Of a DNA stretch of 64,000 nt, positions 1 to 64,000 are shown in pieces. The translations under genes and the position numbers were made by a program. The notes under the pieces are model-generated. The model did not search any database, had not been told where the DNA came from, and was given only the letters and a program-made list of their open reading frames with translations. How positions within the stretch are numbered: the first letter of the stretch is position 1; each line of letters opens with the position of its first letter. The stretch is from an uncultured Alphaproteobacteria bacterium (GTDB taxonomy: Bacteria; Pseudomonadota; Alphaproteobacteria; Rhodobacterales; Rhodobacteraceae), in NCBI GenBank assembly GCA_963833235.1, contig CAWHXG010000004.1, forward strand, positions 90,230-154,229, given 5' to 3'.

Positions 1-738
1 CGGCAGGATTGCCTCGAAATATCCCGCGGCCGGGGGGATCACCCCGCCGGCGCCCTGCACCGGCTCGGCGAAGAAGCCGGCGATCGTCTCGGCGCCTTCG
101 GCGGCGATGAGGTCTTCCAACTCCTTCGCCAGGCGGGCGACGAAGGCCGGCTCGTCCTCGCCCTCGCGGTGCTCGCGCCAGTAATGCGGGCAGGTCAGGT
201 GCAGAAAGCCCGGCAACGGCAGCCCGAAAAGCGCGTTGTAGGGCTTGGCGGTCATCGAGGCGGCGAGCCCGGTGACCCCGTGATAGCCGTTGACCCGGGT
301 CAGAATCTTGCGCCGCTCCGGCTTGCCCTCGGCGATGGCGAGAAACCACAGCATCTTGACCATGGTGTCGTTCGCCTCGGAGCCCGAGTTGGTATAGAAG
401 ACCTGCCCGCCCTCGAAGGGGGCGAGCGCGGCCAGGCGCTCGCTCAGCGCGACCGTCTGGTCCGACATCCGCCCGAAAAGCGAGTGATAGCCCGGGAACC
501 GCGCGTATTGCGCCTGCGCGGCGGCGACGAGGGCTGGATGGTCGAAGCCCGCGACCATGTTCCAGAGACCGGAATTGGCGTCGAGATAGCGGGTGCCGGC
601 GGTATCGACCACATAGGGCCCCTCGCCGTGGGTCAGCACGGTGGTGCCGCGATCGGCAAGTGTCGGCAGGTCGGTGAAACCATAGAACGAGGCGCGCGCG
701 GCGCGCGCGGCCCAGCCGGTATCGGTTTCGTCGCGCAT
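1..738 (-). CDS. Class III (omega) aminotransferase, aspartate aminotransferase family; N-terminal ~246 aa only, the gene runs off the window start
   Basis: Reverse-strand translation from ATG at 736-738 gives MRDETDTGW...GLWNMVAGFDHPALVAAAQAQYARFPGYHSLF...FYTNSGSEANDTMVKM...YHGVTGLAASMT. This is typical of PLP fold-type I class III transaminases of the putrescine/taurine/beta-alanine-pyruvate type. The ORF track does not list it because no stop lies inside the window. Confidence 0.8.
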   Translation of the reverse strand, partial: MRDETDTGWAARAARASFYGFTDLPTLADRGTTVLTHGEGPYVVDTAGTRYLDANSGLWNMVAGFDHPALVAAAQAQYARFPGYHSLFGRMSDQTVALSERLAALAPFEGGQVFYTNSGSEANDTMVKMLWFLAIAEGKPERRKILTRVNGYHGVTGLAASMTAKPYNALFGLPLPGFLHLTCPHYWREHREGEDEPAFVARLAKELEDLIAAEGAETIAGFFAEPVQGAGGVIPPAAGYFEAILP

Positions 739-1094
739 GGGGTCGGCCTCGGTCAGGGAAAGGGATCGCAGCGGGGCGCAGAATGCCGGTCTCACGCAGA
801 GAGCGCAATGGCGCATGGTGGGCCGGTGTCGCGGTTGCACGTCGGCAGCCGCGGCGCGCCCGCGCCACCTGGTGGCGCGCGGACGCAAGGGGCTCGATGC
901 CCCGCGCGGCCGGGCTTTTCGCTGGCGAAAGGCAAGGGGCTGTCTGCCCCCTCTGGGCCTCGCGGCCCATTCACCCCCGAGGATATTTTCAAGGCAAAGA
1001 GGGGCGCGATTTTTCCGGCCCGCTTCGGGCGAGTGGCTGACGGCGAGGGCCACGAGGGCTATTGCCGGACTTCCTGGGCGGCGGGCGGAGCGGG

Positions 1095-1451
1095 ATGAAC
1101 GGGGCACGGGGCACGCAGGGGCGGATCACGCTTCGGAGGACCGAGGTGGTCGCGGGGGTCGCGAAGGTTCGCTCGATCCTGGCCGCAGCGCGGCGCGTGG
1201 GCTCGAGCCCCTCGGCGGTCAGCCAGCAGCTGGGCAATCTTGAAGCCGGGCCCGGCGCGGTCCGCGTCGACCGGGCGGCGCGGCCGCAGCGGCTGACGCC
1301 CAGGCGCCATACCTTCTGCCGCCGGGCATCCACCATCCTGGACGAGGCGGCGTCGGCGCGGGCGGACCCGACCCGCGGGGATCACTCCAACCTCGCGCGG
1401 CTGCGCCTGCGATCGAGGATTTCGACGTCGACGTCACCCGGCGGCTCCTGA
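1095..1451 (+). pseudogene. Remnant or truncated LysR-family HTH regulator, divergent from the aminotransferase
   Basis: ORF 1062..1451 translates to ...TLRRTEVVAGVAKVRSILAAARRVGSSPSAVSQQLGNLEA...RLTP...ILDEAASARA. This matches the LysR N-terminal HTH pattern (LRxLRYFVAVAE...VSQPALSQQIRQLE...RLT.AG) with degenerate residues. Only ~650 bp separate it from the DegT gene on the other strand, too little for a full ~300-aa LysR. Confidence 0.3.
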
Positions 1452-1746
1452 CCGAGATAGCGGCCTCGCTGCAGACTTGCGGCTTTTCGCTGAAGACGGG
1501 GCCGAGCCACCGACCCCTGCGCCAGCTCCGCGGCTGGTCGCACGACGTGAAGGACGCCGCCGATACCGGGCTGGTGGCGGTGGGCTATGCCCGATCCTGC
1601 GGGATCCCGAAGTTGCGCCGGCGGTGGCGTGCCACGACTGGCTGGCCGGTAAGTTGACGGTTCTGGCGGTGCCGGCCCGAGGGCGTGGGCCCCGGGTGGG
1701 GGGCCCGGGGGCCATGCTGGACGCGGCGGGCGAGGCCCGCCTCTAC

Positions 1747-2955
1747 TCAGGCACCGGGGTTGGCCTCGGCCGCCGCGTCCAGCAGCACCTCGGCGATGGC
1801 CTGGCATTCCGCCGCCGTGAGCCGGGAAGGCAGCCGGACGTCGCAGGCGCGCATGAGCATCGCCCGGGTCCGGGGCAGATCGGGTACGGGGCCAAGGAAG
1901 CCCCAGTTCCAGAAGGCGCGGGCATTGTCGGTGCTGAGCCCGAAGATCTGCACCGGCAGACCGCGCGCGCGGGCTGCCTCGATGAACTGCCGCGCCTGTG
2001 CGTCGCTCAGCCCGCGCAGGGTGAATTGCAGACTGTCGGGCGCGCGCGCCTCCCCCGGCAGCGCCTCGGGCACCGCGAACCGTTCCGGGCAGGCGCGCAG
2101 GCGTGCGGCCACGGCATCGTGGTTGGCGCGGCCGGCGGCGACCCGGGCGGGTAGCTCCGCCAATTGAGCCCGCACCAGAGCGGCGGAGAGGTTGCCGAGA
2201 CGCATGTTGTAGAGCGGCAGGCGGTTCTGCCATCCGGCCAGCGCCACTGAGAGCGCCGCATCGGCATCGTGCTTGGCCCAGTTATGCTCGTAGGCGCCCG
2301 ACATGACGATGGCACGGGCGGCGAGGCTCGGGTCGTCGGTGATGATCATGCCGCCCTCGCCGGCATTGAGCATCTTGTAGGACTGGAACGAGAAGCAGCC
2401 CATCGCGCCCAGCGTCCCGATGTGCCGGCCCTTCCAGAGGGTGCCGAGGGAATGGGCGGCATCCTCGATCACGGCCATGTCGTGCCGGGCGGCGAGCGCC
2501 AGGATCGCATCCATGTCGGAGGTGTGGCCGCGCATGTGGCTGACGAGGATCGCGGCGGCGCCGCCGCTCGCAAGCCGCGCTTCCAGGTCTTCCAAAACAA
2601 TCCGGAAATCATCGCCAACCTCGACGAGGACGGGCGTGCAGCCGGCATGGACGATGGCCGAGGGCACCGCGGCGAAGGTGAAGGCCGGCACCAGGACGCG
2701 CGCGCCGGGCGGCAGCTCCAGCGCCTTCAGCGCCAGGAAAAGCGCCGCGGAGCACGACGAGACGGCCAGCGCGTAGCCGGCGCCGAGGGCGGCGGCGAAT
2801 TCCCGCTCAAGCAGGGTGACGGGCGCATCCGCGGGGGCGGTGTAGCGGAAAAGGTCGCCGCTTTGCAGCAGGCGCTCGATTTCCGCGCGGGCGGCCTGCG
2901 GGATGGGTTCGGCGCAGGTTGTATCTGGCAGGGCGGGGAGGGAGGCGTCGAGCAT
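1747..2955 (-). CDS. DegT/DnrJ/EryC1/StrS-family PLP-dependent aminotransferase
   Basis: 402-aa ORF; ...VPAFTFAAVPSAIVHAGCTPVLVEVGDDFRI... and ...EDAAHSLGTLWKGRHIGTLGAMGCFSFQSYKMLNAGEGGMIITDD... are characteristic DegT-family motifs, including the catalytic Lys region. Confidence 0.8.
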   Translation of the reverse strand: MLDASLPALPDTTCAEPIPQAARAEIERLLQSGDLFRYTAPADAPVTLLEREFAAALGAGYALAVSSCSAALFLALKALELPPGARVLVPAFTFAAVPSAIVHAGCTPVLVEVGDDFRIVLEDLEARLASGGAAAILVSHMRGHTSDMDAILALAARHDMAVIEDAAHSLGTLWKGRHIGTLGAMGCFSFQSYKMLNAGEGGMIITDDPSLAARAIVMSGAYEHNWAKHDADAALSVALAGWQNRLPLYNMRLGNLSAALVRAQLAELPARVAAGRANHDAVAARLRACPERFAVPEALPGEARAPDSLQFTLRGLSDAQARQFIEAARARGLPVQIFGLSTDNARAFWNWGFLGPVPDLPRTRAMLMRACDVRLPSRLTAAECQAIAEVLLDAAAEANPGA

Positions 2956-3053
2956 GGGCTTTTCGGTGTTCCTGAACGTGTTCTACGGGAAAGCTGTAGA
3001 CGAAAGTTTGCCGCATTTCCATGACGCGCCCCGTCGCGGGCCGGCTCCGGCTT

Positions 3054-4355
3054 TCAGACGCCTAGTCGGTCGCGCAAGGCGTACCAGCTCATCGCGGCCA
3101 TCAGGATGGGGCTGCGCAGCGCGGCGCCGCCGGGGAAGGGCGGCACGGGCAGGCGGGCCATCAGCTCGAACCGCTCCGACGGGCCGCGCACCGCTTCGGC
3201 CAGAAGCGCGCCCGCGAGGGTGGCCAGCGCCACCCCGTGGCCGGAATATCCCGAGGCGGTCAGCAGGCCGGGGCCGGGGCGGCCGAACCATGGCAGGCGC
3301 GATCGGGTGATGGCCAGCGTGCCGCCCCAGGCATGGGTGACGGGGTGGGTGGCCAATTGCGGGTAGAGGCCGCGCATGCGGGCGGCCACGAGGCCGGCGA
3401 TGTCCCGCGGGAAGGTGTAGCCGTAGCTTTCGCCGCCGCCGAAGATCATCCGGTTGTCGTGGCTGCGGCGCCAGTAGTTGACGACGAAGCGGTCGTCGGC
3501 CACGGCCACGTCGGTGGGCAGGATCTCGGGGAATGCGTCGAGCGGCTCGGTGGCGACGACGAAGTTGTTGATCGGCATGACGCGCGCCGCCGTCGGCAGG
3601 TTCAGCGCGCCCAGATAGCCGTTGCAGGCGAGGATGCCGTGGGGGGCGGTGACCGTGCCGCTTGCGGTGCTGGCCCGGACGGGCGTTCCGGGCGCGACGG
3701 CTGTGACCTCGGCGCCCTCGTGCAGGATCGCGCCGGCGGCCTGGGCGGCCCGCGCGAGGCCGAGGACGAAGCGCAGCGGGTGCAGGTGCCCCGCGCCGGT
3801 ATCGAGGACGCCACCGGCGAAGGCGGTCGAGCCGGTGGTTTCGGCCATGGCGGGCGCGTCGAGGACCTGCAGTTTCGCGTAGGCGTAGTCGTGCGTCAGC
3901 TTGTCCGCCAGACGGCGGGCATGGTCGAAGCCCGCGGCGGTGCGCACCGCCTCGACGATGCCGCTGCGCCAGTGGCAGTCGATGGCGTGGCGCGCGATGA
4001 GGTGGCGGACCAGTGCCTTGGCGTCCTCGCCGACCTGCCAGAGGGCCTGCGCATCCGCCTGCGGCACCAACTTTTCCAGCGCGTCCTGCGTGACCCTTTG
4101 GCCGGAGCCCACCTGCCCGCCGTTGCGCCCCGAGGCGCCGAAGCCGATGCGCTGTGCTTCCAGCACCCTCACGCTCAGCCCCGCCTCGGCCAGATGCAGG
4201 GCGGCGGAAAGGCCGGTGTAGCCGGCGCCGACGATGCAGACGTCGGCGGCCACGTCGCCCTCCAGCGGCGGGCAGGGCGGCAACGGATCGGCGGTGGCGG
4301 CGTACCAGCTGGCCGGATAGGCGCCCGGGCTGTCGTTGCGGTGCAGCAGGCTCAT
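3054..4355 (-). CDS. FAD-dependent oxidoreductase, DAO family; gamma-glutamylputrescine oxidase PuuB/PauB/OrdL-like
   Basis: Starts MSLLHRNDSPGAYPASWYAA...DVCIVGAGYTGLSAALHLAEAG (Rossmann GxGxxG). The ATG overlaps the stop of the upstream GS-like gene by 4 nt (ATGA). The longer 860-aa track ORF is an out-of-frame upstream extension. Confidence 0.8.
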   Translation of the reverse strand: MSLLHRNDSPGAYPASWYAATADPLPPCPPLEGDVAADVCIVGAGYTGLSAALHLAEAGLSVRVLEAQRIGFGASGRNGGQVGSGQRVTQDALEKLVPQADAQALWQVGEDAKALVRHLIARHAIDCHWRSGIVEAVRTAAGFDHARRLADKLTHDYAYAKLQVLDAPAMAETTGSTAFAGGVLDTGAGHLHPLRFVLGLARAAQAAGAILHEGAEVTAVAPGTPVRASTASGTVTAPHGILACNGYLGALNLPTAARVMPINNFVVATEPLDAFPEILPTDVAVADDRFVVNYWRRSHDNRMIFGGGESYGYTFPRDIAGLVAARMRGLYPQLATHPVTHAWGGTLAITRSRLPWFGRPGPGLLTASGYSGHGVALATLAGALLAEAVRGPSERFELMARLPVPPFPGGAALRSPILMAAMSWYALRDRLGV

Positions 4356-5710
4356 ACGGCCATCAGCAGGTGCTTGCGCTCCCAGGGGCTGATCTCCTGC
4401 AGGAACTCCTCGTATTCGGTCTCCTTTACGACCTCGTAGGTGCGGCTGAACTCCTCGCCCAGCACGGCGCGCAGGTCGGCGTCGCGGGCGAAAAGCTCCA
4501 GCGCCGCGAAGATGCCGCGCGGCACCTCTTCCTTGCCGTTGTAGGCATCGCCCACATAGAGCGCACGCGGCGCGATCTTGCGCTCGATGCCGATGAGGCC
4601 GCAGGCCAGCGAGGCGGCGATGCCGAGATAGGGGTTGCAGTCCATCCCCGCGACCCGGTTCTCGATCCGGCGGCTCTCTGGCGGCGAGATGGGCACCCGG
4701 ATGCCGGTGGTGCGGTTGTCGCGGCCCCATTCGAGGTTGATCGGCGCGGCATGGTCCTTGACGTAGCGGCGGTAGCTGTTGACGTAGGGCGCCAGGATCG
4801 CGACGGCGGCCGGCAGGTGGGTCTGCATGCCGCCGATGAAGTGGTGGAAGATCTCCGACTCCCCGCCCTCGCCATCGCTGAAGATATTGGCGCCGGTGGC
4901 CTTCTCGAGCACGGAATGGTGGATGTGCATGGCGCTTCCCGGCTCGCCCTCGATGGGCTTGGCCATGAAGGTGGCGAAGCAGTCGTGTCGCAGCGCCGCC
5001 TCCCGGATCAGCCGCTTGAAGAAGAACACCTCGTCGGCCAGCTTCACCGGATCGCCGTGGCGCAGGTTGATCTCGACCTGCCCCGCGCCGCCCTCCTGGG
5101 TGATGCCGTCGATCTCGAAGCCCTGGGCCTCGGCGAAGTCGTAGATGTCGTCGATCACGGGCCCGTATTCGTCGACCGCCGACATGGAATAGGCTTGGCG
5201 CGCGGCGGCGGGGCGGCCCGAGCGGCCCATCATCGGCTGGATCGACTGGCCGGGGTCGATGTTGCGGGCGACCAGGTAGAACTCCATCTCGGGCGCCACC
5301 ACGGGGCTTAGCCCCAGCTCGGCATAGGCCGCGACGACCCGCTTCAGCACGTTGCGCGGCGCCATGGACACCGGGCGGCCCTGACGGTCCGAGACGTCGT
5401 GGATGATCTGCAGGGTGCAGTCGGCGGTCCACGGCGCGGCGGTGGCGGTGGAGAAATCGGGCGTCAGGATCATGTCGGGCTCGGTGAAGCTTTGCCCGTC
5501 GGGCAGTTCGGCCCAGCCGCCCGCGATGGTCTGGTAGAAGATGCTGTCGGGCAGGTAGAAGGCCGATTGCCGCGCGAACTTGCTGGCGGGCATCGCCTTT
5601 CCGCGGGCGATGCCGGGCAGGTCGCTGACGATGCATTCGACCTCGTCGAGCCGTCGGCCCTCGAGATAGGCGCGGGCGGCGCCCGGGATCTTGGCGAGCC
5701 AGTCAGCCAT
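4352..5710 (-). CDS. Glutamine synthetase family protein (gamma-glutamylpolyamine/amine synthetase, PuuA/PauA-like)
   Basis: GS catalytic-domain motifs (..MAKPIEGEPGSAMHIHHSV.., ..NRVAGMDCNPYLGIAASL..). Start taken at MADWLAKIPGAARAYL (ATG at 5708-5710); the 5' end overlaps the GATase gene by 8 nt. Confidence 0.85.
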   Translation of the reverse strand: MADWLAKIPGAARAYLEGRRLDEVECIVSDLPGIARGKAMPASKFARQSAFYLPDSIFYQTIAGGWAELPDGQSFTEPDMILTPDFSTATAAPWTADCTLQIIHDVSDRQGRPVSMAPRNVLKRVVAAYAELGLSPVVAPEMEFYLVARNIDPGQSIQPMMGRSGRPAAARQAYSMSAVDEYGPVIDDIYDFAEAQGFEIDGITQEGGAGQVEINLRHGDPVKLADEVFFFKRLIREAALRHDCFATFMAKPIEGEPGSAMHIHHSVLEKATGANIFSDGEGGESEIFHHFIGGMQTHLPAAVAILAPYVNSYRRYVKDHAAPINLEWGRDNRTTGIRVPISPPESRRIENRVAGMDCNPYLGIAASLACGLIGIERKIAPRALYVGDAYNGKEEVPRGIFAALELFARDADLRAVLGEEFSRTYEVVKETEYEEFLQEISPWERKHLLMAV

Positions 5711-6422
5711 GGGCGGCCTCCCGGCCGTCGTGCGCCCGACCATGGGCATGGGTGAGAAAATCCGCGAACCAGTCTGCCACGCGCGGCCCGTCGAGCGGCT
5801 GGCCGGCGCGGGCGGCGGCGGCATCGATCATGCCGGGCGGATATTCCGGATCGTGACGGCGGTTGTGGAAGTAGTCGGCCGAGACGGCGGCATCGAATTC
5901 CGGGTGCGGCTGGATCGTGAGGATCGTCTCGCCGTAGGCGAGCGCGGCATTGGCGCAGAAATCCGAGGCGCCGAGGTTGCGCGCGCCGGGCGGCAGGGCC
6001 GTGACCTGATCCTGGTGCCAGGCGGTGAGGGCGACGGTGCCAAGCCCGTCGATGGCATAGTCGGTGCGGCCGATGGCCCAGCCTTCGGGGTATTTCACCA
6101 CCGTGCCGCCGAGCGCCTGGGCGACGATCTGGTGGCCGAAGCAGATGCCGAGGATCGGCGCCTCGGCGGCGGCGGCCTTACGGATGAAGGCCTCGAGCGG
6201 TGCGATGAAGGGCAGCGGCTCGTAGGCGCCGTGCCGCGAGCCGGTGATGAGCCATGCATCGGCCTCATGGGGGCCTTCGGGAAACTCCATGTCGACGACG
6301 TTCCAGGTGGTGAAGCGCCAGCCGCGCCCTGCGAGCAGGCGCCGGAACATCGCGTCGTAATCGCCGTGGGCGGTGACGATATCGGGCTTGGCGTGGCCGC
6401 ATTGGAGGATGCCGATATGCAT
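5703..6422 (-). CDS. Class I glutamine amidotransferase-like protein (gamma-glutamyl-GABA hydrolase PuuD/PauD-like)
   Basis: MHIGILQCGH...ILGICFGHQIVAQALGG...IQPHPEF: a GATase1 Cys-His-containing fold, and operonic with the two GS-like genes. Confidence 0.75.
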   Translation of the reverse strand: MHIGILQCGHAKPDIVTAHGDYDAMFRRLLAGRGWRFTTWNVVDMEFPEGPHEADAWLITGSRHGAYEPLPFIAPLEAFIRKAAAAEAPILGICFGHQIVAQALGGTVVKYPEGWAIGRTDYAIDGLGTVALTAWHQDQVTALPPGARNLGASDFCANAALAYGETILTIQPHPEFDAAVSADYFHNRRHDPEYPPGMIDAAAARAGQPLDGPRVADWFADFLTHAHGRAHDGREAAHG

Positions 6423-6587
6423 GATGGCCCTTTCGTCTGGCTCTGCGCCTGGGTTCGGGCCGGACGCCCGCAAGGTTGCCCGAAGGCGCCGCCCTGGCGC
6501 TGCACCCCTGGCACCGAAGCGCCCCCGGTGATGTGCGCCGGACCCTAGACGCGGCCCCCGGACCGGGCAAGCCGTGCCGTTGCCCGC

Positions 6588-7901
6588 TCACACCAGCTCG
6601 AACGTCTCCATCCCCAGGACCTCAGCGCGCATCGCGTCGGACTTGCGCAGCTCCTGCCGCTTGGTGCGCACCAGGTTGTCGACCAGCAGGCGCGGGAAGA
6701 TCCGCGCCATCTTCGGCGAGCCGTCGAACCGGTCGATGGCCTCCTGCCAGTCGGTCGGGATCTGCAGAAGGCGCTGGCCGTAGGCGTTGCCGATCACCGG
6801 CACGGGCGGGTCGAGCGCATCCTCGATGCCCATCAGCATGGCGCCGAGGATCGCGGCGAGGACAAGGTAGGGATTGGTGTCGCCGCCCGGCGCGCGATGT
6901 TCCAGCCGCCGGGCGCGGGGTTCGCCGCCGGGGATGCGGATGGCTGTGGTGCGGTTCTCGTAGCCCCAGGAAGCGCCGGTGGGCGCATGGCTGCCGGGGG
7001 CGAACCTGTCGTAGCTGTTTGCGTGGGGCGCGAAGATCAGCGTGGCGCCGGGCATGCCGGCCACGGCCCCGGCGATGGCTTGGCGGAGGAGCGCGGAGCC
7101 GGTCATCAGGCCGTTGTCGAAGACGTTGCGGCCGCGCTCGTCGAGCACCGAGACGTGGAAATGCAGGCCGTTGCCGGCATCGCCCTCGAACGGCTTGGCC
7201 ATGAAGGTGGCGGCCAGCGCATGCGCCCGGGCGGTGCCGCGCACGAGCGTCTTGAAGAGCGCCGTGTCGTCGGCGACCCGCATCGCGGGGCCGTGCATCA
7301 GGTTGACCTCGAACTGCGCGCGGCCGCTTTCCGAGATCGCGGTCTGCGCGTCGATGCCCATCGCTTCGGCGCCGGCATAGAGGGCATCGAAGAAGGCGGC
7401 GAAGCGATCAAGGCCCATCACGTCGTTTATGCGGCCGGCGGTGATCGGGCGCCCGGTGACGGGGTCGCGGGCAGGGGCGAGGGCCGTGCCGGCATCGTCC
7501 ACAAGGGTGAATTCCAGCTCTGAGGCCGCGACGACCTTCCAGCCGCGCTTGGCGAAGCGGGCCAGCACCCGGGCCAGGGCGTGCCGCGCGTCGCCGTCGA
7601 AGGGCCGCCCCTCGTCGGTATACATCCACATCGGAACGAGGGTCGCGGGGGAGCCGAGCCAGGGCATGGGCACGGGTCCGCGGTCGGTCACGCGCAGCTG
7701 CCCGTCGGCGTCGCCGGTGGCGAAGACCAGCGGGCTGTCGTCGATGTCGGTGCCCCACAGATCGAGGTTGAGCGCCGAGAGCGGCATCCGGTGCCCCTCG
7801 AATTCCAGCTTGGCGCCATGCGCCGCCGGCATCCGCTTGCCGCGCCAGACGCCGTTCAGATCGGCGCAGGCGGTGCGCAGGCTGGCGGTTGGAAGGTCCA
7901 T
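6588..7901 (-). CDS. Second glutamine synthetase family protein (PuuA/PauA-like paralogue)
   Basis: 437 aa; ..ATFMAKPFEGDAGNGLHFHVSVLD.., ..NRTTAIRIPGGEPRARRLEHRAPGGDTNPYLVLAAILGAM..; a GS catalytic domain lacking the canonical GlnA N-terminal region. Confidence 0.8.
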   Translation of the reverse strand: MDLPTASLRTACADLNGVWRGKRMPAAHGAKLEFEGHRMPLSALNLDLWGTDIDDSPLVFATGDADGQLRVTDRGPVPMPWLGSPATLVPMWMYTDEGRPFDGDARHALARVLARFAKRGWKVVAASELEFTLVDDAGTALAPARDPVTGRPITAGRINDVMGLDRFAAFFDALYAGAEAMGIDAQTAISESGRAQFEVNLMHGPAMRVADDTALFKTLVRGTARAHALAATFMAKPFEGDAGNGLHFHVSVLDERGRNVFDNGLMTGSALLRQAIAGAVAGMPGATLIFAPHANSYDRFAPGSHAPTGASWGYENRTTAIRIPGGEPRARRLEHRAPGGDTNPYLVLAAILGAMLMGIEDALDPPVPVIGNAYGQRLLQIPTDWQEAIDRFDGSPKMARIFPRLLVDNLVRTKRQELRKSDAMRAEVLGMETFELV

Positions 7902-7907
7902 CTTTTC

Positions 7908-8747
7908 CTAGCGGACGAGCTGCATGCGCGGGCGCAGTCGGATGCGGGCGGCCTGCGGCAGGTGGCGGTTCAGGCGCTTGTTGACCGCGCCGAAGAGGGT
8001 GATGACACACAACGTCAGCAGGATGAAGTAGCCCGCGACGATGGGGTAGGGGATGAAGGGGTTGAACGTCTTGTCAGCGAAGTAGCTGGCGTAGTAGAGC
8101 GCGTCGCCGCGCTGCTGCCAGGCCGGGAAGCCCGAGAAGAAGACGAGCGTCGTGGCGTGGAAGAGAAAGATCGCCTCGTTGGTATAGGCCGGCCAGGCGA
8201 GCCTCAGCATGGTGGGCCATGTCACGCGGCGGAACTTGACCCAGCCGGACATGCCGTAGGCCTCCGCCGCCTCCAGATCGCCCTTCGGGACGGAGCGGAG
8301 CGCGCCGTAGAAGATCTCGCCGGTATAGGCGGCGGTGTTGAGGAAGAGCACGATCAGCGCGCCGCCCCAGGCCCGGGTGAGCCAGCCCGTGTCGGCGTCA
8401 AAGGCCACGCCGAGGACGCTGAACTCGATGCCGCCGCGGGGCAACAGCACGAACGCCTCGTAGGCCAGGAAGAACTGGATGAAGAGCGGCGAGCCGCGGA
8501 AGACGAAGACGAACCATTCCGCGGGAAGCCGCGCCCAACGCGACGGCGCGGCCTTGCCGAGCGCCACCAGCGTGGCGAGGAAGAATCCGAGGGCCAGTGC
8601 GACGAGTCCGAAGTAGACGTTCCAGATCAGGCCGGAGCCGATCAGCACGAATTGCTCGCAGAGGGTGAAGTCGGACCGGGGCAGCAGCCGCTCGCCGATC
8701 CCGACGCTGCGCAGGGCATAGTCCTGGAATGTCTGGGCGCAGCTCAT
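7908..8747 (-). CDS. ABC transporter permease, polar amino acid/opine family (HisM/OccM-like)
   Basis: 279 aa, multi-TM, with an EAA-like loop ..EAAEAYGMSGWVKFRRVTWP.. Confidence 0.85.
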   Translation of the reverse strand: MSCAQTFQDYALRSVGIGERLLPRSDFTLCEQFVLIGSGLIWNVYFGLVALALGFFLATLVALGKAAPSRWARLPAEWFVFVFRGSPLFIQFFLAYEAFVLLPRGGIEFSVLGVAFDADTGWLTRAWGGALIVLFLNTAAYTGEIFYGALRSVPKGDLEAAEAYGMSGWVKFRRVTWPTMLRLAWPAYTNEAIFLFHATTLVFFSGFPAWQQRGDALYYASYFADKTFNPFIPYPIVAGYFILLTLCVITLFGAVNKRLNRHLPQAARIRLRPRMQLVR

Positions 8748-8844
8748 GCGGGCACCTTGGCTTGCACTGGTTCATGGCCGTGACGCGGTGCGACCGACGG
8801 GCGACCGCAGGCGCAGTCTGCGAGCGGGGTGATCCGGGCGCCGC

Positions 8845-9729
8845 TCATGCCGGCACCGCGCGGCGCTGCGCCTCGCCGGCCATGGTCGCCTGCCCGTGGC
8901 TCATGGCGACCTGCAGGCGGCGGAAGACCCGCTCGGAGAAGGCCGTGAGCGTCAGGTAGAAGACCAGCAGGCCGAGGAAGTACCAGAGCCGCCAGTCTGG
9001 ATGAGGATAGTCGAACATCGAGGTCTTTGCGCCGCCGAGCTCGCGCGCCCAGTAGACGATATCCTCGATGCCGAGCAGGAAAAGCAGCGGGGTCGCCTTG
9101 ACGAGGATCTGCCAGAGGTTCGAAAGGCCGGGCAGCGCGAAGACCCACATCTGCGGCACCAGCACCCGCCAGAAGCTCTGGCGCGGGGTCATGCCGTAGG
9201 CCTCGGCCGTCTCGATCTGGGCGCGGGGCACGGCGGCCATGGCACCGCTGAGGACGTTCGCGGCGAAGGCCCCGAAGACGATCGAGAAGGCGACGACGGC
9301 AAGCGCGAAGCCGTAGGCATCGTGGGTGAAGGCGCTGGCGTTGGAGACGGGCAACTTCGCCGCGGGGCAGACGACGAAGTCGTTGCCCTGCCGGATCGCG
9401 CCCTCCCAATCGGGGCACTTGGCCTGGTGGCGCAGCCATTCGAGGCCCTGGTCGAGCGCGATGGGCACGAAGAGGAAGAACGCGACGTCGGGGATGCCGC
9501 GCACCATCGAGGTGTAGACCCGGCCGAAGAGGCGGAGTGCGAAGAAGGGCGAGCGCGCGGCCACGGCGCCGCCGAACCCGAAGGCCAGCGCGATGGGGGC
9601 GGTGATCGCCAGCAGCAGCAGGACGGTGCCGAAGCTGGCATAGAACGCCATGTGCTTGCCGGTAGTGAGGTAGCAGGCGAGCCAGGTCAGCCCCTCGATG
9701 GCGTCGGGATCGGTGCAGATGGCGAACAT
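8845..9729 (-). CDS. ABC transporter permease, polar amino acid/opine family (HisQ/OccQ-like)
   Basis: 294 aa; ..ETAEAYGMTPRQSFWRVLVPQM.. (EAA motif). An alternative start at M27 (~9651) would give 268 aa. Confidence 0.8.
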   Translation of the reverse strand: MFAICTDPDAIEGLTWLACYLTTGKHMAFYASFGTVLLLLAITAPIALAFGFGGAVAARSPFFALRLFGRVYTSMVRGIPDVAFFLFVPIALDQGLEWLRHQAKCPDWEGAIRQGNDFVVCPAAKLPVSNASAFTHDAYGFALAVVAFSIVFGAFAANVLSGAMAAVPRAQIETAEAYGMTPRQSFWRVLVPQMWVFALPGLSNLWQILVKATPLLFLLGIEDIVYWARELGGAKTSMFDYPHPDWRLWYFLGLLVFYLTLTAFSERVFRRLQVAMSHGQATMAGEAQRRAVPA

Positions 9730-9851
9730 GGCTCAGGCCGCTCCGATTTCTGGAGCGGGGCAGGGGGCATGACGCCGCGGTTGGAGAGCCGTTAGACCCA
9801 TCTGGATGTGGCCGGCGCGGGGTGCCGGGGGCGTCCCGCGCCAATCCTGGC

Positions 9852-10574
9852 TCAGTTGAAGGTGGGCGAATCTTCGCCGAACCATTTGGTGATCAGCCCG
9901 TCGATCGTGCCGTCGGCCTTCAGGTCGGTAATGACCGCGTCGAACGTTTCCTTCAGCTCCGTGTCGCTTTCGCGCAGGCCCATGCCGATACCGCCGCCCA
10001 GCTGTACGTCCTCGCCGACGAAGGTCATGTCGGAATCTTCCGCAACGATGTCGCTGAGAAAGTCCTTGTCGGCGAAGACCGCGTCGGCCTCGCCGTTTCG
10101 GACGGCGGCGATGGTCTCGTCGGGGGTGGCGAATTCGACGAGGGTGGCCCCGCTCTCGGCGATGAAGCCGGCCTGGATCGTGGAGGTCTGGGCCGCGATC
10201 ACGCCGCCTTCGAGGTCGACATCGTCAGACATCGCGGCATAGGCGGAGGATGCGGGCGGCATGTAGTTCTGGGTAAAGTCGATGACCTCGTCACGCTCGG
10301 GCGTGATGCTCATGCCGGCCATGATCGTGTCGTAGTTGCCGGATGTGAGGTTGGGGATGATGCTGTCCCATTCGTTTGTGACCCATTCACAGGTCAGCCC
10401 GGCTTTCTCGCAGATGAGATTGCCGAGCTCGATCTCGTAGCCGTCGACCGTGCCGCTGTCGTTGATGAAGTTGTAGGGGGGGTAGGCGCCTTCTGTGCCC
10501 ATGCGGATGGTGTCCTGGGCTGTGGCGATACCGGCGCCGAGGGCGAAGGCGGCGGCGAGTGCGAGGGTCTTCAT
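9852..10574 (-). CDS. Periplasmic substrate-binding protein of a polar amino acid/opine ABC transporter (family 3 SBP)
   Basis: MKTLALAAAFALGAGIATAQ signal peptide, then ..IRMGTEGAYPPYNF...GYEIELGNLICEKAGL.. typical of HisJ/ArgT/OccT-type SBPs. Start ATG at 10572-10574, preceded by GGAGAT. Confidence 0.85.
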   Translation of the reverse strand: MKTLALAAAFALGAGIATAQDTIRMGTEGAYPPYNFINDSGTVDGYEIELGNLICEKAGLTCEWVTNEWDSIIPNLTSGNYDTIMAGMSITPERDEVIDFTQNYMPPASSAYAAMSDDVDLEGGVIAAQTSTIQAGFIAESGATLVEFATPDETIAAVRNGEADAVFADKDFLSDIVAEDSDMTFVGEDVQLGGGIGMGLRESDTELKETFDAVITDLKADGTIDGLITKWFGEDSPTFN

Positions 10575-10615
10575 TGGGGATCTCCGATGTTGGGACAGGT
10601 TTTTATGATTGCCGG

Positions 10616-11428
10616 TCAGGCCGGAAGCCGGGCCGGTTCGGGGGCCTGCGCCTCTGCCGGCATGGTGGCCGAGAGGAACTGACGCAGGCGAGTGGATTTC
10701 GGGGCGCCGAAGAGCGTGGCCGGCGGCCCTTCCTCCTCCACGCGGCCCTGATGCAGGAACACGACGTGATCCGAGACGTCGGCGGCCAGGCGCATGTCGT
10801 GGGTGACGATGAGCATCGTGCGCCCCTCGGCGGCCAGGTCGCGGATGACGCGCACGACCTCCTGCTCCAGCTCGGGGTCGAGGGCTGAGGTTGGCTCGTC
10901 GAAAAGAAGCGCCTTGGGTTCCATGCAGAGCGCGCGGGCGATGGCGGCGCGCTGCTGCTGGCCGCCCGAAAGCTGCGCGGGGTAGACGTCGCATTTTTCG
11001 CCGATGCCGACCTTGGCCAAGAGCGCGCGGGCGCGGGCCTCGACCGTGGCACGGTCCTGGCGAAGGACCGTCACGGGGGCCTCCATGACGTTCTGCAGGA
11101 TGGTCATGTGGGCCCAGAGGTTGAACTGCTGGAAGACCATGCTGAGATTGGTGCGCACCCGAAGCACCTGCGCGCGGTTTGCCGGGCGGCGGCTATGGGC
11201 GGCGCCCTTCCAGGCGATGGGCTCGCCCTCGAAAAGGATCTCGCCCTGCTGGCTGTCTTCCAGCAGGTTGGCGCAGCGCAGCAGCGTGGACTTGCCGGAC
11301 CCCGAGGAGCCGATGAGCGAGACGACATCGCCGCGGGCGGCGCGGAGTGAGACGCCCTTGAGCACCTCCAGTGCGCCATAGGCCTTGTGCAGGTCCCTGA
11401 TCTCGATGACGGGGGGGAGTCGGGTCAA
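10616..11428 (-). CDS. ABC transporter ATP-binding protein (HisP/OccP-like)
   Basis: Walker A GSSGSGKST, signature LSGGQQQRAAIARAL, Walker B LLFDEPTSALD, H-loop. Confidence 0.9.
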   Translation of the reverse strand: MTRLPPVIEIRDLHKAYGALEVLKGVSLRAARGDVVSLIGSSGSGKSTLLRCANLLEDSQQGEILFEGEPIAWKGAAHSRRPANRAQVLRVRTNLSMVFQQFNLWAHMTILQNVMEAPVTVLRQDRATVEARARALLAKVGIGEKCDVYPAQLSGGQQQRAAIARALCMEPKALLFDEPTSALDPELEQEVVRVIRDLAAEGRTMLIVTHDMRLAADVSDHVVFLHQGRVEEEGPPATLFGAPKSTRLRQFLSATMPAEAQAPEPARLPA

Positions 11429-11619
11429 TCCATGCTCGCTTCAGCCATTTTCGGCCACCGTCGCGTGCGGCCAGCCGCGATTACGGAGTACTGCGCCGGG
11501 TATTGCAAGCGTCGGGTCTGGGCCAAGCCTGCGAAAATCTGCCGAACCGCCTATTTAACAGGCGTTGGACCGATCTACCGTTGGGGAAGCTTGGAGGGAT
11601 GCAGCGCGAATCTGCGGCG

Positions 11620-12069
11620 TCAGGCCAACCCCGAAGCCTTCTGTACGCGGCGGCGAGCCATGTTGCTGTCGCGGTCGTTGATGCCCAGGAGCGGCGCGAT
11701 CTGGCGGAGCAGTGCGTCTTCCTCGGCCTCCCGCTCGCCATCGGCCAGCACCACCTGCCACATGGCCTCGATCACCGCGATCCGATCTTCAAGCGGAACG
11801 GCGCCCTTGATGGCCCGGGTGAAGCGCACCGTGTCGGGGGCCTCCGCCTCCAGACGCTCCGCTTGACCACGCAGCGCGGCGGCCTCGAAGGGACCGAGGC
11901 CGTAGCGCGCAGCCAGCACGCGATCGATCCGGGCCACCTCGGTCTTGGAATAGACCTCGTCGGCCCGGGCGATGCGCACCAGGATCGCCGCGAGCGCCAC
12001 GCGGGCGTCGGGCTCCGTCAGAGGCTCGGAATCATTGGCGGTGAGGCGGCGAAGCAGGTTTTCGAACAT
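11620..12069 (-). CDS. TerB-family (tellurite-resistance TerB-like) protein
   Basis: 149 aa; ..LAAILVRIARADEVYSKTEVARIDRVLAARYGL...IEAMWQVVLADGEREAEEDALLRQIAPLLGI.. matches the TerB-like two-repeat helical fold. Confidence 0.65.
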   Translation of the reverse strand: MFENLLRRLTANDSEPLTEPDARVALAAILVRIARADEVYSKTEVARIDRVLAARYGLGPFEAAALRGQAERLEAEAPDTVRFTRAIKGAVPLEDRIAVIEAMWQVVLADGEREAEEDALLRQIAPLLGINDRDSNMARRRVQKASGLA

Positions 12070-12114
12070 GGCGCCAATCTAGGGCGCTCTGCGGCAGGCA
12101 CAAGCCACGCCGCC

Positions 12115-12972
12115 TCAGCGGGCCGCGGCCTTGAGACGCCGGGCGAGCGTGGTGGTGTCGTCGCCCGCGGCGCGCGGCACGATCCGGTAGCCGGCATTCA
12201 CGTAGCAGAAGAAGGCAAAGGCCAGCAGACCGGCGCAAAGCACGCCCACCAGAACCCGACCGTAGGCCTGCTGAGAGAGCCACTGGAAGGTCTTCCCAAG
12301 GCCGCCCGCCTGGCTGGGGTCGGTCGTCATCGCGGCATAGACGAGAAAGCCGCCGACGATGGTGACGGTGACCCCCTGGGCGGCGACGCCCATCATCAGC
12401 GCCGGGTTCCAGTTGAGGGTGAACTGGCTGGCTTGCAGGTTCTCGCGGTAATCCTGCGCGACAGCCTTCTTGATGTAGTAGAGGCCGGCGCCAACGGTAA
12501 GCAGGCCGGCCGCGCCGACGAGCCAGACGCCATAGGGTTGCGACATGATCCAGGAGACCGCCTCTGCGATCTTCGATCCTTCGCCGCCACTGCCGCCGCC
12601 CGAGGCCGCAGTGCCCCCGCCGCTCCCACTTCCGCCGCCAGAGCTTCCGCCCGTCCAGATCAGCGCCGCCGCCGCGCCGGCGAGGGCCAGGTGGATCGCG
12701 CCGGTGACGATCATGCCGCTCCGTGCGATCCAGGCCTTAGCGTCGCTCCCGTATGCTTCCAGATCCCAGAACGCATCGACGGCGCGCCAGATGGCGTAGG
12801 CAGCGAGGCCGAGAGCGATGCCGACCAGAACCGTGACCCCCCACCAGGTGGTCTCCAGTTGCTTGAAGGCCTGCGAGGTGCCCTGTGCCTGCCCGCCGCG
12901 GGAGATCGCATAAAGCGAAAAGCCCCCGATGACGGTGTAGACGAGCCCGCGGCCGAAATAGCCGGCCCGCAT
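12115..12972 (-). CDS. DUF1206-like multi-pass membrane protein with internal Gly/Ser-rich linker
   Basis: Start placed at MRAGYFGRG (ATG 12970-12972) because the divergent DUF3140 gene begins at 13154. Repeated TM segments with conserved W/Y, and a low-complexity GGSSGGGSGSGGGTAASGGGSGGEGS stretch (~12590-12670). Confidence 0.55.
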   Translation of the reverse strand: MRAGYFGRGLVYTVIGGFSLYAISRGGQAQGTSQAFKQLETTWWGVTVLVGIALGLAAYAIWRAVDAFWDLEAYGSDAKAWIARSGMIVTGAIHLALAGAAAALIWTGGSSGGGSGSGGGTAASGGGSGGEGSKIAEAVSWIMSQPYGVWLVGAAGLLTVGAGLYYIKKAVAQDYRENLQASQFTLNWNPALMMGVAAQGVTVTIVGGFLVYAAMTTDPSQAGGLGKTFQWLSQQAYGRVLVGVLCAGLLAFAFFCYVNAGYRIVPRAAGDDTTTLARRLKAAAR

Positions 12973-13153
12973 GAAGGGAATTGCCCAGGCGAAATCGTCG
13001 GGGTCGGTGTCAAGCTGGCGCAAGGCGGCGGTCCTTTCGTGACTCTCCTTCCCAATGCATGAGCCATGCCCGGCGTTCCCCCCAACCTTCGGGAAACCGG
13101 CCAGCACGGCGGCGCGTTGCGCCCCGGACCGCACCGTAGACAGGAGACCGACG

Positions 13154-13486
13154 ATGGCGAAATCCCACGACGAGATCTGGGAAGAATGGGGCAAGTTGGT
13201 GAACATGGCGCCCAAGGAGCTGGAGGATTGGCTGGAGACCGAGGAAAGTCGCGAGGTGGGCGATACCGGCGGAGAGGGCGAAAGCACCGGCCACAAGTCG
13301 GGCCGCCGGATCGTGGAGATCAGGCGGACCAACAAGGGCGATCTGAGCGACGACCAGTGGGACTGGATGGGCAAGACCGTGGGCTACGTCAACCGTCATC
13401 TGGCCCAAGGCGGCCCGGATGAGGACATGGAACACAGCAAATGGCGGTATTCCCTGATGAACTGGGGGCATGACCCGGCGAAGTGA
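13154..13486 (+). CDS. DUF3140 family protein
   Basis: MAKSHDEIWEEWGKLVNMAPKELEDWLETEESREVG...IVEIRRTNKGDLSDDQWDWMGKTVGYVNRHLAQ; AGGAGA RBS 6-11 nt upstream of the ATG. Confidence 0.7.
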   Translation: MAKSHDEIWEEWGKLVNMAPKELEDWLETEESREVGDTGGEGESTGHKSGRRIVEIRRTNKGDLSDDQWDWMGKTVGYVNRHLAQGGPDEDMEHSKWRYSLMNWGHDPAK

Positions 13487-13573
13487 TGGCCGGCCCTCCC
13501 GCCCGGGGGAGTGGGCCGGCAGGGTCTTCAGTGCCCAGCGTCGGGTACCCGGTAAACTTGGACGCGCGCCGCG

Positions 13574-13744
13574 TTATCCCGGCTGCGTCCATATCAGCCA
13601 AAGCGGGCTGTTTGGCGCGGTGGGAAGAATGTCGTGTATCCTCTTCTCCGGACGGACCATGTCTTCGCTGCGCATCAGGGCCACGACGCGGGCGTCATGG
13701 ATCAGCGTGCCGTCGGGCGCTCTTTCGATAACCGGGGCGATCAT
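13574..13744 (-). CDS. Small hypothetical ORF (56 aa) in an otherwise gene-free ~780 bp stretch
   Basis: MIAPVIERAPDGTLIHDARVVALMRSEDMVRPEKRIHDILPTAPNSPLWLIWTQPG; GC3 ~77%. Shorter than the ORF-track cutoff and with no homology I can recognise. Confidence 0.2.
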   Translation of the reverse strand: MIAPVIERAPDGTLIHDARVVALMRSEDMVRPEKRIHDILPTAPNSPLWLIWTQPG

Positions 13745-14261
13745 GCAGGCGGGGTCAGCCTCGGTCCGGCCGCAGGGATTGCAAAGGCTGGGAACGTTCA
13801 GGTGCGCCGTGCGACCTGAATTTCAAACGTGCGCCCTGCAGCTAGGTCAGGAGTACGAGGCCACGCCTGTTCACGTTCCTGCTGAGGGCGCCCGTTCTGG
13901 TTTCGAAGTGCCGCGCATGCAGATCCTTGAAGACCTCGAGGCCGATAAGGTCGACATGCCGCAGGTAGCTTAGGAAGGGTCCACTGCAGCCTGCGCGCGA
14001 TGCTGCACTGCCTCACCAAAAGGTATCATCAAACACCCGCGCTTCCGCCCGAACCACTATTTCGGCACAGCCCGCTCAATCGGGGTCATCCGCACCATGC
14101 GGCGGCGATCACCTCCGGCGCGGTCCGGCTGCTCGATGGCACGACGCGCCGCCGATGGCAAATCTGAGACCGGACCCGAGGCTATCCATCATTGTGACTG
14201 CCCACTTGCGAAAAGGGCCGGCACAAGGCCGACCCCAAAACTCACTACCTGATGAAAGCGC

Positions 14262-14438
14262 TCAGCTGTCGCCGCGCAGCTTGTCCTTCGCCTCGCCAAC
14301 ACCCTTCTGGATGCTGCCTTCGGCTTGGTCCGCATTGCCTTCGGCTTCCATGTCGTGGTTGCCGGTGGCCTTGCCGAACTCTTCCTTGGCCTTGCCGCCG
14401 GTCTTCTTCATCGAGCCTTTGATCTTGTCGTCGTCCAT
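14262..14438 (-). CDS. csbD: CsbD-family general stress protein
   Basis: MDDDKIKGSMKKTGGKAKEEFGKATGNHDMEAEGNADQAEGSIQKGVGEAKDKLRGDS; AGGAGG RBS 7 nt upstream of the ATG. Confidence 0.8.
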   Translation of the reverse strand: MDDDKIKGSMKKTGGKAKEEFGKATGNHDMEAEGNADQAEGSIQKGVGEAKDKLRGDS

Positions 14439-14462
14439 CTGTATGCCCTCCTGAGCTGGGTA

Positions 14463-14490
14463 GTAAACTTGCCGCCCGCTGACTTGTTCC
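14463..14490 (-). promoter_or_regulatory. Putative EcfG/SigT-type (alphaproteobacterial general stress sigma factor) promoter for csbD
   Basis: Reading in the csbD direction: GGAACA-AGTCAGCGGGCGGCAA-GTTTAC, which fits GGAAC-N17-GTT and ends ~25 nt upstream of the csbD ATG. Confidence 0.4.
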
Positions 14491-14753
14491 CTCATAAGTG
14501 GCGATCGCGCGGACGATTGCAGCAGATCCCGGCGCCGTCCCCCCGAATGCCCCGCGCAGGCAGCTTCTGCAGCCGGCCCGCACCAAAGCTCATACAGCCG
14601 AATGAGGGGGAGCCGGGGCTCGGTGACCGATCCGACCCGGAAGGGTGGATTTCTCTGCACCGATCCGCGACGGACCGCAACTTTCCGTTAACCATGACGT
14701 ACCTTGAGGTAGCGGTCGAATTACGCCCGCTTTCAATGAATGAGGGAGTGACG

Positions 14754-15584
14754 ATGAGTTTTCCTGCAACCCCTCTGGCGATCGTTCTCGGCGCGGCGCT
14801 GGCATCGGGCCCGGCATTCGCCGCCGTGACCCTGCAGCCCGGCCCCGAGGGCAAGGACGCGTTCGTCTATGCATTCGAGGTTCCCGGTACCCTGGGCGTC
14901 CCCGGCATCCCGGCCGAGATCAATTTCGACGAAGTGAATGTGCCGGACACGGCGCTCGCCCCTTTCGGCCAAACACTGGGCGTCGCCGAGACGACCCCTT
15001 TCGTGAACCCGAGCGATCCTGAGTTTTCCAATACCGTCCGCGAGCACACGACACGCTCGCTGGTGGAATTCGATCTCTCGGACACCGGGCTGACCTCAAG
15101 CCGCGTCGCCTCGGGGTCGTTCAGCCTCAAGGGGATTGGCAACCTTGCGCCTTTCTCCGCGCCCACACCCGAATTTCCCATCGTGGTGGATATCAAGCGC
15201 GTGCTGGAAGCGTGGGACGAGCAGCTCGTGACCTGGAACACCCGGCCTGCCGTGGGTGAGATCGTGACCAGCGCCACGATGACCGGCGGCATGGAAGAGC
15301 TGGTCTTCGACGTGACCGGCCTGGTCAAGGACTGGCTCGGCGACACAGGCGGCAACTTCGGCTTCGAGCTGTCGCAACGCGGCGTCGTGCAGACCGATAC
15401 GCCCAGCATGTTCACCCCGAACGACCTATTCGCGGTGGGCCTCTTTGCGTCGTCGGACAATGGCGATGCGTCCCTGCGGCCTTCGCTGACCGTGTCCGAG
15501 GTGCCGCTGCCTGCGGCGCTTCCGCTGATGCTGGGTGCCGGTGGCATGCTGGCCTTCGTCGGGCGCCGGCGCCGCGGCGCCTGA
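14754..15584 (+). CDS. Secreted protein with C-terminal VPLPA-CTERM sorting signal
   Basis: Signal peptide MSFPATPLAIVLGAALASGPAFA; C-terminus ..VSEVPLPAALPLMLGAGGMLAFVGRRRRGA (VPLPA motif, TM helix, Arg cluster). GAGGGAG RBS before the ATG at 14754. Confidence 0.7.
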   Translation: MSFPATPLAIVLGAALASGPAFAAVTLQPGPEGKDAFVYAFEVPGTLGVPGIPAEINFDEVNVPDTALAPFGQTLGVAETTPFVNPSDPEFSNTVREHTTRSLVEFDLSDTGLTSSRVASGSFSLKGIGNLAPFSAPTPEFPIVVDIKRVLEAWDEQLVTWNTRPAVGEIVTSATMTGGMEELVFDVTGLVKDWLGDTGGNFGFELSQRGVVQTDTPSMFTPNDLFAVGLFASSDNGDASLRPSLTVSEVPLPAALPLMLGAGGMLAFVGRRRRGA

Positions 15585-15674
15585 CGGCCTTGAAGCTGGC
15601 CGGCTGGTTCCTGGCACGGCCGGCCCACTGCAGAGGATCCGGGCGGGGGGCATCAGAGCCGCCCCGCCCGGATC

Positions 15675-17330
15675 TCAGACCAGCCGGCTGACCTCGGTGG
15701 CGGCGCGCACGAAATCGGCGAAGAGCGGATGCGGCGCGAAAGGCTTGGATTTCAGCTCGGGGTGGAACTGCACGCCGATGTACCAGGGATGGTCCGCCAG
15801 CTCGACGATCTCGGGCAGCCGGCCGTCGGGCGACATGCCGCTGAAATGCAGGCCCGCCGCCTCCAGCGCCTCGCGGTAGGCGATGTCCACCTCGTAGCGG
15901 TGGCGGTGACGTTCCTCGATGATGGTGCTGCCGTAGATTTCGGCGACCCTGCTGCCCTCGCTGAGATGCGCGGTGTAGCTGCCAAGGCGCATGGTGCCGC
16001 CCTTGTCGTCGCCTTGCGTCCGGGTCACGCGGTGGTTGCCCTGCACCCACTCCTTCAGGTGGTAGACCACCGGCGTCAGCCGCCGCACATCGCCGCCGCC
16101 CCGGGCTGCGCCGGCGAATTCCTCCGACCCCGCATCTTCCAGTTCCGCCAGGTTTCGCGCCGCCTCGATCACGGCCATCTGCATGCCGAGGCAAATGCCG
16201 AAATAGGGGATCTTGCGGGTGCGGGCGAACTCCGCCGCGCGGATCTTTCCTTCGGTCCCCCGTTCGCCGAAGCCGCCGGGCACGAGGATGGCGTGGAACC
16301 CTTCGAGATGCGGTCCGGGATCCTCGGCTTCGAAGATCTCGGCGTCGATCCATTCGGCGCGGACGCGAACGCGATTGGCCATGCCGCCATGGGTCAGGGC
16401 CTCGGCGATGGATTTGTAGGCGTCGCCGAGCTGGGTGTACTTTCCGACGATGGCGATGCGCACCTCGCCCTCGGCATTCTCGATCCGGTCCTGCACGTCT
16501 TCCCAGCGGCCGAGCGCGGGCCGGGGCGCGGGCGAGATGGCGAAGGCATCCAGCACCGCCTGGTCCAGCCCCTCGCGGTGGTAGGCCAGCGGCGCGGCGT
16601 AGATCGTCGGCAGGTCCTGCGCGGCGATCACACTGTCGGGGCGGACGTTGCAGAACAGCGCCAGCTTCTCGCGCTCGCGCACCGGGATCGGGCCTTCGGC
16701 GCGGCAGACCAGGATGTCTGGTGCGAGGCCGATGGAGCGCAGCTCCTTGACGCTGTGCTGGGTGGGCTTGGTCTTCAGCTCGCCCGAGGCCGCGAGCCAA
16801 GGCAGCAGGGTGAGGTGCATGAACACGCACTGGCCGCGGGGGCGTTCCTGCCCGAACTGGCGGATGGCCTCGAAGAACGGCAGGCCCTCGATGTCGCCCA
16901 CCGTGCCGCCGATCTCGCACAGCATGAAATCCACCTCGCCGTCGCCGATGGCGATGAAATCCTTGATCTCGTTGGTGACGTGGGGGATCACCTGGATCGT
17001 CTTGCCGAGGTAGTCGCCGCGGCGTTCCTTCTCGAGAACGTTGGAATAGACGCGGCCGGACGAGATGCTGTCGGTCTTGCGGGCGGCGACGCCGGTGAAC
17101 CGCTCGTAATGGCCGAGGTCGAGGTCCGTCTCGGCGCCGTCGTCTGTCACGAAGACCTCGCCGTGCTCGAAGGGCGACATCGTGCCGGGATCGACATTCA
17201 GGTAGGGATCGAGTTTGCGGAGCCGGACGGTGAAGCCGCGGGCCTGCAAAAGCGCGCCGAGCGCCGCCGAGGCCAGGCCCTTGCCGAGCGACGACACCAC
17301 GCCACCGGTGATGAAGACGTATCGCGTCAT
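15675..17330 (-). CDS. pyrG: CTP synthase
   Basis: [18 protein letters not shown]...GICLGMQ..: full-length synthetase and GATase domains. Confidence 0.95.
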
Positions 17331-17679
17331 TTCAGGGTCCTTCCCGTGGGGCTGGCGCGGGCCGCAGAGGGAAGTGCGGCGCGGCAGGATCACGGGGGAC
17401 GACGTATAGGAGATTCTCCGATGGGCCGCAACATGCAGGGGGCTGGAAATCGGGTGAAGCTAGGGATTGTGGGGTAACGACGCTCGCACCCGCCAGCCTG
17501 CCTGTGCTGGTTATTTTTAACGCGGCGCCTGATCTGCAGCAGCGGCCCGCAGGGGGAGCCGGCGTTCGACGCATCACCCACCTGCCGAGGGCACAGGGAC
17601 CGGAACGGCCGAGGCTGAACCGACCGCTATCGACAGGTGCGGCAGAGACCCAAGCCCGCCGCTGCAGCGGCTGCCTCTA

Positions 17680-18054
17680 CTATTCCGCGCGCGGGGGAAG
17701 CAATGGGTCCGTCGAGCTGCCAGCGTCGCCCGGTGCAGGCGGCGGCAGCAGGTCTGCGCCCGAGGGCAGGCCCGGTGCGCTGGACGGCGCCGGGGCATCG
17801 ACGCCGAGGCGGTCGAGCACCGAAGTTCCGGCCGATTGCTGCGCGGCGATGATCGTCAGCGTGATCGACGTGCCGATGAAGGCGATGGCGAACGCCCATG
17901 TCAGCTTGCCGAGCGCCGTGGTCGAGCCCCGGCTCGACACCGCGCCGCCGCCGCCGCCGATCCCCAGACCGCCCCCTTCGGAGCGCTGCAGCAGCACCAC
18001 CCCGATCAGGCAGAGCGCCAGGACGAGGTGCACGATGAGGACGATGTTTTGCAT
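17680..18054 (-). CDS. secG: Preprotein translocase subunit SecG
   Basis: MQNIVLIVHLVLALCLIGVVLLQRSEGGGLG...; conserved secG-pyrG order. Confidence 0.9.
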   Translation of the reverse strand: MQNIVLIVHLVLALCLIGVVLLQRSEGGGLGIGGGGGAVSSRGSTTALGKLTWAFAIAFIGTSITLTIIAAQQSAGTSVLDRLGVDAPAPSSAPGLPSGADLLPPPAPGDAGSSTDPLLPPRAE

Positions 18055-18174
18055 GGGCGGGCGGGTCCGGTCGGTTTCGGGATTGCAGGGACGTATAGGC
18101 TCCGCAGGCCCGCTGCAAGCCCGGGAGGGGGTTCCGCGGGGCGCGCGGAACGCCGCCGGGCAGGTGCTCCCCGC

Positions 18175-19035
18175 TCAGCCTCCTGAACCGATGGCGTGCT
18201 CGCGCGCCCAGCGGCGGGTCAAATGTAGATCGGGCGGCGATCGCGGATCCGCCAGCACCGGGCCGAGCATCGCCAGCCCGCGGCGAAGCTGGGCGAACTC
18301 GCTCCCCACTTCCTCCGGAGGATGACCGTCCGCCTCCGCGATGAGATCGGCCAGGCGCAGAACCGCATCCGGAAAGCTCAGCGCGGTGCGGCTGGGGGAA
18401 AAATACCGCGACAGCGGGCTGTGCGTGAGATCGACCACCAGTCCGCAGATCATCGGCCCGAGCGCTGCAATGTCGCACAGCGCCGAGGTGGGACTGCCGT
18501 TCAGCCGGCCCGCGTGATCGAGTGCGTCGACCCGCAAGGCGAAGCTGCGGAGCTGCGAGGTCGTCTGGATCACGTTCATGAGGAAGCTCACCGAGAGCGT
18601 CAGAACCACCATCCCGTTGACAGAGGCGACCATGGCCAGGAAATCCGCCGAGACATAGGCCGGGGTGGCATTGGCCGCGCCCAGGGTCGATAGCCGCGAG
18701 CCGGCGAAGGTCATCGCCTGGAAAAGGCCGGGTGCGCCGTCGGGCTCCAGCGTGAGGCCCCCGATCCCATGGAATATCATGCCGTAGCCCACCATCGGCA
18801 CCGCGATCCAGACGAAGGCGACGGAACTGAGTACGAACGGGCCGACGGCTCCGCGCAGGGTCCGCACGGACCGTCCGCCGAACGGGCGCACGAGCGCGTT
18901 GGCGAGCGCGGCCGTGACGCGTGAGACCCCGCGGGTGAGGGGGCCGGAGCCGGACATGCTGATGGTGGTGTGCAGAACGTCGTAGAATGTTGCGACGACG
19001 ATGAGGGTGCCGATCAGGACGCTTGAAGTATCCAT
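18175..19035 (-). CDS. Hypothetical multi-pass membrane protein with K+-channel-like pore signature
   Basis: 286 aa, several TM helices; ..WIAVPMVGYGMIFHG.. resembles the T-V-G-Y-G selectivity-filter motif of two-TM ion channels. Confidence 0.45.
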   Translation of the reverse strand: MDTSSVLIGTLIVVATFYDVLHTTISMSGSGPLTRGVSRVTAALANALVRPFGGRSVRTLRGAVGPFVLSSVAFVWIAVPMVGYGMIFHGIGGLTLEPDGAPGLFQAMTFAGSRLSTLGAANATPAYVSADFLAMVASVNGMVVLTLSVSFLMNVIQTTSQLRSFALRVDALDHAGRLNGSPTSALCDIAALGPMICGLVVDLTHSPLSRYFSPSRTALSFPDAVLRLADLIAEADGHPPEEVGSEFAQLRRGLAMLGPVLADPRSPPDLHLTRRWAREHAIGSGG

Positions 19036-19104
19036 GGAGGTGTAAGGCCGGGCATCGTGGAGTGTTCCGCTCCATCTCGTACGTTTCGGCCCCCCGCGGC
19101 ATTT

Positions 19105-20400
19105 TCAGGCGTCGGCGGCCTCGGTCTTGTCGGCGATCCTTCGGCGCAGAAGGTCGATATGGACCCGTGCCGTGAAGGCGGCATCTCGGTAGGGCAGCGG
19201 CACGGAGAGGCTGGCGATCTCGCGATCCAGCCGCGCCAGGCGGGCCTTGATCTCGCCCAGCCGCTCGGGATCGCCGGTGGCGTAGACGGCATCCTCCAGT
19301 TCCCGCAGGGTGGCGTAGTGCAGGAACACCCGCCGCCGCATGCGCCATTGGTAGAGCCCGGGCAAGGTGCGCAGCAGCGGCAGAAGCAGGAAGACGATTG
19401 GCAGCAGCAGGATCGCGAAGCGGTTGACCTGAGCGACGACCCAGTAGGGCAGGAAGGATTGCAGCGGGCTCGGCCCGTCGGCCAGAAGGTCGCGGGCATA
19501 ACTGTCGGCGGGCAGGGCGGCGAACTCCATCGTAGGAAAATCGCCATCGTCGCTGATCGCGTCGCGGGGCCCGTGGATCTCGCGCGCCGCCTCGACAAGC
19601 CTGTCGACGAGCGACGGATGCAGACCCGGCTGGGCGCCCATCCGCGCGACGAGGGCCAGCATGTTCACGCTCTGCGCAGGGACGGGGGGCGCCAGCGAGA
19701 AGGCCCCCGAGGGCAGCGCGATGAGCGAGGATTGCGGCAGGCGGCGTGCCAGCGTCTCGATGTGGTCGAGCCGCAGCAGACTGGTCTGGTCGGAGGCGAA
19801 GAGCGGCAGCAGATAGGGCGCGCCGACCGGGGCCACGAAGATGGCCACGTCGGCCCGGCCGTCCAGCAGCGCCGCCGCCGCATCGCCACCGCCGAGGGGC
19901 AGGAACGTGTTGGCGCCGGGCGCGATGCCTGCGGCACCGGCGAAATCCATCATCGCCGCGCGCGTGCCACTGCCCTCTCCGCCCGCAGCGATCCGCAGGC
20001 CCCGCCATTGGCCGGCATTCGGGGGCACCACGCCGCCCGCCTGCACGAAGAAGAAGACCGGTTCCAGAAACAGCGAGCCAAGCGTCTCGATCGGACCGTC
20101 GGGGGTGATGCCGCCTTGCAGAAGCGCCACATCCGCCAGCCCCTCGCTCAACAGTCTGGCATTCTCGACCGAGCCGGCGGTGGTCAGCACCTCGACCGCG
20201 ATCCCGTCGCGCGCCAGGATCTCGGCGTAGCGCTGCGCGAGGGCGTTGTAGCCGCCGCCCTCGGCGCCCGACGCGAAGGTAAGCGACCGGGGCGGCAGCA
20301 AATCGCGGCTGAGCCACCAGAGGGCGGCGACCGCCGCGAGAAGGGCCAGCACGAAGAACAGGACGCGGACGATGGCGGCTCTCCCTGAGGGCGGGCCCAT
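19105..20400 (-). CDS. TAXI-family TRAP-type solute-binding protein homologue with C-terminal TM/coiled-coil extension
   Basis: ..[22 protein letters not shown]...[22 protein letters not shown].. matches TAXI SBP motifs, followed by a hydrophobic ..[16 protein letters not shown].. segment and a helical tail. Start MGPPSG (ATG 20398-20400); the rest of the 902-aa track ORF is antisense to rimK. Confidence 0.65.
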
Positions 20401-20538
20401 GCGGGCCTCGGGCAACGCTCTAAACGCTTCGGAGCCAAGGGGGCAAGGCGTTCGGCCGGTTGGGCGACCGGCCCGTGTCCCTCGCCATCCGCCGCGGAAT
20501 GTGCAGGATGGCACAAAACCGCAAGGAGAACGGACCGG

Positions 20539-21444
20539 ATGAAGATCGCAATGATGGCGCAGAACGCCAACCTCTACTCCCACAAGCGCATCAAGGAGGC
20601 CGCGGAGGCCAAGGGCCACACACTTGACATCATCAAGACGCTCGGCTGCTACATGAACATCGCGAGCCGGCGGCCGGACATCTACTACAACGGCGAGAAG
20701 CTGCCCCAGTATGACGCGGTGATCCCGCGCATCGGCGCCTCGGTCACATTCTACGGCCTCGCCGTTTTGCGGCAGTTCGAGATGCAGGGGGTCTATCCGC
20801 TGAACGAAAGCGTCGCCATCGGGCGTAGCCGCGACAAGCTGCGCTCCATGCAGCTGATGGCGCGCGACGGGATCGGCCTGCCGGTGACCACCTTCGCCCA
20901 TGACCCGAAGCAGACCGAGGAGGTGCTGAAGATCGCCGGCGGCGCGCCCACGGTCATCAAGCTGCTCGAAGGCACGCAGGGCATCGGGGTGGTGCTGGCC
21001 GACACCGACCGCAGCGCCAAGTCGGTGATCGAGGCGTTCCGGGGCGCCAACGTCAACATCATGGTGCAGGAATTCATCAAGGAGGCCGGCGGTACCGACA
21101 TCCGGGCGCTGGTGATCGGTGGCAAGGTGATCGCCGCGATGAAGCGCACAGGGGCGGAGGGGGAGTTCCGCTCCAACCTGCACCGTGGCGGATCGGCGGC
21201 GACGATCAAGATCAGCCCCGAGGAACGCTCCACCGCCATACGGGCGGCGAAGTCGATGGGCCTGAACGTCTGCGGCGTCGACATGCTGCGCGCCAATCAC
21301 GGCCCGGTGGTGATGGAGGTGAACTCTTCTCCCGGGCTGGAAGGCGTCGAGAAGGCGACCGGCATCGACGTGGCCGGCAAGATCATCGAGTACCTGGAAA
21401 GCCACGCCAAGCCCGGCAAGACCAAGACGCGCGGGGCCGGCTGA
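20539..21444 (+). CDS. rimK: RimK-family alpha-L-glutamate ligase (ATP-grasp)
   Basis: [27 protein letters not shown]...; ATP-grasp motifs ..[15 protein letters not shown].., ..[28 protein letters not shown].. Confidence 0.85.
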
Positions 21445-21487
21445 TGCGGGGCCGGCTGAAGCGGGGCGCCGCGGGGCGGGGCGGCTG

Positions 21488-22567
21488 ATGCCGGAGACGA
21501 AGGGCAAGCCGGCGGCCAAAGCAATGACAGGCCGGCCTTCCTTCCAGATCGGGCATCGCTCGGTCGCGGCGGGCGCGCGGCAGACGATCGAGCTGCCGGT
21601 GAGCGTGCTGTCGGACCACACGCCGATCACGCTTTCGGTGCACGTGGTGCATGGCCGCCGCCCGGGGCCGACGATGTTCGTGAGCGCCGCGATCCACGGC
21701 GACGAGGTGATCGGGGTAGAGATCGCGCGGCGGCTGATGAAGGCCGAGGCGCTCGACACGATGAAGGGCACGCTGATGATCGCGCCCATCGTCAACACGT
21801 TCGGGTTCCTCAACCATTCGCGCTACCTGCCCGACCGGCGCGACCTCAACCGCTCTTTCCCCGGCAGCCCGCGCGGCTCGCTGGCCTCGCGTCTGGCGGA
21901 CCTCTTCATGACCGAGATCGTCAAGCGTTCGGATCTGGGGATCGACCTGCATTCCGCTGCGATCCACCGCACCAACCTGCCGCAGATCCGCGTCTCGCCC
22001 TCCAAGGAGGCGACCGTGGCGCTGGCCGACGCCTTCGGCGCGCCGTTGGTGCTGACCGCTCCCCTGCGCGACGGCAGCCTGCGGATGGCGGCGCAGAAGG
22101 AAGGCGTGGACATGCTGCTCTACGAGGCGGGGGAGGGCCTGCGGTTCGATGAGATGGCGGTGCGCGCCGGGGTCTCCGGCTGCCTGCGGGTGATGCGGGA
22201 GCTGGGGATGGTGACCGGCAAGGGCACCGCGCGCCGGTCCGCAGCACCCATGCACGCGACGTCGAGCCACTGGGTGCGCTCGCCGGCCGGGGGGCTCCTG
22301 CGGGCGTTCATGGGCACGGGCGCAATGGCGGCGAAGGGCGACGTGCTGGGCATCGTCTCGGACCCGTTCGGCGAGGTGGAGCGCGAGGTGACGGCACCGG
22401 GGCCGGGGCTGGTGATCGGGCGGACGAACCTGCCCATCGTCAACGAGGGCGACGGGCTGTTTCATCTGGCGACTTTGGCGCGGCCGAAGGGGGCGGAGGA
22501 CGCGATCGAGACGCTGGAGGATCAGCTGGCGGCGGATCCGTTGTTCGATGAGGATGAGATTATTTGA
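21488..22567 (+). CDS. Succinylglutamate desuccinylase/aspartoacylase (AstE/AspA) family zinc hydrolase; RimK-associated type
   Basis: ..FVSAAIHGDEVIGVEIARRL.. (zinc-binding HxxE region), ..DLNRSFPG.., ..DLHSAAIHRTNLPQIRV..; 43 bp downstream of rimK. Confidence 0.8.
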   Translation: MPETKGKPAAKAMTGRPSFQIGHRSVAAGARQTIELPVSVLSDHTPITLSVHVVHGRRPGPTMFVSAAIHGDEVIGVEIARRLMKAEALDTMKGTLMIAPIVNTFGFLNHSRYLPDRRDLNRSFPGSPRGSLASRLADLFMTEIVKRSDLGIDLHSAAIHRTNLPQIRVSPSKEATVALADAFGAPLVLTAPLRDGSLRMAAQKEGVDMLLYEAGEGLRFDEMAVRAGVSGCLRVMRELGMVTGKGTARRSAAPMHATSSHWVRSPAGGLLRAFMGTGAMAAKGDVLGIVSDPFGEVEREVTAPGPGLVIGRTNLPIVNEGDGLFHLATLARPKGAEDAIETLEDQLAADPLFDEDEII

Positions 22568-23514
22568 AAATGCGTGTGGCGCAGTCAAGTAACAAGCCGG
22601 GAACTTTACCCCCAATCAGCGAATCAAAGTAGCGACCTTTGGCTTCGCCATTTAAGGGTACATCGGGGCGAATCTAAACCTGCAAAAATAACGCTCTATA
22701 AGAGAGAGGAAGACCTTTTCGATGAACTGGTCAACGGCAAAAGTTATATTTATAGAATACATTAGTGACAGCTTTTCGTACATCATTGTTTTGGCTTTGG
22801 AGTGGCAAACGCTTATAGCAGGTTTGATTGCGCTCGTTGCCGCAATGTGGACGATAAGAACTATGCGGCGACAAGCGTTGGACGAGGACGGCCGTCATAA
22901 AGACCTCATGCGTCGTAAGAAAATGGCGGCCCGAGCGCGGATGCCGGATGCCCTAAGTGAAGTTTCCAGGTACGTCAAAGAAATGGGGTGCCATCTATTA
23001 CTTGCTGGTTCCGAAGGCGCTATAGGGAAGAAGCCAAGCCCTCCAATTGCAGGCATAAATTCATTGCAACAGGTAATTGAGCATATCGACAATGAAGCCG
23101 CAGAAAGAACTTTCGAATTAGTTTCGTGGTATCAGGTGCAGAGAACGCGGACCGCTGACGGAATTGACCCTCTATTGGCGGTTCAACCGATTTACGACCT
23201 CGTTTTACTTCAAGCTTATGTCAATAGCCTGTTCGACTATGCGAGAAACGAGGACTCCGCTGAGCCAATCACCATGCTATCAATCCCCGAGATGTTTAAC
23301 GCGATACAGACGGCATTCTTGCTGCCAAGACAACACCAGAATCCAGAGATATTCAATAAACTGAAGGAAAAAATAGATCGCGATCATTCACGTTAAGGAG
23401 TTCGAGGCCTTTAATCGTAAAGCTATCGGTATTGTATTTGTAAGTCGTCGATGGGCGCGGATCTGTTTTTTGAACGGGCGAAACAGAATTTCCTGTCTCG
23501 CTACGTTTGATGCT
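22568..23514. other. Low-GC (~30-45%) genomic islet of ~950 bp between convergent gene ends, against a ~68% GC background
   Basis: Abrupt compositional shift visible by eye (e.g. aagttatatttatagaatacattagtgacagcttttcgtacatcattgttttgg). It is bounded exactly by the stop of the AstE-like gene (22567) and the stop of the M42 peptidase gene (23515). Confidence 0.75.
22722..23396 (+). CDS. Orphan hypothetical protein (224 aa) with N-terminal TM helix; no recognisable domain
   Basis: MNWSTAKVIFIEYISDSFSYIIVLALEWQTLIAGLIALVAAMWTIRTMRRQALDEDG...; AT-rich codon usage foreign to this genome; GAGGAAGA RBS ~8 nt upstream of the ATG. Confidence 0.6.
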   Translation: MNWSTAKVIFIEYISDSFSYIIVLALEWQTLIAGLIALVAAMWTIRTMRRQALDEDGRHKDLMRRKKMAARARMPDALSEVSRYVKEMGCHLLLAGSEGAIGKKPSPPIAGINSLQQVIEHIDNEAAERTFELVSWYQVQRTRTADGIDPLLAVQPIYDLVLLQAYVNSLFDYARNEDSAEPITMLSIPEMFNAIQTAFLLPRQHQNPEIFNKLKEKIDRDHSR

Positions 23515-24553
23515 TCAAACCCCCCGCAAATAAGCCGCCAGCACATCCCGCGCCGCCGCCAGGTCTCCCTTGTCGGCCATCTCCGTCACCGTGTGGATGT
23601 ACCGCGTGCCCACCACGATCCCCACGGCCCGGGCGCCCGCCGCCGCCTGCTGGGCCGCGGCGCCGTCCTGGCCTCCGGCGCGGAGCATGGTGCGCTGGTA
23701 GGGGATGCCCTCGCGCTCGGCCAGGGCCGCGAATTCGGCCACCAGCGCGCGGTCGGCGATGAAGCTGCTGTCGCGCACGTGCAGGCCGAACCCCTTGCCC
23801 TGTTCGGTCGTGCGGTCCTGCTCCGGCACGCCGGGGGTGTCGCAGGCGAGCGTCGTGTCGATGCCGATGCCGATGTCGGGCCTCACCGCGAAGGCCGCCG
23901 TGCGGGCGCCGCGCAGGCCCACCTCCTCCTGCGCGGTGAAGGCCACGTGCACCTCCGCCGGGCCGCGGTGGTCGCCGAGCGCGCGGATCGCCTCGATCCC
24001 CAGCCAGCAGGCGATGCGGTTGTCCATCGCCTTGCTCACCAGCTTGCCGCCCATCTCCATGAACGGCGCATCGAGGACCACCATGTCGCCCACCTGCACA
24101 TGATCCTTCGCCTCCGCTCCCATGCCGATGTCGATGACGAACTCGTGCACCTCGGGGATCTTCTTGCGGTCCTCGGGGCTGGAGATGTGGATCGGGCGGC
24201 CGGCCGGGGTTCATGACGCCCGGCAGGTCGCCGCCCTCGGTGCAGACCAGCACGCGGCGCGAGAAGAGGTTGCGCGCGTCGAAGCCGCCGACGGCCTGGA
24301 CGTGGATGAAGCCCTTGTCTGTGATGTGACTGACAAGAAAGCCGATCTCGTCCATGTGGCAAAGCAGCATGACCTTCAACGGGGTCTCGACCGAACCGTC
24401 GCCGTCGCGGCGACAAAGGAGCGAGCCCATCGGGTCGGTGCGCACCTCGTCGAAGAGCCCCTCGATCTCGGCTTCGATCAGCGCGCGGACGCGGTGCTCG
24501 TGCCCGGGCACGCCTGGGGTTTCGCAAAGGCGGCGCAGCAGGTCGATGTTCAT
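23515..24553 (-). pseudogene. M42-family metallo-aminopeptidase (FrvX/YsdC-like) interrupted by a +1 frameshift near 24195
   Basis: N-terminal part (MNIDLLRRLCETPGVPGHEH...LLCHMDEIGFLVSH...GDLPGVM) lies in the 23501..24721 frame; the C-terminal part (..IHISSPEDRKKIPEVHEFVIDIGMGAE...) is in the 23515..24150 frame. Removing one C in ..ccggccgcccgat.. restores the consensus GVMNPGRPPIHIS. Confidence 0.75.
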
Positions 24554-24659
24554 GAGCGGTCCTTCGGAGGCTTCGGCCGGGAGGTGCCGAGCAATGGATT
24601 GGGGCACGGGCCGATCCTGTGGCTTCCCCGCGGCGGCCGCAAGATGACGTAGGCGGGCT

Positions 24660-26546
24660 TCAGCCGGTGTCGGCCATTTCCTCTTCCGGCGCGGCGGGCC
24701 GGCTCTTCGCCTCGGACGCATCGCCTGGCGGAAGCATTGCGATCAGCACGGTTCCGGCCTTGGCGTCGATCTCGACGTCCGGTCCGACGAGGCGCAGCTC
24801 GTCGGCGACGAGCTCCGCCGCGACGATGGCGTTCGGGCGCTTGTCGCGCCAGTCCTCGATCCCGTACTCCTTGGTCAGGGGGGTCGCCGAGAAGCGCCAG
24901 CCGTCCTGTACCCGCCCGTTCAGGTCGGCCAGCGAGGCTCCGTCCATGAAAGCGCGACCTCCGAGGGTCGGGGGCAGTTCGTGGCGTTTGCCAGCCGGCG
25001 CGTAGCGTGCGACCTGGAACACGTTGTCGCGTCCGTATTCCGGCCCCAGATTGGTGGCGACCAGGGTGTTGTAGGCATCGTTGTCGGTTGCGGCGATGAC
25101 CGTCTCGAAGTTCACCAGCTCGACGCTGTGCTCGGCCGCCTCCGAGAGGATATCGCCATAGAAGCTGGGCAGATTCGCGTCGCGCACCTGTCGCAGGCGC
25201 CAGCGTTCGGGATCGGTGATCAGCACCGGCACCTCGGCGCGCTGCAGCGTTTCGGCGAGGGCGATGGAGAAGGGCGAGGCGCCCACGAGGATGACCCCCG
25301 TCGTCTCGCCCCCCGAAAGCCCCAGGCGCCGCGCCACGCGGCCCAGGGTGAAGCCATGCAGCACCACCGTCGCCATCACCAGAACGAAGGCCAGCGGTGC
25401 GATCAGGGCGCCGTCGGCCACGCCGACCTGCACGAGGCGCTCGCCGAAGAAGCCGGCCACCGCTACGAGAACCACGCCGCGCGGCCCGGTGAACGCCACC
25501 AGCGCCTGTTCCTTTATGGGCAGCCTGGTAGTCGCCAAGGCGCCGAAGACCGTGAGCGGCCGGGCGATCAGCACGATCAGCAGCACCAGCAGCACCGCCC
25601 TCCAGGTGAGCTGCGCCATCATCGCCAGATCGAGCGAGGCGGCCAGCAGGATGAACACGCCGGAGACCAGAAGGACGGTCGCATGCTCCTTGAAGCGCCG
25701 CAGCTCGACGAGGGAGGGCAGGTTGGAGTTGGCGATGACGATGCCCATGATCGTGACCGCGAGCAGCCCGCTCTCGTGCAGGACCTTGTCGGCGAGGGCG
25801 AAGACGAGAAGCAGGCTGGCGAAGAGGACCGAGACCTTCATGTATTCGGGCACCCAGCCCTTCTTGAAGGCCCGCGCAAGGCCGAAGCCGGCGGCGAGGC
25901 CGAGGCCGATGGCGATGGCGATGCCGATGGCCAGCTCCTGCACCGCCTCGCCCGCCGTCGTCGAGGCGCGCAGGACCAGCACGACCTCGAAGGCCAGGAC
26001 CCCGGCCAGCGCGCCGATCGGGTCGTTGACGATCGCCTCCCATTGCAGGAGCTTTGCGGGGCGGCTTGTGAGCCGCGCCTGCCGCAAGAGGGGCGCGATC
26101 ACGGTAGGGCCGGTGACGATCAGGATGCCGCCGAAGACGGCGGAGCTCTCCCAGCTCAGCCCGGCCCCGTAATGCGCCGCCAGGGTCGACAGGAACCAGC
26201 CCAGTGGCGCACCAATGATCACCAGGCGCCGCACCCCCGTCGCGGCATCGCGCAGGCCTGCGAAATTGAGGGTCAGGCCACCCTCGAAAAGGATCACGGC
26301 CACGGCGATGGCAATGATCGAGGTCGTCAGCGAACCGAGGTCGCGGGCGGGGTCGAATAGGCCCGTGATCGGCCCCACGATGAGCCCCGCCGCCAGCATG
26401 AAGACGATGGCCGGCATCCGCAGGCGCCAGGCGATCCACTGCGACCCGACCCCGAGCGCACCGACGAGGGCGATGGCCATGATCGGGCCGATCCCGCTGA
26501 GAAGCCCGGGCGCCATTTCGATGACGACGGTATCGCCGTGTTCCAT
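24660..26546 (-). CDS. Na+/H+ (cation:proton) antiporter, CPA1/NhaP-type, with C-terminal cytoplasmic regulatory domain
   Basis: 12-13 TM N-terminal domain (..FEGGLTLNFAGL.., ..TGPTVIAPLL..) plus a ~200-aa soluble C-terminus. ATG start MEHGDTVV at 26544-26546; the longer track ORF begins with TTG. Confidence 0.85.
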   Translation of the reverse strand: MEHGDTVVIEMAPGLLSGIGPIMAIALVGALGVGSQWIAWRLRMPAIVFMLAAGLIVGPITGLFDPARDLGSLTTSIIAIAVAVILFEGGLTLNFAGLRDAATGVRRLVIIGAPLGWFLSTLAAHYGAGLSWESSAVFGGILIVTGPTVIAPLLRQARLTSRPAKLLQWEAIVNDPIGALAGVLAFEVVLVLRASTTAGEAVQELAIGIAIAIGLGLAAGFGLARAFKKGWVPEYMKVSVLFASLLLVFALADKVLHESGLLAVTIMGIVIANSNLPSLVELRRFKEHATVLLVSGVFILLAASLDLAMMAQLTWRAVLLVLLIVLIARPLTVFGALATTRLPIKEQALVAFTGPRGVVLVAVAGFFGERLVQVGVADGALIAPLAFVLVMATVVLHGFTLGRVARRLGLSGGETTGVILVGASPFSIALAETLQRAEVPVLITDPERWRLRQVRDANLPSFYGDILSEAAEHSVELVNFETVIAATDNDAYNTLVATNLGPEYGRDNVFQVARYAPAGKRHELPPTLGGRAFMDGASLADLNGRVQDGWRFSATPLTKEYGIEDWRDKRPNAIVAAELVADELRLVGPDVEIDAKAGTVLIAMLPPGDASEAKSRPAAPEEEMADTG

Positions 26547-26719
26547 GTGTAGGGTACCTGCATCCTGGCCGATCTCGGCGTTCCAAGCGTCCAACGTAGC
26601 CTGAAACTGCGGGGCGACGAAAGGCAGTGCGAACCGGGCAGTCCTTGGGGGTTTCGCCCTCCGGCGGGGCTGGCTAGAAGAAGCGCCGGGGCCAGGCCGG
26701 CCCAGGGGGAGGGCCGCAT

Positions 26720-28012
26720 ATGGCCAATGTCGTCGTCGTCGGTGCGCAATGGGGCGACGAGGGGAAGGGCAAGATCGTCGACTGGCTGAGCGAGCGGGCC
26801 GACGTGATCGCGCGCTTCCAGGGCGGCCACAATGCCGGGCACACGCTGGTGATCGACGGTACCGTCTACAAGCTGTCGCTTCTGCCTTCGGGCATCCTGC
26901 GGCCGGGCAAGATGGCGGTCATTGGCAACGGCGTCGTGCTGGACCCCTGGGCGCTGATCGACGAGATCGCGCGGATCGGGGCGCAGGGCGTCGCGATCTC
27001 GACCGAGAACCTCGCGATAGCCGAGAACGTGCCGCTGATCCTGCCATTGCATCAAGATCTCGACCGGATGCGCGAGGCGGCGGCGGGACGCGCGAAGATC
27101 GGCACCACGGGGCGCGGGATCGGGCCGGCCTACGAGGACAAGGTCGGTCGCCGGGCGGTGCGCCTGGCCGATCTGGCGGATCCCGAGACGCTGGAGACCC
27201 GGCTGGACCGGCTGCTCGCGCATCACGATGCGCTGCGTCGGGGCCTGGACGCCACGCCGGTTGATCGCGCCGCCTTGACCGCGCAGCTGCGTGAGATAGC
27301 GCCGAAGGTGTTGCCCTATGCCGCGCCGGTCTGGAAGCAGCTTGCGGAGGCGCGCCGCGCCGGTCGGCGGATCCTTTTCGAGGGTGCGCAGGGGGCGCTG
27401 CTGGATATTGATTTCGGCACCTATCCCTACGTCACGTCGTCCAATACCCTTGCCGGTATGGCGGCCACGGGCACCGGCATGGGGCCGGGGGCGGTGGGCT
27501 TCGTGCTGGGGATCGTCAAGGCCTACACCACCCGCGTGGGAGAGGGGCCGTTTCCGACCGAGCTCGACGACGCGGTGGGCCGGCATCTTGCCAGCGTCGG
27601 CCGCGAGAAGGGCACCGTGACCGGCCGCGACCGCCGCTGCGGCTGGTTCGACGCGGCGCTGGTGCGACAGACCTGCATGACGAGCGGGGTGCGGGGGATC
27701 GCCCTCACCAAGCTAGACGTGCTCGACGGGCTGGAGAGCCTGCAGATCTGTACCGGCTACACGCTCGACGGCGCACCTTGCGATTACCTGCCCATCGCGG
27801 CCGAGGCGCAGCGGCGGGTGCGCCCGGTCTACGAGACGCTGCCGGGCTGGTCTGGCAGCACCGCAGGAGCACGATCCTGGGCCGATCTGCCGGCGGAGGC
27901 TGTGAAGTACGTGCGCCGCATCGAGGAGCTGATCGGATGCCCGGTGGCCATGCTCTCGACCTCGCCGGAGCGAGAAGACACGATCCTGGTGACCGACCCT
28001 TTTTCGGATTGA
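26720..28012 (+). CDS. purA: Adenylosuccinate synthase
   Basis: [24 protein letters not shown]...[14 protein letters not shown]... Confidence 0.95.
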
Positions 28013-28246
28013 CCGTGGCGCCGGGATATCTTGCCTCCGGCGGGGATATTTTCGGAATATCGAATAGGCTGAGCGGCGAGCGGGGCGGAGATGGCGACTT
28101 TCCGGTGGATCGCTGCGGATTGCTCGATTTGCCTTGCGAGCGGGAAGGGCGAAAAGCAAGGGGCTGCGGCCCTCTTGCCATTGGATCGCCGATGCGCCGG
28201 GGCTAGGTTCGCCCGGGCTGGACGCGAGGAACGAAGGAGCGTTGCG

Positions 28247-28495
28247 ATGGCCCTGCCCTACAAAGCCCGGAGGCGCTGGTCGCTGGTGATCCTGCTGGTC
28301 GGCATGCCGCTCTACATCGTGGTCGCCGTGACGGTGCTGAACCTGCTCGGGCGGCCGCCGATCCTGGTGGAGCTGCTCGTCTATGTCGTGCTGGGCATCT
28401 TGTGGGCGCTGCCGTTCCGCTCGGTCTTCCGGGGTATCGGCCGGCCAGATCCGGATGCCGCCCCACTGGAGGCGCCGCGCGGCCGCGGTGACTGA
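28247..28495 (+). CDS. Small two-TM membrane protein (DUF2842-like), downstream of purA
   Basis: MALPYKARRRWSLVILLVGMPLYIVVAVTVLNLLG...LLVYVVLGILWALPFRSVF.; the start is an internal Met of track ORF 28091..28495. Confidence 0.55.
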   Translation: MALPYKARRRWSLVILLVGMPLYIVVAVTVLNLLGRPPILVELLVYVVLGILWALPFRSVFRGIGRPDPDAAPLEAPRGRGD

Positions 28496-29165
28496 CCGGA
28501 TCGTCGCCGCCGACAGTGCCGTGACGCTTGTGGGTGGCGGGCCGGTTTCTGTGGCGGATCTGCACGAGGCGCTTCGACTGGCGCCGCAACTTGTGGCGGC
28601 CGATGGCGGCGCTGCCGCCTGCCTGGCAGCGGGCGCCGTACCAGAGGCCGTTATCGGCGACATGGACAGCCTCGACCTCGCGGCCCGCGCCCGGCTGCCC
28701 GCCGCGGCGCTGCACCCGATCCCCGAGCAGGACAGCACGGATTTCGAGAAGTGCCTGACCCGGATCGAGGCTCCGCTAATTATTGCCCTCGGCTTCGGCG
28801 GCGGATTGCTGGACCATACCCTCGCGGTTCTGAACGCCATGGCGCGCCATCCCGCCCGGCGCTGCGTTCTTATGAACCCCCGCGATGCCGTGTGCCTCGT
28901 TCCGCCGCGTCTGGAGGTCGATCTGCCGGCGGGGACGCGGGTCTCGCTCTTTCCCATGGCGCCGGCGGCCGGGACAAGCGAGGGGCTGCACTGGCCCATC
29001 GACGGGATCGATTTCGCGCCGGATGGCCGCAGCGGCACGTCGAACCGCGCCACCGGCCCCGTCGAGCTGACGACCCGGGCGCCCGGCCTGCTGCTGATAT
29101 TGCCGCGGAATGCCGGCGACGCGTTGCTCTGCGCGCTGGCCACGGCGCCGGGCTGGGGCACCTGA
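28488..29165 (+). CDS. Thiamine diphosphokinase (thiamine pyrophosphokinase)
   Basis: ..RIVAADSAVTLVGGGPVS...VIGDMDSL...DSTDFEKCL.. (TPK catalytic domain). Likely GTG start overlapping the upstream stop (GTGACTGA); an alternative ATG lies at 28455. Confidence 0.7.
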   Translation: MTDRIVAADSAVTLVGGGPVSVADLHEALRLAPQLVAADGGAAACLAAGAVPEAVIGDMDSLDLAARARLPAAALHPIPEQDSTDFEKCLTRIEAPLIIALGFGGGLLDHTLAVLNAMARHPARRCVLMNPRDAVCLVPPRLEVDLPAGTRVSLFPMAPAAGTSEGLHWPIDGIDFAPDGRSGTSNRATGPVELTTRAPGLLLILPRNAGDALLCALATAPGWGT

Positions 29166-29316
29166 CCGCCGGCCCGACGACGACTTCTCGTCAAATTTGG
29201 GGGTCGCGGCGATGCGTCGGGCTGCCTATACCCCGCCGGAGGAAGAGTGCCCCGACCGGGGCGCTCGCAATCCTGCCGGACCCACCCCCGACGCGACCGC
29301 CTTGAGGAGCCGCGCA

Positions 29317-30096
29317 ATGAGCCCCAATGCCCTGTCCCCGACCGATCGGGCCCGGTTCGCCGCCGCGCACCGGTCCGTCGCGCATGTCCAGGACGGGATG
29401 AAGCTGGGGCTTGGCACGGGGGGCACCGCGGCATGGATGGTGCGGGTCCTCGCCGCGCGCGTGCAGGCGGAGGGGCTGGGCCTGACCTGCGTGCCGACCT
29501 CGGAGCGGACGGCGGCGCTGGCGCGCGGGCTTGGGCTGCGTGTCGCGACGCTCGACGAGACCGGCCCGCTGGATCTGACCATCGACGGGGCCGACGAGAT
29601 CGACGGGCACCGACGGCTGATCAAGGGCGGCGGCGGGGCGCTGCTGCGGGAGAAGATCGTGGCCGCAGCTTCCGCTCAGATGATCGTGATCGTCGATCCC
29701 GCGAAACGGGTGGAGACGCTGGGCGCCTTCCCGCTGCCGATCGAGGTCGTGCGCTTCGCCGCCGCCACCACCTTGCGCCGGATCGGCGAGGTTCTGGCAG
29801 AGGCCGATGTGGGCGGCCGCGCGGCCGCGTTCCGGGAAGAGGGCGGCGCGCCTCTGGCCACCGACAACGGCAATCTCATCGTCGATGCCCAGTTGCGGCG
29901 GATCGGCGACCCTGAAGGCCTGGCCGCGGCGCTGCTGGCGGTGCCGGGCGTGGTGGAGACGGGCTTGTTCGTAGGCCTCTGTACCGGCAGTGTCGTGGGG
30001 CACCCGGACGGTAGCTGGGAAGAGGGCTCGGCCTCTGGGCGCGTCGATCCTGCCGAAGCCGCCCGGCTGCCGGAACCCGCCGAGGAAAGTGCATGA
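29317..30096 (+). CDS. rpiA: Ribose-5-phosphate isomerase A
   Basis: ..GMKLGLGTGGTAAWMVRVLA...DGADEIDGHRRLIKGGGGALLREKIVA..; GAGGAG RBS upstream of the ATG at 29317. Confidence 0.9.
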   Translation: MSPNALSPTDRARFAAAHRSVAHVQDGMKLGLGTGGTAAWMVRVLAARVQAEGLGLTCVPTSERTAALARGLGLRVATLDETGPLDLTIDGADEIDGHRRLIKGGGGALLREKIVAAASAQMIVIVDPAKRVETLGAFPLPIEVVRFAAATTLRRIGEVLAEADVGGRAAAFREEGGAPLATDNGNLIVDAQLRRIGDPEGLAAALLAVPGVVETGLFVGLCTGSVVGHPDGSWEEGSASGRVDPAEAARLPEPAEESA

Positions 30097-31448
30097 GCTT
30101 CGATCACGACCTCTTCGTCATCGGCGGCGGATCGGGCGGAGTCCGCGCCGCGCGGGTCGCTGCCGCCACGGGTGCCAGCGTCGGCCTCGCCGAGGAAAGC
30201 CGCATGGGCGGTACCTGCGTGATCCGCGGCTGCGTGCCGAAGAAGCTGATGGTCTTCGCCAGCGGCTACCGCGAAGCCTTCGCCGATGCCCGGCTCTACG
30301 GTTGGGACGTCACCGAGCGCGGCTTCGACTGGCCGGCGTTCCGCGGGCGGCTCGCGAGCGATCTGGACCGGCTGGAAGGCGTCTACGAGGGGCTTCTCAG
30401 CGGCTCGGGCGTGACCTGGGTGAAGGATCGCGCCGTCCTGCAGGATCCCCATACCGTCGCGCTTTCCGATGGCCGGACCCTGCGCGCGCGGCACATCCTG
30501 GTGGCCACGGGCGGCCGGCCCTTCGTGCCGGAAATGCCCCATGCCGGTCGGGTCATAACCTCCGATGATATCTTCCACCTGCCCACTTTGCCCAAGAGCA
30601 TCCTCATCGTTGGGGGCGGCTACATCGCCTGCGAGTTCGCCTGCATCCTGAACGGCCTCGGCGTGGAGGTGACGCAGTTCTACCGCGGCGCGCAGATCCT
30701 GCGCGGGTTCGACGACGAGGCGCGCGGGCTGATCGCGCAGCAGATGCAGGCCAGCGGCGTCTCCCTGCACACCGGCACCAACATCGTGGAGATGGAGCCG
30801 CGGGGCGAAGGCATGTGGGTGAAGGCGACCGACGGCAGCCACCGGACCTACGACACCGTCATGTACGCAACCGGCCGGACGCCCAATACCGAAGGGCTGG
30901 GGCTGGCCGAGATCGGGGTCAAGCTCGGTCGGCGCGGCGAGGTCGAGGTCGACCGCTACAGCCAGACGGCGATCCCTTCTGTCTACGCTATCGGAGACGT
31001 GACGAACCGTGTAAACCTCACGCCGGTGGCGATCCGCGAGGGCATGGCCTTCGTCGAGACGGTGTTCGGCGGCAATCCCACGGCGCCCGATCACGCGCTG
31101 ATCCCCTCGGCGATCTTTACGCAGCCGGAGTTCGGCACCGTCGGCCTGAGCGAGGAGGCGGCGCGCGAACAGGAGCCCATCGAGGTCTACTGCACGTCGT
31201 TCCGCGCCATGCAGAAGGCCTTCGCGGGCCGCGATGACCGGGTGATGATGAAGCTGGTGGTGAGCCGGGAGACGCGGCGGGTGCTCGGCTGCCATATCGT
31301 GGCGCCACAAGCGGGCGAGATGATCCAGCTGGCCGGCATCGCGGTGAAGATGGGCGCGACGAAGGAAGATTTCGACCGTACGGTCGCGGTGCATCCGACC
31401 ATGGCCGAGGAGCTGGTGACCATGAAGGCGCCGCTTCGCACGGCTTGA
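30093..31448 (+). CDS. gor: Glutathione-disulfide reductase
   Basis: MSFDHDLFVIGGGSGGVRAARVAAATGASVGLAEESRMGGTCVIRGCVPKK (FAD-binding and redox-active CVIRGC disulfide), ..VYAIGDVTNRVNLTPVA.., C-terminal HPT. Confidence 0.9.
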   Translation: MSFDHDLFVIGGGSGGVRAARVAAATGASVGLAEESRMGGTCVIRGCVPKKLMVFASGYREAFADARLYGWDVTERGFDWPAFRGRLASDLDRLEGVYEGLLSGSGVTWVKDRAVLQDPHTVALSDGRTLRARHILVATGGRPFVPEMPHAGRVITSDDIFHLPTLPKSILIVGGGYIACEFACILNGLGVEVTQFYRGAQILRGFDDEARGLIAQQMQASGVSLHTGTNIVEMEPRGEGMWVKATDGSHRTYDTVMYATGRTPNTEGLGLAEIGVKLGRRGEVEVDRYSQTAIPSVYAIGDVTNRVNLTPVAIREGMAFVETVFGGNPTAPDHALIPSAIFTQPEFGTVGLSEEAAREQEPIEVYCTSFRAMQKAFAGRDDRVMMKLVVSRETRRVLGCHIVAPQAGEMIQLAGIAVKMGATKEDFDRTVAVHPTMAEELVTMKAPLRTA

Positions 31449-31513
31449 AAATCTGGGCTTCGCGCTCATCTACGAGACAAGCCTTTGGACACCTAAAGAG
31501 GAACATTCAGCAG

Positions 31514-32714
31514 ATGGCAGGCAACAACGGCGGTCCCTGGGGCGGTAGCGGCGGCGGTCGCAATACCGGCGGCACTGGCGGCGGCACTGGCGGCGGCGGC
31601 GGCGACGATCGCGGCAGCCGCGGCACCGGTCCGCGCCGTCCGGGCGGGGACACGCCGCAGATACCCGAGATCGACGAGATCATGAAAAAGGGGCAGGAGC
31701 AGCTGCGCGTCCTGATGGGCGGGCGCGGCGGCAAGGGCCGTGGCCCCGGCGGCGGTGGCGGGGGCGGGGGGCTCAAGATCAACCGCGTGACGCTTGGGAT
31801 CGGCGGCGCGGTCGTGCTTGGATTATGGCTTATCTCTTCGTTCTACACTGTGTTGCCGGACGAGCAGTCGGTCGAGCTGTTCCTCGGAGACTATTCCTCC
31901 ACCGGAGACCCGGGGCTGAATTTCGCGCCCTGGCCGCTGGTCACCAAGGAGGTGATCCCGGTCTCGCGCCAGAACTCCGAGGACATCGGCGTCGGCCGCG
32001 GCGCCAATGACAGCGGTCTGATGCTGACCACCGACGAGAACATCGTCGACATCGACTTCCAGGTGGTCTGGAACATCAACGACCCCGCAAAGTACCTCTT
32101 CAACCTGCGGGACCCGCAAGCCACCGTTCGTTCGGTCAGCGAAAGCGCCATGCGCGAGATCATCGCGCAGTCGCAGCTGGCGCCGATCCTCAACCGCGAC
32201 CGGGGGCAGATCGCCGCCCAGGCGCAGGAGCTGATCCAGAACATCCTGACCAGCTACGACAGCGGCATCAACATCGTGCTCGTCAACCTCGACAAGGCCG
32301 ACCCGCCCGAGGAGGTGATCGACAGCTTCCGCGAGGTGCAGGCCGCCGAGCAGGAGCGCGACCGGCTGGAACGTCAGGCCGACGCCTACGCCAACCGCGT
32401 GCTGGCAGGCGCCCGAGGCGAAGCCGCGCAGGTGCTGGAGGAATCCGAAGGCTACCGGGCGCGCGTCGTCAACGAGGCCCAGGGCTGAGGCCAGCCGCTT
32501 CAGCGCGGTTCTGCAGGAGTATCAGCTCGCCCCGGAAGTGACCCGCAAGCGGCTGTATCTGGAGACTATGGAGAAGGTGCTGGGAGACGTGAACAAGGTC
32601 ATCCTCGACAACAACGGCGAGGGCGGCGGCAACAACGGCCAGGGGGTCGTGCCCTACCTGCCGCTCGATCAGTTGCAGCGCAACAACGTCACCCGCAACG
32701 ACCAGGGGAACTGA
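31514..32714 (+). pseudogene. hflK: FtsH protease modulator HflK, interrupted by a frameshift near 32487
   Basis: MAGNNGGPWGGSGGGRNTGG... (Gly-rich N-terminus), TM segment, then a band-7/SPFH domain ending ..ARVVNEAQG* at 32488. The conserved C-terminus (EASRFSAVLQEYQLAPEVTRKRLYLETMEKVLGDVNKVILDNNGEGGG...) continues in the +2 frame to a TGA at 32712-32714. An apparent extra T in ..cagggc[t]gaggcc.. creates the in-frame TGA. Confidence 0.75.
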
Positions 32715-32718
32715 GCCG

Positions 32719-33618
32719 ATGAGAAACGTGAACAAGCTGATGTATCTGGTGCCCGTGGTCGTGGTGCTGCTGGTGCTGCTGCTGTCTTCGGTCTTCATCG
32801 TGGACGAGCGCGAGAAGGCACTGGTGCTGCAGTTCGGCCAGATCAAGCGGGTCGAGACGGAGCCGGGCGTGGCGTTCAAGGTGCCGCTCATCCAGGACGT
32901 CGTGCGCTACGACGACCGGATCCTTTCGCTCGACACCTCGCCGATCGAGGTCACGCCGTCGGACGACCGGCGACTGGTGGTCGACGCCTTCGCGCGCTGG
33001 CGGATCGCCGATGTCGTGCAGTTCCGCCAGGCCGTCGGCAGCGGCGGCCTGCGTGTCGCCGAGGACCGGCTGTCGGACATCTTGACCACCCAGACCCGCG
33101 AGGTCCTGGGTTCCGACGGCGTCACCTCGAACACGATCCTGTCGTCCGACCGGGCTATCCTGATGACCCGCATCCGCGATCAGGCCCAGCTGCGTGCCGA
33201 GGCGCTTGGCCTCGACGTGGTGGACGTGCGGCTGAAGCAGACCAACCTGCCCGAGCAGAACCTCGACGCGACCTTCGCGCGAATGCGGGCGGAACGCGAA
33301 CGCGAGGCCGCCGACGAAGTGGCGCGCGGCGAGGAAGCGGCGCAGCGCGTGCGGGCACAGGCGGACCGGACGGTCGTGGAGCTTGTCTCCGACGCCCGCC
33401 GCGAGAGCGAGATCGTCCGCGGTGAGGCCGATGCCACGCGCAACCGGGTCTTCGCGGAAGCCTACGGCGCCGATGCGGACTTCTTCGAATTCTATCGCTC
33501 GCTCACCGCCTACGAGCGGGCCCTGCAGGGGTCGAACTCCACGATGGTCATCACGCCCGACAGCGAGTTCTTCGACTATCTGGATGGATCGGACCGTGCA
33601 GCCGGACGGCCTGAATAG
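32719..33618 (+). CDS. hflC: FtsH protease modulator HflC
   Basis: MRNVNKLMYLVPVVVVLLVLLLSSVFIVDEREKALVLQFGQI... (SPFH domain), starting 4 nt after the hflK stop. Confidence 0.9.
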   Translation: MRNVNKLMYLVPVVVVLLVLLLSSVFIVDEREKALVLQFGQIKRVETEPGVAFKVPLIQDVVRYDDRILSLDTSPIEVTPSDDRRLVVDAFARWRIADVVQFRQAVGSGGLRVAEDRLSDILTTQTREVLGSDGVTSNTILSSDRAILMTRIRDQAQLRAEALGLDVVDVRLKQTNLPEQNLDATFARMRAEREREAADEVARGEEAAQRVRAQADRTVVELVSDARRESEIVRGEADATRNRVFAEAYGADADFFEFYRSLTAYERALQGSNSTMVITPDSEFFDYLDGSDRAAGRPE

Positions 33619-33644
33619 GCCAACGCACAGCGTCGGATCGTGAT

Positions 33645-33833
33645 GTGATCGTGCTGTCCGTCCTTGGGGCGGTTCTGGTTCTGGAGGGGCTGGCGTTCGC
33701 GCTGGCTCCTTCGCGTCTGGAGGACCTGTTGAAAGTCCTGGCGCAGCTCTCGGACGAGGCGCGCCGCCTGGCCGGGTTGCTGGCCATCACTGCGGGTTTG
33801 GGGTTGATCTGGATCGGGCGGTTGCTGGGATGA
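33645..33833 (+). CDS. DUF2065-like small membrane protein, downstream of hflC
   Basis: 62 aa, two hydrophobic helices (MIVLSVLGAVLVLEGLAFALAPS...LAITAGLGLIWIGRLLG); GTG start. Confidence 0.6.
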   Translation: MIVLSVLGAVLVLEGLAFALAPSRLEDLLKVLAQLSDEARRLAGLLAITAGLGLIWIGRLLG

Positions 33834-34050
33834 CGAGCGCCGCACCCCGGCCGCCGCCGCGTCTTACCGGTGCGGGGGCCTTTTCGGCACCGCTCCAAGA
33901 CGGTCCCGGACCGCATAGCGAAACAAACCGTAACATAGGTGTGACGCCGCATTTCGCACCATCCCTTGGCATCCCCGCACTGCGTCCCCAGTATCGTCAA
34001 CCAGTGACCGACAGCGTCGGCCTTTCTCCAGTTAGCAGAAGGAATCTCAC

Positions 34051-35514
34051 GTGACGTTTCACTCTCCCGTTGCCACCGCCCCCGCCGCCCGCCGCACCGG
34101 CGGCGCCGCGATGGCCGCCCTGTTGGGCCTCGCGCTGGCGCTCGGTCAGCCGGCCGGCGCGCAATCACGCACCATTCCCGGCAGCTTCGCGGACCTGGCC
34201 GAACAGATCAGCGACAGCGTCGTCAACATCACCACGACCACCTCGGTCGCCAGCGCCAGCGCCGAACCCGGCCCGGTCGTGCCGGAGGGATCGCCGTTCG
34301 AGGAGTTCTTCCGCGACTTCATGGATCGCAACGAGGACGCCCCGCGCCGGCCGCGCCGTGGCTCCGCCCTCGGCTCCGGCTTCGTGATCAGCCAGGACGG
34401 CTACATCGTGACGAATAACCACGTCATCGACGGCGCCGACGAGATCATGATCGAGTTCTACAGCGGCAACGAGCTGCCGGCCGAGGTCATTGGCACCGAC
34501 CCCAACACCGACATCGCTTTGTTGAAGGTGAGCAGCGACGATCCGCTGCCGTTCGTCGCTTTCGGCGACAGCGACGCGGCCCGCGTGGGCGACTGGGTCA
34601 TGGCGATGGGCAACCCGCTGGGGCAGGGCTTTTCCGTCTCCGCCGGGATCGTCTCGGCCCGCGGTCGGGCGCTTTCCGGCAGCTACGACGACTACATCCA
34701 GACCGACGCCGCCATCAACCGCGGCAATTCCGGCGGCCCGCTCTTCAACATGGATGGCGAGGTGATCGGCGTGAACACCGCGATCCTGTCGCCCAACGGC
34801 GGCTCCATCGGCATCGGCTTCGCGATGTCCGCGGCCGTCGTGACACGCACGGTCGACCAGCTGAAGGAATTCGGCGAGACGCGGCGCGGCTGGCTGGGCG
34901 TGCGCATCCAGGACGTGACCGAGGATCTGGCCGAGGCGATCGGCCTCGGCAACACCGAAGGCGCCATGGTGACCGACGTGCCGGAGGGCCCCGCGGCCGA
35001 GGCGGGGATGGAATCGGGCGACGTGATCCTCAGCTTCGATGGGCGGCCCGTCTCCGACACGCGCGAGCTTGTGCGCCGCGTGGGCAATGCCGAAGTGGGC
35101 CGCGCGGTCGACGTCGAGGTGTTTCGCAACGGCAATACCGAAAGGCTGCAGATCACGCTCGGCCGGCGCGAGACGGCGGAAGCGGTGCCGGCCTCGGCTC
35201 CCGCCGACGAGCCGCTGGAGCGGCAGTTCCTCGGCATGACGGTGAGCAACCTCACCGACGAGCTGCGGGCGCAGCTGGAGCTTCCCGAAGATGCGACGGG
35301 CCTCGTGGTGACCGATCTCGACGAAGGCAGCGACGCCTTCGACAAGGGCCTGCGCGCCGGCGACGTCATCACCCAGGCCGGGCAGGAAGACGTGGCCTCG
35401 GCCGCCGATCTGGAGGACCGGATCGAAGCGGCACGGGAGGCCGGCCGGAAGTCCTTGCTGCTGCTCGTCCGCCGCGGCGGCGACCCGCGCTTCGTGGCGC
35501 TGTCGCTCAGCTAA
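34051..35514 (+). CDS. DegP/HtrA (Do-family) periplasmic serine endoprotease with two PDZ domains
   Basis: ..GSGFVISQDGYIVTNNHVIDGA.. (His), ..DIALLKV.. (Asp), ..GNSGGPLFN.. (Ser), followed by PDZ-like segments; GTG start with AAGGAA RBS. Confidence 0.9.
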   Translation: MTFHSPVATAPAARRTGGAAMAALLGLALALGQPAGAQSRTIPGSFADLAEQISDSVVNITTTTSVASASAEPGPVVPEGSPFEEFFRDFMDRNEDAPRRPRRGSALGSGFVISQDGYIVTNNHVIDGADEIMIEFYSGNELPAEVIGTDPNTDIALLKVSSDDPLPFVAFGDSDAARVGDWVMAMGNPLGQGFSVSAGIVSARGRALSGSYDDYIQTDAAINRGNSGGPLFNMDGEVIGVNTAILSPNGGSIGIGFAMSAAVVTRTVDQLKEFGETRRGWLGVRIQDVTEDLAEAIGLGNTEGAMVTDVPEGPAAEAGMESGDVILSFDGRPVSDTRELVRRVGNAEVGRAVDVEVFRNGNTERLQITLGRRETAEAVPASAPADEPLERQFLGMTVSNLTDELRAQLELPEDATGLVVTDLDEGSDAFDKGLRAGDVITQAGQEDVASAADLEDRIEAAREAGRKSLLLLVRRGGDPRFVALSLS

Positions 35515-36591
<1,077 letters not shown>

Positions 36592-36608
36592 GCCAGTCCG
36601 GCCAGCTG

Positions 36609-36667
36609 CTCGGCCCTGCGGCGCGCGCGCCGATGCTCGGCCCTGCGGCGCGCGCGCCGATGCTCGG

Positions 36668-36671
<4 letters not shown>
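36609..36671. repeat. Tandem direct repeat: 27-bp unit x2 plus a partial third copy, each containing the 14-bp palindrome CGGCGCGCGCGCCG
   Basis: ctcggccctgcggcgcgcgcgccgatg occurs at 36609-36635 and 36636-36662, followed by ctcggtcag. It lies between the convergent stops of the ferredoxin gene (36591) and purD (36668). The overlapping +ORF shows the doubled LGPAARAPM. Confidence 0.8.
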
Positions 36672-37936
<1,265 letters not shown>

Positions 37937-38058
37937 GCCGTGCCTTTCGCCTGCCGCCGCACCGGACCTGCCGCAAAGCGATGCTGACGGCAAGGCGGGC
38001 CGGCTGGCCCTTCCCGGTCTTTGCCGGCAGAATGGCGCGAAGCGGCAGGGGGCGCGTC

Positions 38059-39642
38059 ATGGACGATCTGATCGAGGAGGCTGGCCCCGCGGGCAACGCC
38101 CCGGAATTCACCGTCTCGGAGCTCTCGGGCGCCGTGAAGCGCACCATCGAGGGTGGGTTCGCCCGGGTCCGGGTGCGCGGCGAGGTCGGCAGGGTCTCGC
38201 GGCCCCGCTCCGGGCACCTCTACCTCGACCTGAAGGACGACCGCGCGGTGCTGGCCGGCGTCGTCTGGAAGGGCCAGGCAGCGCGGCTTGCCACCCAGCC
38301 CGAAGAGGGGATGGAAGTGATCGCCACCGGACGGCTCACCACCTTCCCCGGCCAGTCGAAATACCAGATCGTGATCGACACGATTGCGCCCGCCGGCGTC
38401 GGCGCGCTGATGGCGATGCTGGAGAAGCGCCGCGCCGCTCTGGCCGCCGAAGGGCTCTTCGACGCCGCCCGCAAGCGCCCGCTTCCCTATCTGCCGGCGG
38501 TGATCGGGGTGGTCACCTCGCCCTCGGGTGCCGTGATCCGCGACATCCTGCACCGGCTGGCCGACAGGTTTCCCCGGCAGGTGCTGGTCTGGCCGGTCGC
38601 CGTGCAGGGCGAGCGCTGCGCGGCGGAGGTGGCCCGCGCCATCGCCGGGTTCAACGCGCTGCAACCGGGCGGGCCGGTCCCACGGCCGGACCTGCTGATC
38701 GTGGCGCGGGGCGGCGGCTCCCTCGAGGATCTCTGGGGCTTCAACGACGAGGCGGTGGTGCGCGCCGCCGCGGCCTCCACCATCCCGCTTATCTCGGCGG
38801 TTGGCCACGAGACGGACACGACGCTGATTGACCATGCCGCCGACCGGCGGGCTCCGACGCCGACCGCCGCCGCCGAGATGGCAGTGCCCGTCCGCGCCGA
38901 CCTTTTGGCCTGGGCGGAGGCGCATGGTGCGCGGCTGACCGGCGCCGTGGCGCGCGACCTTGCCGGGCGGGGGCAGCGGCTGCGCGATGTGGGCCGTGCC
39001 CTGCCGCGGGCCGAGGACCTGACCCGCGGGTCCGAGCAGCGGCTCGATCTGTGGGGCGACAGGCTGCCCCGATCACTGCGCGCGCATGTCGCCGCCCGGC
39101 ACCTGGCGCTCTCGCGGCTGTCGGGCGGTCTGCGGCCTGGAACGCTCGCGGGCGCGTTGCGAAGCCACGGGCGCGATCTGGGGGCGCTTGTCCAGCGGAT
39201 CGCCCTGGCGCGCCGCAGCGGCGCCGCCCGTCGCCTGGCGTCGGTAGACGCGGCCGGAGACAGGCTGACCCTGCGCGGCATCCGCCGCCGCCTGGGCGAG
39301 GCCCGCGAAAATCTGCCCGGTGCCGCCCGCCGGATGGAGGCGGCGATGGCCACGGGCCTGGCGCGGCGGCACGACAGGCTGGCGGCGGCCCACAGGCTGA
39401 GCCGGGGCCTCAGCTACCATGCGACCCTGGCGCGCGGCTATGCCGTCGTCCGCGCCGCGGGGCATGTGGTGACCGACCGTGCCGCCGCCGTGGGCCACGC
39501 GGCGCTGGAACTGGAATTCGCTGATGGCCGGCTGGATGTGGCGTCCGCTGGCGCGGTGCCCGACCCGGCACCCCGGCGCGCGGCGCCCGGAAAGCCGAAG
39601 GCAGAACCAAGGGCCGCCCAGCCGGGGCTCTTCGACGACTGA
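38059..39642 (+). CDS. xseA: Exodeoxyribonuclease VII large subunit
   Basis: MDDLIEEAGPAGNAPEFTVSELSGAVKRTIEGGF..(OB fold)..VIGVVTSPSGAVIRDILH..(catalytic domain); divergent from purD. Confidence 0.9.
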   Translation: MDDLIEEAGPAGNAPEFTVSELSGAVKRTIEGGFARVRVRGEVGRVSRPRSGHLYLDLKDDRAVLAGVVWKGQAARLATQPEEGMEVIATGRLTTFPGQSKYQIVIDTIAPAGVGALMAMLEKRRAALAAEGLFDAARKRPLPYLPAVIGVVTSPSGAVIRDILHRLADRFPRQVLVWPVAVQGERCAAEVARAIAGFNALQPGGPVPRPDLLIVARGGGSLEDLWGFNDEAVVRAAAASTIPLISAVGHETDTTLIDHAADRRAPTPTAAAEMAVPVRADLLAWAEAHGARLTGAVARDLAGRGQRLRDVGRALPRAEDLTRGSEQRLDLWGDRLPRSLRAHVAARHLALSRLSGGLRPGTLAGALRSHGRDLGALVQRIALARRSGAARRLASVDAAGDRLTLRGIRRRLGEARENLPGAARRMEAAMATGLARRHDRLAAAHRLSRGLSYHATLARGYAVVRAAGHVVTDRAAAVGHAALELEFADGRLDVASAGAVPDPAPRRAAPGKPKAEPRAAQPGLFDD

Positions 39643-39646
39643 GGCC

Positions 39647-40042
39647 CTAGACGCCGATCCGGGGGCCGAGGCATAGCATCTCGGCCTGCGCCCCCCGCAC
39701 CTCGTAGAGGCGTGCGTCCAGCGGGTCGCCGGCGATGCGGGCGCTGAGCCCGCCGGCACCGGCGAAGAATTCCCAGCAGACCGGATCCTCGCGGCCCTCG
39801 TAGGCAAAGCAGATCGCGCTTCCCTGCGGGTACCACGTGCCGTCCAGGCATTCCCCGTCGAGGAAGGACCAGCGGACCCGGCGGTCGGGCAGGTACTCCT
39901 CGATCCCGTAGGGCGCGCCGCCGGCCGCGAAGCTGAGCGTGCGGCCCGCCGTATACGCCTCGAATTCCGCCGCGCCCATCGGCGTTTCGGCCAGCGCGGG
40001 TGCGGTCAGGGACAGGGCAAGGGCGATCGATGTCAGCTTCAT
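39647..40042 (-). CDS. Secreted hypothetical protein (131 aa) with Sec signal peptide
   Basis: MKLTSIALALSLTAPALAETP...; four Cys; no domain I can name. Confidence 0.55.
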   Translation of the reverse strand: MKLTSIALALSLTAPALAETPMGAAEFEAYTAGRTLSFAAGGAPYGIEEYLPDRRVRWSFLDGECLDGTWYPQGSAICFAYEGREDPVCWEFFAGAGGLSARIAGDPLDARLYEVRGAQAEMLCLGPRIGV

Positions 40043-40146
40043 GTCCAGACGCTACCCGGCCAGCGCCGATTGGCAAGGGTGCCACTGCGATTGCACGCCG
40101 CCCCATGCTGCGCGACAGTGCCGCGGCGAAGCGCGGAGGGCGAACC

Positions 40147-41826
40147 ATGGCACTCGACAGAACCACCGGCGGCGGCCCGAAGCGGCGGCGGCGCACCACG
40201 CCCAAGGGTCGGCAGATCGACGATGCCGCGCTGGCCGAGGTGCAGGAGTTGCTCGGCGACCGGCCCCGCCGCCGCGACCTGTTGATCGAGCATCTGCACC
40301 TGATCCAGGATGCCCATGGCCATCTGTCCGCCGCCCATCTGCGGGCCCTGGCCGAAGAGATGCGGCTGGGCATGGCGGAGGTCTACGAGGTCGCCAGCTT
40401 CTACGCCCATTTCGACATCGTTAAGGAAGGCGAGGCACCGCCGCCGCCCGTGACCCTGCGGGTCTGCGACAGCTTGACTTGCCAGCTTGCGGGGGCCGAG
40501 GCTTTGACGCGGGCGCTGCTTGAGGGCACCGATCCGACGCAGGTGCGCGTGCTGCGCGCGCCCTGCATGGGCCGGTGCGACGTGGCGCCGACCGTCGAGA
40601 TGGGTCACCGTCATATCGACAGGGCCACGCCCGAGGCGACGCGGGCGGCCGTCGCTGCGGGCGATGCGCACCCCGAGATGCCGGATTACGAGGCGCTCGC
40701 TGCCTACCGCACAGGCGGAGGCTACGCGACCCTTCAAGCCCTGCGCGATGGCGGCGACCCCGAGGCCGTGCAGGCCGATCTGCTCGCCTCGGGCCTGCGG
40801 GGCCTCGGCGGAGCAGGCTTTCCGGCGGGCCGCAAATGGTCGTTCGTGCGGGCCGCGCCAGGCCCCCGCTACCTCGCCGTGAATGGCGACGAGGGTGAGC
40901 CCGGCACCTTCAAGGACCGATGGTATCTGGAACGGCAGCCGCACCTCTTCCTCGAAGGCATGCTGATCGCCGCATGGGCCGTCGCCGCGGACCGGATCTA
41001 CCTCTACATGCGCGACGAGTACCCTGCGGTTCTGGCGCTGCTGCGCACCGAGATCGCGGCGCTGGAAACCGCAGGCCTCGCCCCGCCCGGCTTCATCGAG
41101 CTGCGGCGCGGCGCCGGCGCCTATATCTGCGGCGAGGAAAGCGCCATGATCGAATCGATCGAGGGAAAGCGCGGGCTGCCCCGCCACCGCCCGCCCTATG
41201 TGGCTGAGGCCGGCATCTTCGGCCGCCCGACGCTCGTGCACAACGTCGAGACGCTGATCTGGGTGGCGCGGGTCTGCCGCGAGGGGCCGCAGGTGCTCTC
41301 CGGCGTCACGTTGAACGGGCGCACGGGCCTGCGGAACTATTCCGTCTCCGGCCGGGTGGCGCGGCCGGGGGTGTACCTGCTGCCCGCCGGCTCCACGATC
41401 CGCGACGTGATCGCGGCGGCCGGCGGCATGGCGGACGGTGAGACGCTCAAGGCCTATCAGCCCGGCGGGCCGTCGTCCGGGCTGCTGCCCGCCAGCCTCG
41501 ACGACGTGCCGCTGGATTTCGACGTGCTGCAGGCCCATGGCAGCTTCATCGGGTCGGGCGCGGTCGTGGTGCTGGGGCTGGGCGATAGCGCCCGCGACGC
41601 CGCGCTGACCATGCTGCGGTTCTTCGAGCGGGAAAGCTGCGGCCAGTGCACGCCCTGCCGCGCGGGCTGCGAGAAGGCGGTGCAGCTGATGCAGGCGCCG
41701 CACTGGGATCGCCCGCTGCTGGAGGATCTCTGCACGGTGATGGAGGATGCCTCGATCTGCGGGTTGGGGCAGGCGGCGCCGAACCCGATCCGCCTGACGA
41801 TGCGGCATTTCCCCCAAGAGGTCTGA
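40147..41826 (+). CDS. NuoE-like/NuoF-like fusion flavoprotein (NAD(H)-binding, FMN and Fe-S); formate dehydrogenase beta-subunit (FdsB)-like
   Basis: N-terminal thioredoxin-like [2Fe-2S] module (..VCDSLTCQLAG...APCMGRCDVAP..), then NuoF 51-kDa motifs (..GLGGAGFPAGRKW.., ..ESCGQCTPCRAGC..). No FdsA/FdsG partner genes are adjacent. Confidence 0.8.
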   Translation: MALDRTTGGGPKRRRRTTPKGRQIDDAALAEVQELLGDRPRRRDLLIEHLHLIQDAHGHLSAAHLRALAEEMRLGMAEVYEVASFYAHFDIVKEGEAPPPPVTLRVCDSLTCQLAGAEALTRALLEGTDPTQVRVLRAPCMGRCDVAPTVEMGHRHIDRATPEATRAAVAAGDAHPEMPDYEALAAYRTGGGYATLQALRDGGDPEAVQADLLASGLRGLGGAGFPAGRKWSFVRAAPGPRYLAVNGDEGEPGTFKDRWYLERQPHLFLEGMLIAAWAVAADRIYLYMRDEYPAVLALLRTEIAALETAGLAPPGFIELRRGAGAYICGEESAMIESIEGKRGLPRHRPPYVAEAGIFGRPTLVHNVETLIWVARVCREGPQVLSGVTLNGRTGLRNYSVSGRVARPGVYLLPAGSTIRDVIAAAGGMADGETLKAYQPGGPSSGLLPASLDDVPLDFDVLQAHGSFIGSGAVVVLGLGDSARDAALTMLRFFERESCGQCTPCRAGCEKAVQLMQAPHWDRPLLEDLCTVMEDASICGLGQAAPNPIRLTMRHFPQEV

Positions 41827-41902
41827 GGTCGCCGCCCTTCCATCCCGGCGGAGCCGGGGTTAGGTGAAGGGCGTCCCTTCCCCCAAAGGCCCGTGCCCGC
41901 CC

Positions 41903-43096
41903 ATGTCCTTCTTCGGCAAGCTGAAGTCCCGCATGTTCAAGTCCTCCTCGAAGATCGAGGGCGGGCTCGATGCCATCGTGGATGAGGGCGGCGATGCTGA
42001 TGCCGATGCCGGCGGCCCGGACGGCGCGCAGGACGCCCCGCGGCAAGAGGCGGAGGCGTCAGCGCCGGCCAGCCTGGCGCCGCCCCTGCCACCAGCGCCC
42101 GCCGCCGCCCGGCCGAAGCCCGCAGGGCCGGCGCGGCTGCCCGATCCCGCGCCCCGCCCCGCCCCGTCGCCGCTGGACGCCCCCGCGCCGGCGCCGGTCG
42201 TCGCCCCGTCCGGCGGCGGGCTTCTGGGGCGGCTCATGGGCCGCGCCGCTCCGGGCGCCCCCCGCCGGACCATCGACGACGCCATGATCGAGGAGATCGA
42301 GGATCTGCTGATCGCCGCCGACATGGGCGTGCAGACCGCTGCGCGCGTCACCGCCAACATGGCCGCCGGCCGCTTCGGCGACAGGGTGACCTCGGCGGAG
42401 CTTAAGTCCCTCATGGCCCGCGAGGTCGCCGCGATCATGGAGCCGGTCGCCCGCCCGCTGCCGATCTACGCCAAGCGCCCGCAGGTGGTGCTGGTCGTGG
42501 GCGTCAACGGATCGGGCAAGACCACCACCATCGGCAAGCTGGCCAGCCAGTTCCGCGAGGCCGGCAAATCGGTGGTGATCGCGGCCGGCGATACGTTCCG
42601 CGCGGCGGCGGTGGAGCAGCTTCAGGTCTGGGGCGACCGCGCCGGCGTGCCGGTTCTCACCGCGCCGCAGGGCAGCGACCCCGCGAGCCTTGCCTATGAC
42701 GCCATGGGGCGCGCCGAGGCCGACGGCGCCGACCTGCTGCTGATCGACACCGCCGGGCGCCTGCAGAACCGCGCCGACCTGATGGAGGAGCTGGCCAAGA
42801 TCGTGCGGGTCATCCGCAAGCGCGACCCGAGCGCGCCGCACAATACCCTGCTGGTGCTCGACGCCACCACGGGCCAGAACGCGCTCAGCCAGGTCGAGAT
42901 CTTCCAGCGGCTGGCGGACGTGACCGGGCTGGTGATGACCAAGCTCGACGGCACGGCCCGCGGCGGCGTGCTGGTGGCGCTGGCGGACAGATTCGGCCTG
43001 CCGATCCATGCCATCGGCGTGGGCGAGCAGATCGACGATCTGGCCCCCTTCGACCCCGAGGAGTTCGCCGCCGCGCTGACCGGCCTCGATGGCTGA
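41903..43096 (+). CDS. ftsY: Signal recognition particle receptor FtsY
   Basis: MSFFGKLKSRMFKSSSKIEGGLD..(acidic/Ala-Pro-rich A domain)..VVLVVGVNGSGKTTTIGKLA..(NG domain). Confidence 0.95.
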   Translation: MSFFGKLKSRMFKSSSKIEGGLDAIVDEGGDADADAGGPDGAQDAPRQEAEASAPASLAPPLPPAPAAARPKPAGPARLPDPAPRPAPSPLDAPAPAPVVAPSGGGLLGRLMGRAAPGAPRRTIDDAMIEEIEDLLIAADMGVQTAARVTANMAAGRFGDRVTSAELKSLMAREVAAIMEPVARPLPIYAKRPQVVLVVGVNGSGKTTTIGKLASQFREAGKSVVIAAGDTFRAAAVEQLQVWGDRAGVPVLTAPQGSDPASLAYDAMGRAEADGADLLLIDTAGRLQNRADLMEELAKIVRVIRKRDPSAPHNTLLVLDATTGQNALSQVEIFQRLADVTGLVMTKLDGTARGGVLVALADRFGLPIHAIGVGEQIDDLAPFDPEEFAAALTGLDG

Positions 43097-43174
43097 TCCC
43101 TGCCGCGGGGTGGAGGGCGTCGCCCCGCCATCCCGCAGCGACGCCCCTTGGAGCGCCGATCGCGCCACGCCGGA

Positions 43175-44084
43175 ATGAGCCTCGGCGACTGGCTGATCGC
43201 CCTCGACGGAACGCCCGCCGGGCATCGCCTCGCGCTGGCCCTGGCGCTGCAGGCGGCGGTCCTGCACGCGGTCTTCGGGGCGCTGCAGAAGGGCCGCCAC
43301 GATCCTTGGCTGACGCGGGGCGCCATCGATGCCTGCTACGGCGTCCTCGCAGCGCCATTCGCCTTTCTCGTCGTGCCCTGGCCCGAGCCGCACATGTCGC
43401 CGATCTTCGCGGGCGCCTTCACAATCCACCTCGCCTACAAGCTCCTGCAGGCGGCGGCCTATCAGCGGGGCGCCTATCACGGTCGTCTACCCCGTCGTGC
43501 GCGGCACCGGGCCGCTCTTCACCGTCATCGGCGCGATGCTTCTTTTCGGCGAGGTCTTCGCCCCGGTGCAGTGGGCGGGCATCGCGGTTCTGCTCTGCGG
43601 CATCTTCGGCCTGGCCGCCTACAACCTGCGGCACGTGAGCGTCGCGCGCGACACGCTGGTGCCGGCGCTTTGCCTCGCCTTCGCCACAGGTCTCTTCGTG
43701 GCCCTCTACACCACCTACGACGCCTACGGCATCCGCGCCACGGCGGACCCGTTCACCTTCCTGGCGTGGTTTTTCTTTCTCGACGGTCTGGTGATGCCGG
43801 TCCTCGCCTGGCGCCGCCGGGCGCGGATGCCCGATGCGCCCGCCCTCGGGCCGCTGATGCGGCGCGGCCTGATCGGCGCGGTCGTGGCGATCCTGTCCTT
43901 CGGGTCGGTCATGCTGGCCACGCGCCTCGACAAGGTGGGCGAGGTCGCCGTCCTGCGCGAGACCTCCACGGTCTTCGCCGCGCTCATCGGCTGGTTGGTG
44001 CTGCGCGAACCCGTCGGGCCGCGCCGCATGGCCCTGATGGCGCTGATCGCGGCCGGCGCCGTCATCGTCGAGATGGGCGGGTAG
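43175..44084 (+). pseudogene. EamA/DMT-family transporter interrupted by a frameshift near 43478
   Basis: N-terminal half (MSLGDWLIAL...AAYQRGAY) is in frame 43148..; the C-terminal half (TVVYPVVRGTGPLFTVIGAMLLFGEVF...VIVEMGG) is in the 43329..44084 frame. An apparent extra C in ..gcctat[c]acggtcgtc.. causes the shift. Confidence 0.7.
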
Positions 44085-44211
44085 GCGGGGCCCGGTCACT
44101 TGTGGCGAAGCCGGGCTGGCCAAGGGCGCGCCGCCCGTCTAGGTCAAGGTCGAGCTTCGGCCCGGCCCTCCCGCCGACGCCAGACGCCCGTCCGGACCGC
44201 CCGAGGAACCG

Positions 44212-44820
44212 ATGCCCAAGAGCAAGATCAACCCGCTGCTGAAGACCGCCCTGGAACTGGGACCCATCGTCCTGTTCTTCCTGGGCTACCTGCGCCTGCG
44301 AGATCAAAGCTACACGATCCTGGGAACCGAATATTCCGGCTTCATCGTCGTGACGGCGGCGTTCATCCCGATCATGCTGGCCAGCACCGCAGCACTCTGG
44401 GCGCTGACCGGCAAGCTCTCGCGCATGCAGCTGGTCACGGTGGTTCTGGTCGTGGTCTTCGGGGGCCTTTCGATCGCCTTCAACGACGAGCGGTTCTTCA
44501 AGATCAAGCCCACGATCATCTACGCGCTCTTTGCCGGCATTCTCGGCGTGGGGCTTCTGCGCGGCCAGTCCTACCTGCGGCTGGTCATGGCCGAGATCGT
44601 GCCACTGACGCCAGAGGGCTGGATGATCCTCACCCGCCGCGTCGCCTGGTTCTTCGTGCTGCTGATGGTGGCCAACGAGGTTGTCTGGCGCAACATGAGC
44701 ACCGGCACCTGGGTGAATTTCAAGACCTTCGGGCTGCCGCTGCTCACCTTCGCCTTCTTCGCCGCGCAGGGCCGCCTCTTCGCCCGGCACGGGCAGGACG
44801 ACGACGAACCGGCCGCCTGA
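44212..44820 (+). CDS. yciB: Septation protein A / inner-membrane YciB (IspZ) family
   Basis: MPKSKINPLLKTALELGPIVLFFLGYL...: five TM helices, typical length 202 aa. Confidence 0.85.
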   Translation: MPKSKINPLLKTALELGPIVLFFLGYLRLRDQSYTILGTEYSGFIVVTAAFIPIMLASTAALWALTGKLSRMQLVTVVLVVVFGGLSIAFNDERFFKIKPTIIYALFAGILGVGLLRGQSYLRLVMAEIVPLTPEGWMILTRRVAWFFVLLMVANEVVWRNMSTGTWVNFKTFGLPLLTFAFFAAQGRLFARHGQDDDEPAA

Positions 44821-44847
44821 TCGGCTCGCCCTGGCCCGACTGGCGCC

Positions 44848-45553
44848 TCAGCGCTTGGCGAAGAGCACCTTCTGCGCCTCGCGGTCATCCTGCAGGGCCT
44901 TGCGCTTCTCCTCGGCCACGGCCTTGCCCTTCTGCACTGCCGGGCGGCTGCCTACCCTGTCGAGCCAGGCTGCCATGTTCGGCTTGTCGTCCAGGCTCTG
45001 CTGCTGGCCTTCCCAAAGCACCGCCCATGGCCAGATCGCCATGTCGGCGATGCTGAAAAAATCGCCGGCCACGAATTCCCGATCCGCCAGCCGCTTGTCG
45101 AGCACGCCGTAAAGTCGCCCGGTCTCGTTTCGATAGCGTTCCTTGGCGTAGGGCAGGTCGTTGGGCGGGTCCATCGCCGGCGCGTATTTCAGGAAGTGAT
45201 GCGCCTGGCCAGCCATGGGGCCAAGGCCGCCCATCTGCCACATCAGCCATTGGTCCACCTCGATCACGCTCCCGCTCGGTCGGGCCGCCGAACTGACCGG
45301 TCTTGCGGGCGAGATACTGCAGGATCGCGCCGGATTCGAAGATCGAGATCGGCGCGCCGTCGGGCCCCTCGGGGTCTATGATGGCGGGCATCCGGTTGTT
45401 CGGCGCGATCTTCAGGAACGCCGGCTCGAACTGCTCGCCCTTACCTATGTTCACGAGGTGAAGATTGTAGGGCAGCCCCATCTCTTCCAGCGCGATGGTG
45501 ACCTTCCAGCCGTTCGGCGTGGGCCAGTAGTGCAAGTCGATTGGCTGGGTCAT
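44848..45553 (-). pseudogene. Glutathione S-transferase (YfcG/YghU Nu-class-like) interrupted by a frameshift near 45262
   Basis: N-terminal thioredoxin-like domain ([27 protein letters not shown]...[28 protein letters not shown]) is in frame 44885..45796; the C-terminal helical domain ([24 protein letters not shown]...) is in frame 44848..45267. The C-terminal frame begins 1 nt inside an N-terminal-frame codon. Confidence 0.7.
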
Positions 45554-45731
45554 CCCGGGGCTCCTGTCTGGGGTGGCGCCAAGATGCCGGTTTTGCCGCG
45601 TGGGGCAAGGGCGGGCGGCAGCCGGGGCACGCCAGCGTGAGGTGCGGGCCCGGCGCTTGACCGGTCGGGGCCGCTCGTCTACGCCCGCGCGCAAGGGGCC
45701 GGCTGCATCGGCCGCCCGTGCGGGGGGCGCC

Positions 45732-46952
45732 ATGGCCGAGGACTTCACCAGATCGGGGATCGACGCTGGCGCGCGCCGGGCCTTGCGCACCCGCATGGTC
45801 CATGACGGGGCCCGCCGCAGCCAGTACGGCGAACTTTCCGAGGCGATGTTCCTTACCCAGGGCTTCGTCTACGACACGGCCGAGGCCGCGGAGGCGCGGT
45901 TCCTCGGCGCAGGGCCCGACGAATTCATCTACGCCCGCTACGGCAACCCGACCGTGGCGATGTTCGAGGATCGGATGGCCAGCCTCGAAGGGGCGGAGGA
46001 TGCCTTCGCCACGGCCTCCGGCATGGCGGCGGTAAACGGCGCGCTCACCTCGATGCTGAAGGCGGGCGACCACGTCGTCTCCTCCCGGGCGCTCTTCGGC
46101 TCGTGCCTCTACGTGCTGCAGGAGGTGCTGAGCCGCTACGGGGTAGAGGTCACCTTCGTGGACGGCCGCGACATCGACGCGTGGCGCGCGGCGATCCGGC
46201 CGGGCACCGCCGCGGTGTTCCTGGAATCCATCTCGAACCCCACGCTTGAGGTGATCGACATCGCGGACGTGTCGCGGATCGCCCACGATGCCGGCGCGCT
46301 GGTTCTGGTCGACAACGTCTTCGCCACGCCAGTCTTCCAGCGATCGCTCGACCTTGGCGCCGACGTGGTGATCTATTCCGCCACCAAGCATATCGATGGG
46401 CAGGGCCGGGTTCTGGGCGGCGTTGTGCTGGGCACGAAGGACTTCATCCGCGGCACCCTCGAGCCCTACATGAAGCATACCGGCGGCTCGATGAGCCCGT
46501 TCACGGCCTGGGTGCTGCTGAAGGGGCTGGAGACGCTGGATCTTCGGGTCCGGGCGCAGGCGGCCACCGCCGCGGCGCTTGCGGCCGCGCTCGATGGCCA
46601 TCCAGCGCTGGCCCGCGTGCTCTATCCGGGCCTCGCCAGCCACCCCGAGCATGCGGTGGCCGCCAGGCAGATGGAGACCGGCGGCACCATGGTGACCATC
46701 GATATCAAGGGCGGGCGCGACCCGGCCTTCCGAATGCTCAACGCGCTGGAGATCTGCACGATATCGAACAACCTGGGCGACGCCAAAAGCATCGTGACCC
46801 ATCCCGCCAGCACCACCCACCAGCGCCTGCCCGACGACATGAAGGCGACCCTGGGCATCACGCCCGGTCTCGTGCGCATCTCGTGTGGGCTCGAGGACAC
46901 CGACGATCTGATCGCCGACATCCGCCAGGGGCTCCAGGCTGCCCTCGGCTGA
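45732..46952 (+). CDS. metZ: O-succinylhomoserine sulfhydrylase (Cys/Met-metabolism PLP enzyme)
   Basis: [18 protein letters not shown]...YARYGNPT...[21 protein letters not shown].. (PLP-Lys in SATKHIDG). Confidence 0.85.
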
Positions 46953-46965
46953 GTTCGCGCCGGCC

Positions 46966-48012
46966 TCAGTCCCGGCCGGTGATGATGTGGTGGATGTAAC
47001 CCAGCTTCTCGAGCACCGGCAGCGACAGCACGAACGGATAGAGATCCGGTTGGCCCATGGAGCGGTTGATGCTGTTGATCGCGATGGTCAGCGGTACCCA
47101 GTTGCCAAGGATCGCCTCGATCCTGCCGGTCAGATAGGGGTTGAAGTCCAGCGTCGCATCGGGGTCGAGGCCGGGTTGCAGCTCGGGCGCCTGCACCGCC
47201 TCGGGCCGCAGCTTCAGCCCGAAGACGAATGCCGTCTCCAGCGCATCGACGATGTGGATGTAATGCGCCCACGTCTCCGCCCAGTCCTCCCAGGGATGCG
47301 ACGTGGCGTAGGACGAGATGAAGCTGTTCTGCCAGCCGGGCGGCGGCCCCTCGGCGTAATTGCGCGCCAGCGCGGCGGCGTAGTCCTGACGCTCGTCGCC
47401 AAAGAGCGCCCGTGCCGCCTCCAGCCGTCCACCGTCGACGATCAACCTGTCCCAGTAGTAATGCCCCACCTCGTGGCGCATGTGCCCGATCAGCGTGCGG
47501 TAGGGCTCGCCCAGTGCGGTGCGCCGCGCCTCGCGCTCGGCATCGTCGCCTTCTGCGATGTTGAGGGTGATGAGGCCGTTGTCGTGCCCGGTGAGGACCC
47601 GCTTGACCCCGCCTGCCGCGTTCACCGTATCGGCGAGGAAATCGAAGGCCAGCCCGGTCTCGGGCGCCTCGATACGGCTCGGGTGCGGCAGGTTCCACTT
47701 GAGCAGCGAATAGAAGAGATAACGTTTCGCCAGCTCGATCTCTCGCCAGTTCGAGAGGTTCGCTGGCAGGCTGGTATCCGGGATCGTGCGGTTGTGGGTG
47801 CAGGCGACGCAGAGCCGCGAGCCGTCGTCCGAAGTCAGCCAGTTGCAGGCCACCATCTCGCGGTTGCCGCAAGGCGGGGCCCCGCCCGCATCCCCGAGGG
47901 CACGGAAGGCTTCGGAAAAGGGGTCATAGCCGATGGCGGTGCCGCAGGGCACGCAGAGCGTGTTGCCGAAATGAACCTCGCCTTGGCAGGTCGGGCAGGT
48001 AAAGCGTTGCAT
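46966..48012 (-). CDS. Putative zinc-binding metallopeptidase with N-terminal zinc-ribbon
   Basis: MQRFTCPTCQGEVHFGNTLCVPCG (zinc ribbon) and ..GHMRHEVGHYYWD.. (HExxH); convergent with metZ, whose stop lies 13 bp away. Confidence 0.7.
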   Translation of the reverse strand: MQRFTCPTCQGEVHFGNTLCVPCGTAIGYDPFSEAFRALGDAGGAPPCGNREMVACNWLTSDDGSRLCVACTHNRTIPDTSLPANLSNWREIELAKRYLFYSLLKWNLPHPSRIEAPETGLAFDFLADTVNAAGGVKRVLTGHDNGLITLNIAEGDDAEREARRTALGEPYRTLIGHMRHEVGHYYWDRLIVDGGRLEAARALFGDERQDYAAALARNYAEGPPPGWQNSFISSYATSHPWEDWAETWAHYIHIVDALETAFVFGLKLRPEAVQAPELQPGLDPDATLDFNPYLTGRIEAILGNWVPLTIAINSINRSMGQPDLYPFVLSLPVLEKLGYIHHIITGRD

Positions 48013-48200
48013 GGGTCTTCCTGATATTGCGTCCGCCAGTGCAGGTGCGGGCGGGCAACGCCGCTTGCGGCGCGCTGCCCTTGGGCCCGGCGCCGCCCGC
48101 GGCATGATGACCAATCGCCCCCCGGCCCTTGTTGTTCCGGCGCCGCGCTGCGGCCCTGCCGTCGCTTGACAGTTTCGGCGCGCGCCGCCAACCCTCGGCC

Positions 48201-49643
48201 ATGATCGATCTTCGCGTCGTCGGCTATGTCCTTGGCATGCTCATGGCCATCCTCGGTGCGACGATGATGGTGCCGATGGCCGTGGATCTGCTTCTGGGCA
48301 CGGGGCACTGGCCTGCCTTTCTCGAGGCTGCCGCCATCTCGGTGGCCATCGGCGGAGGCATGGCGCTCTCCTGCGCCAATGCCCCCGCGGGATTGTCCCT
48401 CCAGCAGGTGTTCCTTCTCACCACCAGCGTCTGGCTCGTCCTGCCCGTGATCGGCGCGCTGCCCTTCATCTTCGGGGCCACCGAGGCGCGGGTGGTCGAC
48501 GCCTATTTCGAGGCGATGTCGGGGCTGACGACGACCGGGTCCACCGTGTTCACCGGGCTCGACGATCTGCCGGCGGGCCTGCTCCTCTGGCGCGGCATGC
48601 TGCAATGGTTCGGCGGGGTCGGGATCATCGTGGTCGCGATGGTCTTCCTGCCGGCGCTCGGGACAGGGGGGATGAGCCTTTTCAAGTCCGAAGGTTTCGA
48701 CACCGAAGGCAAGATCCTTCCCAAGGCCGGGCAGATCGCCAGCCAGATCTCGGTGATCTACGTCGGCCTCACCATAGCCTGCGGGCTGATCTATCTGGGC
48801 CTCGGCATGGGCGCGCTCGATGCCGTGGTGCATGCCATGACGACCCTGTCCACGGGCGGCTTCGCCAATTACGACAGCTCCTTCGGCGATTTCTCGGCGG
48901 CCACGCACTATGTCTGCGCGGTCTTCATGATCCTGGCGGCGCTTCCCTTCGTGCGCTACATCCAGCTTGTCGCGGGCAGCCCGCGGCGGCTACTGCGGGA
49001 CCCGCAGATCCGCACGTTCATGCAGGTGATCCTGGTGCTCGTGGTGATCCTCACGCTCTGGCAATGGCAGCGCTCCGGCGGCGGCGAGGCGGCGTTCCGC
49101 GAGGTCGTGTTCAACGTCGTCTCGGTCATCACCGGAACGGGATACTCCAGCGCGGACTACATGCTCTGGGGCAGTTTCGCGGTGACGCTGCTGTTCTTCG
49201 TGGGGTTGATCGGGGGCTGCGCGGGGTCGACCTCGTGCTCGATCAAGATCTTCCGCTACCAGCTGCTCTTCGCCGCACTGAAGACCCAGATCCGCCGCAT
49301 CCATTCGCCCAACGGCCTTTTCATCACCCGCTACGCCGGGCGGCCGGTGGAGGATGCGATCATGTCGTCGGTGATGTCGTTCTTCGTGCTCTTCATCCTC
49401 ACCCTCGGCGTGCTGGCGGTGCTCCTGGGGATGACGGGCCTCGACATGATCACCTCGATCAGCGGCGCGGCCACGGCAATCGCGAATATCGGCCCGGGCC
49501 TCGGCGACAGGATCGGGCCGGCCGGGAACTTTCAGGATCTCAACGACACCGCGAAATGGCTGCTGTCGTTCGGGATGCTCGCCGGGCGGCTAGAGCTGAT
49601 GGCCGTCTTCGCGATCCTCACGCCGCAATTCTGGCGGCTCTGA
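48201..49643 (+). CDS. trkH: TrkH-family potassium uptake protein
   Basis: MIDLRVVGYVLGMLMAIL...; repeated M1-P-M2 units with ..TTTGSTV.., ..LSTGGFAN.. selectivity-filter-like glycines. Confidence 0.9.
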   Translation: MIDLRVVGYVLGMLMAILGATMMVPMAVDLLLGTGHWPAFLEAAAISVAIGGGMALSCANAPAGLSLQQVFLLTTSVWLVLPVIGALPFIFGATEARVVDAYFEAMSGLTTTGSTVFTGLDDLPAGLLLWRGMLQWFGGVGIIVVAMVFLPALGTGGMSLFKSEGFDTEGKILPKAGQIASQISVIYVGLTIACGLIYLGLGMGALDAVVHAMTTLSTGGFANYDSSFGDFSAATHYVCAVFMILAALPFVRYIQLVAGSPRRLLRDPQIRTFMQVILVLVVILTLWQWQRSGGGEAAFREVVFNVVSVITGTGYSSADYMLWGSFAVTLLFFVGLIGGCAGSTSCSIKIFRYQLLFAALKTQIRRIHSPNGLFITRYAGRPVEDAIMSSVMSFFVLFILTLGVLAVLLGMTGLDMITSISGAATAIANIGPGLGDRIGPAGNFQDLNDTAKWLLSFGMLAGRLELMAVFAILTPQFWRL

Positions 49644-49652
49644 GCCCGGCGG

Positions 49653-51389
49653 TCAGTTCCAGCAGCTTATCAGTACGGTGAAGTCCGTCGCATGGGCCGC
49701 CAGCGTCTCTGGCGGAAGGGCATCGTCGCCCGAAGTCGCCTCGATCGTGGCGCCGGCTTCTTCAAGCAGGCGAGCCACGGCAGCGGGCGAAGCGATCGTG
49801 CGCACGTTCGGCGGCAGCCGCCGTTCGCCCGATTGCGGCAGCGGCAGAAGCAGCCCGGCCAACCGGCCGGCATCGTCCAGCACCGGCCCGCCGACATCGC
49901 CGGCCAGGGCCTCGATCTCGATCCGGGGGGCAGGCAGGCCGCCCGAGCCCGCCAGGATCACAGGCGCGGCGCCCGACCCGAAGGTCAGCGAGGGCGCGCC
50001 GAGCGCCCCATTGTAGGAGTAGCCCGAAACGGCGATTTCGGCGCCGGCGGGCGGTGGTCCTTCGGCCAGCGCGGGGCGGCGGACCGGGCGGATCGGGGTC
50101 TCCGGGCGCAGCAGGGCGATGCCGGCATCGACATCCGTGGCAGCGACGGAGAATGCCGTCTCGGCCCCGTTATCGATCCCGGCGCAGGAGGCGACGAGCG
50201 CGTGGGCGGTGGCCACCAGCCCTGTTTCGGTCACATAAACACCGGAACCAGCCTGGCTCGGATTGCGCGGCTGCAGGCCGGCGAGGGAGGGCGGCGCCGG
50301 CCCCTCCGACCCCGCATCGGGCAGGACGGCGCCCGGGATCGGCGTGAAGCTGCCGCGCATCCGGTCGAGCACCCGCTCCATCCTGTCGGCCGGCTGCGCC
50401 TCCGTCAGCGGCCAGACCAGCATGAAGCCCTTGATCGCGCCGCCCTGCAGCAGCACTTCGGTCACCGACAGAAGATCGTCGCGCTCGCCGGTGAGGGTGA
50501 AGCCGTCGCGCCGCAGCGCCCGCGCGCCCTCGAGCGGCACGTCGTCGAGCGTCTGCATCACCTCGTAGAGCGCGGCGAGGCGGACGGCGTCGCCGCTTTG
50601 GCTGATGAGCAGCACTTCGGGGCCGGCGCCATCGCGGGCGGCGAAGCGCACGAACGGCGGCTCCGCCTGCGCCGGTTCCAGCAGCGCCATCGGCAGGTCT
50701 ATCGCGATCCCGGCCTCCGGCCGCGTCACCCGCGCCATCCCAAGCGCGCGTTCCTCTCGCGCCTGCGCCGCGAAGAGGGCATCGCGCTCGACCTCCGCCA
50801 GCAGGCCGGTCACCGGAACGCCTTCGCGCCGCTGCCATGCCGCCATCGCCTGGCGCGTTCCCGGCCCGGGCACGCCATCCACGGCGCCGCGATAGACGCC
50901 CGCCCAGGCAAGCGCCGCCTGAAGGCGCGCCAGGTCCTCCCCGGCAGGCATGTCGCCGGGCACGGGCGCGCGCTCCGGCGCCTCGGGCGATGTTGGCGCA
51001 AGGGTCGCGCTGTCTATGGGCGCGGCGACACCCGGTGGCGCGCCCTCGGCGGCGTCCGGCCCGGCCAGCGCGACCTCGCCCCGGAAGCGGCCCCCATCGG
51101 TGACGAAACTGTCGGCGGGGATGCGCCCAGCCCAACGCCGCAGCAGCGCCTCAGACGCGGGCACCGGCTGCGGCCCCGCGACGACGGCGACCCAACCGGA
51201 CGCCAGCCGAAAGGCCTGCACCGGCTGGCCCAGATCGGCCCCGAACCCGGCCGCAAGCCGCGCCGCGGAGCCCGGGTCGGGCCGTGCCGCCATCTGCACC
51301 CAACTGCGTTCCTGCGCGGCCAGCGGCAGGGCGAGGATAAGCCACAAGGCGCCGGCCAGCAGCCGCTGGGAAAGAACGTTCATCGACAT
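49653..51389 (-). CDS. Secreted protein with peptidoglycan-binding domain and C-terminal trypsin-like serine protease domain
   Basis: Signal peptide MSMNVLSQRLLAGALWLILALPLAAQ; PG_binding_1-like ..LQAALAWAGVYRGAVDGVPGPGTRQAMAAWQRREGVPVTGLL..; C-terminal ..GSGVYVTETGLVATAHALV... Confidence 0.65.
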   Translation of the reverse strand: MSMNVLSQRLLAGALWLILALPLAAQERSWVQMAARPDPGSAARLAAGFGADLGQPVQAFRLASGWVAVVAGPQPVPASEALLRRWAGRIPADSFVTDGGRFRGEVALAGPDAAEGAPPGVAAPIDSATLAPTSPEAPERAPVPGDMPAGEDLARLQAALAWAGVYRGAVDGVPGPGTRQAMAAWQRREGVPVTGLLAEVERDALFAAQAREERALGMARVTRPEAGIAIDLPMALLEPAQAEPPFVRFAARDGAGPEVLLISQSGDAVRLAALYEVMQTLDDVPLEGARALRRDGFTLTGERDDLLSVTEVLLQGGAIKGFMLVWPLTEAQPADRMERVLDRMRGSFTPIPGAVLPDAGSEGPAPPSLAGLQPRNPSQAGSGVYVTETGLVATAHALVASCAGIDNGAETAFSVAATDVDAGIALLRPETPIRPVRRPALAEGPPPAGAEIAVSGYSYNGALGAPSLTFGSGAAPVILAGSGGLPAPRIEIEALAGDVGGPVLDDAGRLAGLLLPLPQSGERRLPPNVRTIASPAAVARLLEEAGATIEATSGDDALPPETLAAHATDFTVLISCWN

Positions 51390-51562
51390 CGTCCGGGGCA
51401 TAGTGGCCGGTCCTTGCAAACTGGTTAACGAACATTCCGGAACCTACTGAATCGCGTGGGCAGCGCACCCCCCATCGGCCGGTGCCTCGATTGACGCCGC
51501 CGCACCTGTTGCCTAAGCAGAACGCGGATCCGGCCCGGCCCGGAACGTCGAGGCCCTTCACG

Positions 51563-52471
51563 ATGTCGCACACTCCGCCACCCCGCTGTTTCCAGGACGT
51601 TATTCTGGCGCTGCAGACCTATTGGGCCGGGCAGGGCTGCGCCATACTGCAACCCTACGACATGGAGGTGGGCGCCGGCACGTTCCACCCCGCCACCACC
51701 CTGCGCGCGCTCGGGCCGGAGCCATGGGCGGCCGCCTTCGTCCAGCCCTCGCGCCGGCCCACTGACGGGCGCTACGGCGAGAACCCCAACCGCCTGCAGC
51801 ATTTCTACCAGTACCAGGTGATCCTGAAGCCCTCGCCGCCTGATCTGCAGGCGCTCTATCTCGGCAGCCTCGCGGCCATCGGCATCGACTTCGCGCTGCA
51901 CGACATCCGCTTCGTCGAGGACGATTGGGAAAGCCCGACGCTGGGCGCCTGGGGCCTTGGCTGGGAGGTCTGGTGCGACGGGATGGAGATCAGCCAGTTC
52001 ACCTATTTCCAGCAGGTCGGCGGCCATGATTGCCGCCCGGTCTCCGGCGAGCTGACCTACGGGCTGGAACGGCTGGCGATGTACGTGCTCGGCATCGACC
52101 ATGTGATGGACATGCCGTTCAATGGCCCCGATGCGCCCATCCCGCTCAGCTACGGCGATGTCTTTCGGCGGGCCGAACGGGAATATTCGCGCTTCAACTT
52201 CGACCAGGCGGATACGGCCGTGTTGCTGCGGCACTTTACGGATGCCGAAACCGAATGCCGGGCGATCCTGGCCGCCCCGCCGGAAGACCCGGCGACGGGC
52301 CGGCGCATCGTCATGGCGCAACCGGCCTATGACCAGTGCATCAAGGCGAGCCATCTCTTCAACCTGCTCGATGCCCGCGGGGTGATCTCGGTCACCGAGC
52401 GGCAGGCCTATATCGGGCGCGTCCGCGGGTTGGCCAAGGCCTGCGCCGATGCCTACGTGGAGGCCGCATGA
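51563..52471 (+). CDS. glyQ: Glycine--tRNA ligase alpha subunit
   Basis: [45 protein letters not shown]... Confidence 0.95.
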
Positions 52472-52487
52472 GGCGCCCGTGCCCCAT

Positions 52488-53006
52488 ATGACAAGTGGCA
52501 AGGTCGTGGGCCTCGGGATCGTGGCCTGCGGGCTGATCGCCGGCGCGGCCCTCTACTACCTTCAGGTCTACCACTACTACGTCCGCCTGCCGGCGGAGGC
52601 CGTGGTGCTGCGCCTGACCCCGCCGGAGGGTGGCCTGCCGGTCGTCATGCCAGTTGGGCAGGTGGAGGCCATCGACAGCGAAAGCTCGCCCATCCGCTTC
52701 CGGGCCTGCTTCCGCCTCCCCGCCGGAGCGATTGCCGGCCAACCCTATCCCGCCGCCGAGCCGCTGAACGCGCCGGGCTGGTTCGGTTGCTTCGACGCGG
52801 ACGCGATCGCCGCCAGCCTCGCCGATGGCACGGCACAAGCCTATCTGGGCGAGCCAAACGTGGTCTACGGCATAGACAGGGTGGTTGCCCTCTATGAGGA
52901 CGGCCGCGGCCGGGCGTGGCACCAGATCAACCGCTGCGGCGAAGCGGCATTCGACGGCGACCCGGTGCCCGCCGGCTGCCCGCCCCCTCCGGCAAGGACC
53001 GAGTGA
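52488..53006 (+). CDS. Conserved hypothetical membrane-anchored protein encoded between glyQ and glyS
   Basis: MTSGKVVGLGIVACGLIAGAALYYLQVYHYYVRLP... has one N-terminal TM helix then a ~150-aa domain with 4 Cys; its stop overlaps the glyS start by 1 nt. Confidence 0.5.
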   Translation: MTSGKVVGLGIVACGLIAGAALYYLQVYHYYVRLPAEAVVLRLTPPEGGLPVVMPVGQVEAIDSESSPIRFRACFRLPAGAIAGQPYPAAEPLNAPGWFGCFDADAIAASLADGTAQAYLGEPNVVYGIDRVVALYEDGRGRAWHQINRCGEAAFDGDPVPAGCPPPPARTE

Positions 53007-55099
53007 TGCCCGATCTGCTGATCGAACTCTATTCCGAAGAGATCCCCGCCGGCATGCAGGCACGCGCCGCTGCCGATCTGCAGAGGCTGGTGACGGGCGG
53101 ATTGGTCGAAGCCGGCCTGACCTATGCCGGGGCCGCCGCCTTCAGCACGCCGCGTCGGCTCTGCCTGGCCGTGGAAGGTCTGACCGCACACAGTCCACCC
53201 TCGCGGGAAGAACGCAAGGGTCCGCGCGCCGATGCGCCAGAAGCGGCACTGGCTGGCTTCCTGCGCTCGGCTGGCGTGCCCCGCGAGGCCTTGGAAGAGC
53301 GCGAGAGTAAGAAAGGTCCAATCCTGTTCGCGGTGATCGAGCGGCCCGGCCGCCCGGCGGCCGAGATCGTCGCCGAGGTGCTGGAGGCGACGATCCGCGC
53401 CTTCCCCTGGCCGAAATCGATGCGGTGGGGCGCGGGCAGCCTTCGATGGGTCCGGCCGCTGCACGGCATCCTGTGCATTCTCAACGACGAGGCCGGCGCG
53501 CAGGTCGTTCCGCTGGAGGTGGCGGGCATCAGCTCCGGGGCAGTCACGTGGGGCCACCCCTTCATGAGCCCGGGGCCGATCTCCGTGACCTCCTTCGAGG
53601 ATTACGCGGCCAAGCTGAAACGCGCGCACGTGGTGCTCGACCCCGCCGAACGGGCGGCGGCGATCTGGGCCGACACGACAAATCTGGCCTTCGCTCAAGG
53701 GCTCGAGGTGATCGAGGACAAGGGGCTGCTGGCCGAGGTGACCGGGCTGGTCGAATGGCCCGTCGTGCTGATGGGCCGGATCGACGAGGCGTTCCTCGAT
53801 CTGCCGGCCGAGGTCCTGCAGACCTCCATGCGCAGCCACCAGCGGTTCTTCAGCGTACGAAACGTACAAGGCGGCGGCGGGATCGTACATTTCGTCACCG
53901 TGGCCAACCGCGCCACGGCGGATGGCGGCGCCACGATCCTCGCCGGCAACGCCAAGGTGCTGGCCGCCCGCCTCGCCGACGCGCGCTTCTTTTACGACAA
54001 CGATCTCACCGTGGCCCGCGCCGGCATGGGGGCCTGGCAGCAGGCGCTCGCCGATGTCACCTTCCACGCCAGGCTCGGCAGCGTCGCCGACAGGATCGCC
54101 CGCATCGCCGCCATCGCCCGCGAGACCGCGCCCGCCCTTGGCGCCGATCCGGATCTGTCGGAGCGTGCGGCGCAGCTGTGCAAGGCCGATCTGGCGAGCC
54201 AAATGGTTTACGAGTTCCCCGAGCTGCAGGGCGCGATGGGGCGGACCTATGCGCTCGCTGGCGGCGAGGCGCCGGAGGTGGCGGAGGCGGCCCATGCCCA
54301 TTACAGCCCGCTCGGGCCGGGCGATGCGGTCCCGACCGCGCCTGTTTCGGTCGCCGTGGCGCTGGCCGACAAGATCGACATGCTGACCGGCTTCTGGGCC
54401 ATCGGCGAGACCCCGACGGGCAGCAAGGACCCCTTCGCCCTGCGCCGCGCCGCTCTCGGCCTCGTGCGGATCCTGCTGGAGGCCGGCCAGACGCTGCCGC
54501 TCCGCCCCATCCTCACCCGGAGCGCCGAGGCCTTTCGCGAGATCGAGGGCGCGGGCGCGCCCGGGGCCACGGCTGAAAGCGTCCTTAGCTTCACGCAGGA
54601 TCGACTGAAGGTCCATCTGCGCGAGCGCGGCATCCGCCACGACGTGATCGACGCCGCCCGCGCCCTGCCCGGTGACGACGATCTGGCACTCCTCACCCAG
54701 CGAGCCGAGGCGCTGCAAGCGTTCCTCGACACGTCAGAGGGCGCCGATCTGGTGCAGGGCTTCCGGCGGGCCAACAACATCCTCACCCAGGCCGAGGCCG
54801 CCGACGGGGTCGAATACAGCTACGGCCCGGACCGGAAGCTTGCGGCCGTCTCCGAGGAACGCGCGCTCTTCGACGCGCTCGACCGCGCCGAGCCTCCTAT
54901 CGCCACCGCCATGGCCGATGGCGATTTCGGCGCCGCGCTCGCCCACATGTCCAGCCTGCGCATGGCCATCGACGCCTTCTTCGAGGCCGTCCAGGTCAAC
55001 GCCGAAAGCGCCATCCTGCGCCGGAACCGGCTGAACCTGCTTCACCGCATCCGCGCCGCCTGCCTGCAGGTGGCCGATCTCGCCCGGTTGGAGAGCTGA
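53006..55099 (+). CDS. glyS: Glycine--tRNA ligase beta subunit
   Basis: MPDLLIELYSEEIPAGMQARAAADL...: full-length GlyS with an anticodon-binding C-terminus. Confidence 0.95.
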   Translation: MPDLLIELYSEEIPAGMQARAAADLQRLVTGGLVEAGLTYAGAAAFSTPRRLCLAVEGLTAHSPPSREERKGPRADAPEAALAGFLRSAGVPREALEERESKKGPILFAVIERPGRPAAEIVAEVLEATIRAFPWPKSMRWGAGSLRWVRPLHGILCILNDEAGAQVVPLEVAGISSGAVTWGHPFMSPGPISVTSFEDYAAKLKRAHVVLDPAERAAAIWADTTNLAFAQGLEVIEDKGLLAEVTGLVEWPVVLMGRIDEAFLDLPAEVLQTSMRSHQRFFSVRNVQGGGGIVHFVTVANRATADGGATILAGNAKVLAARLADARFFYDNDLTVARAGMGAWQQALADVTFHARLGSVADRIARIAAIARETAPALGADPDLSERAAQLCKADLASQMVYEFPELQGAMGRTYALAGGEAPEVAEAAHAHYSPLGPGDAVPTAPVSVAVALADKIDMLTGFWAIGETPTGSKDPFALRRAALGLVRILLEAGQTLPLRPILTRSAEAFREIEGAGAPGATAESVLSFTQDRLKVHLRERGIRHDVIDAARALPGDDDLALLTQRAEALQAFLDTSEGADLVQGFRRANNILTQAEAADGVEYSYGPDRKLAAVSEERALFDALDRAEPPIATAMADGDFGAALAHMSSLRMAIDAFFEAVQVNAESAILRRNRLNLLHRIRAACLQVADLARLES

Positions 55100-55121
55100 C
55101 CGGTTGCGCAGCGAGCCAGGC

Positions 55122-55161
55122 GGCCCGCATTAACCTCAACGCGGGCGCCTCTTTGTCTCTC
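55122..55161 (+). terminator. Possible intrinsic terminator after glyS
   Basis: GGCCCGC-attaacctcaac-GCGGGCGCC stem-loop followed by a CTCTTTGTCTCTC pyrimidine/T-rich tail, ~25 bp after the glyS stop. The stem is only 6-7 bp with a long loop, so this is weak. Confidence 0.25.
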
Positions 55162-55280
55162 AAATATCCCCGCCGGAGGCTCCCGCGCCCAGCCGCGCGC
55201 GCCCCTTCGCCCGCCCACTATCGCCTGCCTCGTCCCGGCGCTACCCTGCGCCCGACCCAGCCCCGGACGACCTGACCCAG

Positions 55281-57875
55281 ATGCAGAAGCGCGCCACCCT
55301 CCGCGAGTTCACCGAGATCACGGGCGGCGCGCCGATCATCGTCGGGCAGCACGGGCGCCGCGCAAAGACCCTGCAGCGCCTGATCGGTCTTGGCCTGCCG
55401 GTGCCGCGCAGCGTCGCGCTCAGCTTCGAGACGGTGCAGGCCATCGCGGCCGGCAACATGCCGGACCTGCCGCGCCTCCTGTCGCATTTCGGCGCGACAC
55501 CCCTGGTCTCCGTGCGCCCCAGTTCGGAAGATCCCGATTGGGGCGGGCCGGCGGCGGTGCTGAACATCGGCATGAACGACGCCCGCCATGCCGCCATGGC
55601 CGCCGACAAGGGCGACAGGGTGGCCAGCGCGCTCTACCTGCGGTTCATCCGCAGCTACGCGGTGCAGGTGGCGCGGCTGGATGCCGACCCGTTCGACATT
55701 CCCGGCCCACCCTCTTCGGACGCCGTGGCCGCCGCCCTCGTCGCCTTCGACACCGAGACCGAGACGCCCTTTCCCCAGGATCCCGCCACGCAGCTTTCCG
55801 GCGTCCTGCGGGCCACCGCGCGGGCTTGGTCGGGCACCAGCGCGCGGCTGCTGCGGGAGGCGCGGGGCGCACCCGCGGATGCCGGGCTGGGGCTGATCGT
55901 CCAGTCGATGGCGCTCGGCGTGGGCGCGCCCGAAAGCGGCTCGGGCGTGATGCAGTTCGTCGATGCCGGCACCGGGCGGGCGCAGATCACCGGGCGCTAT
56001 CTAAGCCAGAGCCAGGGGCGCGATGCGCTTGGCGGCCCGGGCGGCGCTGGCAAGGGCGCGATCTACCTCACCCGCGATCCCCGGGGGCCGGCGCTGGAGG
56101 GTCTGGCGCCCGGGCTCTTCGCCCAGCTCAAAGGTTTCGGCGCGCTCTGCCGCAAGGCGCTGCGCGACGAGGTGCAGATCACCTTCACCATAGAAGCAGG
56201 CGCACTGAGCGTGCTCGATGCCGTGCGCGTCCGCCGGAGCGCCCGGGCCGGCCTCGCCATCGCCGTGGCGCTGGCCGAGGACGGCATCATCGGGCGCGAC
56301 GCCGCGTTGATGCGGGTGGAGCCGCGGGCGCTCACCGAGCTTCTGCACCGCGCCGTCGATCCAGGTGCGGCGCGCGCGGTCCTGCTTCGGGGCATGGCCG
56401 CCAGCCCCGGGGCCGCCATCGGCCGGGTCGTCTTCTCGTCGGCCGCCGCCCAGGCCGCGGCGGCGCATGGCGAGGCGTGCATCCTGGTGAAGCGCGAGAC
56501 CGCGCCGGAGGACGTGCGCGGCATGCATGCGGCCACCGGCGTGCTGACCGAGCGGGGCGGCATGTCAAGCCACGCGGCGGTGATCGCCCGCGGCCTTGGC
56601 GTGCCCTGCGTTGTGGGGGCCACCGAGTTGCGGATCGACCTGCGCCAGAACCTCGCGCATCTACCGGGCGGCCGGACCTTGCGGGAGGGAGAGACAGTGA
56701 CCCTCGACGGGAGCGCGGGAGAGGTGCTGGAGGGCGCCGTGGCCACGCTGGAGCCGGCCCTCGATACGGCCTTCGAGACGCTTCTGGGCTGGGCCGACGA
56801 CCGGCGCGACATCGGCGTGCGCGCCAATGCCGACACGCCTGCCGAGGCACAGATCGCCCATCGATTCAAGGCGGAGGGCATCGGGCTGTGCCGGACGGAG
56901 CACATGTTCTTCGCCGAGGAACGCCTGACCGTAATGCGCGAGATGATCTTCGCCGACCGCACCGAGGGCCGATCGGATGCGCTGCGGCAGTTGCTGCCGA
57001 TGCAGCGCAGCGATTTCACGCGGATCTTCCAAATCATGGCGGGCAAGCCGGTGTGCCTGCGGCTGCTCGACCCGCCGCTGCATGAATTCCTGCCACGCGA
57101 CCGGGCTGGCATCCTGGAGCTGGCGGCGTCGATCGGCCGGCCGGCGTCGGAGGTGACCCGGCGGATCGAGGCGATGGCGGAGTTCAATCCGATGCTGGGC
57201 CTGCGCGGCGTGCGGCTTGGCCTGACCGTGCCGGAGATCTACGACATGCAGGCCCGCGCGATCTTCGAGGCAGCGCTGGACGTCGGCGGCGATCCGGCAT
57301 GGGAGGGGCCGCCGGTGGTGCCCGAGATCATGATCCCGCTGGTCTCGGCCCGCCGCGAGGTGGAGATTGTGAAGGCGCGGATCACGCGGATCGCGGCCGC
57401 CGTGCAGGCCGAGCGCGGCGCCGGCCTGGAGTACCGTCTGGGCGTGATGGTGGAGACCCCGCGCGCCGTTCTGAAGGCCGACGAGATCGCCGCCCATTGC
57501 GCATTTCTCAGCTTCGGCACGAACGACCTGACGCAGATGACCTATGGCCTGTCGCGCGACGACGCGGCCCGGTTCATGGGCGATTACGTGCGGCAGGGGG
57601 TATTCGACGAGGATCCCTTCCACGTGCTGGACCGCGACGGGGTGGGCGAGCTGCTGACGATGGGTGCCGTGCGGGGCAGGCGCGGGCAGCCGGGCATCAC
57701 GCTGTCGGTCTGCGGCGAGCATGGCGGCAACGCCGAGAGCATCGCCTTCTGCCGGGAGGCGGGATTCGATTACGTCTCGTGCTCGCCCTACAGGGTGCCT
57801 TTGGCGCGGCTGGCGGCGGGCCGACTTGCGCTGAAATCCGCTGATCCGGATTACCCCGACAACCGACTGGCCTGA
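55281..57875 (+). CDS. ppdK: Pyruvate, phosphate dikinase (PEP-utilising enzyme family)
   Basis: 864 aa; N-terminal ATP-grasp-like ..GLGLPVPRSVALSFETVQ..; phosphohistidine domain ..GGMSSHAAVIARGLGVPCVVGA..; C-terminal PEP/pyruvate TIM barrel ..CGEHGGNAESIAFCREAGFDYVSCSPYRVPLARLAA.. Confidence 0.85.
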   Translation: MQKRATLREFTEITGGAPIIVGQHGRRAKTLQRLIGLGLPVPRSVALSFETVQAIAAGNMPDLPRLLSHFGATPLVSVRPSSEDPDWGGPAAVLNIGMNDARHAAMAADKGDRVASALYLRFIRSYAVQVARLDADPFDIPGPPSSDAVAAALVAFDTETETPFPQDPATQLSGVLRATARAWSGTSARLLREARGAPADAGLGLIVQSMALGVGAPESGSGVMQFVDAGTGRAQITGRYLSQSQGRDALGGPGGAGKGAIYLTRDPRGPALEGLAPGLFAQLKGFGALCRKALRDEVQITFTIEAGALSVLDAVRVRRSARAGLAIAVALAEDGIIGRDAALMRVEPRALTELLHRAVDPGAARAVLLRGMAASPGAAIGRVVFSSAAAQAAAAHGEACILVKRETAPEDVRGMHAATGVLTERGGMSSHAAVIARGLGVPCVVGATELRIDLRQNLAHLPGGRTLREGETVTLDGSAGEVLEGAVATLEPALDTAFETLLGWADDRRDIGVRANADTPAEAQIAHRFKAEGIGLCRTEHMFFAEERLTVMREMIFADRTEGRSDALRQLLPMQRSDFTRIFQIMAGKPVCLRLLDPPLHEFLPRDRAGILELAASIGRPASEVTRRIEAMAEFNPMLGLRGVRLGLTVPEIYDMQARAIFEAALDVGGDPAWEGPPVVPEIMIPLVSARREVEIVKARITRIAAAVQAERGAGLEYRLGVMVETPRAVLKADEIAAHCAFLSFGTNDLTQMTYGLSRDDAARFMGDYVRQGVFDEDPFHVLDRDGVGELLTMGAVRGRRGQPGITLSVCGEHGGNAESIAFCREAGFDYVSCSPYRVPLARLAAGRLALKSADPDYPDNRLA

Positions 57876-57955
57876 AACGGAAAAGTCCGGTCTATCGGAG
57901 CGCCTGCACAGCTTATCCACAGGCTGAACGCGGCGGCTCGGCCTGCCGGTTTGCG

Positions 57956-57971
57956 TTTACCCTTTGTTAAC
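57956..57971 (+). promoter_or_regulatory. Possible CtrA-type box (TTTA-N7-TTAAC) upstream of the SleB-like hydrolase gene
   Basis: TTTACCCTTTGTTAAC lies ~45 bp upstream of the ATG at 58016; one mismatch to TTAA-N7-TTAAC. Confidence 0.2.
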
Positions 57972-58015
57972 TAGTAGCTCTGTGTCGGTTTGGGGACGAG
58001 AGGTATTTTGGAGTT

Positions 58016-58690
58016 ATGCGGCAACTGAAATTGATTGCGATCACAGCTATTCTTGCAGGAGCGGCTGCCGCCGCCTCTGCCGACATCACACTCAGCACAT
58101 CGAACGATCCCGAGGCCGGCTTCGGCGCCGCCCTGACGGAGCGGTTCGGTCATGACAGGTGGACGACCGGAACGGCGAATTCGCCGCGCCTGGTCAGGCT
58201 GGTCGACGTTCCGCGCCCGAAGCGGCGCAGCGAACTGCGCTTCACCCGGGAGTGGCTGGCCGAGCAGCCGGCGCCCCGCGCCAGCGCGCCCCTGCAATGC
58301 CTGGCGGAGGCATTGTATTTCGAGGCGCGGGGGGAAAGCGTACGCGGTCAGTTCGCAGTGGCGGAGGTGATCCTGAACCGGGTCGCCTCGAAGGCTTATC
58401 CCAACACCGTCTGTGGGGTGATCGAGCAGGGGACCGGCCGGAAATATGCCTGCCAATTCACCTATACCTGCGACGGGCATCCCGAGCACATCCGCGAGAA
58501 GGGGGCCTGGCTCTCGGTGAAGAAGGTGGCGCGGGCCGTTCTGGATGGCCTGCCGCGTCGGCTGACGAACGGCGCAACGCATTACCACACCAATCAAGTC
58601 AATCCCTACTGGGCGCAGGTCTTCGACCGCACGACGACGATCGGGGTGCATCATTTCTATCGCAGTTCGGTGCAGACGGCGAACCGCTGA
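58016..58690 (+). CDS. Cell wall hydrolase, SleB-like (Hydrolase_2 family)
   Basis: Signal peptide MRQLKLIAITAILAGAAAAASA; ..LAEALYFEARGESVRGQFAVAEVILNRVASKAYPNTVCGVIEQ...QFTYTCDG.. Confidence 0.8.
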   Translation: MRQLKLIAITAILAGAAAAASADITLSTSNDPEAGFGAALTERFGHDRWTTGTANSPRLVRLVDVPRPKRRSELRFTREWLAEQPAPRASAPLQCLAEALYFEARGESVRGQFAVAEVILNRVASKAYPNTVCGVIEQGTGRKYACQFTYTCDGHPEHIREKGAWLSVKKVARAVLDGLPRRLTNGATHYHTNQVNPYWAQVFDRTTTIGVHHFYRSSVQTANR

Positions 58691-58810
58691 CGACGCCTAC
58701 GGGCGAGCCCTTCGACAGCAAGGCGAAGATCGGCGCAGGGAGGGCTTTCCCTGAGCCGATCTAAATTGCGCTTCTATGGAGCCTGACCTGTCCGGCCCGG
58801 CAATCATGGC

Positions 58811-59491
58811 TCAGGCGCGACGGCGGTGGGCAACGAAGCCGAGAACGCCGATCGCTGCGGCCAGAAGCGGCAACGCCGCGGGAAGCGGAACAGCGGCAAC
58901 GGTGACACCGGTCAACTGGAAGCTGTCCGTGTGGCCGCCACAGGCCTGCGTGGGGCTGGTCTTGCAGCTCTGGTAGGGGAAGCCAGCCATGATGTCGAAG
59001 GACCGCCCGGTGAGGGGGAGGAACGTGCCGAGGGACGTGCCCTGGTTCGACAGGCGCATGCCGGGCTGGCCGCTGACCGCAATGTAGAAATCGTCGAAAT
59101 CGTCGACGCCGGCGAATTGCAGCGCCGAGATGGTGACGGTCGTGCCGAAGCGCAGCTGCAGCAGTTCGTTGCGGTCCACACCCAGCCCGTCGATGAAGAA
59201 ATCGCTCGCCCTGATGCGCTTTCCGTTGGCGTCCTTTCCGCCGGTGCCGCTTAGTCCGGCCACGCCGAAGCCCCTGCCGTCATAACCCACGCGGGCGGCC
59301 CTCATATTGCCCAGATCGTCATCGAGGGTGAAGGCCGAGAACTGGACGGCGAGGCCGGAGACCGTGCCGTCGATCGACGAGGCGACGGTGTTGGCGGCCG
59401 CCGTGGTGGTGACGGTCGCGGCCGAAAGTGCGGAGGAAAAACCGAGGCCGATCCCGAGGCCGGCTGCGAGAACGAATTTCGAAAAGGTCAT
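58811..59491 (-). CDS. Second secreted protein with C-terminal VPLPA-CTERM sorting signal
   Basis: Signal peptide MTFSKFVLAAGLGIGLGFSSALSA; C-terminus ..TGVTVAAVPLPAALPLLAAAIGVLGFVAHRRRA. Confidence 0.7.
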   Translation of the reverse strand: MTFSKFVLAAGLGIGLGFSSALSAATVTTTAAANTVASSIDGTVSGLAVQFSAFTLDDDLGNMRAARVGYDGRGFGVAGLSGTGGKDANGKRIRASDFFIDGLGVDRNELLQLRFGTTVTISALQFAGVDDFDDFYIAVSGQPGMRLSNQGTSLGTFLPLTGRSFDIMAGFPYQSCKTSPTQACGGHTDSFQLTGVTVAAVPLPAALPLLAAAIGVLGFVAHRRRA

Positions 59492-59719
59492 CTGCGTCTA
59501 TCCCTTGAAGGCATTCGGGTTGCATTCGGGATAGTCGGGCAAATTCTCGGATGATAGTTATTCGAATGCGGATAGTTAATTCCCGCCGCGATCCTGCCCA
59601 ATGCGGCGGGATTGCGGCGGGTGACGGGGGGATCGTGGCGGCGATGCGGCATCGATGCGATATTTCGGCCGCCTTCCCGCGGGGCGGCGCGGCCATGCGC
59701 CGCCGCCCCGCGCCCCGGC

Positions 59720-60883
<1,164 letters not shown>

Positions 60884-62110
60884 TCAGACGGCTTCGGTCG
60901 CGCCGAGGCCCAGTTTCATCAGCTGGCGGCGGACCGGCGCTGCGCCATGCAGGGCCTGAAGCCCGAGGCGGCGGGCATCGCGCAATGGCTGCGCCTCCGC
61001 CATCGCGGCACGGTTGAGCGCATCGATCCCGACGACCCGGGCCAGCACCTCTGGCCGGCGTTGCCGTGTGTAGAGGGCGAGCAAGTTGGGATCGCCGGGG
61101 TCGGGGGCGCCCGATAGCAGCGCGTGCAGTGCCGCGATGTCGGCGAGGCTGGTATTGAGCCCCTGGGCGCCGATGGGCGGCATGACGTGGGCGGCCTCGG
61201 CCACGAGGGCGGTACGCTCGGCATGAAAGCTGGCGGCGATCTGGCTGACGATCGGCCAGATCGTGCGCTGGCTCACAAGGGTCAGCGGGCCCAGCACGTG
61301 ACCCGAGCGCTCCGACATGGCGGCTTCGAACTCGGGGACGTCGAGGGCCAAGAGCCGCTGGGCCTCCGCCGCGCGCTCCATCCAGACCACGGCCGAGGCG
61401 GGGCGCGGGGGGGCCTCGCCAGCCTGCCTGTCGGGCAGGGGCACCAGGGTGAAGGGCCCGCCGGTGCGGTGGATCTCGGTCGAGACATTCTGGTGGGGGA
61501 TCGGATGCGAGACGGCGAAGGCCAGTGCCTTCTGGCCGTAGCGCAGGGTGCGCACGGCGATGCCGGCAGCCTGCCGGACGGTCGAGGCGCGGCCGTCAGC
61601 GCCGATCACGAGGCGCGCGGCCACTGTGCGGCCGTCGGTGAGGCGCAGGCGGGCCTCGCGCAGGCGGGTGGCCATGGTGGCGACGCCCGTGCCCGTCAGG
61701 TGGCGGATGCGAGGGTGTGCCTCGAGATGCGCGGCCATCTCGCGGCGGATCAGCCAGTTGGGCAGGTTCCATCCGAAAGGCAGATCACCGATCTCGGCGG
61801 CGTCGAAATTTCGGGTGAGGCGGGGCGCGGCCTGCGGCCCGCCGGCATCGACGAGGCGCATCACCTGCAGCGGCGCGGCTTCGGTCTGCAGGCGAACCCA
61901 GATCCCGAGGGCTTCGAGCAGATCGCGGGCTGGCTGCAGCAGTGCCGTGCTGCGCAGGTCGGCGCCGGGCGCGGCCTCCTCCGTCACGGGCGTCGCGAAA
62001 TCGACGCACAGGACGTCGTGGCCGAGATCGGCCATCGCGGCAGCGGCGGCCATGCCGGCAAGCCCGCCCCCGGCCACGAGCACGTCCGTCTGCAGATCGG
62101 TTCTGGCCAT
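60884..62110 (-). CDS. UbiH/UbiF/VisC/COQ6-family FAD-dependent hydroxylase
   Basis: MARTDLQTDVLVAGGGLAGMAAAAAMADLGHDVLCVD.. (FAD GxGxxG); ..LVIGADGRASTVRQ..; ..GQGLNTSLADIAALHALL.. Confidence 0.8.
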   Translation of the reverse strand: MARTDLQTDVLVAGGGLAGMAAAAAMADLGHDVLCVDFATPVTEEAAPGADLRSTALLQPARDLLEALGIWVRLQTEAAPLQVMRLVDAGGPQAAPRLTRNFDAAEIGDLPFGWNLPNWLIRREMAAHLEAHPRIRHLTGTGVATMATRLREARLRLTDGRTVAARLVIGADGRASTVRQAAGIAVRTLRYGQKALAFAVSHPIPHQNVSTEIHRTGGPFTLVPLPDRQAGEAPPRPASAVVWMERAAEAQRLLALDVPEFEAAMSERSGHVLGPLTLVSQRTIWPIVSQIAASFHAERTALVAEAAHVMPPIGAQGLNTSLADIAALHALLSGAPDPGDPNLLALYTRQRRPEVLARVVGIDALNRAAMAEAQPLRDARRLGLQALHGAAPVRRQLMKLGLGATEAV

Positions 62111-62310
62111 CGCGCGGCACCTCCTCGTCGACGGGCAAGCTAGCGGTCCGGCGCGGGGCGGCCAGTGGGCGCATTGGCGCGGCGTGTCCGGAGGGCGGGG
62201 TGGCCAGGTGCCCGGGCGCATGGCCCGGCGTGGCGCGTTCGCAGGGTGCGTCGCCGCCTGTTGTGGAAGGGGCGTCAGGCGCTATCGTGTCCGCCGAAAG
62301 GGCCCCTGCC

Positions 62311-62956
62311 ATGAATGTCGGCAAATCCGCGCCGCGCGACGCGTACGCGCTGATCCTGGATGCGATCGATGGGGGCGCCTATCGGCCGGGCGCCCGGCTG
62401 GTCGAATCCGAGCTGGCCGACAAGTTCGGCGTTTCGCGCACCCCGATCCGCGAGGCGCTGCAGCGGCTCGAGACGCAAGGCATGCTGAGCCGGGACGGGC
62501 GCAGCCTGATCGTGGCGTCGCTCGACCGCAACCAGATGGCGGAGCTCTACGTGGTGCGCACGGAGCTGGAGGGGCTGGCGGCCCGGCTGGCGGCCCGGCA
62601 CGCGGCCGACGAGGAGGTGCGGGTGCTGCGTGAGATGGTGGCGGCCGATGGGGCGTTGATCGGCGACCCCGATGCATTGAGCCGGGCGAACCGGCGGTTC
62701 CACCGGCAGATCCATCTGGCCTCGCACAACCGTTATCTGGTTCAGCAGCTCGACCTTGTGCACCGCTCCATGGCGCTGCTGGCCACCACGTCGCTTGCCG
62801 CGTCGGGACGGGGGGCGGCCGCGCTTGCCGAGCACGATGCGATCGTGGCGGCGATCGAGGCGCGGGATGGCGATGCGGCGCATCTGGCGCTGAAGTCACA
62901 CATCAGCCACGCCTTCGAAGACCCGGCTGCGCCTGGATGCGGCCGAAGGGCCCTAA
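62311..62956 (+). CDS. GntR-family (FadR/FCD subfamily) transcriptional regulator; 3' end uncertain
   Basis: MNVGKSAPRDAYALILDAIDGGAYRPGARLVESELADKFGVSRTPIREALQRLETQGML (wHTH), then an FCD-type helical domain. The in-frame ORF runs to 63195, 240 bp into the convergent GT2 gene. A +1 frame gives a plausible natural end ..TRLRLDAAEGP* at a TAA (62954-62956) overlapping the GT2 stop. Confidence 0.65.
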
Positions 62957-64000
62957 CCCGTCAATGCCACGGGCCCGGGCGGCGAACCCGCAGCGGCCGG
63001 GGCGCTTTCCGCGCCATGGGTGGTCTTGTCCCAGAAGAAGGGGCGGTGGGCCATCTCGATGAGCGCCTTCCACACGGCGATGCTGGCCAGCATGTTGTAG
63101 AAGTTCATCGCGAGGGCCCATGCGTAGAGGTTCGGCTTGCCGGTACGCCGCAGCGCGGTGAGCGACACGGCGAAAGTGGTGGCCTCGGACATTAGAAGCA
63201 GCGCGACGAACGGCCAGATCGCCCAGCCCGGCAGCCCGGCCAGCCCCGCCGGAAGCCCCCAGACCGCGCCCAGCCACCAGATCCAGAGCAGCGGCGCCAT
63301 CAGCGCCTGCAACAGCGAGCCTGCGAACATCACCTGCATGCCCACGAAGCCCCGTGGCCCAAGATCGCGCCAGAGCGCCGCGGGATCGCGCATGTGGGCG
63401 GCATAGGTCATCGCATAGCCCTTCTGCCAGCGGGAACGCTGGCGGATCCACGGCCAGACCCGGCAATTCGCCTCTTCGCCGGTGGTCGTGTCAATCAGCT
63501 CGGTGCGATATCCGGCGCGGGCCAGCCGCAGCCCCAGATCGGCGTCCTCGGTGACGTTGTGCGCATCCCAGCCGCCCAGCCGCTCCAGAACGTCGCGGCG
63601 GAAGAACAGCGTCGTGCCGCCCAGCGGAACGGCCAGCCCCAGCCGCGCGATCCCGGGCAGGACCACGCCGAACCAGGCGGCATAATCGATGGTGAAGCAG
63701 CGGGAGACCCAGTTCTGCCGGGTGTTGTAGAAATCCAGCCGCCCCTGCAGGCACGCCACCTCTTCGGCGGCCACGGCGAAGCGCGCCACGATCCTGTCGA
63801 TCTGGTCGGGCGCCGGCGCGTCTTCAGCGTCGTAGATCCCCACGATGCTGCCGCGGCAGAAGCCAAGCGCATAGTTCATCGCCCGCGGCTTGGTGCGCAC
63901 CTGCCCCTCCGGCACCCGCACCACCCGCATCCAAGGCGGCAGCGGCGTGGCGGCGATCACGGCCTCGGTCACGTGATCGTCGACCTCCATCACGAGGATC
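62953..64000 (-). CDS. Family 2 glycosyltransferase (multi-TM C-terminal domain), 3' portion; gene continues past the window end
   Basis: ..NVTEDADLGLRLARAGYRTELIDTTTGEEANCRVWPWIRQRSRWQKGYAMT.. (GT2 QxxRW-type motif), followed by several TM helices. Confidence 0.75.
   Translation of the reverse strand, partial: ILVMEVDDHVTEAVIAATPLPPWMRVVRVPEGQVRTKPRAMNYALGFCRGSIVGIYDAEDAPAPDQIDRIVARFAVAAEEVACLQGRLDFYNTRQNWVSRCFTIDYAAWFGVVLPGIARLGLAVPLGGTTLFFRRDVLERLGGWDAHNVTEDADLGLRLARAGYRTELIDTTTGEEANCRVWPWIRQRSRWQKGYAMTYAAHMRDPAALWRDLGPRGFVGMQVMFAGSLLQALMAPLLWIWWLGAVWGLPAGLAGLPGWAIWPFVALLLMSEATTFAVSLTALRRTGKPNLYAWALAMNFYNMLASIAVWKALIEMAHRPFFWDKTTHGAESAPAAAGSPPGPVALTG

Follow-up and report, generated by a model that had tools for sequence, protein, structure and literature searches.

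In Pseudomonas aeruginosa, gamma-glutamylation genes include spuA, which we take to encode a GATase, and spuB, which we take to encode a GS-like ligase. The spuI/spuABCDEFGH locus places two GS-like ligases around the GATase, with an ABC importer and a class-III aminotransferase, in an organism that carries seven pauA genes (PMC9397018, PMC10606097). Here, we analysed a 64,000-nucleotide stretch of DNA (hereafter, the window) holding a related gene set. Since the two-ligase/GATase/ABC layout is present in P. aeruginosa, it is not new, and two different ligases in one operon do not distinguish this locus as the original prediction had proposed. The unusual parts are an amino-acid-type importer and a CuyC-like enzyme. 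We read the locus, at about even confidence, as a catabolic gamma-glutamylation operon of Puu/Pau type coupled to an ABC importer of the lysine/arginine/ornithine type.

All eight genes are found on the minus strand in the order originally claimed, with corrected coordinates. The importer comprises an ATP-binding subunit of HisP/PAAT type (10616-11428, TTG start; Pfam ABC_tran), a periplasmic LAO/HisJ-like substrate-binding protein (SBP) with a signal peptide (9852-10574; Pfam SBP_bac_3), and two permeases with Pfam BPD_transp_1 domains, the HisQ/ArtQ-like permease 1 (8845-9729; NCBIfam ArtQ/HisQ below cut-off) and the HisM-like permease 2 (7908-8747; NCBIfam HisM, 135 bits). These are followed by GS-like ligase 1 (GS1; 6588-7901; Pfam Gln-synt_C), a class-I GATase-fold protein (GAT; 5703-6422; Pfam GATase), GS-like ligase 2 (GS2; 4352-5710; Pfam Gln-synt_C) and a PuuB-like FAD-dependent amine oxidase of the DAO family (3054-4355; Pfam DAO). 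Both ligases are predicted gamma-glutamyl-amine synthetases, and the GATase-fold protein a predicted gamma-glutamyl-amide hydrolase. The tiny junctions expected throughout are seen at three places: the GAT stop and GS2 start overlap by 8 nt (5703-5710), GS2 and the oxidase share an ATGA overlap (4352-4355), and 6 nt separate the end of permease 2 from the GS1 start codon. The other four junctions are looser (41, 122, 97 and 165 nt). No terminator-like sites are predicted on the minus strand in the intergenic gaps of the eight-gene set. The mechanical ORF list also has an 860-aa entry at 3054-5636, which was rejected as a high-GC artefact (~70% GC). Together with a ninth gene of the DegT family, the eight genes are a genuine operon, conserved in marine Rhodobacterales.

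GS1 and GS2 align to E. coli PuuA over their full length (35 and 36% identity, respectively) and are 34% identical to each other. The metal, ATP and glutamate ligands of GS are all kept in both, and the ammonium-site residues D50, S53 and E327 are replaced in both, as in PuuA. From these residues, GS1 and GS2 are predicted to be catalytically complete ATP-dependent glutamate ligases that lack an ammonium site. The two ligases score 146 and 196 bits against the NCBIfam PuuA equivalog, whose cut-off is 650. Counting against our reading, none of the cluster's enzymes reaches an NCBIfam equivalog cut-off, and we know of no GS-family ligase that accepts lysine or ornithine itself. Among the enzymes, GS2 is the best conserved (68-78% identity across loci). 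By analogy with PauA1/PauA2 in Pseudomonas, the paired ligases most likely represent two acceptor specificities.

The third enzyme has the GATase fold that was predicted and an intact triad, Cys94 (GICFGHQ) with His-Pro-Glu 173-175, but is not of the PuuD/peptidase-C26 type. Pfam GATase scores 48.6 bits versus 27 bits for Peptidase_C26, PuuD gives no BLAST match to it at 1e-3, and NCBIfam PRK05665 scores 138 bits, under its cut-off; among solved structures, plant gamma-glutamyl peptidase 1 comes closest (E = 6e-16). For the oxidase, E. coli PuuB aligns over 427 residues at 40% identity (E = 4e-104), and with the ligase identities to PuuA this bears out the proposed Puu/Pau-like enzymes. The full Puu/Pau signature is only partly present, as a PuuC/PauC-type aldehyde dehydrogenase is missing from the cluster, the window and the conserved flanks. 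A decarboxylase is likewise absent from all three, and both absences count against our reading; the 80 related Rhodobacterales loci from which synteny was counted also lack a linked decarboxylase. In favour of our reading, the amine-to-carbonyl slot varies across genomes: most loci have a PuuB-like DAO, R. pomeroyi and locus L045 have a ThiO-like DAO, and L023 has a flavin amine oxidase and no PuuB-like gene.

The same enzymes could be imagined in a non-catabolic role: toxic basic amino-acid analogues or polyamines might be gamma-glutamylated to detoxify or store them, or the GATase and GS2 might form a glutamine-dependent amidoligase. Consistent with this, the GAT/GS2 overlap, and with it translational coupling, is kept in 63 of 75 loci, the transporter and GS1 occur alone in Paracoccus, and gamma-glutamylation counters polyamine toxicity in Streptomyces and Pseudomonas (PMC8998196, PMC9397018). 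However, a PuuB-like oxidase and a hydrolase sharing the operon point to onward degradation, ammonia passed from the GATase into a GS-like enzyme would create a futile cycle, and GS2 has lost the ammonium-site residues. We regard a non-catabolic role as very improbable.

As originally proposed, the importer belongs to the His/LAO/opine (PAAT) family rather than to the PuuP or PotFGHI types, as judged by Pfam and NCBIfam profile matches and a PDB match. The top NCBIfam match of the ATPase is HisP (327 bits, under the 466-bit cut-off), and the R. pomeroyi SPO1304-1307 transporter has an ATPase 76% identical to it. The SBP matches PDB 3I6V, an SBP from the SPO1306 region of R. pomeroyi (E = 1.8e-106; 73% identity by BLASTP), and genes for 3I6V-like SBPs sit inside the cluster itself in L023, L029, L039 and L053. 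The SBP is the orthologue of this solved Ruegeria pomeroyi structure, which was crystallised with a ligand, presumably lysine; the title of the entry, as far as listed, has the words 'from Silicibacter pomeroyi in complex wi...'. The LAO residues Y14, S72, R77, Q122 and D161 are kept, with substitutions at D11 (to E) and F52 (to W), and the predicted pocket would suit an alpha-amino acid whose side chain is cationic. As suggested earlier, plain putrescine taken up from outside is probably not the substrate. The amino-sugar/aminocyclitol and opine substrates also put forward find no support, given the retained alpha-amino-acid and cation-binding residues and the 3I6V orthologue.

Both genes said to flank the cluster are present on the minus strand. 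The DegT/DnrJ/EryC1-family PLP enzyme of the CuyC-like clade (1747-2955; Pfam PF01041) carries the PLP-lysine motif SFQSYK (Lys194), and its gene is next after the oxidase in most of the 80 loci. It is 37-41% identical to DegT proteins of alphaproteobacterial cuyA-cuyC-cuyB-hpsN clusters, in which CuyC is a DegT-family, PLP-dependent cysteinolate racemase (PMC12814064). Because this nearest characterised relative is a racemase, the DegT protein may be something other than an aminotransferase. The gene is a conserved ninth member rather than the mere flank first envisaged, and its nearest characterised relative is not a glutamine-dependent sugar aminotransferase. The class-III (omega-) aminotransferase is an optional tenth gene, cut by the window edge so that its N-terminal 246 residues remain (1-738; NCBIfam PRK06105, 275 bits). 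Of the 80 loci, 5 have this gene downstream of the cluster in the same orientation; it comes directly behind the oxidase in L075 and directly behind DegT in L051.

Roseobacters are major sulfonate consumers, and the DegT protein could act as a CuyC-type racemase in amino-sulfonate or amino-alcohol catabolism of a cysteinolate- or taurine-like substrate. CuyC is its nearest characterised relative (PMC12814064), and PAAT-family ABC transporters can carry sulfonated amino acids, as cuyTUVW (SPO3040-3043) does cysteate (PMC10130141). The identity to CuyC-context proteins nevertheless falls under the ~45% that defines orthologues (PMC12814064), the cluster lacks hpsN, cuyA, cuyB, a sulfite exporter and a sulfite dehydrogenase, and hpsN, cuyA and cuyB never adjoin the DegT gene in the 80 loci. 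At LAO position 11 the SBP pocket has an acidic residue, Glu, which fits a cationic ligand rather than a sulfonate. A sulfonate pathway is very improbable.

The core order GS1-GAT-GS2-FAD is found in nearly all of the 80 loci, the nine-gene order including DegT in 33, and the operon in at least 580 species-level genomes. This arrangement recurs far beyond chance, and the operon belongs to the Rhodobacterales core genome. Conserved start/stop overlaps accompany it across genomes, in favour of our reading, as does Paracoccus, which retains only the ABC transporter and GS1, 4 nt apart; GS1 is 55% identical to this lone Paracoccus GS gene. On a Pseudosulfitobacter plasmid, an independently organised cluster holds genes for a ligase like GS1, an oxidase like PuuB, two permeases with a LAO-type SBP, and a gamma-glutamyltransferase. 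S. meliloti carries a GS1-like ligase in a GS-oxidase-ALDH cluster adjoining agmatinase, also in favour. Counting against it, the transporter does not adjoin the enzymes in ~12 Ruegeria-type loci, and the spacing between permease 2 and GS1 varies among loci (median 157 nt).

GS1, GAT, GS2 and the oxidase could instead be an ordinary Pau module for putrescine, cadaverine or spermidine, with amines entering via PotFGHI-type transporters or arising intracellularly. The ABC transporter would then be a mere syntenic neighbour, linked through a conserved core-genome block (pyrG-secG-TerB ... phaR-phaC). The ~12 loci without a neighbouring transporter, several others with unrelated genes between permease 2 and GS1, the housekeeping genes on the flanks and the SpuC-like class-III aminotransferase behind the cluster in 5 loci and the window all fit, as does the P. 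aeruginosa spuI/spuA/spuB/spuC layout (PMC9397018, PMC10606097). Yet the ABC-GS1 adjacency spans Paracoccus to roseobacters despite 52% SBP identity, the differently organised plasmid cluster again pairs LAO-type SBP/permeases with a GS1-like ligase and a PuuB-like oxidase, and no terminator separates transporter from enzymes in the window. We consider an ordinary polyamine module unlikely.

In the favoured amino-acid-fed pathway, a basic amino acid would be imported, lysine first and probably ornithine or arginine too. GS1 and/or GS2 would gamma-glutamylate the distal amino group, either of the amino acid itself or of cadaverine/putrescine made by a decarboxylase encoded elsewhere. The PuuB-like oxidase would turn the remaining free amino group into a carbonyl, with the DegT PLP enzyme acting in parallel or readying the substrate. 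The product may then be oxidised by an unlinked aldehyde dehydrogenase, and the GATase-fold hydrolase, translationally coupled to GS2, would take off the glutamate. In support, Phaeobacter inhibens breaks down lysine via cadaverine and 5-aminopentanoate (PMC5653290), and the P. aeruginosa cadaverine/5-aminopentanoate route uses gamma-glutamylation (PMC9397018). Evidence from R. pomeroyi counts against it: a library screen whose substrates included lysine, arginine, citrulline and polyamines assigned none to the SPO1304-1307 mutant (PMC10130141 and supplement), PotFGHI imports cadaverine, putrescine and spermidine (PMC10130141), and the set of N-limitation-induced genes does not contain SPO1300-1307 (PMC3390766).

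Alternatively, an imported basic amino acid such as lysine could be gamma-glutamylated on its epsilon-amino group as direct protection. The alpha-amino group would be removed by the DegT PLP enzyme or a DAO-family oxidase, the 2-oxo acid decarboxylated/oxidised, and 5-aminovalerate and glutamate freed by the GATase. Such a route would mirror, with a gamma-glutamyl group, the N6-acetyl-lysine pathway of fungi, where protection blocks cyclisation to piperideine carboxylate. The idea draws on the minimal conserved module of ABC transporter and GS1 (4 nt apart in Paracoccus, 6 nt in the window), the fit of the predicted SBP pocket to an alpha-amino acid with a cationic side chain, and the lack of a linked decarboxylase in all 80 loci. 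The variable partner enzymes act on secondary-carbon amines or alpha-amino acids: the DegT/CuyC clade works on a C2 amine (PMC12814064), and R. pomeroyi has a ThiO-like glycine-oxidase-family DAO. Against the idea, we know of no precedent for a GS-family ligase that uses an amino acid side chain as its acceptor. The best match of the oxidase is PuuB, an enzyme that oxidises terminal CH2-NH2 groups, the cluster lacks a 2-oxo-acid decarboxylase or dehydrogenase, and the second ligase is left without a role. Direct protection is unlikely.

Among known systems, the importer shares with LAO/HisJ-HisQMP its four-component PAAT architecture and the residues for the alpha-carboxylate, alpha-ammonium and side-chain stacking. 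E. coli ArgT and HisJ are just 28-31% identical to the SBP, however, the permeases here are longer (279-294 aa), and the importer is linked to gamma-glutamylation genes, with a predicted ligand specificity. CuyC shares its Pfam family and PLP lysine with the DegT protein, which lies under the ~45% orthologue threshold (PMC12814064). With E. coli Puu (PuuP, PuuA, PuuD, PuuR, PuuC, PuuB, PuuE), the locus shares ligases and an oxidase homologous to PuuA and PuuB, including the ammonium-site loss. It lacks PuuC, PuuR and PuuP, its hydrolase is not of the PuuD/C26 type, and it has two ligases instead of one plus an amino-acid-type ABC importer. The P. aeruginosa spu/Pau system (PauA1-7, PauB1-4, PauC, PauD1-2) likewise sets ligase, GATase and ligase side by side, near a class-III aminotransferase and an importer, and has several ligases with differing amine specificities and an unlinked aldehyde dehydrogenase; this comparison is one of layout. 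Whereas its SpuDEFGH importer is PotF/PotD-type and spuI is divergent, here the importer is a LAO/HisJ-type amino-acid system, every gene is co-directional, and a PuuB-like oxidase and a DegT/CuyC-like PLP enzyme lie inside the operon.

The cluster comprises nine minus-strand genes, whose starts were placed from conserved N-termini and ribosome-binding sites and whose products were assigned with Pfam/NCBIfam: an ABC ATPase (10616–11428), a family-3 periplasmic substrate-binding protein (SBP; 9852–10574), permease 1 (8845–9729), permease 2 (7908–8747), GS-like ligase 1 (GS1; 6588–7901), a class-I GATase (GAT; 5703–6422), GS-like ligase 2 (GS2; 4352–5710), a DAO-family FAD oxidase (3054–4355) and a DegT-family PLP enzyme (1747–2955). 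A class-III omega-aminotransferase (PRK06105-like) lies on the same strand at 1–738, clipped by the window edge. None of the nine cluster proteins reaches an NCBIfam equivalog cut-off. At ~70% G+C, the region yields many long spurious frames in the mechanical ORF list, and an 860-aa ORF at 3054–5636 was rejected as one of these. Gene placement bears out both overlaps of the original prediction, the ATGA between GS2 and the FAD oxidase and the 8 nt between GAT and GS2. Its tiny gaps hold for these junctions and for the 6 nt between permease 2 and GS1, but not for the remaining ones (41, 122, 97 and 165 nt); the gap between the FAD oxidase and DegT is 98 nt. No terminator-like hairpin was detected on the coding strand of any cluster gap, and no Rfam family, riboswitch or other RNA, matched window positions 1–16000 at E ≤ 1. 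Two gaps are enlarged in the window: the one between the two permeases measures 97 nt (8748–8844), compared with a 4-nt overlap in 45/48 relatives, and the one between GS1 and GAT 165 nt, compared with a median of 60; Rfam and terminator scans of both were negative. Farther away, a RimK-like ATP-grasp ligase adjoins an AstE/AspA-family (succinylglutamate desuccinylase-like) protein at 20389–22567 (plus strand), with an M42 peptidase close by (23515–24210).

GS1 and GS2 are only 34% identical to each other, and each shares 35–36% identity with PuuA of E. coli. When they are aligned with that protein and E. coli GlnA, the metal, ATP and glutamate ligands (E129, E131, E212, E220, H269, H271, R321, R339, R344, E357 and R359) prove invariant in both, while the ammonium site shows the same replacements as PuuA at D50, S53 and the E327 flap. 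The intact catalytic ligands and the replaced ammonium site together point to GS1 and GS2 as competent glutamate ligases with an acceptor other than ammonia. When compared with PuuA, GlnA and the PDB entries for GmaS, NpaA1 and PA5508, both ligases are closest to PuuA (~240 bits), well ahead of true GS, GmaS, NpaA1 and PA5508. Their scores of 146 bits (GS1) and 196 bits (GS2) nevertheless fall below the 650-bit PuuA equivalog cut-off (NCBIfam NF045547). The predicted oxidase matches Pfam DAO and is 40% identical to E. coli PuuB over 427/433 residues (E = 4e-104), as would be expected of a PuuB/PauB-type FAD oxidase for a gamma-glutamylated amine. GAT adopts the class-I GATase fold with a Cys94-His-Glu triad; among solved structures plant gamma-glutamyl peptidase 1 is its closest relative, it scores 48.6 bits for Pfam GATase versus 27 bits for Peptidase_C26, and BLAST from GAT yields no match to PuuD. 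No PuuC/PauC aldehyde dehydrogenase is encoded in the operon, elsewhere in the 64-kb window or in the conserved flanks, which does not exclude a Puu/Pau mechanism because pauC is likewise unlinked in P. aeruginosa. The literature searched (including PMC10130141) yielded no biochemical or genetic data for any orthologue, either on gamma-glutamylation of an amine or on growth that depends on it.

The SBP_bac_3 binding protein and its HisQ-, HisM- and HisP-like subunits form the architecture of an LAO/HisJ-type polar amino-acid importer. The best fold and sequence matches of the SBP are PDB 3I6V (E = 1.8e-106), LAO and NocT. A cluster look-up identifies 3I6V as the Ruegeria (Silicibacter) pomeroyi DSS-3 protein Q5LTV6/AAV94595, and SBPs 85–90% identical to it are encoded within this same cluster in four relatives. 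The title of 3I6V in its Foldseek entry, truncated there, reads '...from Silicibacter pomeroyi in complex wi'; the ligand is probably lysine. The attribution of 3I6V to Anabaena variabilis in a 2021 review (PMC8786288) is wrong, since its PDB title and its sequence cluster both point to R. pomeroyi DSS-3. When aligned with E. coli ArgT and HisJ, the SBP retains the LAO residues S72, R77, D161 and Q122, which contact the alpha-carboxylate and alpha-ammonium groups, and the stacking residue Y14; F52 is replaced by W, and D11, which contacts the cationic side chain, by E. The retained pocket and the D11-to-E exchange thus predict an alpha-amino acid with a cationic side chain as the ligand. Such LAO-type pocket residues would rule out a free polyamine, a sulfonate or a sugar. 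A NocT-type opine is probably ruled out as well by size and similarity: the match to NocT/OccJ covers mainly the N-terminal lobe at ~30% identity, and the SBP, at 240 aa, groups with LAO-type binders. The locus also lacks features of opine catabolism, as Pfam/NCBIfam detected no two-subunit opine oxidase (OoxAB/NoxAB), and of polyamine-type uptake through PuuP or a PotF/PotD-family ABC system, the SBP being an SBP_bac_3 protein of the LAO/HisJ family.

A GS1 profile search recovered relatives in at least 580 species-level genomes, and we mapped the nine window proteins onto the best 80 loci, to which locus counts refer. All 80 are labelled Rhodobacterales/Rhodobacteraceae except L031 (Nocardioides), L051 (Alphaproteobacteria) and L059 (Granulosicoccus). 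The full order ATPase-SBP-permease-permease-GS1-GAT-GS2-FAD-DegT occurs in 33/80 loci, and nearly all others contain GS1-GAT-GS2-FAD with or without DegT. GAT and GS2 overlap in 63/75 loci, and GS2 and the FAD oxidase lie within 10 nt in 36/65. The permease 2-GS1 spacing is variable (median 157 nt), and the transporter is missing from the 10 kb upstream in ~12 Ruegeria-type loci; an ordinary polyamine module, to which the transporter is only a syntenic neighbour, is a less probable alternative to the amino-acid reading suggested by the SBP pocket. The flanks consist of housekeeping genes, with secG, pyrG and TerB upstream and phaR, phasin, phaC and phaZ downstream, and the cluster is therefore part of the core chromosome, without a conserved dedicated regulator across relatives. 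In the window, a TerB-domain protein (11620–12069, minus strand), part of this conserved upstream synteny, immediately precedes the operon, and a DUF1206 membrane protein (12115–13374, minus strand) also lies just upstream.

The oxidase and DegT positions vary among the relatives. The R. pomeroyi locus runs pyrG ... TerB-TerB-PhnD-like-ATPase-SBP-permease-permease-DAO(352 aa)-GS1-GAT-GS2, and its cluster (SPO1300–1307) has neither a PuuB-like nor a DegT gene. Its ThiO-like DAO (SPO1303; L089 12601–13659) has a counterpart in L045 (7088–8194), where this small protein (352–368 aa in the two loci) is encoded between the SBP and permease 1. In the Tropicibacter locus L023, which has no PuuB-like gene, a Tat-signal flavin amine oxidase (PF01593, 8376–9602) sits between permease 2 and GS1. 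DegT is present without a PuuB-like gene in 3 loci, and the PuuB-like gene without DegT in ~12. A class-III aminotransferase lies 3′ of the cluster on the same strand in 5/80 relatives (L046, L051, L055, L075 and L079) as well as in the window; it directly follows the oxidase in L075 and DegT in L051, a position resembling that of spuC in the P. aeruginosa spu operon. Taken together, these arrangements show an invariant core of importer, ligases and hydrolase, with an amine-to-carbonyl slot filled by interchangeable enzymes.

A GS1-like ligase also occurs in other arrangements. Paracoccus species retain only the four transporter genes and, 4 nt later, a single GS1-like ligase (in L091, Paracoccus ferrooxidans, 5651–10299), followed by miaB; they have no GAT, GS2, oxidase or DegT gene in the cluster. 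A non-catabolic conjugation role is a further, improbable rival to amine catabolism. On a Pseudosulfitobacter plasmid, GS1-like, PuuB-like and LAO-type SBP genes, two permeases and a gamma-glutamyltransferase are found together with two GntR genes, one at the start and one after the permeases, and the GS1-like ligase of S. meliloti belongs to a GS-oxidase-ALDH cluster adjoining agmatinase. Genes inserted into some relatives' clusters (a MerR/MerT pair, alpha/beta hydrolases, FGE-sulfatase-like genes and pgk/fba/PPIase blocks) are idiosyncratic and were dismissed as a functional clue.

The DegT protein carries the PLP lysine but is only distantly related to any sugar aminotransferase in the PDB. 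The proteins closest to it beyond its orthologous group are 37–41% identical and reside in plasmid-borne clusters (L083–L087) together with a CuyA-like 'D-cysteine desulfhydrase', an amino-acid racemase, a tauABC or TRAP transporter, a HisD-like dehydrogenase and a sulfite/sulfate exporter. These recurrent clusters match the D-cysteinolate pathway described in December 2025, in which the DegT member, CuyC, is a PLP-dependent cysteinolate racemase (PMC12814064). At 37–41% identity to the CuyC-context proteins, the window protein falls below the ~45% threshold for CuyC orthologues (PMC12814064), and hpsN, cuyA and cuyB accompany DegT in 0/80 loci. The protein is best described as a CuyC paralogue that probably acts on some small amine; the aminotransferase originally proposed cannot be assumed, and a glutamine-dependent sugar aminotransferase even less. 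The R. pomeroyi 'CuyC' (Q5LPQ3) was rejected as the DegT of this cluster, SPO1300–1307 containing no DegT gene. The acidic pocket of the SBP and the missing sulfite genes make a sulfonated amine an unlikely substrate of the operon.

Upstream of the ATPase there is no sigma-54/NtrC site (TGGC-N8-TGC). Control by sigma-54/NtrC was rejected, as the nearest GG...GC pair is spaced by 18 nt instead of 12 and SPO1300–1307 are not among the N-limitation-induced genes reported for R. pomeroyi. The LysR gene beside the R. pomeroyi cluster was dismissed as its regulator because it pairs with an aldo-keto reductase. A decayed LysR remnant (1107–1510, plus strand) separates DegT from the class-III aminotransferase and would be transcribed divergently from the latter. 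It covers only residues 2–137 of a full-length homologue (L055 15901–16920), with a frameshift near 1410; truncated, frameshifted and paired with the aminotransferase, it was likewise discarded as a regulator of the cluster. The literature searched contains no mention of SPO1300–1306 and no paper linking gamma-glutamylation to roseobacters. A mutant of the SPO1304–1307 transporter exists, and no substrate was assigned to it in a screen of 156 R. pomeroyi transporter mutants, which included lysine, arginine, citrulline and tyramine and assigned polyamines to PotFGHI (PMC10130141).

The best-supported reading, which we hold at roughly even odds, is that of a gamma-glutamylation operon of the Puu/Pau type, devoted to amines taken up in the form of basic amino acids. 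The ligase acceptor could be a diamine made by an unlinked decarboxylase, which fits precedent: lysine catabolism in Phaeobacter inhibens runs in parallel through a cadaverine/5-aminopentanoate/glutarate route and a pipecolate route (PMC5653290), and gamma-glutamylation serves the cadaverine step in P. aeruginosa (PMC9397018). Alternatively, the acceptor could be the side-chain amine of the imported amino acid itself, which would fit the tight ABC-GS1 module, the lack of a linked decarboxylase and the alpha-carbon-type partners (DegT and the ThiO-like DAO). We regard as improbable, though worth stating, a new route in which a GS-family ligase protects the side-chain amine of lysine or ornithine. 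Here, gamma-glutamyl would act as the protecting group, the CuyC-like DegT enzyme or a DAO-family oxidase would deaminate or epimerise at C-alpha, and the non-PuuD GATase would finally strip the group. Should the amino acid prove to be the acceptor, the operon would represent a new pathway of lysine/ornithine catabolism, widespread in marine Rhodobacterales, and GS-like ligases would gain amino acid side chains as a new class of acceptor.

Nitrogen compounds released by phytoplankton are consumed on a large scale by roseobacters, for many of whose transporters no substrate is known. The operon is a tractable annotation target: it is very widespread, belonging to the core genome of hundreds of species, and offers an SBP with a crystal structure and a transporter with an arrayed R. 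pomeroyi mutant. Knowing which amine is processed would give an annotation to a marine gene cluster that is very common, establish what two orphan GS-like ligase clades and a non-PuuD gamma-glutamyl hydrolase are specific for, and test for further small-molecule functions in the newly recognised CuyC-like DegT branch.

The closest described system is the P. aeruginosa spuI/spuABCDEFGH locus with the Pau network (PMC9397018, PMC10606097). There, as in the window, two ligases flank a GATase, a class-III aminotransferase and an ABC importer belong to the locus, and the ALDH is unlinked. The pair of GS-like ligases in one locus, presented in the original prediction as a distinguishing trait, is not new because spu has the same layout (PMC9397018, PMC10606097). 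What sets the window apart from spu/Pau is its LAO-type amino-acid importer, non-PuuD hydrolase, in-operon PuuB-like oxidase and CuyC-like PLP enzyme.

What the first reader, a model, noticed from the sequence alone, without database searches (positions are those of the whole stretch)
22568..23514. Low-GC islet carrying a single orphan membrane-protein gene between two convergent genes
The ~950 bp between the stop of the AstE/AspA-family gene (22567) and the stop of the M42 peptidase gene (23515) drops from the ~68% GC background to far lower GC (~30% in sampled stretches). It has AT-rich codon usage that no other gene in the window shares. It encodes one 224-aa protein (22722..23396) with an N-terminal transmembrane helix and a charged helical cytoplasmic domain; I cannot match it to any family I know. 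There is no integrase, transposase, tRNA or obvious direct repeat, so this looks like a compact, recently acquired single-gene cargo. Single-gene cargos of this shape are often phage-defence, abortive-infection, toxin or immunity proteins. It is the strongest candidate in the window for something undescribed. It may be relevant that the flanking genes, rimK with its AstE-like partner and a frameshifted M42 aminopeptidase, are a peptide-ligase/hydrolase neighbourhood
Basis: partly seen in the sequence, partly recalled or inferred. Interest (0 to 1): 0.8.

Follow-up and report, generated by a model that had tools for sequence, protein, structure and literature searches.

The report
Foreign single-gene membrane-protein cassette
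A 0.95-kb stretch of foreign, AT-richer DNA between two native genes carries one intact gene for a small inner-membrane protein from a widespread but undescribed family; the family travels on prophages, plasmids and defence islands, so it is a testable candidate phage- or plasmid-exclusion factor whose function has not been shown.

Summary
The islet is real but less extreme than reported. GC is 0.467 over 22568-23514 against 0.690 for the window; ~30% holds only in 60-bp patches. The gene's GC3 is 0.49 against 0.89-0.94 in its neighbours. An independent assembly confirms both junctions.

The 224-aa ORF is not an orphan. It has 68 homologues at 40-51% identity and matches 648 protein clusters. 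No Pfam, NCBIfam, PHROGs or PADLOC model covers it, and a UniRef 'DUF4760' label could not be reproduced.

A confident AlphaFold model (pLDDT 92) shows one N-terminal TM helix (N-out/C-in) and a cytoplasmic helical bundle of generic fold. The TM helix is the most conserved segment, and the family is under purifying selection (dN/dS 0.09-0.21).

Relatives have no fixed partner. They sit:
- in prophages in moron positions;
- on Rhizobiaceae plasmids;
- in integrase-bearing islands beside type I, II and III-like restriction-modification genes, OLD/AAA_15 ATPases, HEPN (DUF4209) proteins and toxin-antitoxin pairs;
- alone, as ~1-kb low-GC inserts between housekeeping genes, as here.

Best reading: a horizontally acquired, moron-like cassette. 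A stand-alone membrane exclusion or abortive-infection role is inferred from context only.

The parts
22568..23514 (.). Low-GC islet (947 bp) filling the gap between two convergent native genes: AstE/AspA-family gene (stop at 22567) and M42 peptidase gene (stop at 23515).
   Evidence: GC is 0.467 against 0.690 for the window, the lowest 947-bp stretch in the window. By a flank-relative threshold the low-GC patch spans 22559-23484. The AstE C-terminus DPLFDEDEII is conserved in all orthologues, so the native gene is intact and the foreign DNA starts after its stop. An independent contig, L001, confirms both junctions.
22722..23396 (+). Gene for a 224-aa bitopic inner-membrane protein of an uncurated family (stop codon included).
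   Evidence: ORF. 68 homologues at 40-51% identity and 648 clusters at E<=1e-3. It retains all 23 residues (beyond the start Met) that are conserved in at least 75% of 127 diverse members. Family dN/dS is 0.09-0.21. GC3 0.49, CAI 0.19.
22701..22712 (+). Shine-Dalgarno-like AGAGAGAGGAAG, 9 nt upstream of the ATG.
   Evidence: Read directly from the sequence. No consensus sigma-70 promoter was found on the + strand of the 154-bp upstream spacer, so the promoter is unidentified.
22800..22859 (+). Codons 27-46: the transmembrane helix (EWQTLIAGLIALVAAMWTIR), the most conserved segment of the family.
   Evidence: Hydropathy maximum 2.2 at residues 21-39. Mean top-residue frequency is 0.61 against 0.43-0.48 for the bundle helices. 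W28, Q29, T30, L31, A37, A41 and T44 are each conserved in at least 85% of members. T30/34/A37/A41/T44/48/Q51 fall within a 100-degree arc of the helix. K+R counts are 0.7 before and 3.0 after the helix, giving N-out/C-in in 118 of 127 members.
22860..23393 (+). Codons 47-224: basic juxtamembrane helix continuing into a cytoplasmic 4-5-helix bundle.
23470..23510 (.). Hairpin (core GCGAAACAG / CTGTCTCGC, 23478-23501) in the 118-bp spacer between the two convergent stops; candidate shared terminator.
   Evidence: Found by ViennaRNA folding, but the spacer does not fold better than shuffled sequence (z -0.45 to -1.2), and only a weak U-tract follows on the + strand. Weak evidence.

Best explanation
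The 947-bp islet is a horizontally acquired, moron-like one-gene cassette. It landed in the terminator gap between two convergent native genes, where it disrupts nothing.

It encodes a bitopic inner-membrane protein with three parts:
- a short periplasmic N-terminus;
- one TM helix;
- a basic juxtamembrane helix that runs straight into a cytoplasmic 4-5-helix bundle.

The protein belongs to an uncurated family of at least about 650 clusters at 50% identity; the closer relatives that carry names are all alphaproteobacterial. The family is under purifying selection and circulates as accessory cargo of prophages, plasmids and integrase-bearing defence islands.

Most likely mechanism (inferred, not shown): the protein works alone at the cytoplasmic membrane. 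The conserved small/polar face of its TM helix (T30, A37, A41, T44) mediates self-association or binding to a membrane partner. The cytoplasmic bundle acts as the sensing or blocking module. The outcome would be exclusion of incoming phage or plasmid DNA, or an abortive-infection response.

What is shown and what is inferred:
- Shown: foreign composition, intact conserved gene, family distribution and contexts, purifying selection.
- Predicted from the model and sequence statistics: topology and fold.
- Inferred: expression in this host, membrane self-association, and any protective phenotype.
For: Foreign origin:
- GC 0.467 against 0.690, GC3 0.49 against about 0.91, CAI 0.19 against 0.69-0.83.
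- Sporadic distribution: 16 loci among 185,579 species genomes.
- No neighbour is shared among the 16 genome loci, and a census of 128 flanking ORFs shows no recurrent partner.
- Across 31 loci the gene's GC is below its flanks (mean -0.073, Wilcoxon p 1.4e-6). In hosts with GC of 0.64 or more, the low-GC patch is one gene long, 725-1125 bp.

Moron layout in relatives:
- L017: a 1-kb patch at GC 0.43, in opposite orientation, between the large terminase and a lambda-type portal.
- L024: at the end of the tail module, beside the tape-measure gene.
- 10 IMG/VR viral contigs carry relatives.

Defence or MGE company:
- Type I R-M operon, with the family gene's start overlapping the preceding stop.
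- MvaI/BcnI endonuclease plus methylase plus integrase.
- N6/N4 methylase, ResIII helicase, AAA_15 and integrase.
- HATPase_c_3, Methyltransf_35 and C5 methylase.
- KAP NTPase, caspase-like protein, DUF4238 and methylases.
- OLD-type AAA_15-TOPRIM, Prim-Pol and integrase.
- ParB-like nuclease, ParDE and AAA_13.
- DUF4209, a HEPN family.
- Eight Rhizobiaceae plasmids.

Functional protein:
- dN/dS 0.09-0.21.
- All conserved residues are retained in the window copy.
- The P0066 lone copy recurs with the same neighbourhood in many samples.

TM helix is more than an anchor: it is the most conserved segment and the conserved residues lie on one face.

Precedent: moron-encoded inner-membrane proteins that block phage DNA entry, namely HK97 gp15 and P22 SieA (PMC3594210; PMC10883804).
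Against: - No experiment, and no homology to any characterised exclusion, Abi or defence protein. PADLOC, PHROGs, Pfam and NCBIfam are all negative, even over 127 diverse members.
- The fold is a generic helical bundle and implies no specific function.
- No formal enrichment test against a background gene set was run. The association rests on about 17 annotated contexts.
- Five of those contexts, including the window, are lone inserts with no defence neighbour.
- None of 50,697 sequenced phage records carries the gene.
- No promoter was identified upstream of the window copy.
- The empty site could not be examined.
- With most of the protein cytoplasmic and only about 10-25 residues periplasmic, a direct block of a periplasm-spanning injection conduit is not obvious.
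Confidence: 0.45

Rival explanations
1. The gene is accessory cargo with a non-defence role. Examples would be a lysogenic-conversion or host-physiology factor (envelope stress, membrane homeostasis, a signalling adaptor), or a conjugative entry-exclusion protein. It travels with MGEs, and its proximity to defence genes only reflects shared integration hotspots.
For: Morons encode many kinds of host-benefit functions (PMC3594210). Five contexts are lone inserts between housekeeping genes, and one of them is stably kept across many samples. Eight copies are on plasmids. The fold resembles 4-helix-bundle sensor and adaptor domains. No defence HMM matches.
Against: The gene adjoins at least three different R-M types, OLD/AAA_15 ATPases, HEPN proteins and TA pairs in independent lineages. 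That pattern is typical of defence genes. None of the plasmid copies examined lies next to T4SS or transfer genes.
Confidence: 0.27
2. The gene is a leftover of a degraded prophage or island, or a holin-like lysis or phage-development protein. It would have no current function in this host and would simply not yet be deleted.
For: Relatives occur in prophages. 18 of 40 members give weak hits to Phage_holin_10 (best E 5e-4). No promoter was recognised upstream. The neighbouring M42 gene carries a frameshift, so the region tolerates decay.
Against: The ORF is intact and keeps every family-conserved residue. The holin hits cover only the TM residues and score about 16 bits against a 27-bit cut-off. 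In prophages the gene sits in moron positions in opposite orientation, not in lysis cassettes. The islet edges coincide exactly with the native stop codons and no other foreign remnant is present. The family is mostly outside phages and under purifying selection.
Confidence: 0.1
3. The gene is an old, native gene whose low GC is maintained by selection (an amelioration-resistant region), not by recent transfer.
For: The family's GC sits around 0.39-0.60 whatever the host GC, and it is AT-richer than its surroundings even inside prophages. This could reflect a constraint on the sequence itself. No close relative of the source genome is available to show an empty site.
Against: Only 16 of 185,579 species genomes carry the family, in unrelated positions. 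The nearest homologue is only 50% identical. The nearest genomes that share the rimK-astE operon have gaps of 60 and 16 bp, and other genes, at this position. GC3 of 0.49 against 0.91 affects silent sites and both non-coding spacers equally.
Confidence: 0.05
4. The gene is a solitary toxin or addiction module, for example a membrane-depolarising toxin whose antitoxin is a small RNA or an unrecognised small ORF in the islet.
For: It is a membrane protein with a conserved TM face. TA pairs are nearby in L023 and L045. In L021 and L022 a 165-aa 2-TM partner gene overlaps its start.
Against: There is no partner ORF in the window islet, no Rfam hit and no structured RNA signal in the spacers. Most loci have no conserved small neighbour.
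Confidence: 0.05
5. The islet is an assembly chimera or contamination artefact.
For: The source appears to be a draft or metagenome-type assembly (386-kb contig). A frameshift lies nearby.
Against: An independent Logan assembly contig spans both junctions with 1 mismatch in 2,053 bp. The islet edges fall exactly at two stop codons.
Confidence: 0.02

Closest known systems
Phage morons (prototype: the gene 15 element of phage HK97; Juhala/Hendrix definition, reviewed in PMC3594210)
   Same: A roughly 1-kb unit with one gene. Its composition differs from its surroundings. It is inserted between genes that are otherwise adjacent, often in opposite orientation, and is spread horizontally. The L017 relative lies between large terminase and portal, and the L024 relative at the tail-module end. 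Homologues also occur outside prophages, as described for gp15/YebO.
   Different: The window copy is not in a prophage; it sits between two chromosomal housekeeping genes. Its own promoter and terminator are not demonstrated. There is no sequence relationship to gp15/YebO.
Inner-membrane superinfection-exclusion proteins (P22 SieA, HK97 gp15, Lactococcus Tuc2009-type Sie; PMC10883804, PMC3594210)
   Same: Small, stand-alone, MGE-borne inner-membrane proteins that need no partner. SieA also has a conserved motif on its cytoplasmic side.
   Different: No detectable homology. SieA has three TM helices in 162 aa, whereas this family has one TM helix plus a roughly 175-aa cytoplasmic helical bundle. 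No exclusion phenotype is known for this family.
Pfam DUF4760 (PF15956), the label UniRef attaches to two family members
   Same: As far as I recall (not checked here), DUF4760 proteins are also small MGE-associated proteins with an N-terminal TM segment. One is listed in a Serratia genomic island next to integrases (PMC9964261).
   Different: No member, including the two labelled proteins, matches the current Pfam model even at E<=10.
Single-TM phage holins (Pfam Phage_holin_10, Pam3 gp28 family)
   Same: An N-terminal TM helix followed by a basic stretch. 18 of 40 members give weak HMM hits.
   Different: The hits cover only the TM residues and fall below the gathering score (about 16 against 27 bits). 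The protein is 3-4 times longer, is not in lysis cassettes, and mostly lies outside phages.
Four/five-helix up-down bundles (talin rod domains, 4HB sensor domains of chemoreceptors and histidine kinases)
   Different: Identity is 4-12%, and Foldseek is not significant. The predicted orientation is inverted (cytoplasmic, not periplasmic) and there is no second TM helix or output domain. This is a generic fold and not evidence of homology.

Membership tests
Pfam DUF4760 (PF15956) | Match to the Pfam HMM at or above the gathering score | tested here: not met
   The window protein has no hit at E<=10. DUF4760 is not among the families listed for the 40 close members (top 25 of 41 shown) and is absent from all 17 families matched by the 127 diverse members. 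The two UniRef-labelled proteins, P0014 and P0046, have no DUF4760 hit at E<=10.
Phage holins (Phage_holin_10 / holin superfamilies) | HMM match above the gathering score | tested here: not met
   In the members scanned individually the best score is 16 bits against a cut-off of 27, aligned only to TM residues about 17-42. The best E-value among 40 members is 5e-4.
Phage holins (Phage_holin_10 / holin superfamilies) | Located in a lysis cassette next to an endolysin | tested here: not met
   In prophage L024 the gene lies beside the tape-measure gene. In L017 it lies between large terminase and portal. No endolysin neighbour was seen among 128 flanking ORFs (only the top 25 families listed).
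Phage moron (Juhala/Hendrix) | Extra gene inserted between two genes that are adjacent in related phages | tested here: inconclusive
   Met for relative L017, between large terminase and lambda-type portal in opposite orientation. The window copy is chromosomal, between convergent native genes, so the definition applies only by analogy.
Phage moron (Juhala/Hendrix) | Nucleotide composition different from the surrounding genome | tested here: met
   Window: -0.22 GC relative to flanks. L017: -0.24. L033 and L034: -0.15. Over 31 loci the mean is -0.073, p 1.4e-6.
Phage moron (Juhala/Hendrix) | Independent transcription unit with its own promoter and terminator | tested here: inconclusive
   A good Shine-Dalgarno is present. 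There is no consensus sigma-70 promoter on the + strand. A 3' hairpin exists but is not better than shuffles. In 9 of 13 contexts with called or annotated genes the downstream gene is convergent, consistent with a terminal position.
Membrane superinfection-exclusion proteins (SieA, gp15/YebO, Sie2009 types) | Sequence homology to a characterised Sie protein | tested here: not met
   The window protein has no PHROGs or Pfam match. Among 127 members the only PHROGs hit is one marginal match to an unnamed family.
Membrane superinfection-exclusion proteins (SieA, gp15/YebO, Sie2009 types) | Inner-membrane localisation | tested here: inconclusive
   Predicted only: hydropathy 2.2, positive-inside rule in 118 of 127 members, long TM helix in the AF2 model. 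No fractionation data.
Membrane superinfection-exclusion proteins (SieA, gp15/YebO, Sie2009 types) | Expression blocks DNA entry of superinfecting phage without affecting adsorption | not testable with these tools
   Requires phage challenge together with K+ efflux or DNA-entry assays.
Known anti-phage defence systems (PADLOC-DB v2.0.0) | Match to a defence-system protein HMM | tested here: not met
   The window protein has no hit at E<=10. Among 127 members there are three single marginal hits to unrelated models at E 5e-4 to 8e-4.
Defence-island gene (guilt-by-association criterion) | Recurrent location next to known defence genes in unrelated genomes | tested here: inconclusive
   Qualitatively met. 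R-M genes lie within 5 kb in 5 independent contexts. OLD/AAA_15, HEPN-DUF4209, TA or AAA_13 genes occur in 4 more. No background-corrected enrichment statistic could be computed, and 5 contexts are lone inserts.
Integron gene cassette | attC recombination site (GTTRRRY / RYYYAAC cores in an imperfect palindrome) at the 3' end of the ORF | tested here: not met
   Three core-motif hits against 2.1 expected by chance, all inside the ORF and none in the 118-bp 3' spacer. No integrase was seen among the four flanking genes scanned.

The most novel reading that the evidence does not exclude
The family is a new single-protein, membrane-acting anti-phage or anti-MGE system. It would work through a conserved TM interaction face coupled rigidly to a cytoplasmic helical bundle. 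Its roughly 1-kb AT-rich gene unit would be a self-contained 'moron' that moves between phages, plasmids, defence islands and bare chromosomal terminator gaps without any recombinase of its own.
Probability: 0.3. Interest if true: 0.65.

Novelty: new variant of a known kind. Interest (0 to 1): 0.5.

Why it matters
If the inferred role holds, this would be a new one-gene, membrane-level exclusion or abortive-infection family. It is common in rhizobia and roseobacter-group bacteria, where few defence systems have been tested.

Its design is unusual: one highly conserved TM helix joined to a cytoplasmic helical bundle, with no enzymatic motif. That would have to work by protein-protein contact at the membrane.

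The repeated appearance of the same roughly 1-kb AT-rich unit is also a clean natural example of moron-type gene flow beyond phage genomes. The unit is found inside a phage head-gene block, at the end of R-M operons, and in bare gaps between convergent chromosomal genes.

If the inference fails, the finding is still a well-defined uncurated protein family that merits a database model. The window locus itself would then be an ordinary case of horizontally acquired accessory DNA.

Tried and rejected
- Curated family assignment. Pfam, NCBIfam, PHROGs and PADLOC searches on the protein and on 40 or 127 relatives gave only weak TM-driven hits. The 'DUF4760' label was not reproducible.
- Empty-site comparison. 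The nearest AstE-like orthologue is 77% identical and downstream synteny differs (GGT or DUF6868 gene, gaps of 60 and 16 bp), so no true empty site exists in the data.
- Conserved partner gene. All-against-all comparison of ORFs in 16 loci found none. The 165-aa 2-TM upstream gene is confined to L021/L022, and the DUF4209 gene to L015/L022/L023.
- Mobility signatures. No tRNA. No attC core in the spacer.
- Flanking direct repeat. D1 (22527-22548 / 23452-23473, 17 of 22 identical) is about what chance gives by my estimate (roughly 0.4 expected). The left copy lies inside the conserved native AstE C-terminus. I rejected it as a target-site duplication.
- Non-coding RNA or riboswitch in the spacers. 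No Rfam hit, and folding was no better than shuffles.
- Sequenced phages. No tblastn hit in 50,697 records.
- IMG/VR search with the diverse alignment A2. It failed for lack of a conserved stretch and was repeated with A1.
- Link to the rimK/AstE/M42 neighbourhood. Rejected, because neighbours differ everywhere else.
Full report
OBSERVATION

The stretch 22568-23514 is a genuine compositional islet.
- Its GC is 0.467 against 0.690 for the whole window. It is the lowest 947-bp stretch in the window, more than 6 sd below the mean, and the only place where 500-bp windows fall below 0.60.
- Both non-coding spacers (0.474 and 0.458) are as AT-rich as the ORF (0.467).
- The ORF's GC3 is 0.49 against 0.89-0.94 in RimK, the AstE-like gene, M42 and the Na/H exchanger. 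Its CAI against those genes is 0.19 against 0.69-0.83.
- The islet's edges coincide with two stop codons. The AstE/AspA-family gene ends at 22567, and its C-terminus DPLFDEDEII is conserved in every orthologue examined, so the native gene is intact. The M42 peptidase gene on the minus strand ends at 23515.
- An independently assembled Logan contig (L001) reproduces window 21961-24013 with one mismatch, so the junctions are not an assembly artefact.
- The window has no tRNA. The islet has no Rfam match, no attC core in the 3' spacer and no convincing flanking repeat. The best candidate, 17 of 22 identical at 22527 and 23452, is about what chance gives by my estimate, and its left copy lies inside conserved native coding sequence.

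THE GENE AND ITS FAMILY

The islet holds one ORF, 22722-23396 (+), 224 aa, preceded by a GAGAGGAAG Shine-Dalgarno 9 nt upstream.

It is not an orphan.
- A search of 5.8 billion proteins returns 68 relatives at 40-51% identity; those that carry names come from Rhizobiales and Rhodobacterales.
- An exhaustive HMMER scan of 1.84 billion cluster representatives finds 648 clusters at E<=1e-3 and 137 at E<=1e-10. Nearly all are 200-260 aa.

No curated model covers the family.
- Pfam, NCBIfam, PHROGs and PADLOC give nothing for the window protein.
- Scans of 40 close and 127 diverse members give only sub-threshold hits confined to the TM segment.
- UniRef labels two members 'DUF4760', but neither matches that Pfam model even at E<=10.

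The family encodes a functional protein.
- dN/dS is 0.09-0.21 for the pairs where dS is not saturated.
- The window copy retains all 23 residues (beyond the start Met) that are conserved in at least 75% of 127 diverse members.

STRUCTURE

AlphaFold2 with the 40-sequence alignment gives a confident model (pLDDT 92, pTM 0.78). One helix runs from residue 3 to 94, followed by helices 109-121, 124-145, 154-174, 188-198, 201-206 and 208-221.
- The hydrophobic maximum is at residues 21-39.
- K+R counts are 0.7 in the 15 residues before the TM helix and 3.0 after it, and 118 of 127 members follow this pattern. The predicted topology is therefore N-out/C-in, with the bundle in the cytoplasm.
- Foldseek finds nothing significant in the PDB or in BFVD.
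- No enzymatic motif is conserved. The invariant polar residues are Q29, T30, Q51, R71, Q138, R143, D159 and R175.
- The TM helix is the most conserved segment of the family, with a mean top-residue frequency of 0.61 against 0.43-0.48 for the bundle helices. T30, position 34, A37, A41, T44, position 48 and Q51 lie within a 100-degree arc. A simple membrane anchor would not be conserved in this way. I infer a specific intramembrane contact, either self-association or a membrane partner.

WHERE THE FAMILY LIVES

Distribution is sporadic: 16 loci in one-genome-per-species GTDB (185,579 species), all in Alphaproteobacteria. No neighbouring gene is shared among them. A Pfam census of 128 flanking ORFs in 23 loci shows no recurrent partner; it finds resolvase (3), AAA_21 (3), integrase (2), phage portal, terminase and tape measure, a SWI2/SNF2-YgjP-methylase set, and housekeeping genes.

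Annotated contexts fall into four groups.

(i) Prophage
- Mesorhizobium L024: the gene lies at the end of the tail module beside the TMP_3/VanY tape measure, convergent on it.
- Loktanella L017: a 1-kb patch at GC 0.43, in opposite orientation, between the large terminase and a lambda-type portal.
- 10 IMG/VR viral contigs carry relatives, yet none of 50,697 sequenced phage records does.

(ii) Plasmids
- Eight Rhizobiaceae plasmids carry a copy.
- On S. meliloti pSINME01 the gene lies near TA pairs and an integrase, with a DUF4209 gene downstream.
- On two other plasmids a 165-aa 2-TM gene overlaps its start.
- DUF4209 is a predicted HEPN RNase family that 'occurs in R-M related operons' (PMC3710099).

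(iii) Integrase-bearing or defence-type islands
- R. wuzhouense: the gene's start overlaps the stop of the YgjP-like gene that closes an hsdM-hsdS-hsdR operon.
- The closest relative, P0002: next to MvaI/BcnI endonuclease, C5 methylase and integrase.
- P0031: next to N6/N4 methylase, ResIII helicase, AAA_15 and integrase.
- P0004: 55 bp after a HATPase_c_3, Methyltransf_35 and C5 methylase block.
- P0057: among KAP NTPase, caspase-like, DUF4238 and methylase genes.
- Ruegeria: next to an integrase, with Prim-Pol/VapE and an OLD-type AAA_15-TOPRIM.
- P0042: near a ParB-like nuclease, ParDE and AAA_13.

(iv) Lone inserts between housekeeping genes, as in the window
- L002: between a response regulator and an HD protein.
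- L013: between a hydrolase and an ABC permease.
- L010: between an ABC transporter and an autotransporter (for these three).
- P0066: between an M20 peptidase and DctM, with the same neighbourhood in many samples.

Two further regularities:
- Across 31 loci the gene's GC is lower than its flanks in 20, equal in 9 and higher in 2 (mean -0.073, Wilcoxon p 1.4e-6). In hosts with GC of 0.64 or more, the low-GC patch is always about one gene long, 725-1125 bp.
- In 9 of 13 contexts with called or annotated genes the next gene downstream is convergent, so the gene tends to sit at the end of a transcription unit.

INTERPRETATION

Three things are well supported (about 0.9):
- The islet is horizontally acquired accessory DNA.
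- It consists of a single intact gene.
- That gene belongs to a family whose natural habitat is mobile elements and defence-type islands.

The unit behaves like a phage moron as defined in the literature: an independent, compositionally distinct gene unit spread horizontally, with homologues outside prophages (PMC3594210). In the window it occupies a chromosomal terminator gap, not a phage genome.

The function is an inference (about 0.4). I favour a stand-alone membrane-level protection against incoming phage or plasmid DNA, by exclusion or abortive infection. The grounds are:
- the company the gene keeps;
- its stand-alone nature;
- the conserved TM face;
- the precedent of moron-encoded inner-membrane exclusion proteins such as HK97 gp15 and P22 SieA.

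Against this:
- No homology to any known defence or exclusion protein.
- A generic fold.
- No formal enrichment statistic.
- Five lone contexts.
- No recognisable promoter upstream of the window copy.
- A mostly cytoplasmic mass, which makes a direct block of a periplasmic injection conduit less obvious.

Rivals:
- Another accessory function, such as envelope physiology or entry exclusion: about 0.27.
- An inert prophage or island remnant, or a holin-like protein: about 0.1.
- An ancient native gene: about 0.05.
- A solitary toxin: about 0.05.
- An assembly artefact: about 0.02.

- The suggestion that the rimK/AstE/M42 'peptide-ligase/hydrolase neighbourhood' matters is not supported, because neighbours differ in every other locus.
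- The proposed empty-site test cannot be done. The nearest AstE-like orthologue is 77% identical (an Inquilinaceae MAG), and the nearest genomes have a GGT or a DUF6868 gene 60 or 16 bp downstream instead of M42.
- Its refutation criterion, that the ORF matches a well-characterised family, is not met.
- Its other refutation criterion, the same sequence at the same site in related high-GC genomes, could not be evaluated.

NOVELTY AND SCORE

The kind of thing is known: a foreign single-gene cassette encoding an MGE-borne membrane protein. The family is uncurated and uncharacterised, and its architecture differs from known exclusion proteins, so I rate it a new variant of a known kind.

Interest is 0.5. 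It is a clean, experimentally tractable candidate with some unusual features. Many uncharacterised defence-island genes exist, however, and nothing here yet shows a new mechanism.

Noticed in passing
window 23515-24553 (-), frameshift at about 24195-24208: The M42 glutamyl aminopeptidase gene is split between two reading frames. The N-terminal part reads '...GGDLPGVMNPGRP', and the C-terminal part continues in another frame as 'AGRPIHISSPEDRKKIPEVHEFVIDIG...'. The switch lies in a CCCCGGCCGGCCGCC stretch. It is either a real pseudogene or a sequencing or assembly indel. The Logan contig L001 does not reach this position.
   Followed up: partly
L021 6511-7008 and L022 6480-6971 (upstream of the family gene): On Rhizobium phaseoli and Agrobacterium pusense plasmids, a 163-165-aa hypothetical protein with two hydrophobic segments overlaps the start of the family gene. 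The two copies are 60% identical. It looks like a two-gene operon and is absent from the window and from all other loci fetched up to that point.
   Followed up: partly
L023 7727-9634; L015 10693-12543; L022 7689-9005 (interrupted by IS21): A DUF4209 protein lies 76-92 bp downstream of the family gene, in the same orientation, in three Rhizobiaceae loci. DUF4209 is a predicted HEPN RNase family reported in R-M related operons. This may be a membrane protein plus HEPN pair in that sub-lineage.
   Followed up: partly
L048 1451-8678: In Rhizobium wuzhouense W44 the family gene's start codon overlaps the stop of a YgjP-like metallopeptidase gene that closes a type I R-M operon (hsdM-hsdS-hsdR-ygjP). 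The operon sits in an island with a resolvase and a DUF6538-type integrase, which suggests co-transcription with the R-M system.
   Followed up: no
window 22527-22548 and 23452-23473: A 22-nt direct repeat, 17 of 22 identical, brackets the islet with 925-bp spacing. The left copy is inside the conserved native 3' end of the AstE-like gene. I judged it consistent with chance, but it is the only candidate junction repeat.
   Followed up: yes
window 20184-20627, compared with L018 4543-5061 and L020 4547-5032: In the nearest genomes a RimB-like gene (PF05618) directly precedes rimK. In the window no plus-strand ORF of comparable size lies upstream of rimK (20539); the upstream space is taken by minus-strand coding sequence. 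The rimB-rimK-astE operon therefore seems to be truncated or rearranged here. Not checked with an HMM.
   Followed up: no
window about 14150-14500 and 57750-58150: Two further mild GC dips (0.58-0.59 in 300-bp windows, against the 0.69 background) are the only other compositional departures in the window. They are far weaker than the islet and were not examined.
   Followed up: no
L027-L029 (P0066) 8001-8651: A lone family member sits 88 bp from an M20 peptidase gene and 4 bp from a DctM TRAP transporter gene in a Hyphomicrobiales lineage. The same neighbourhood was recovered in the 24 contigs read, and the index lists the protein in 54 collection blocks. It appears to be a stably kept chromosomal copy. 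The peptidase neighbour echoes the window's M42 gene but is probably coincidence.
   Followed up: no
13 contexts with called or annotated genes: window, L021-L024, L026, L027, L030, L041, L044-L046, L048: In 9 of these 13 contexts the gene immediately downstream of the family gene is on the opposite strand (convergent), sometimes overlapping its 3' end by 25-76 bp (L024, L030). The gene tends to occupy the terminal position of a transcription unit.
   Followed up: partly
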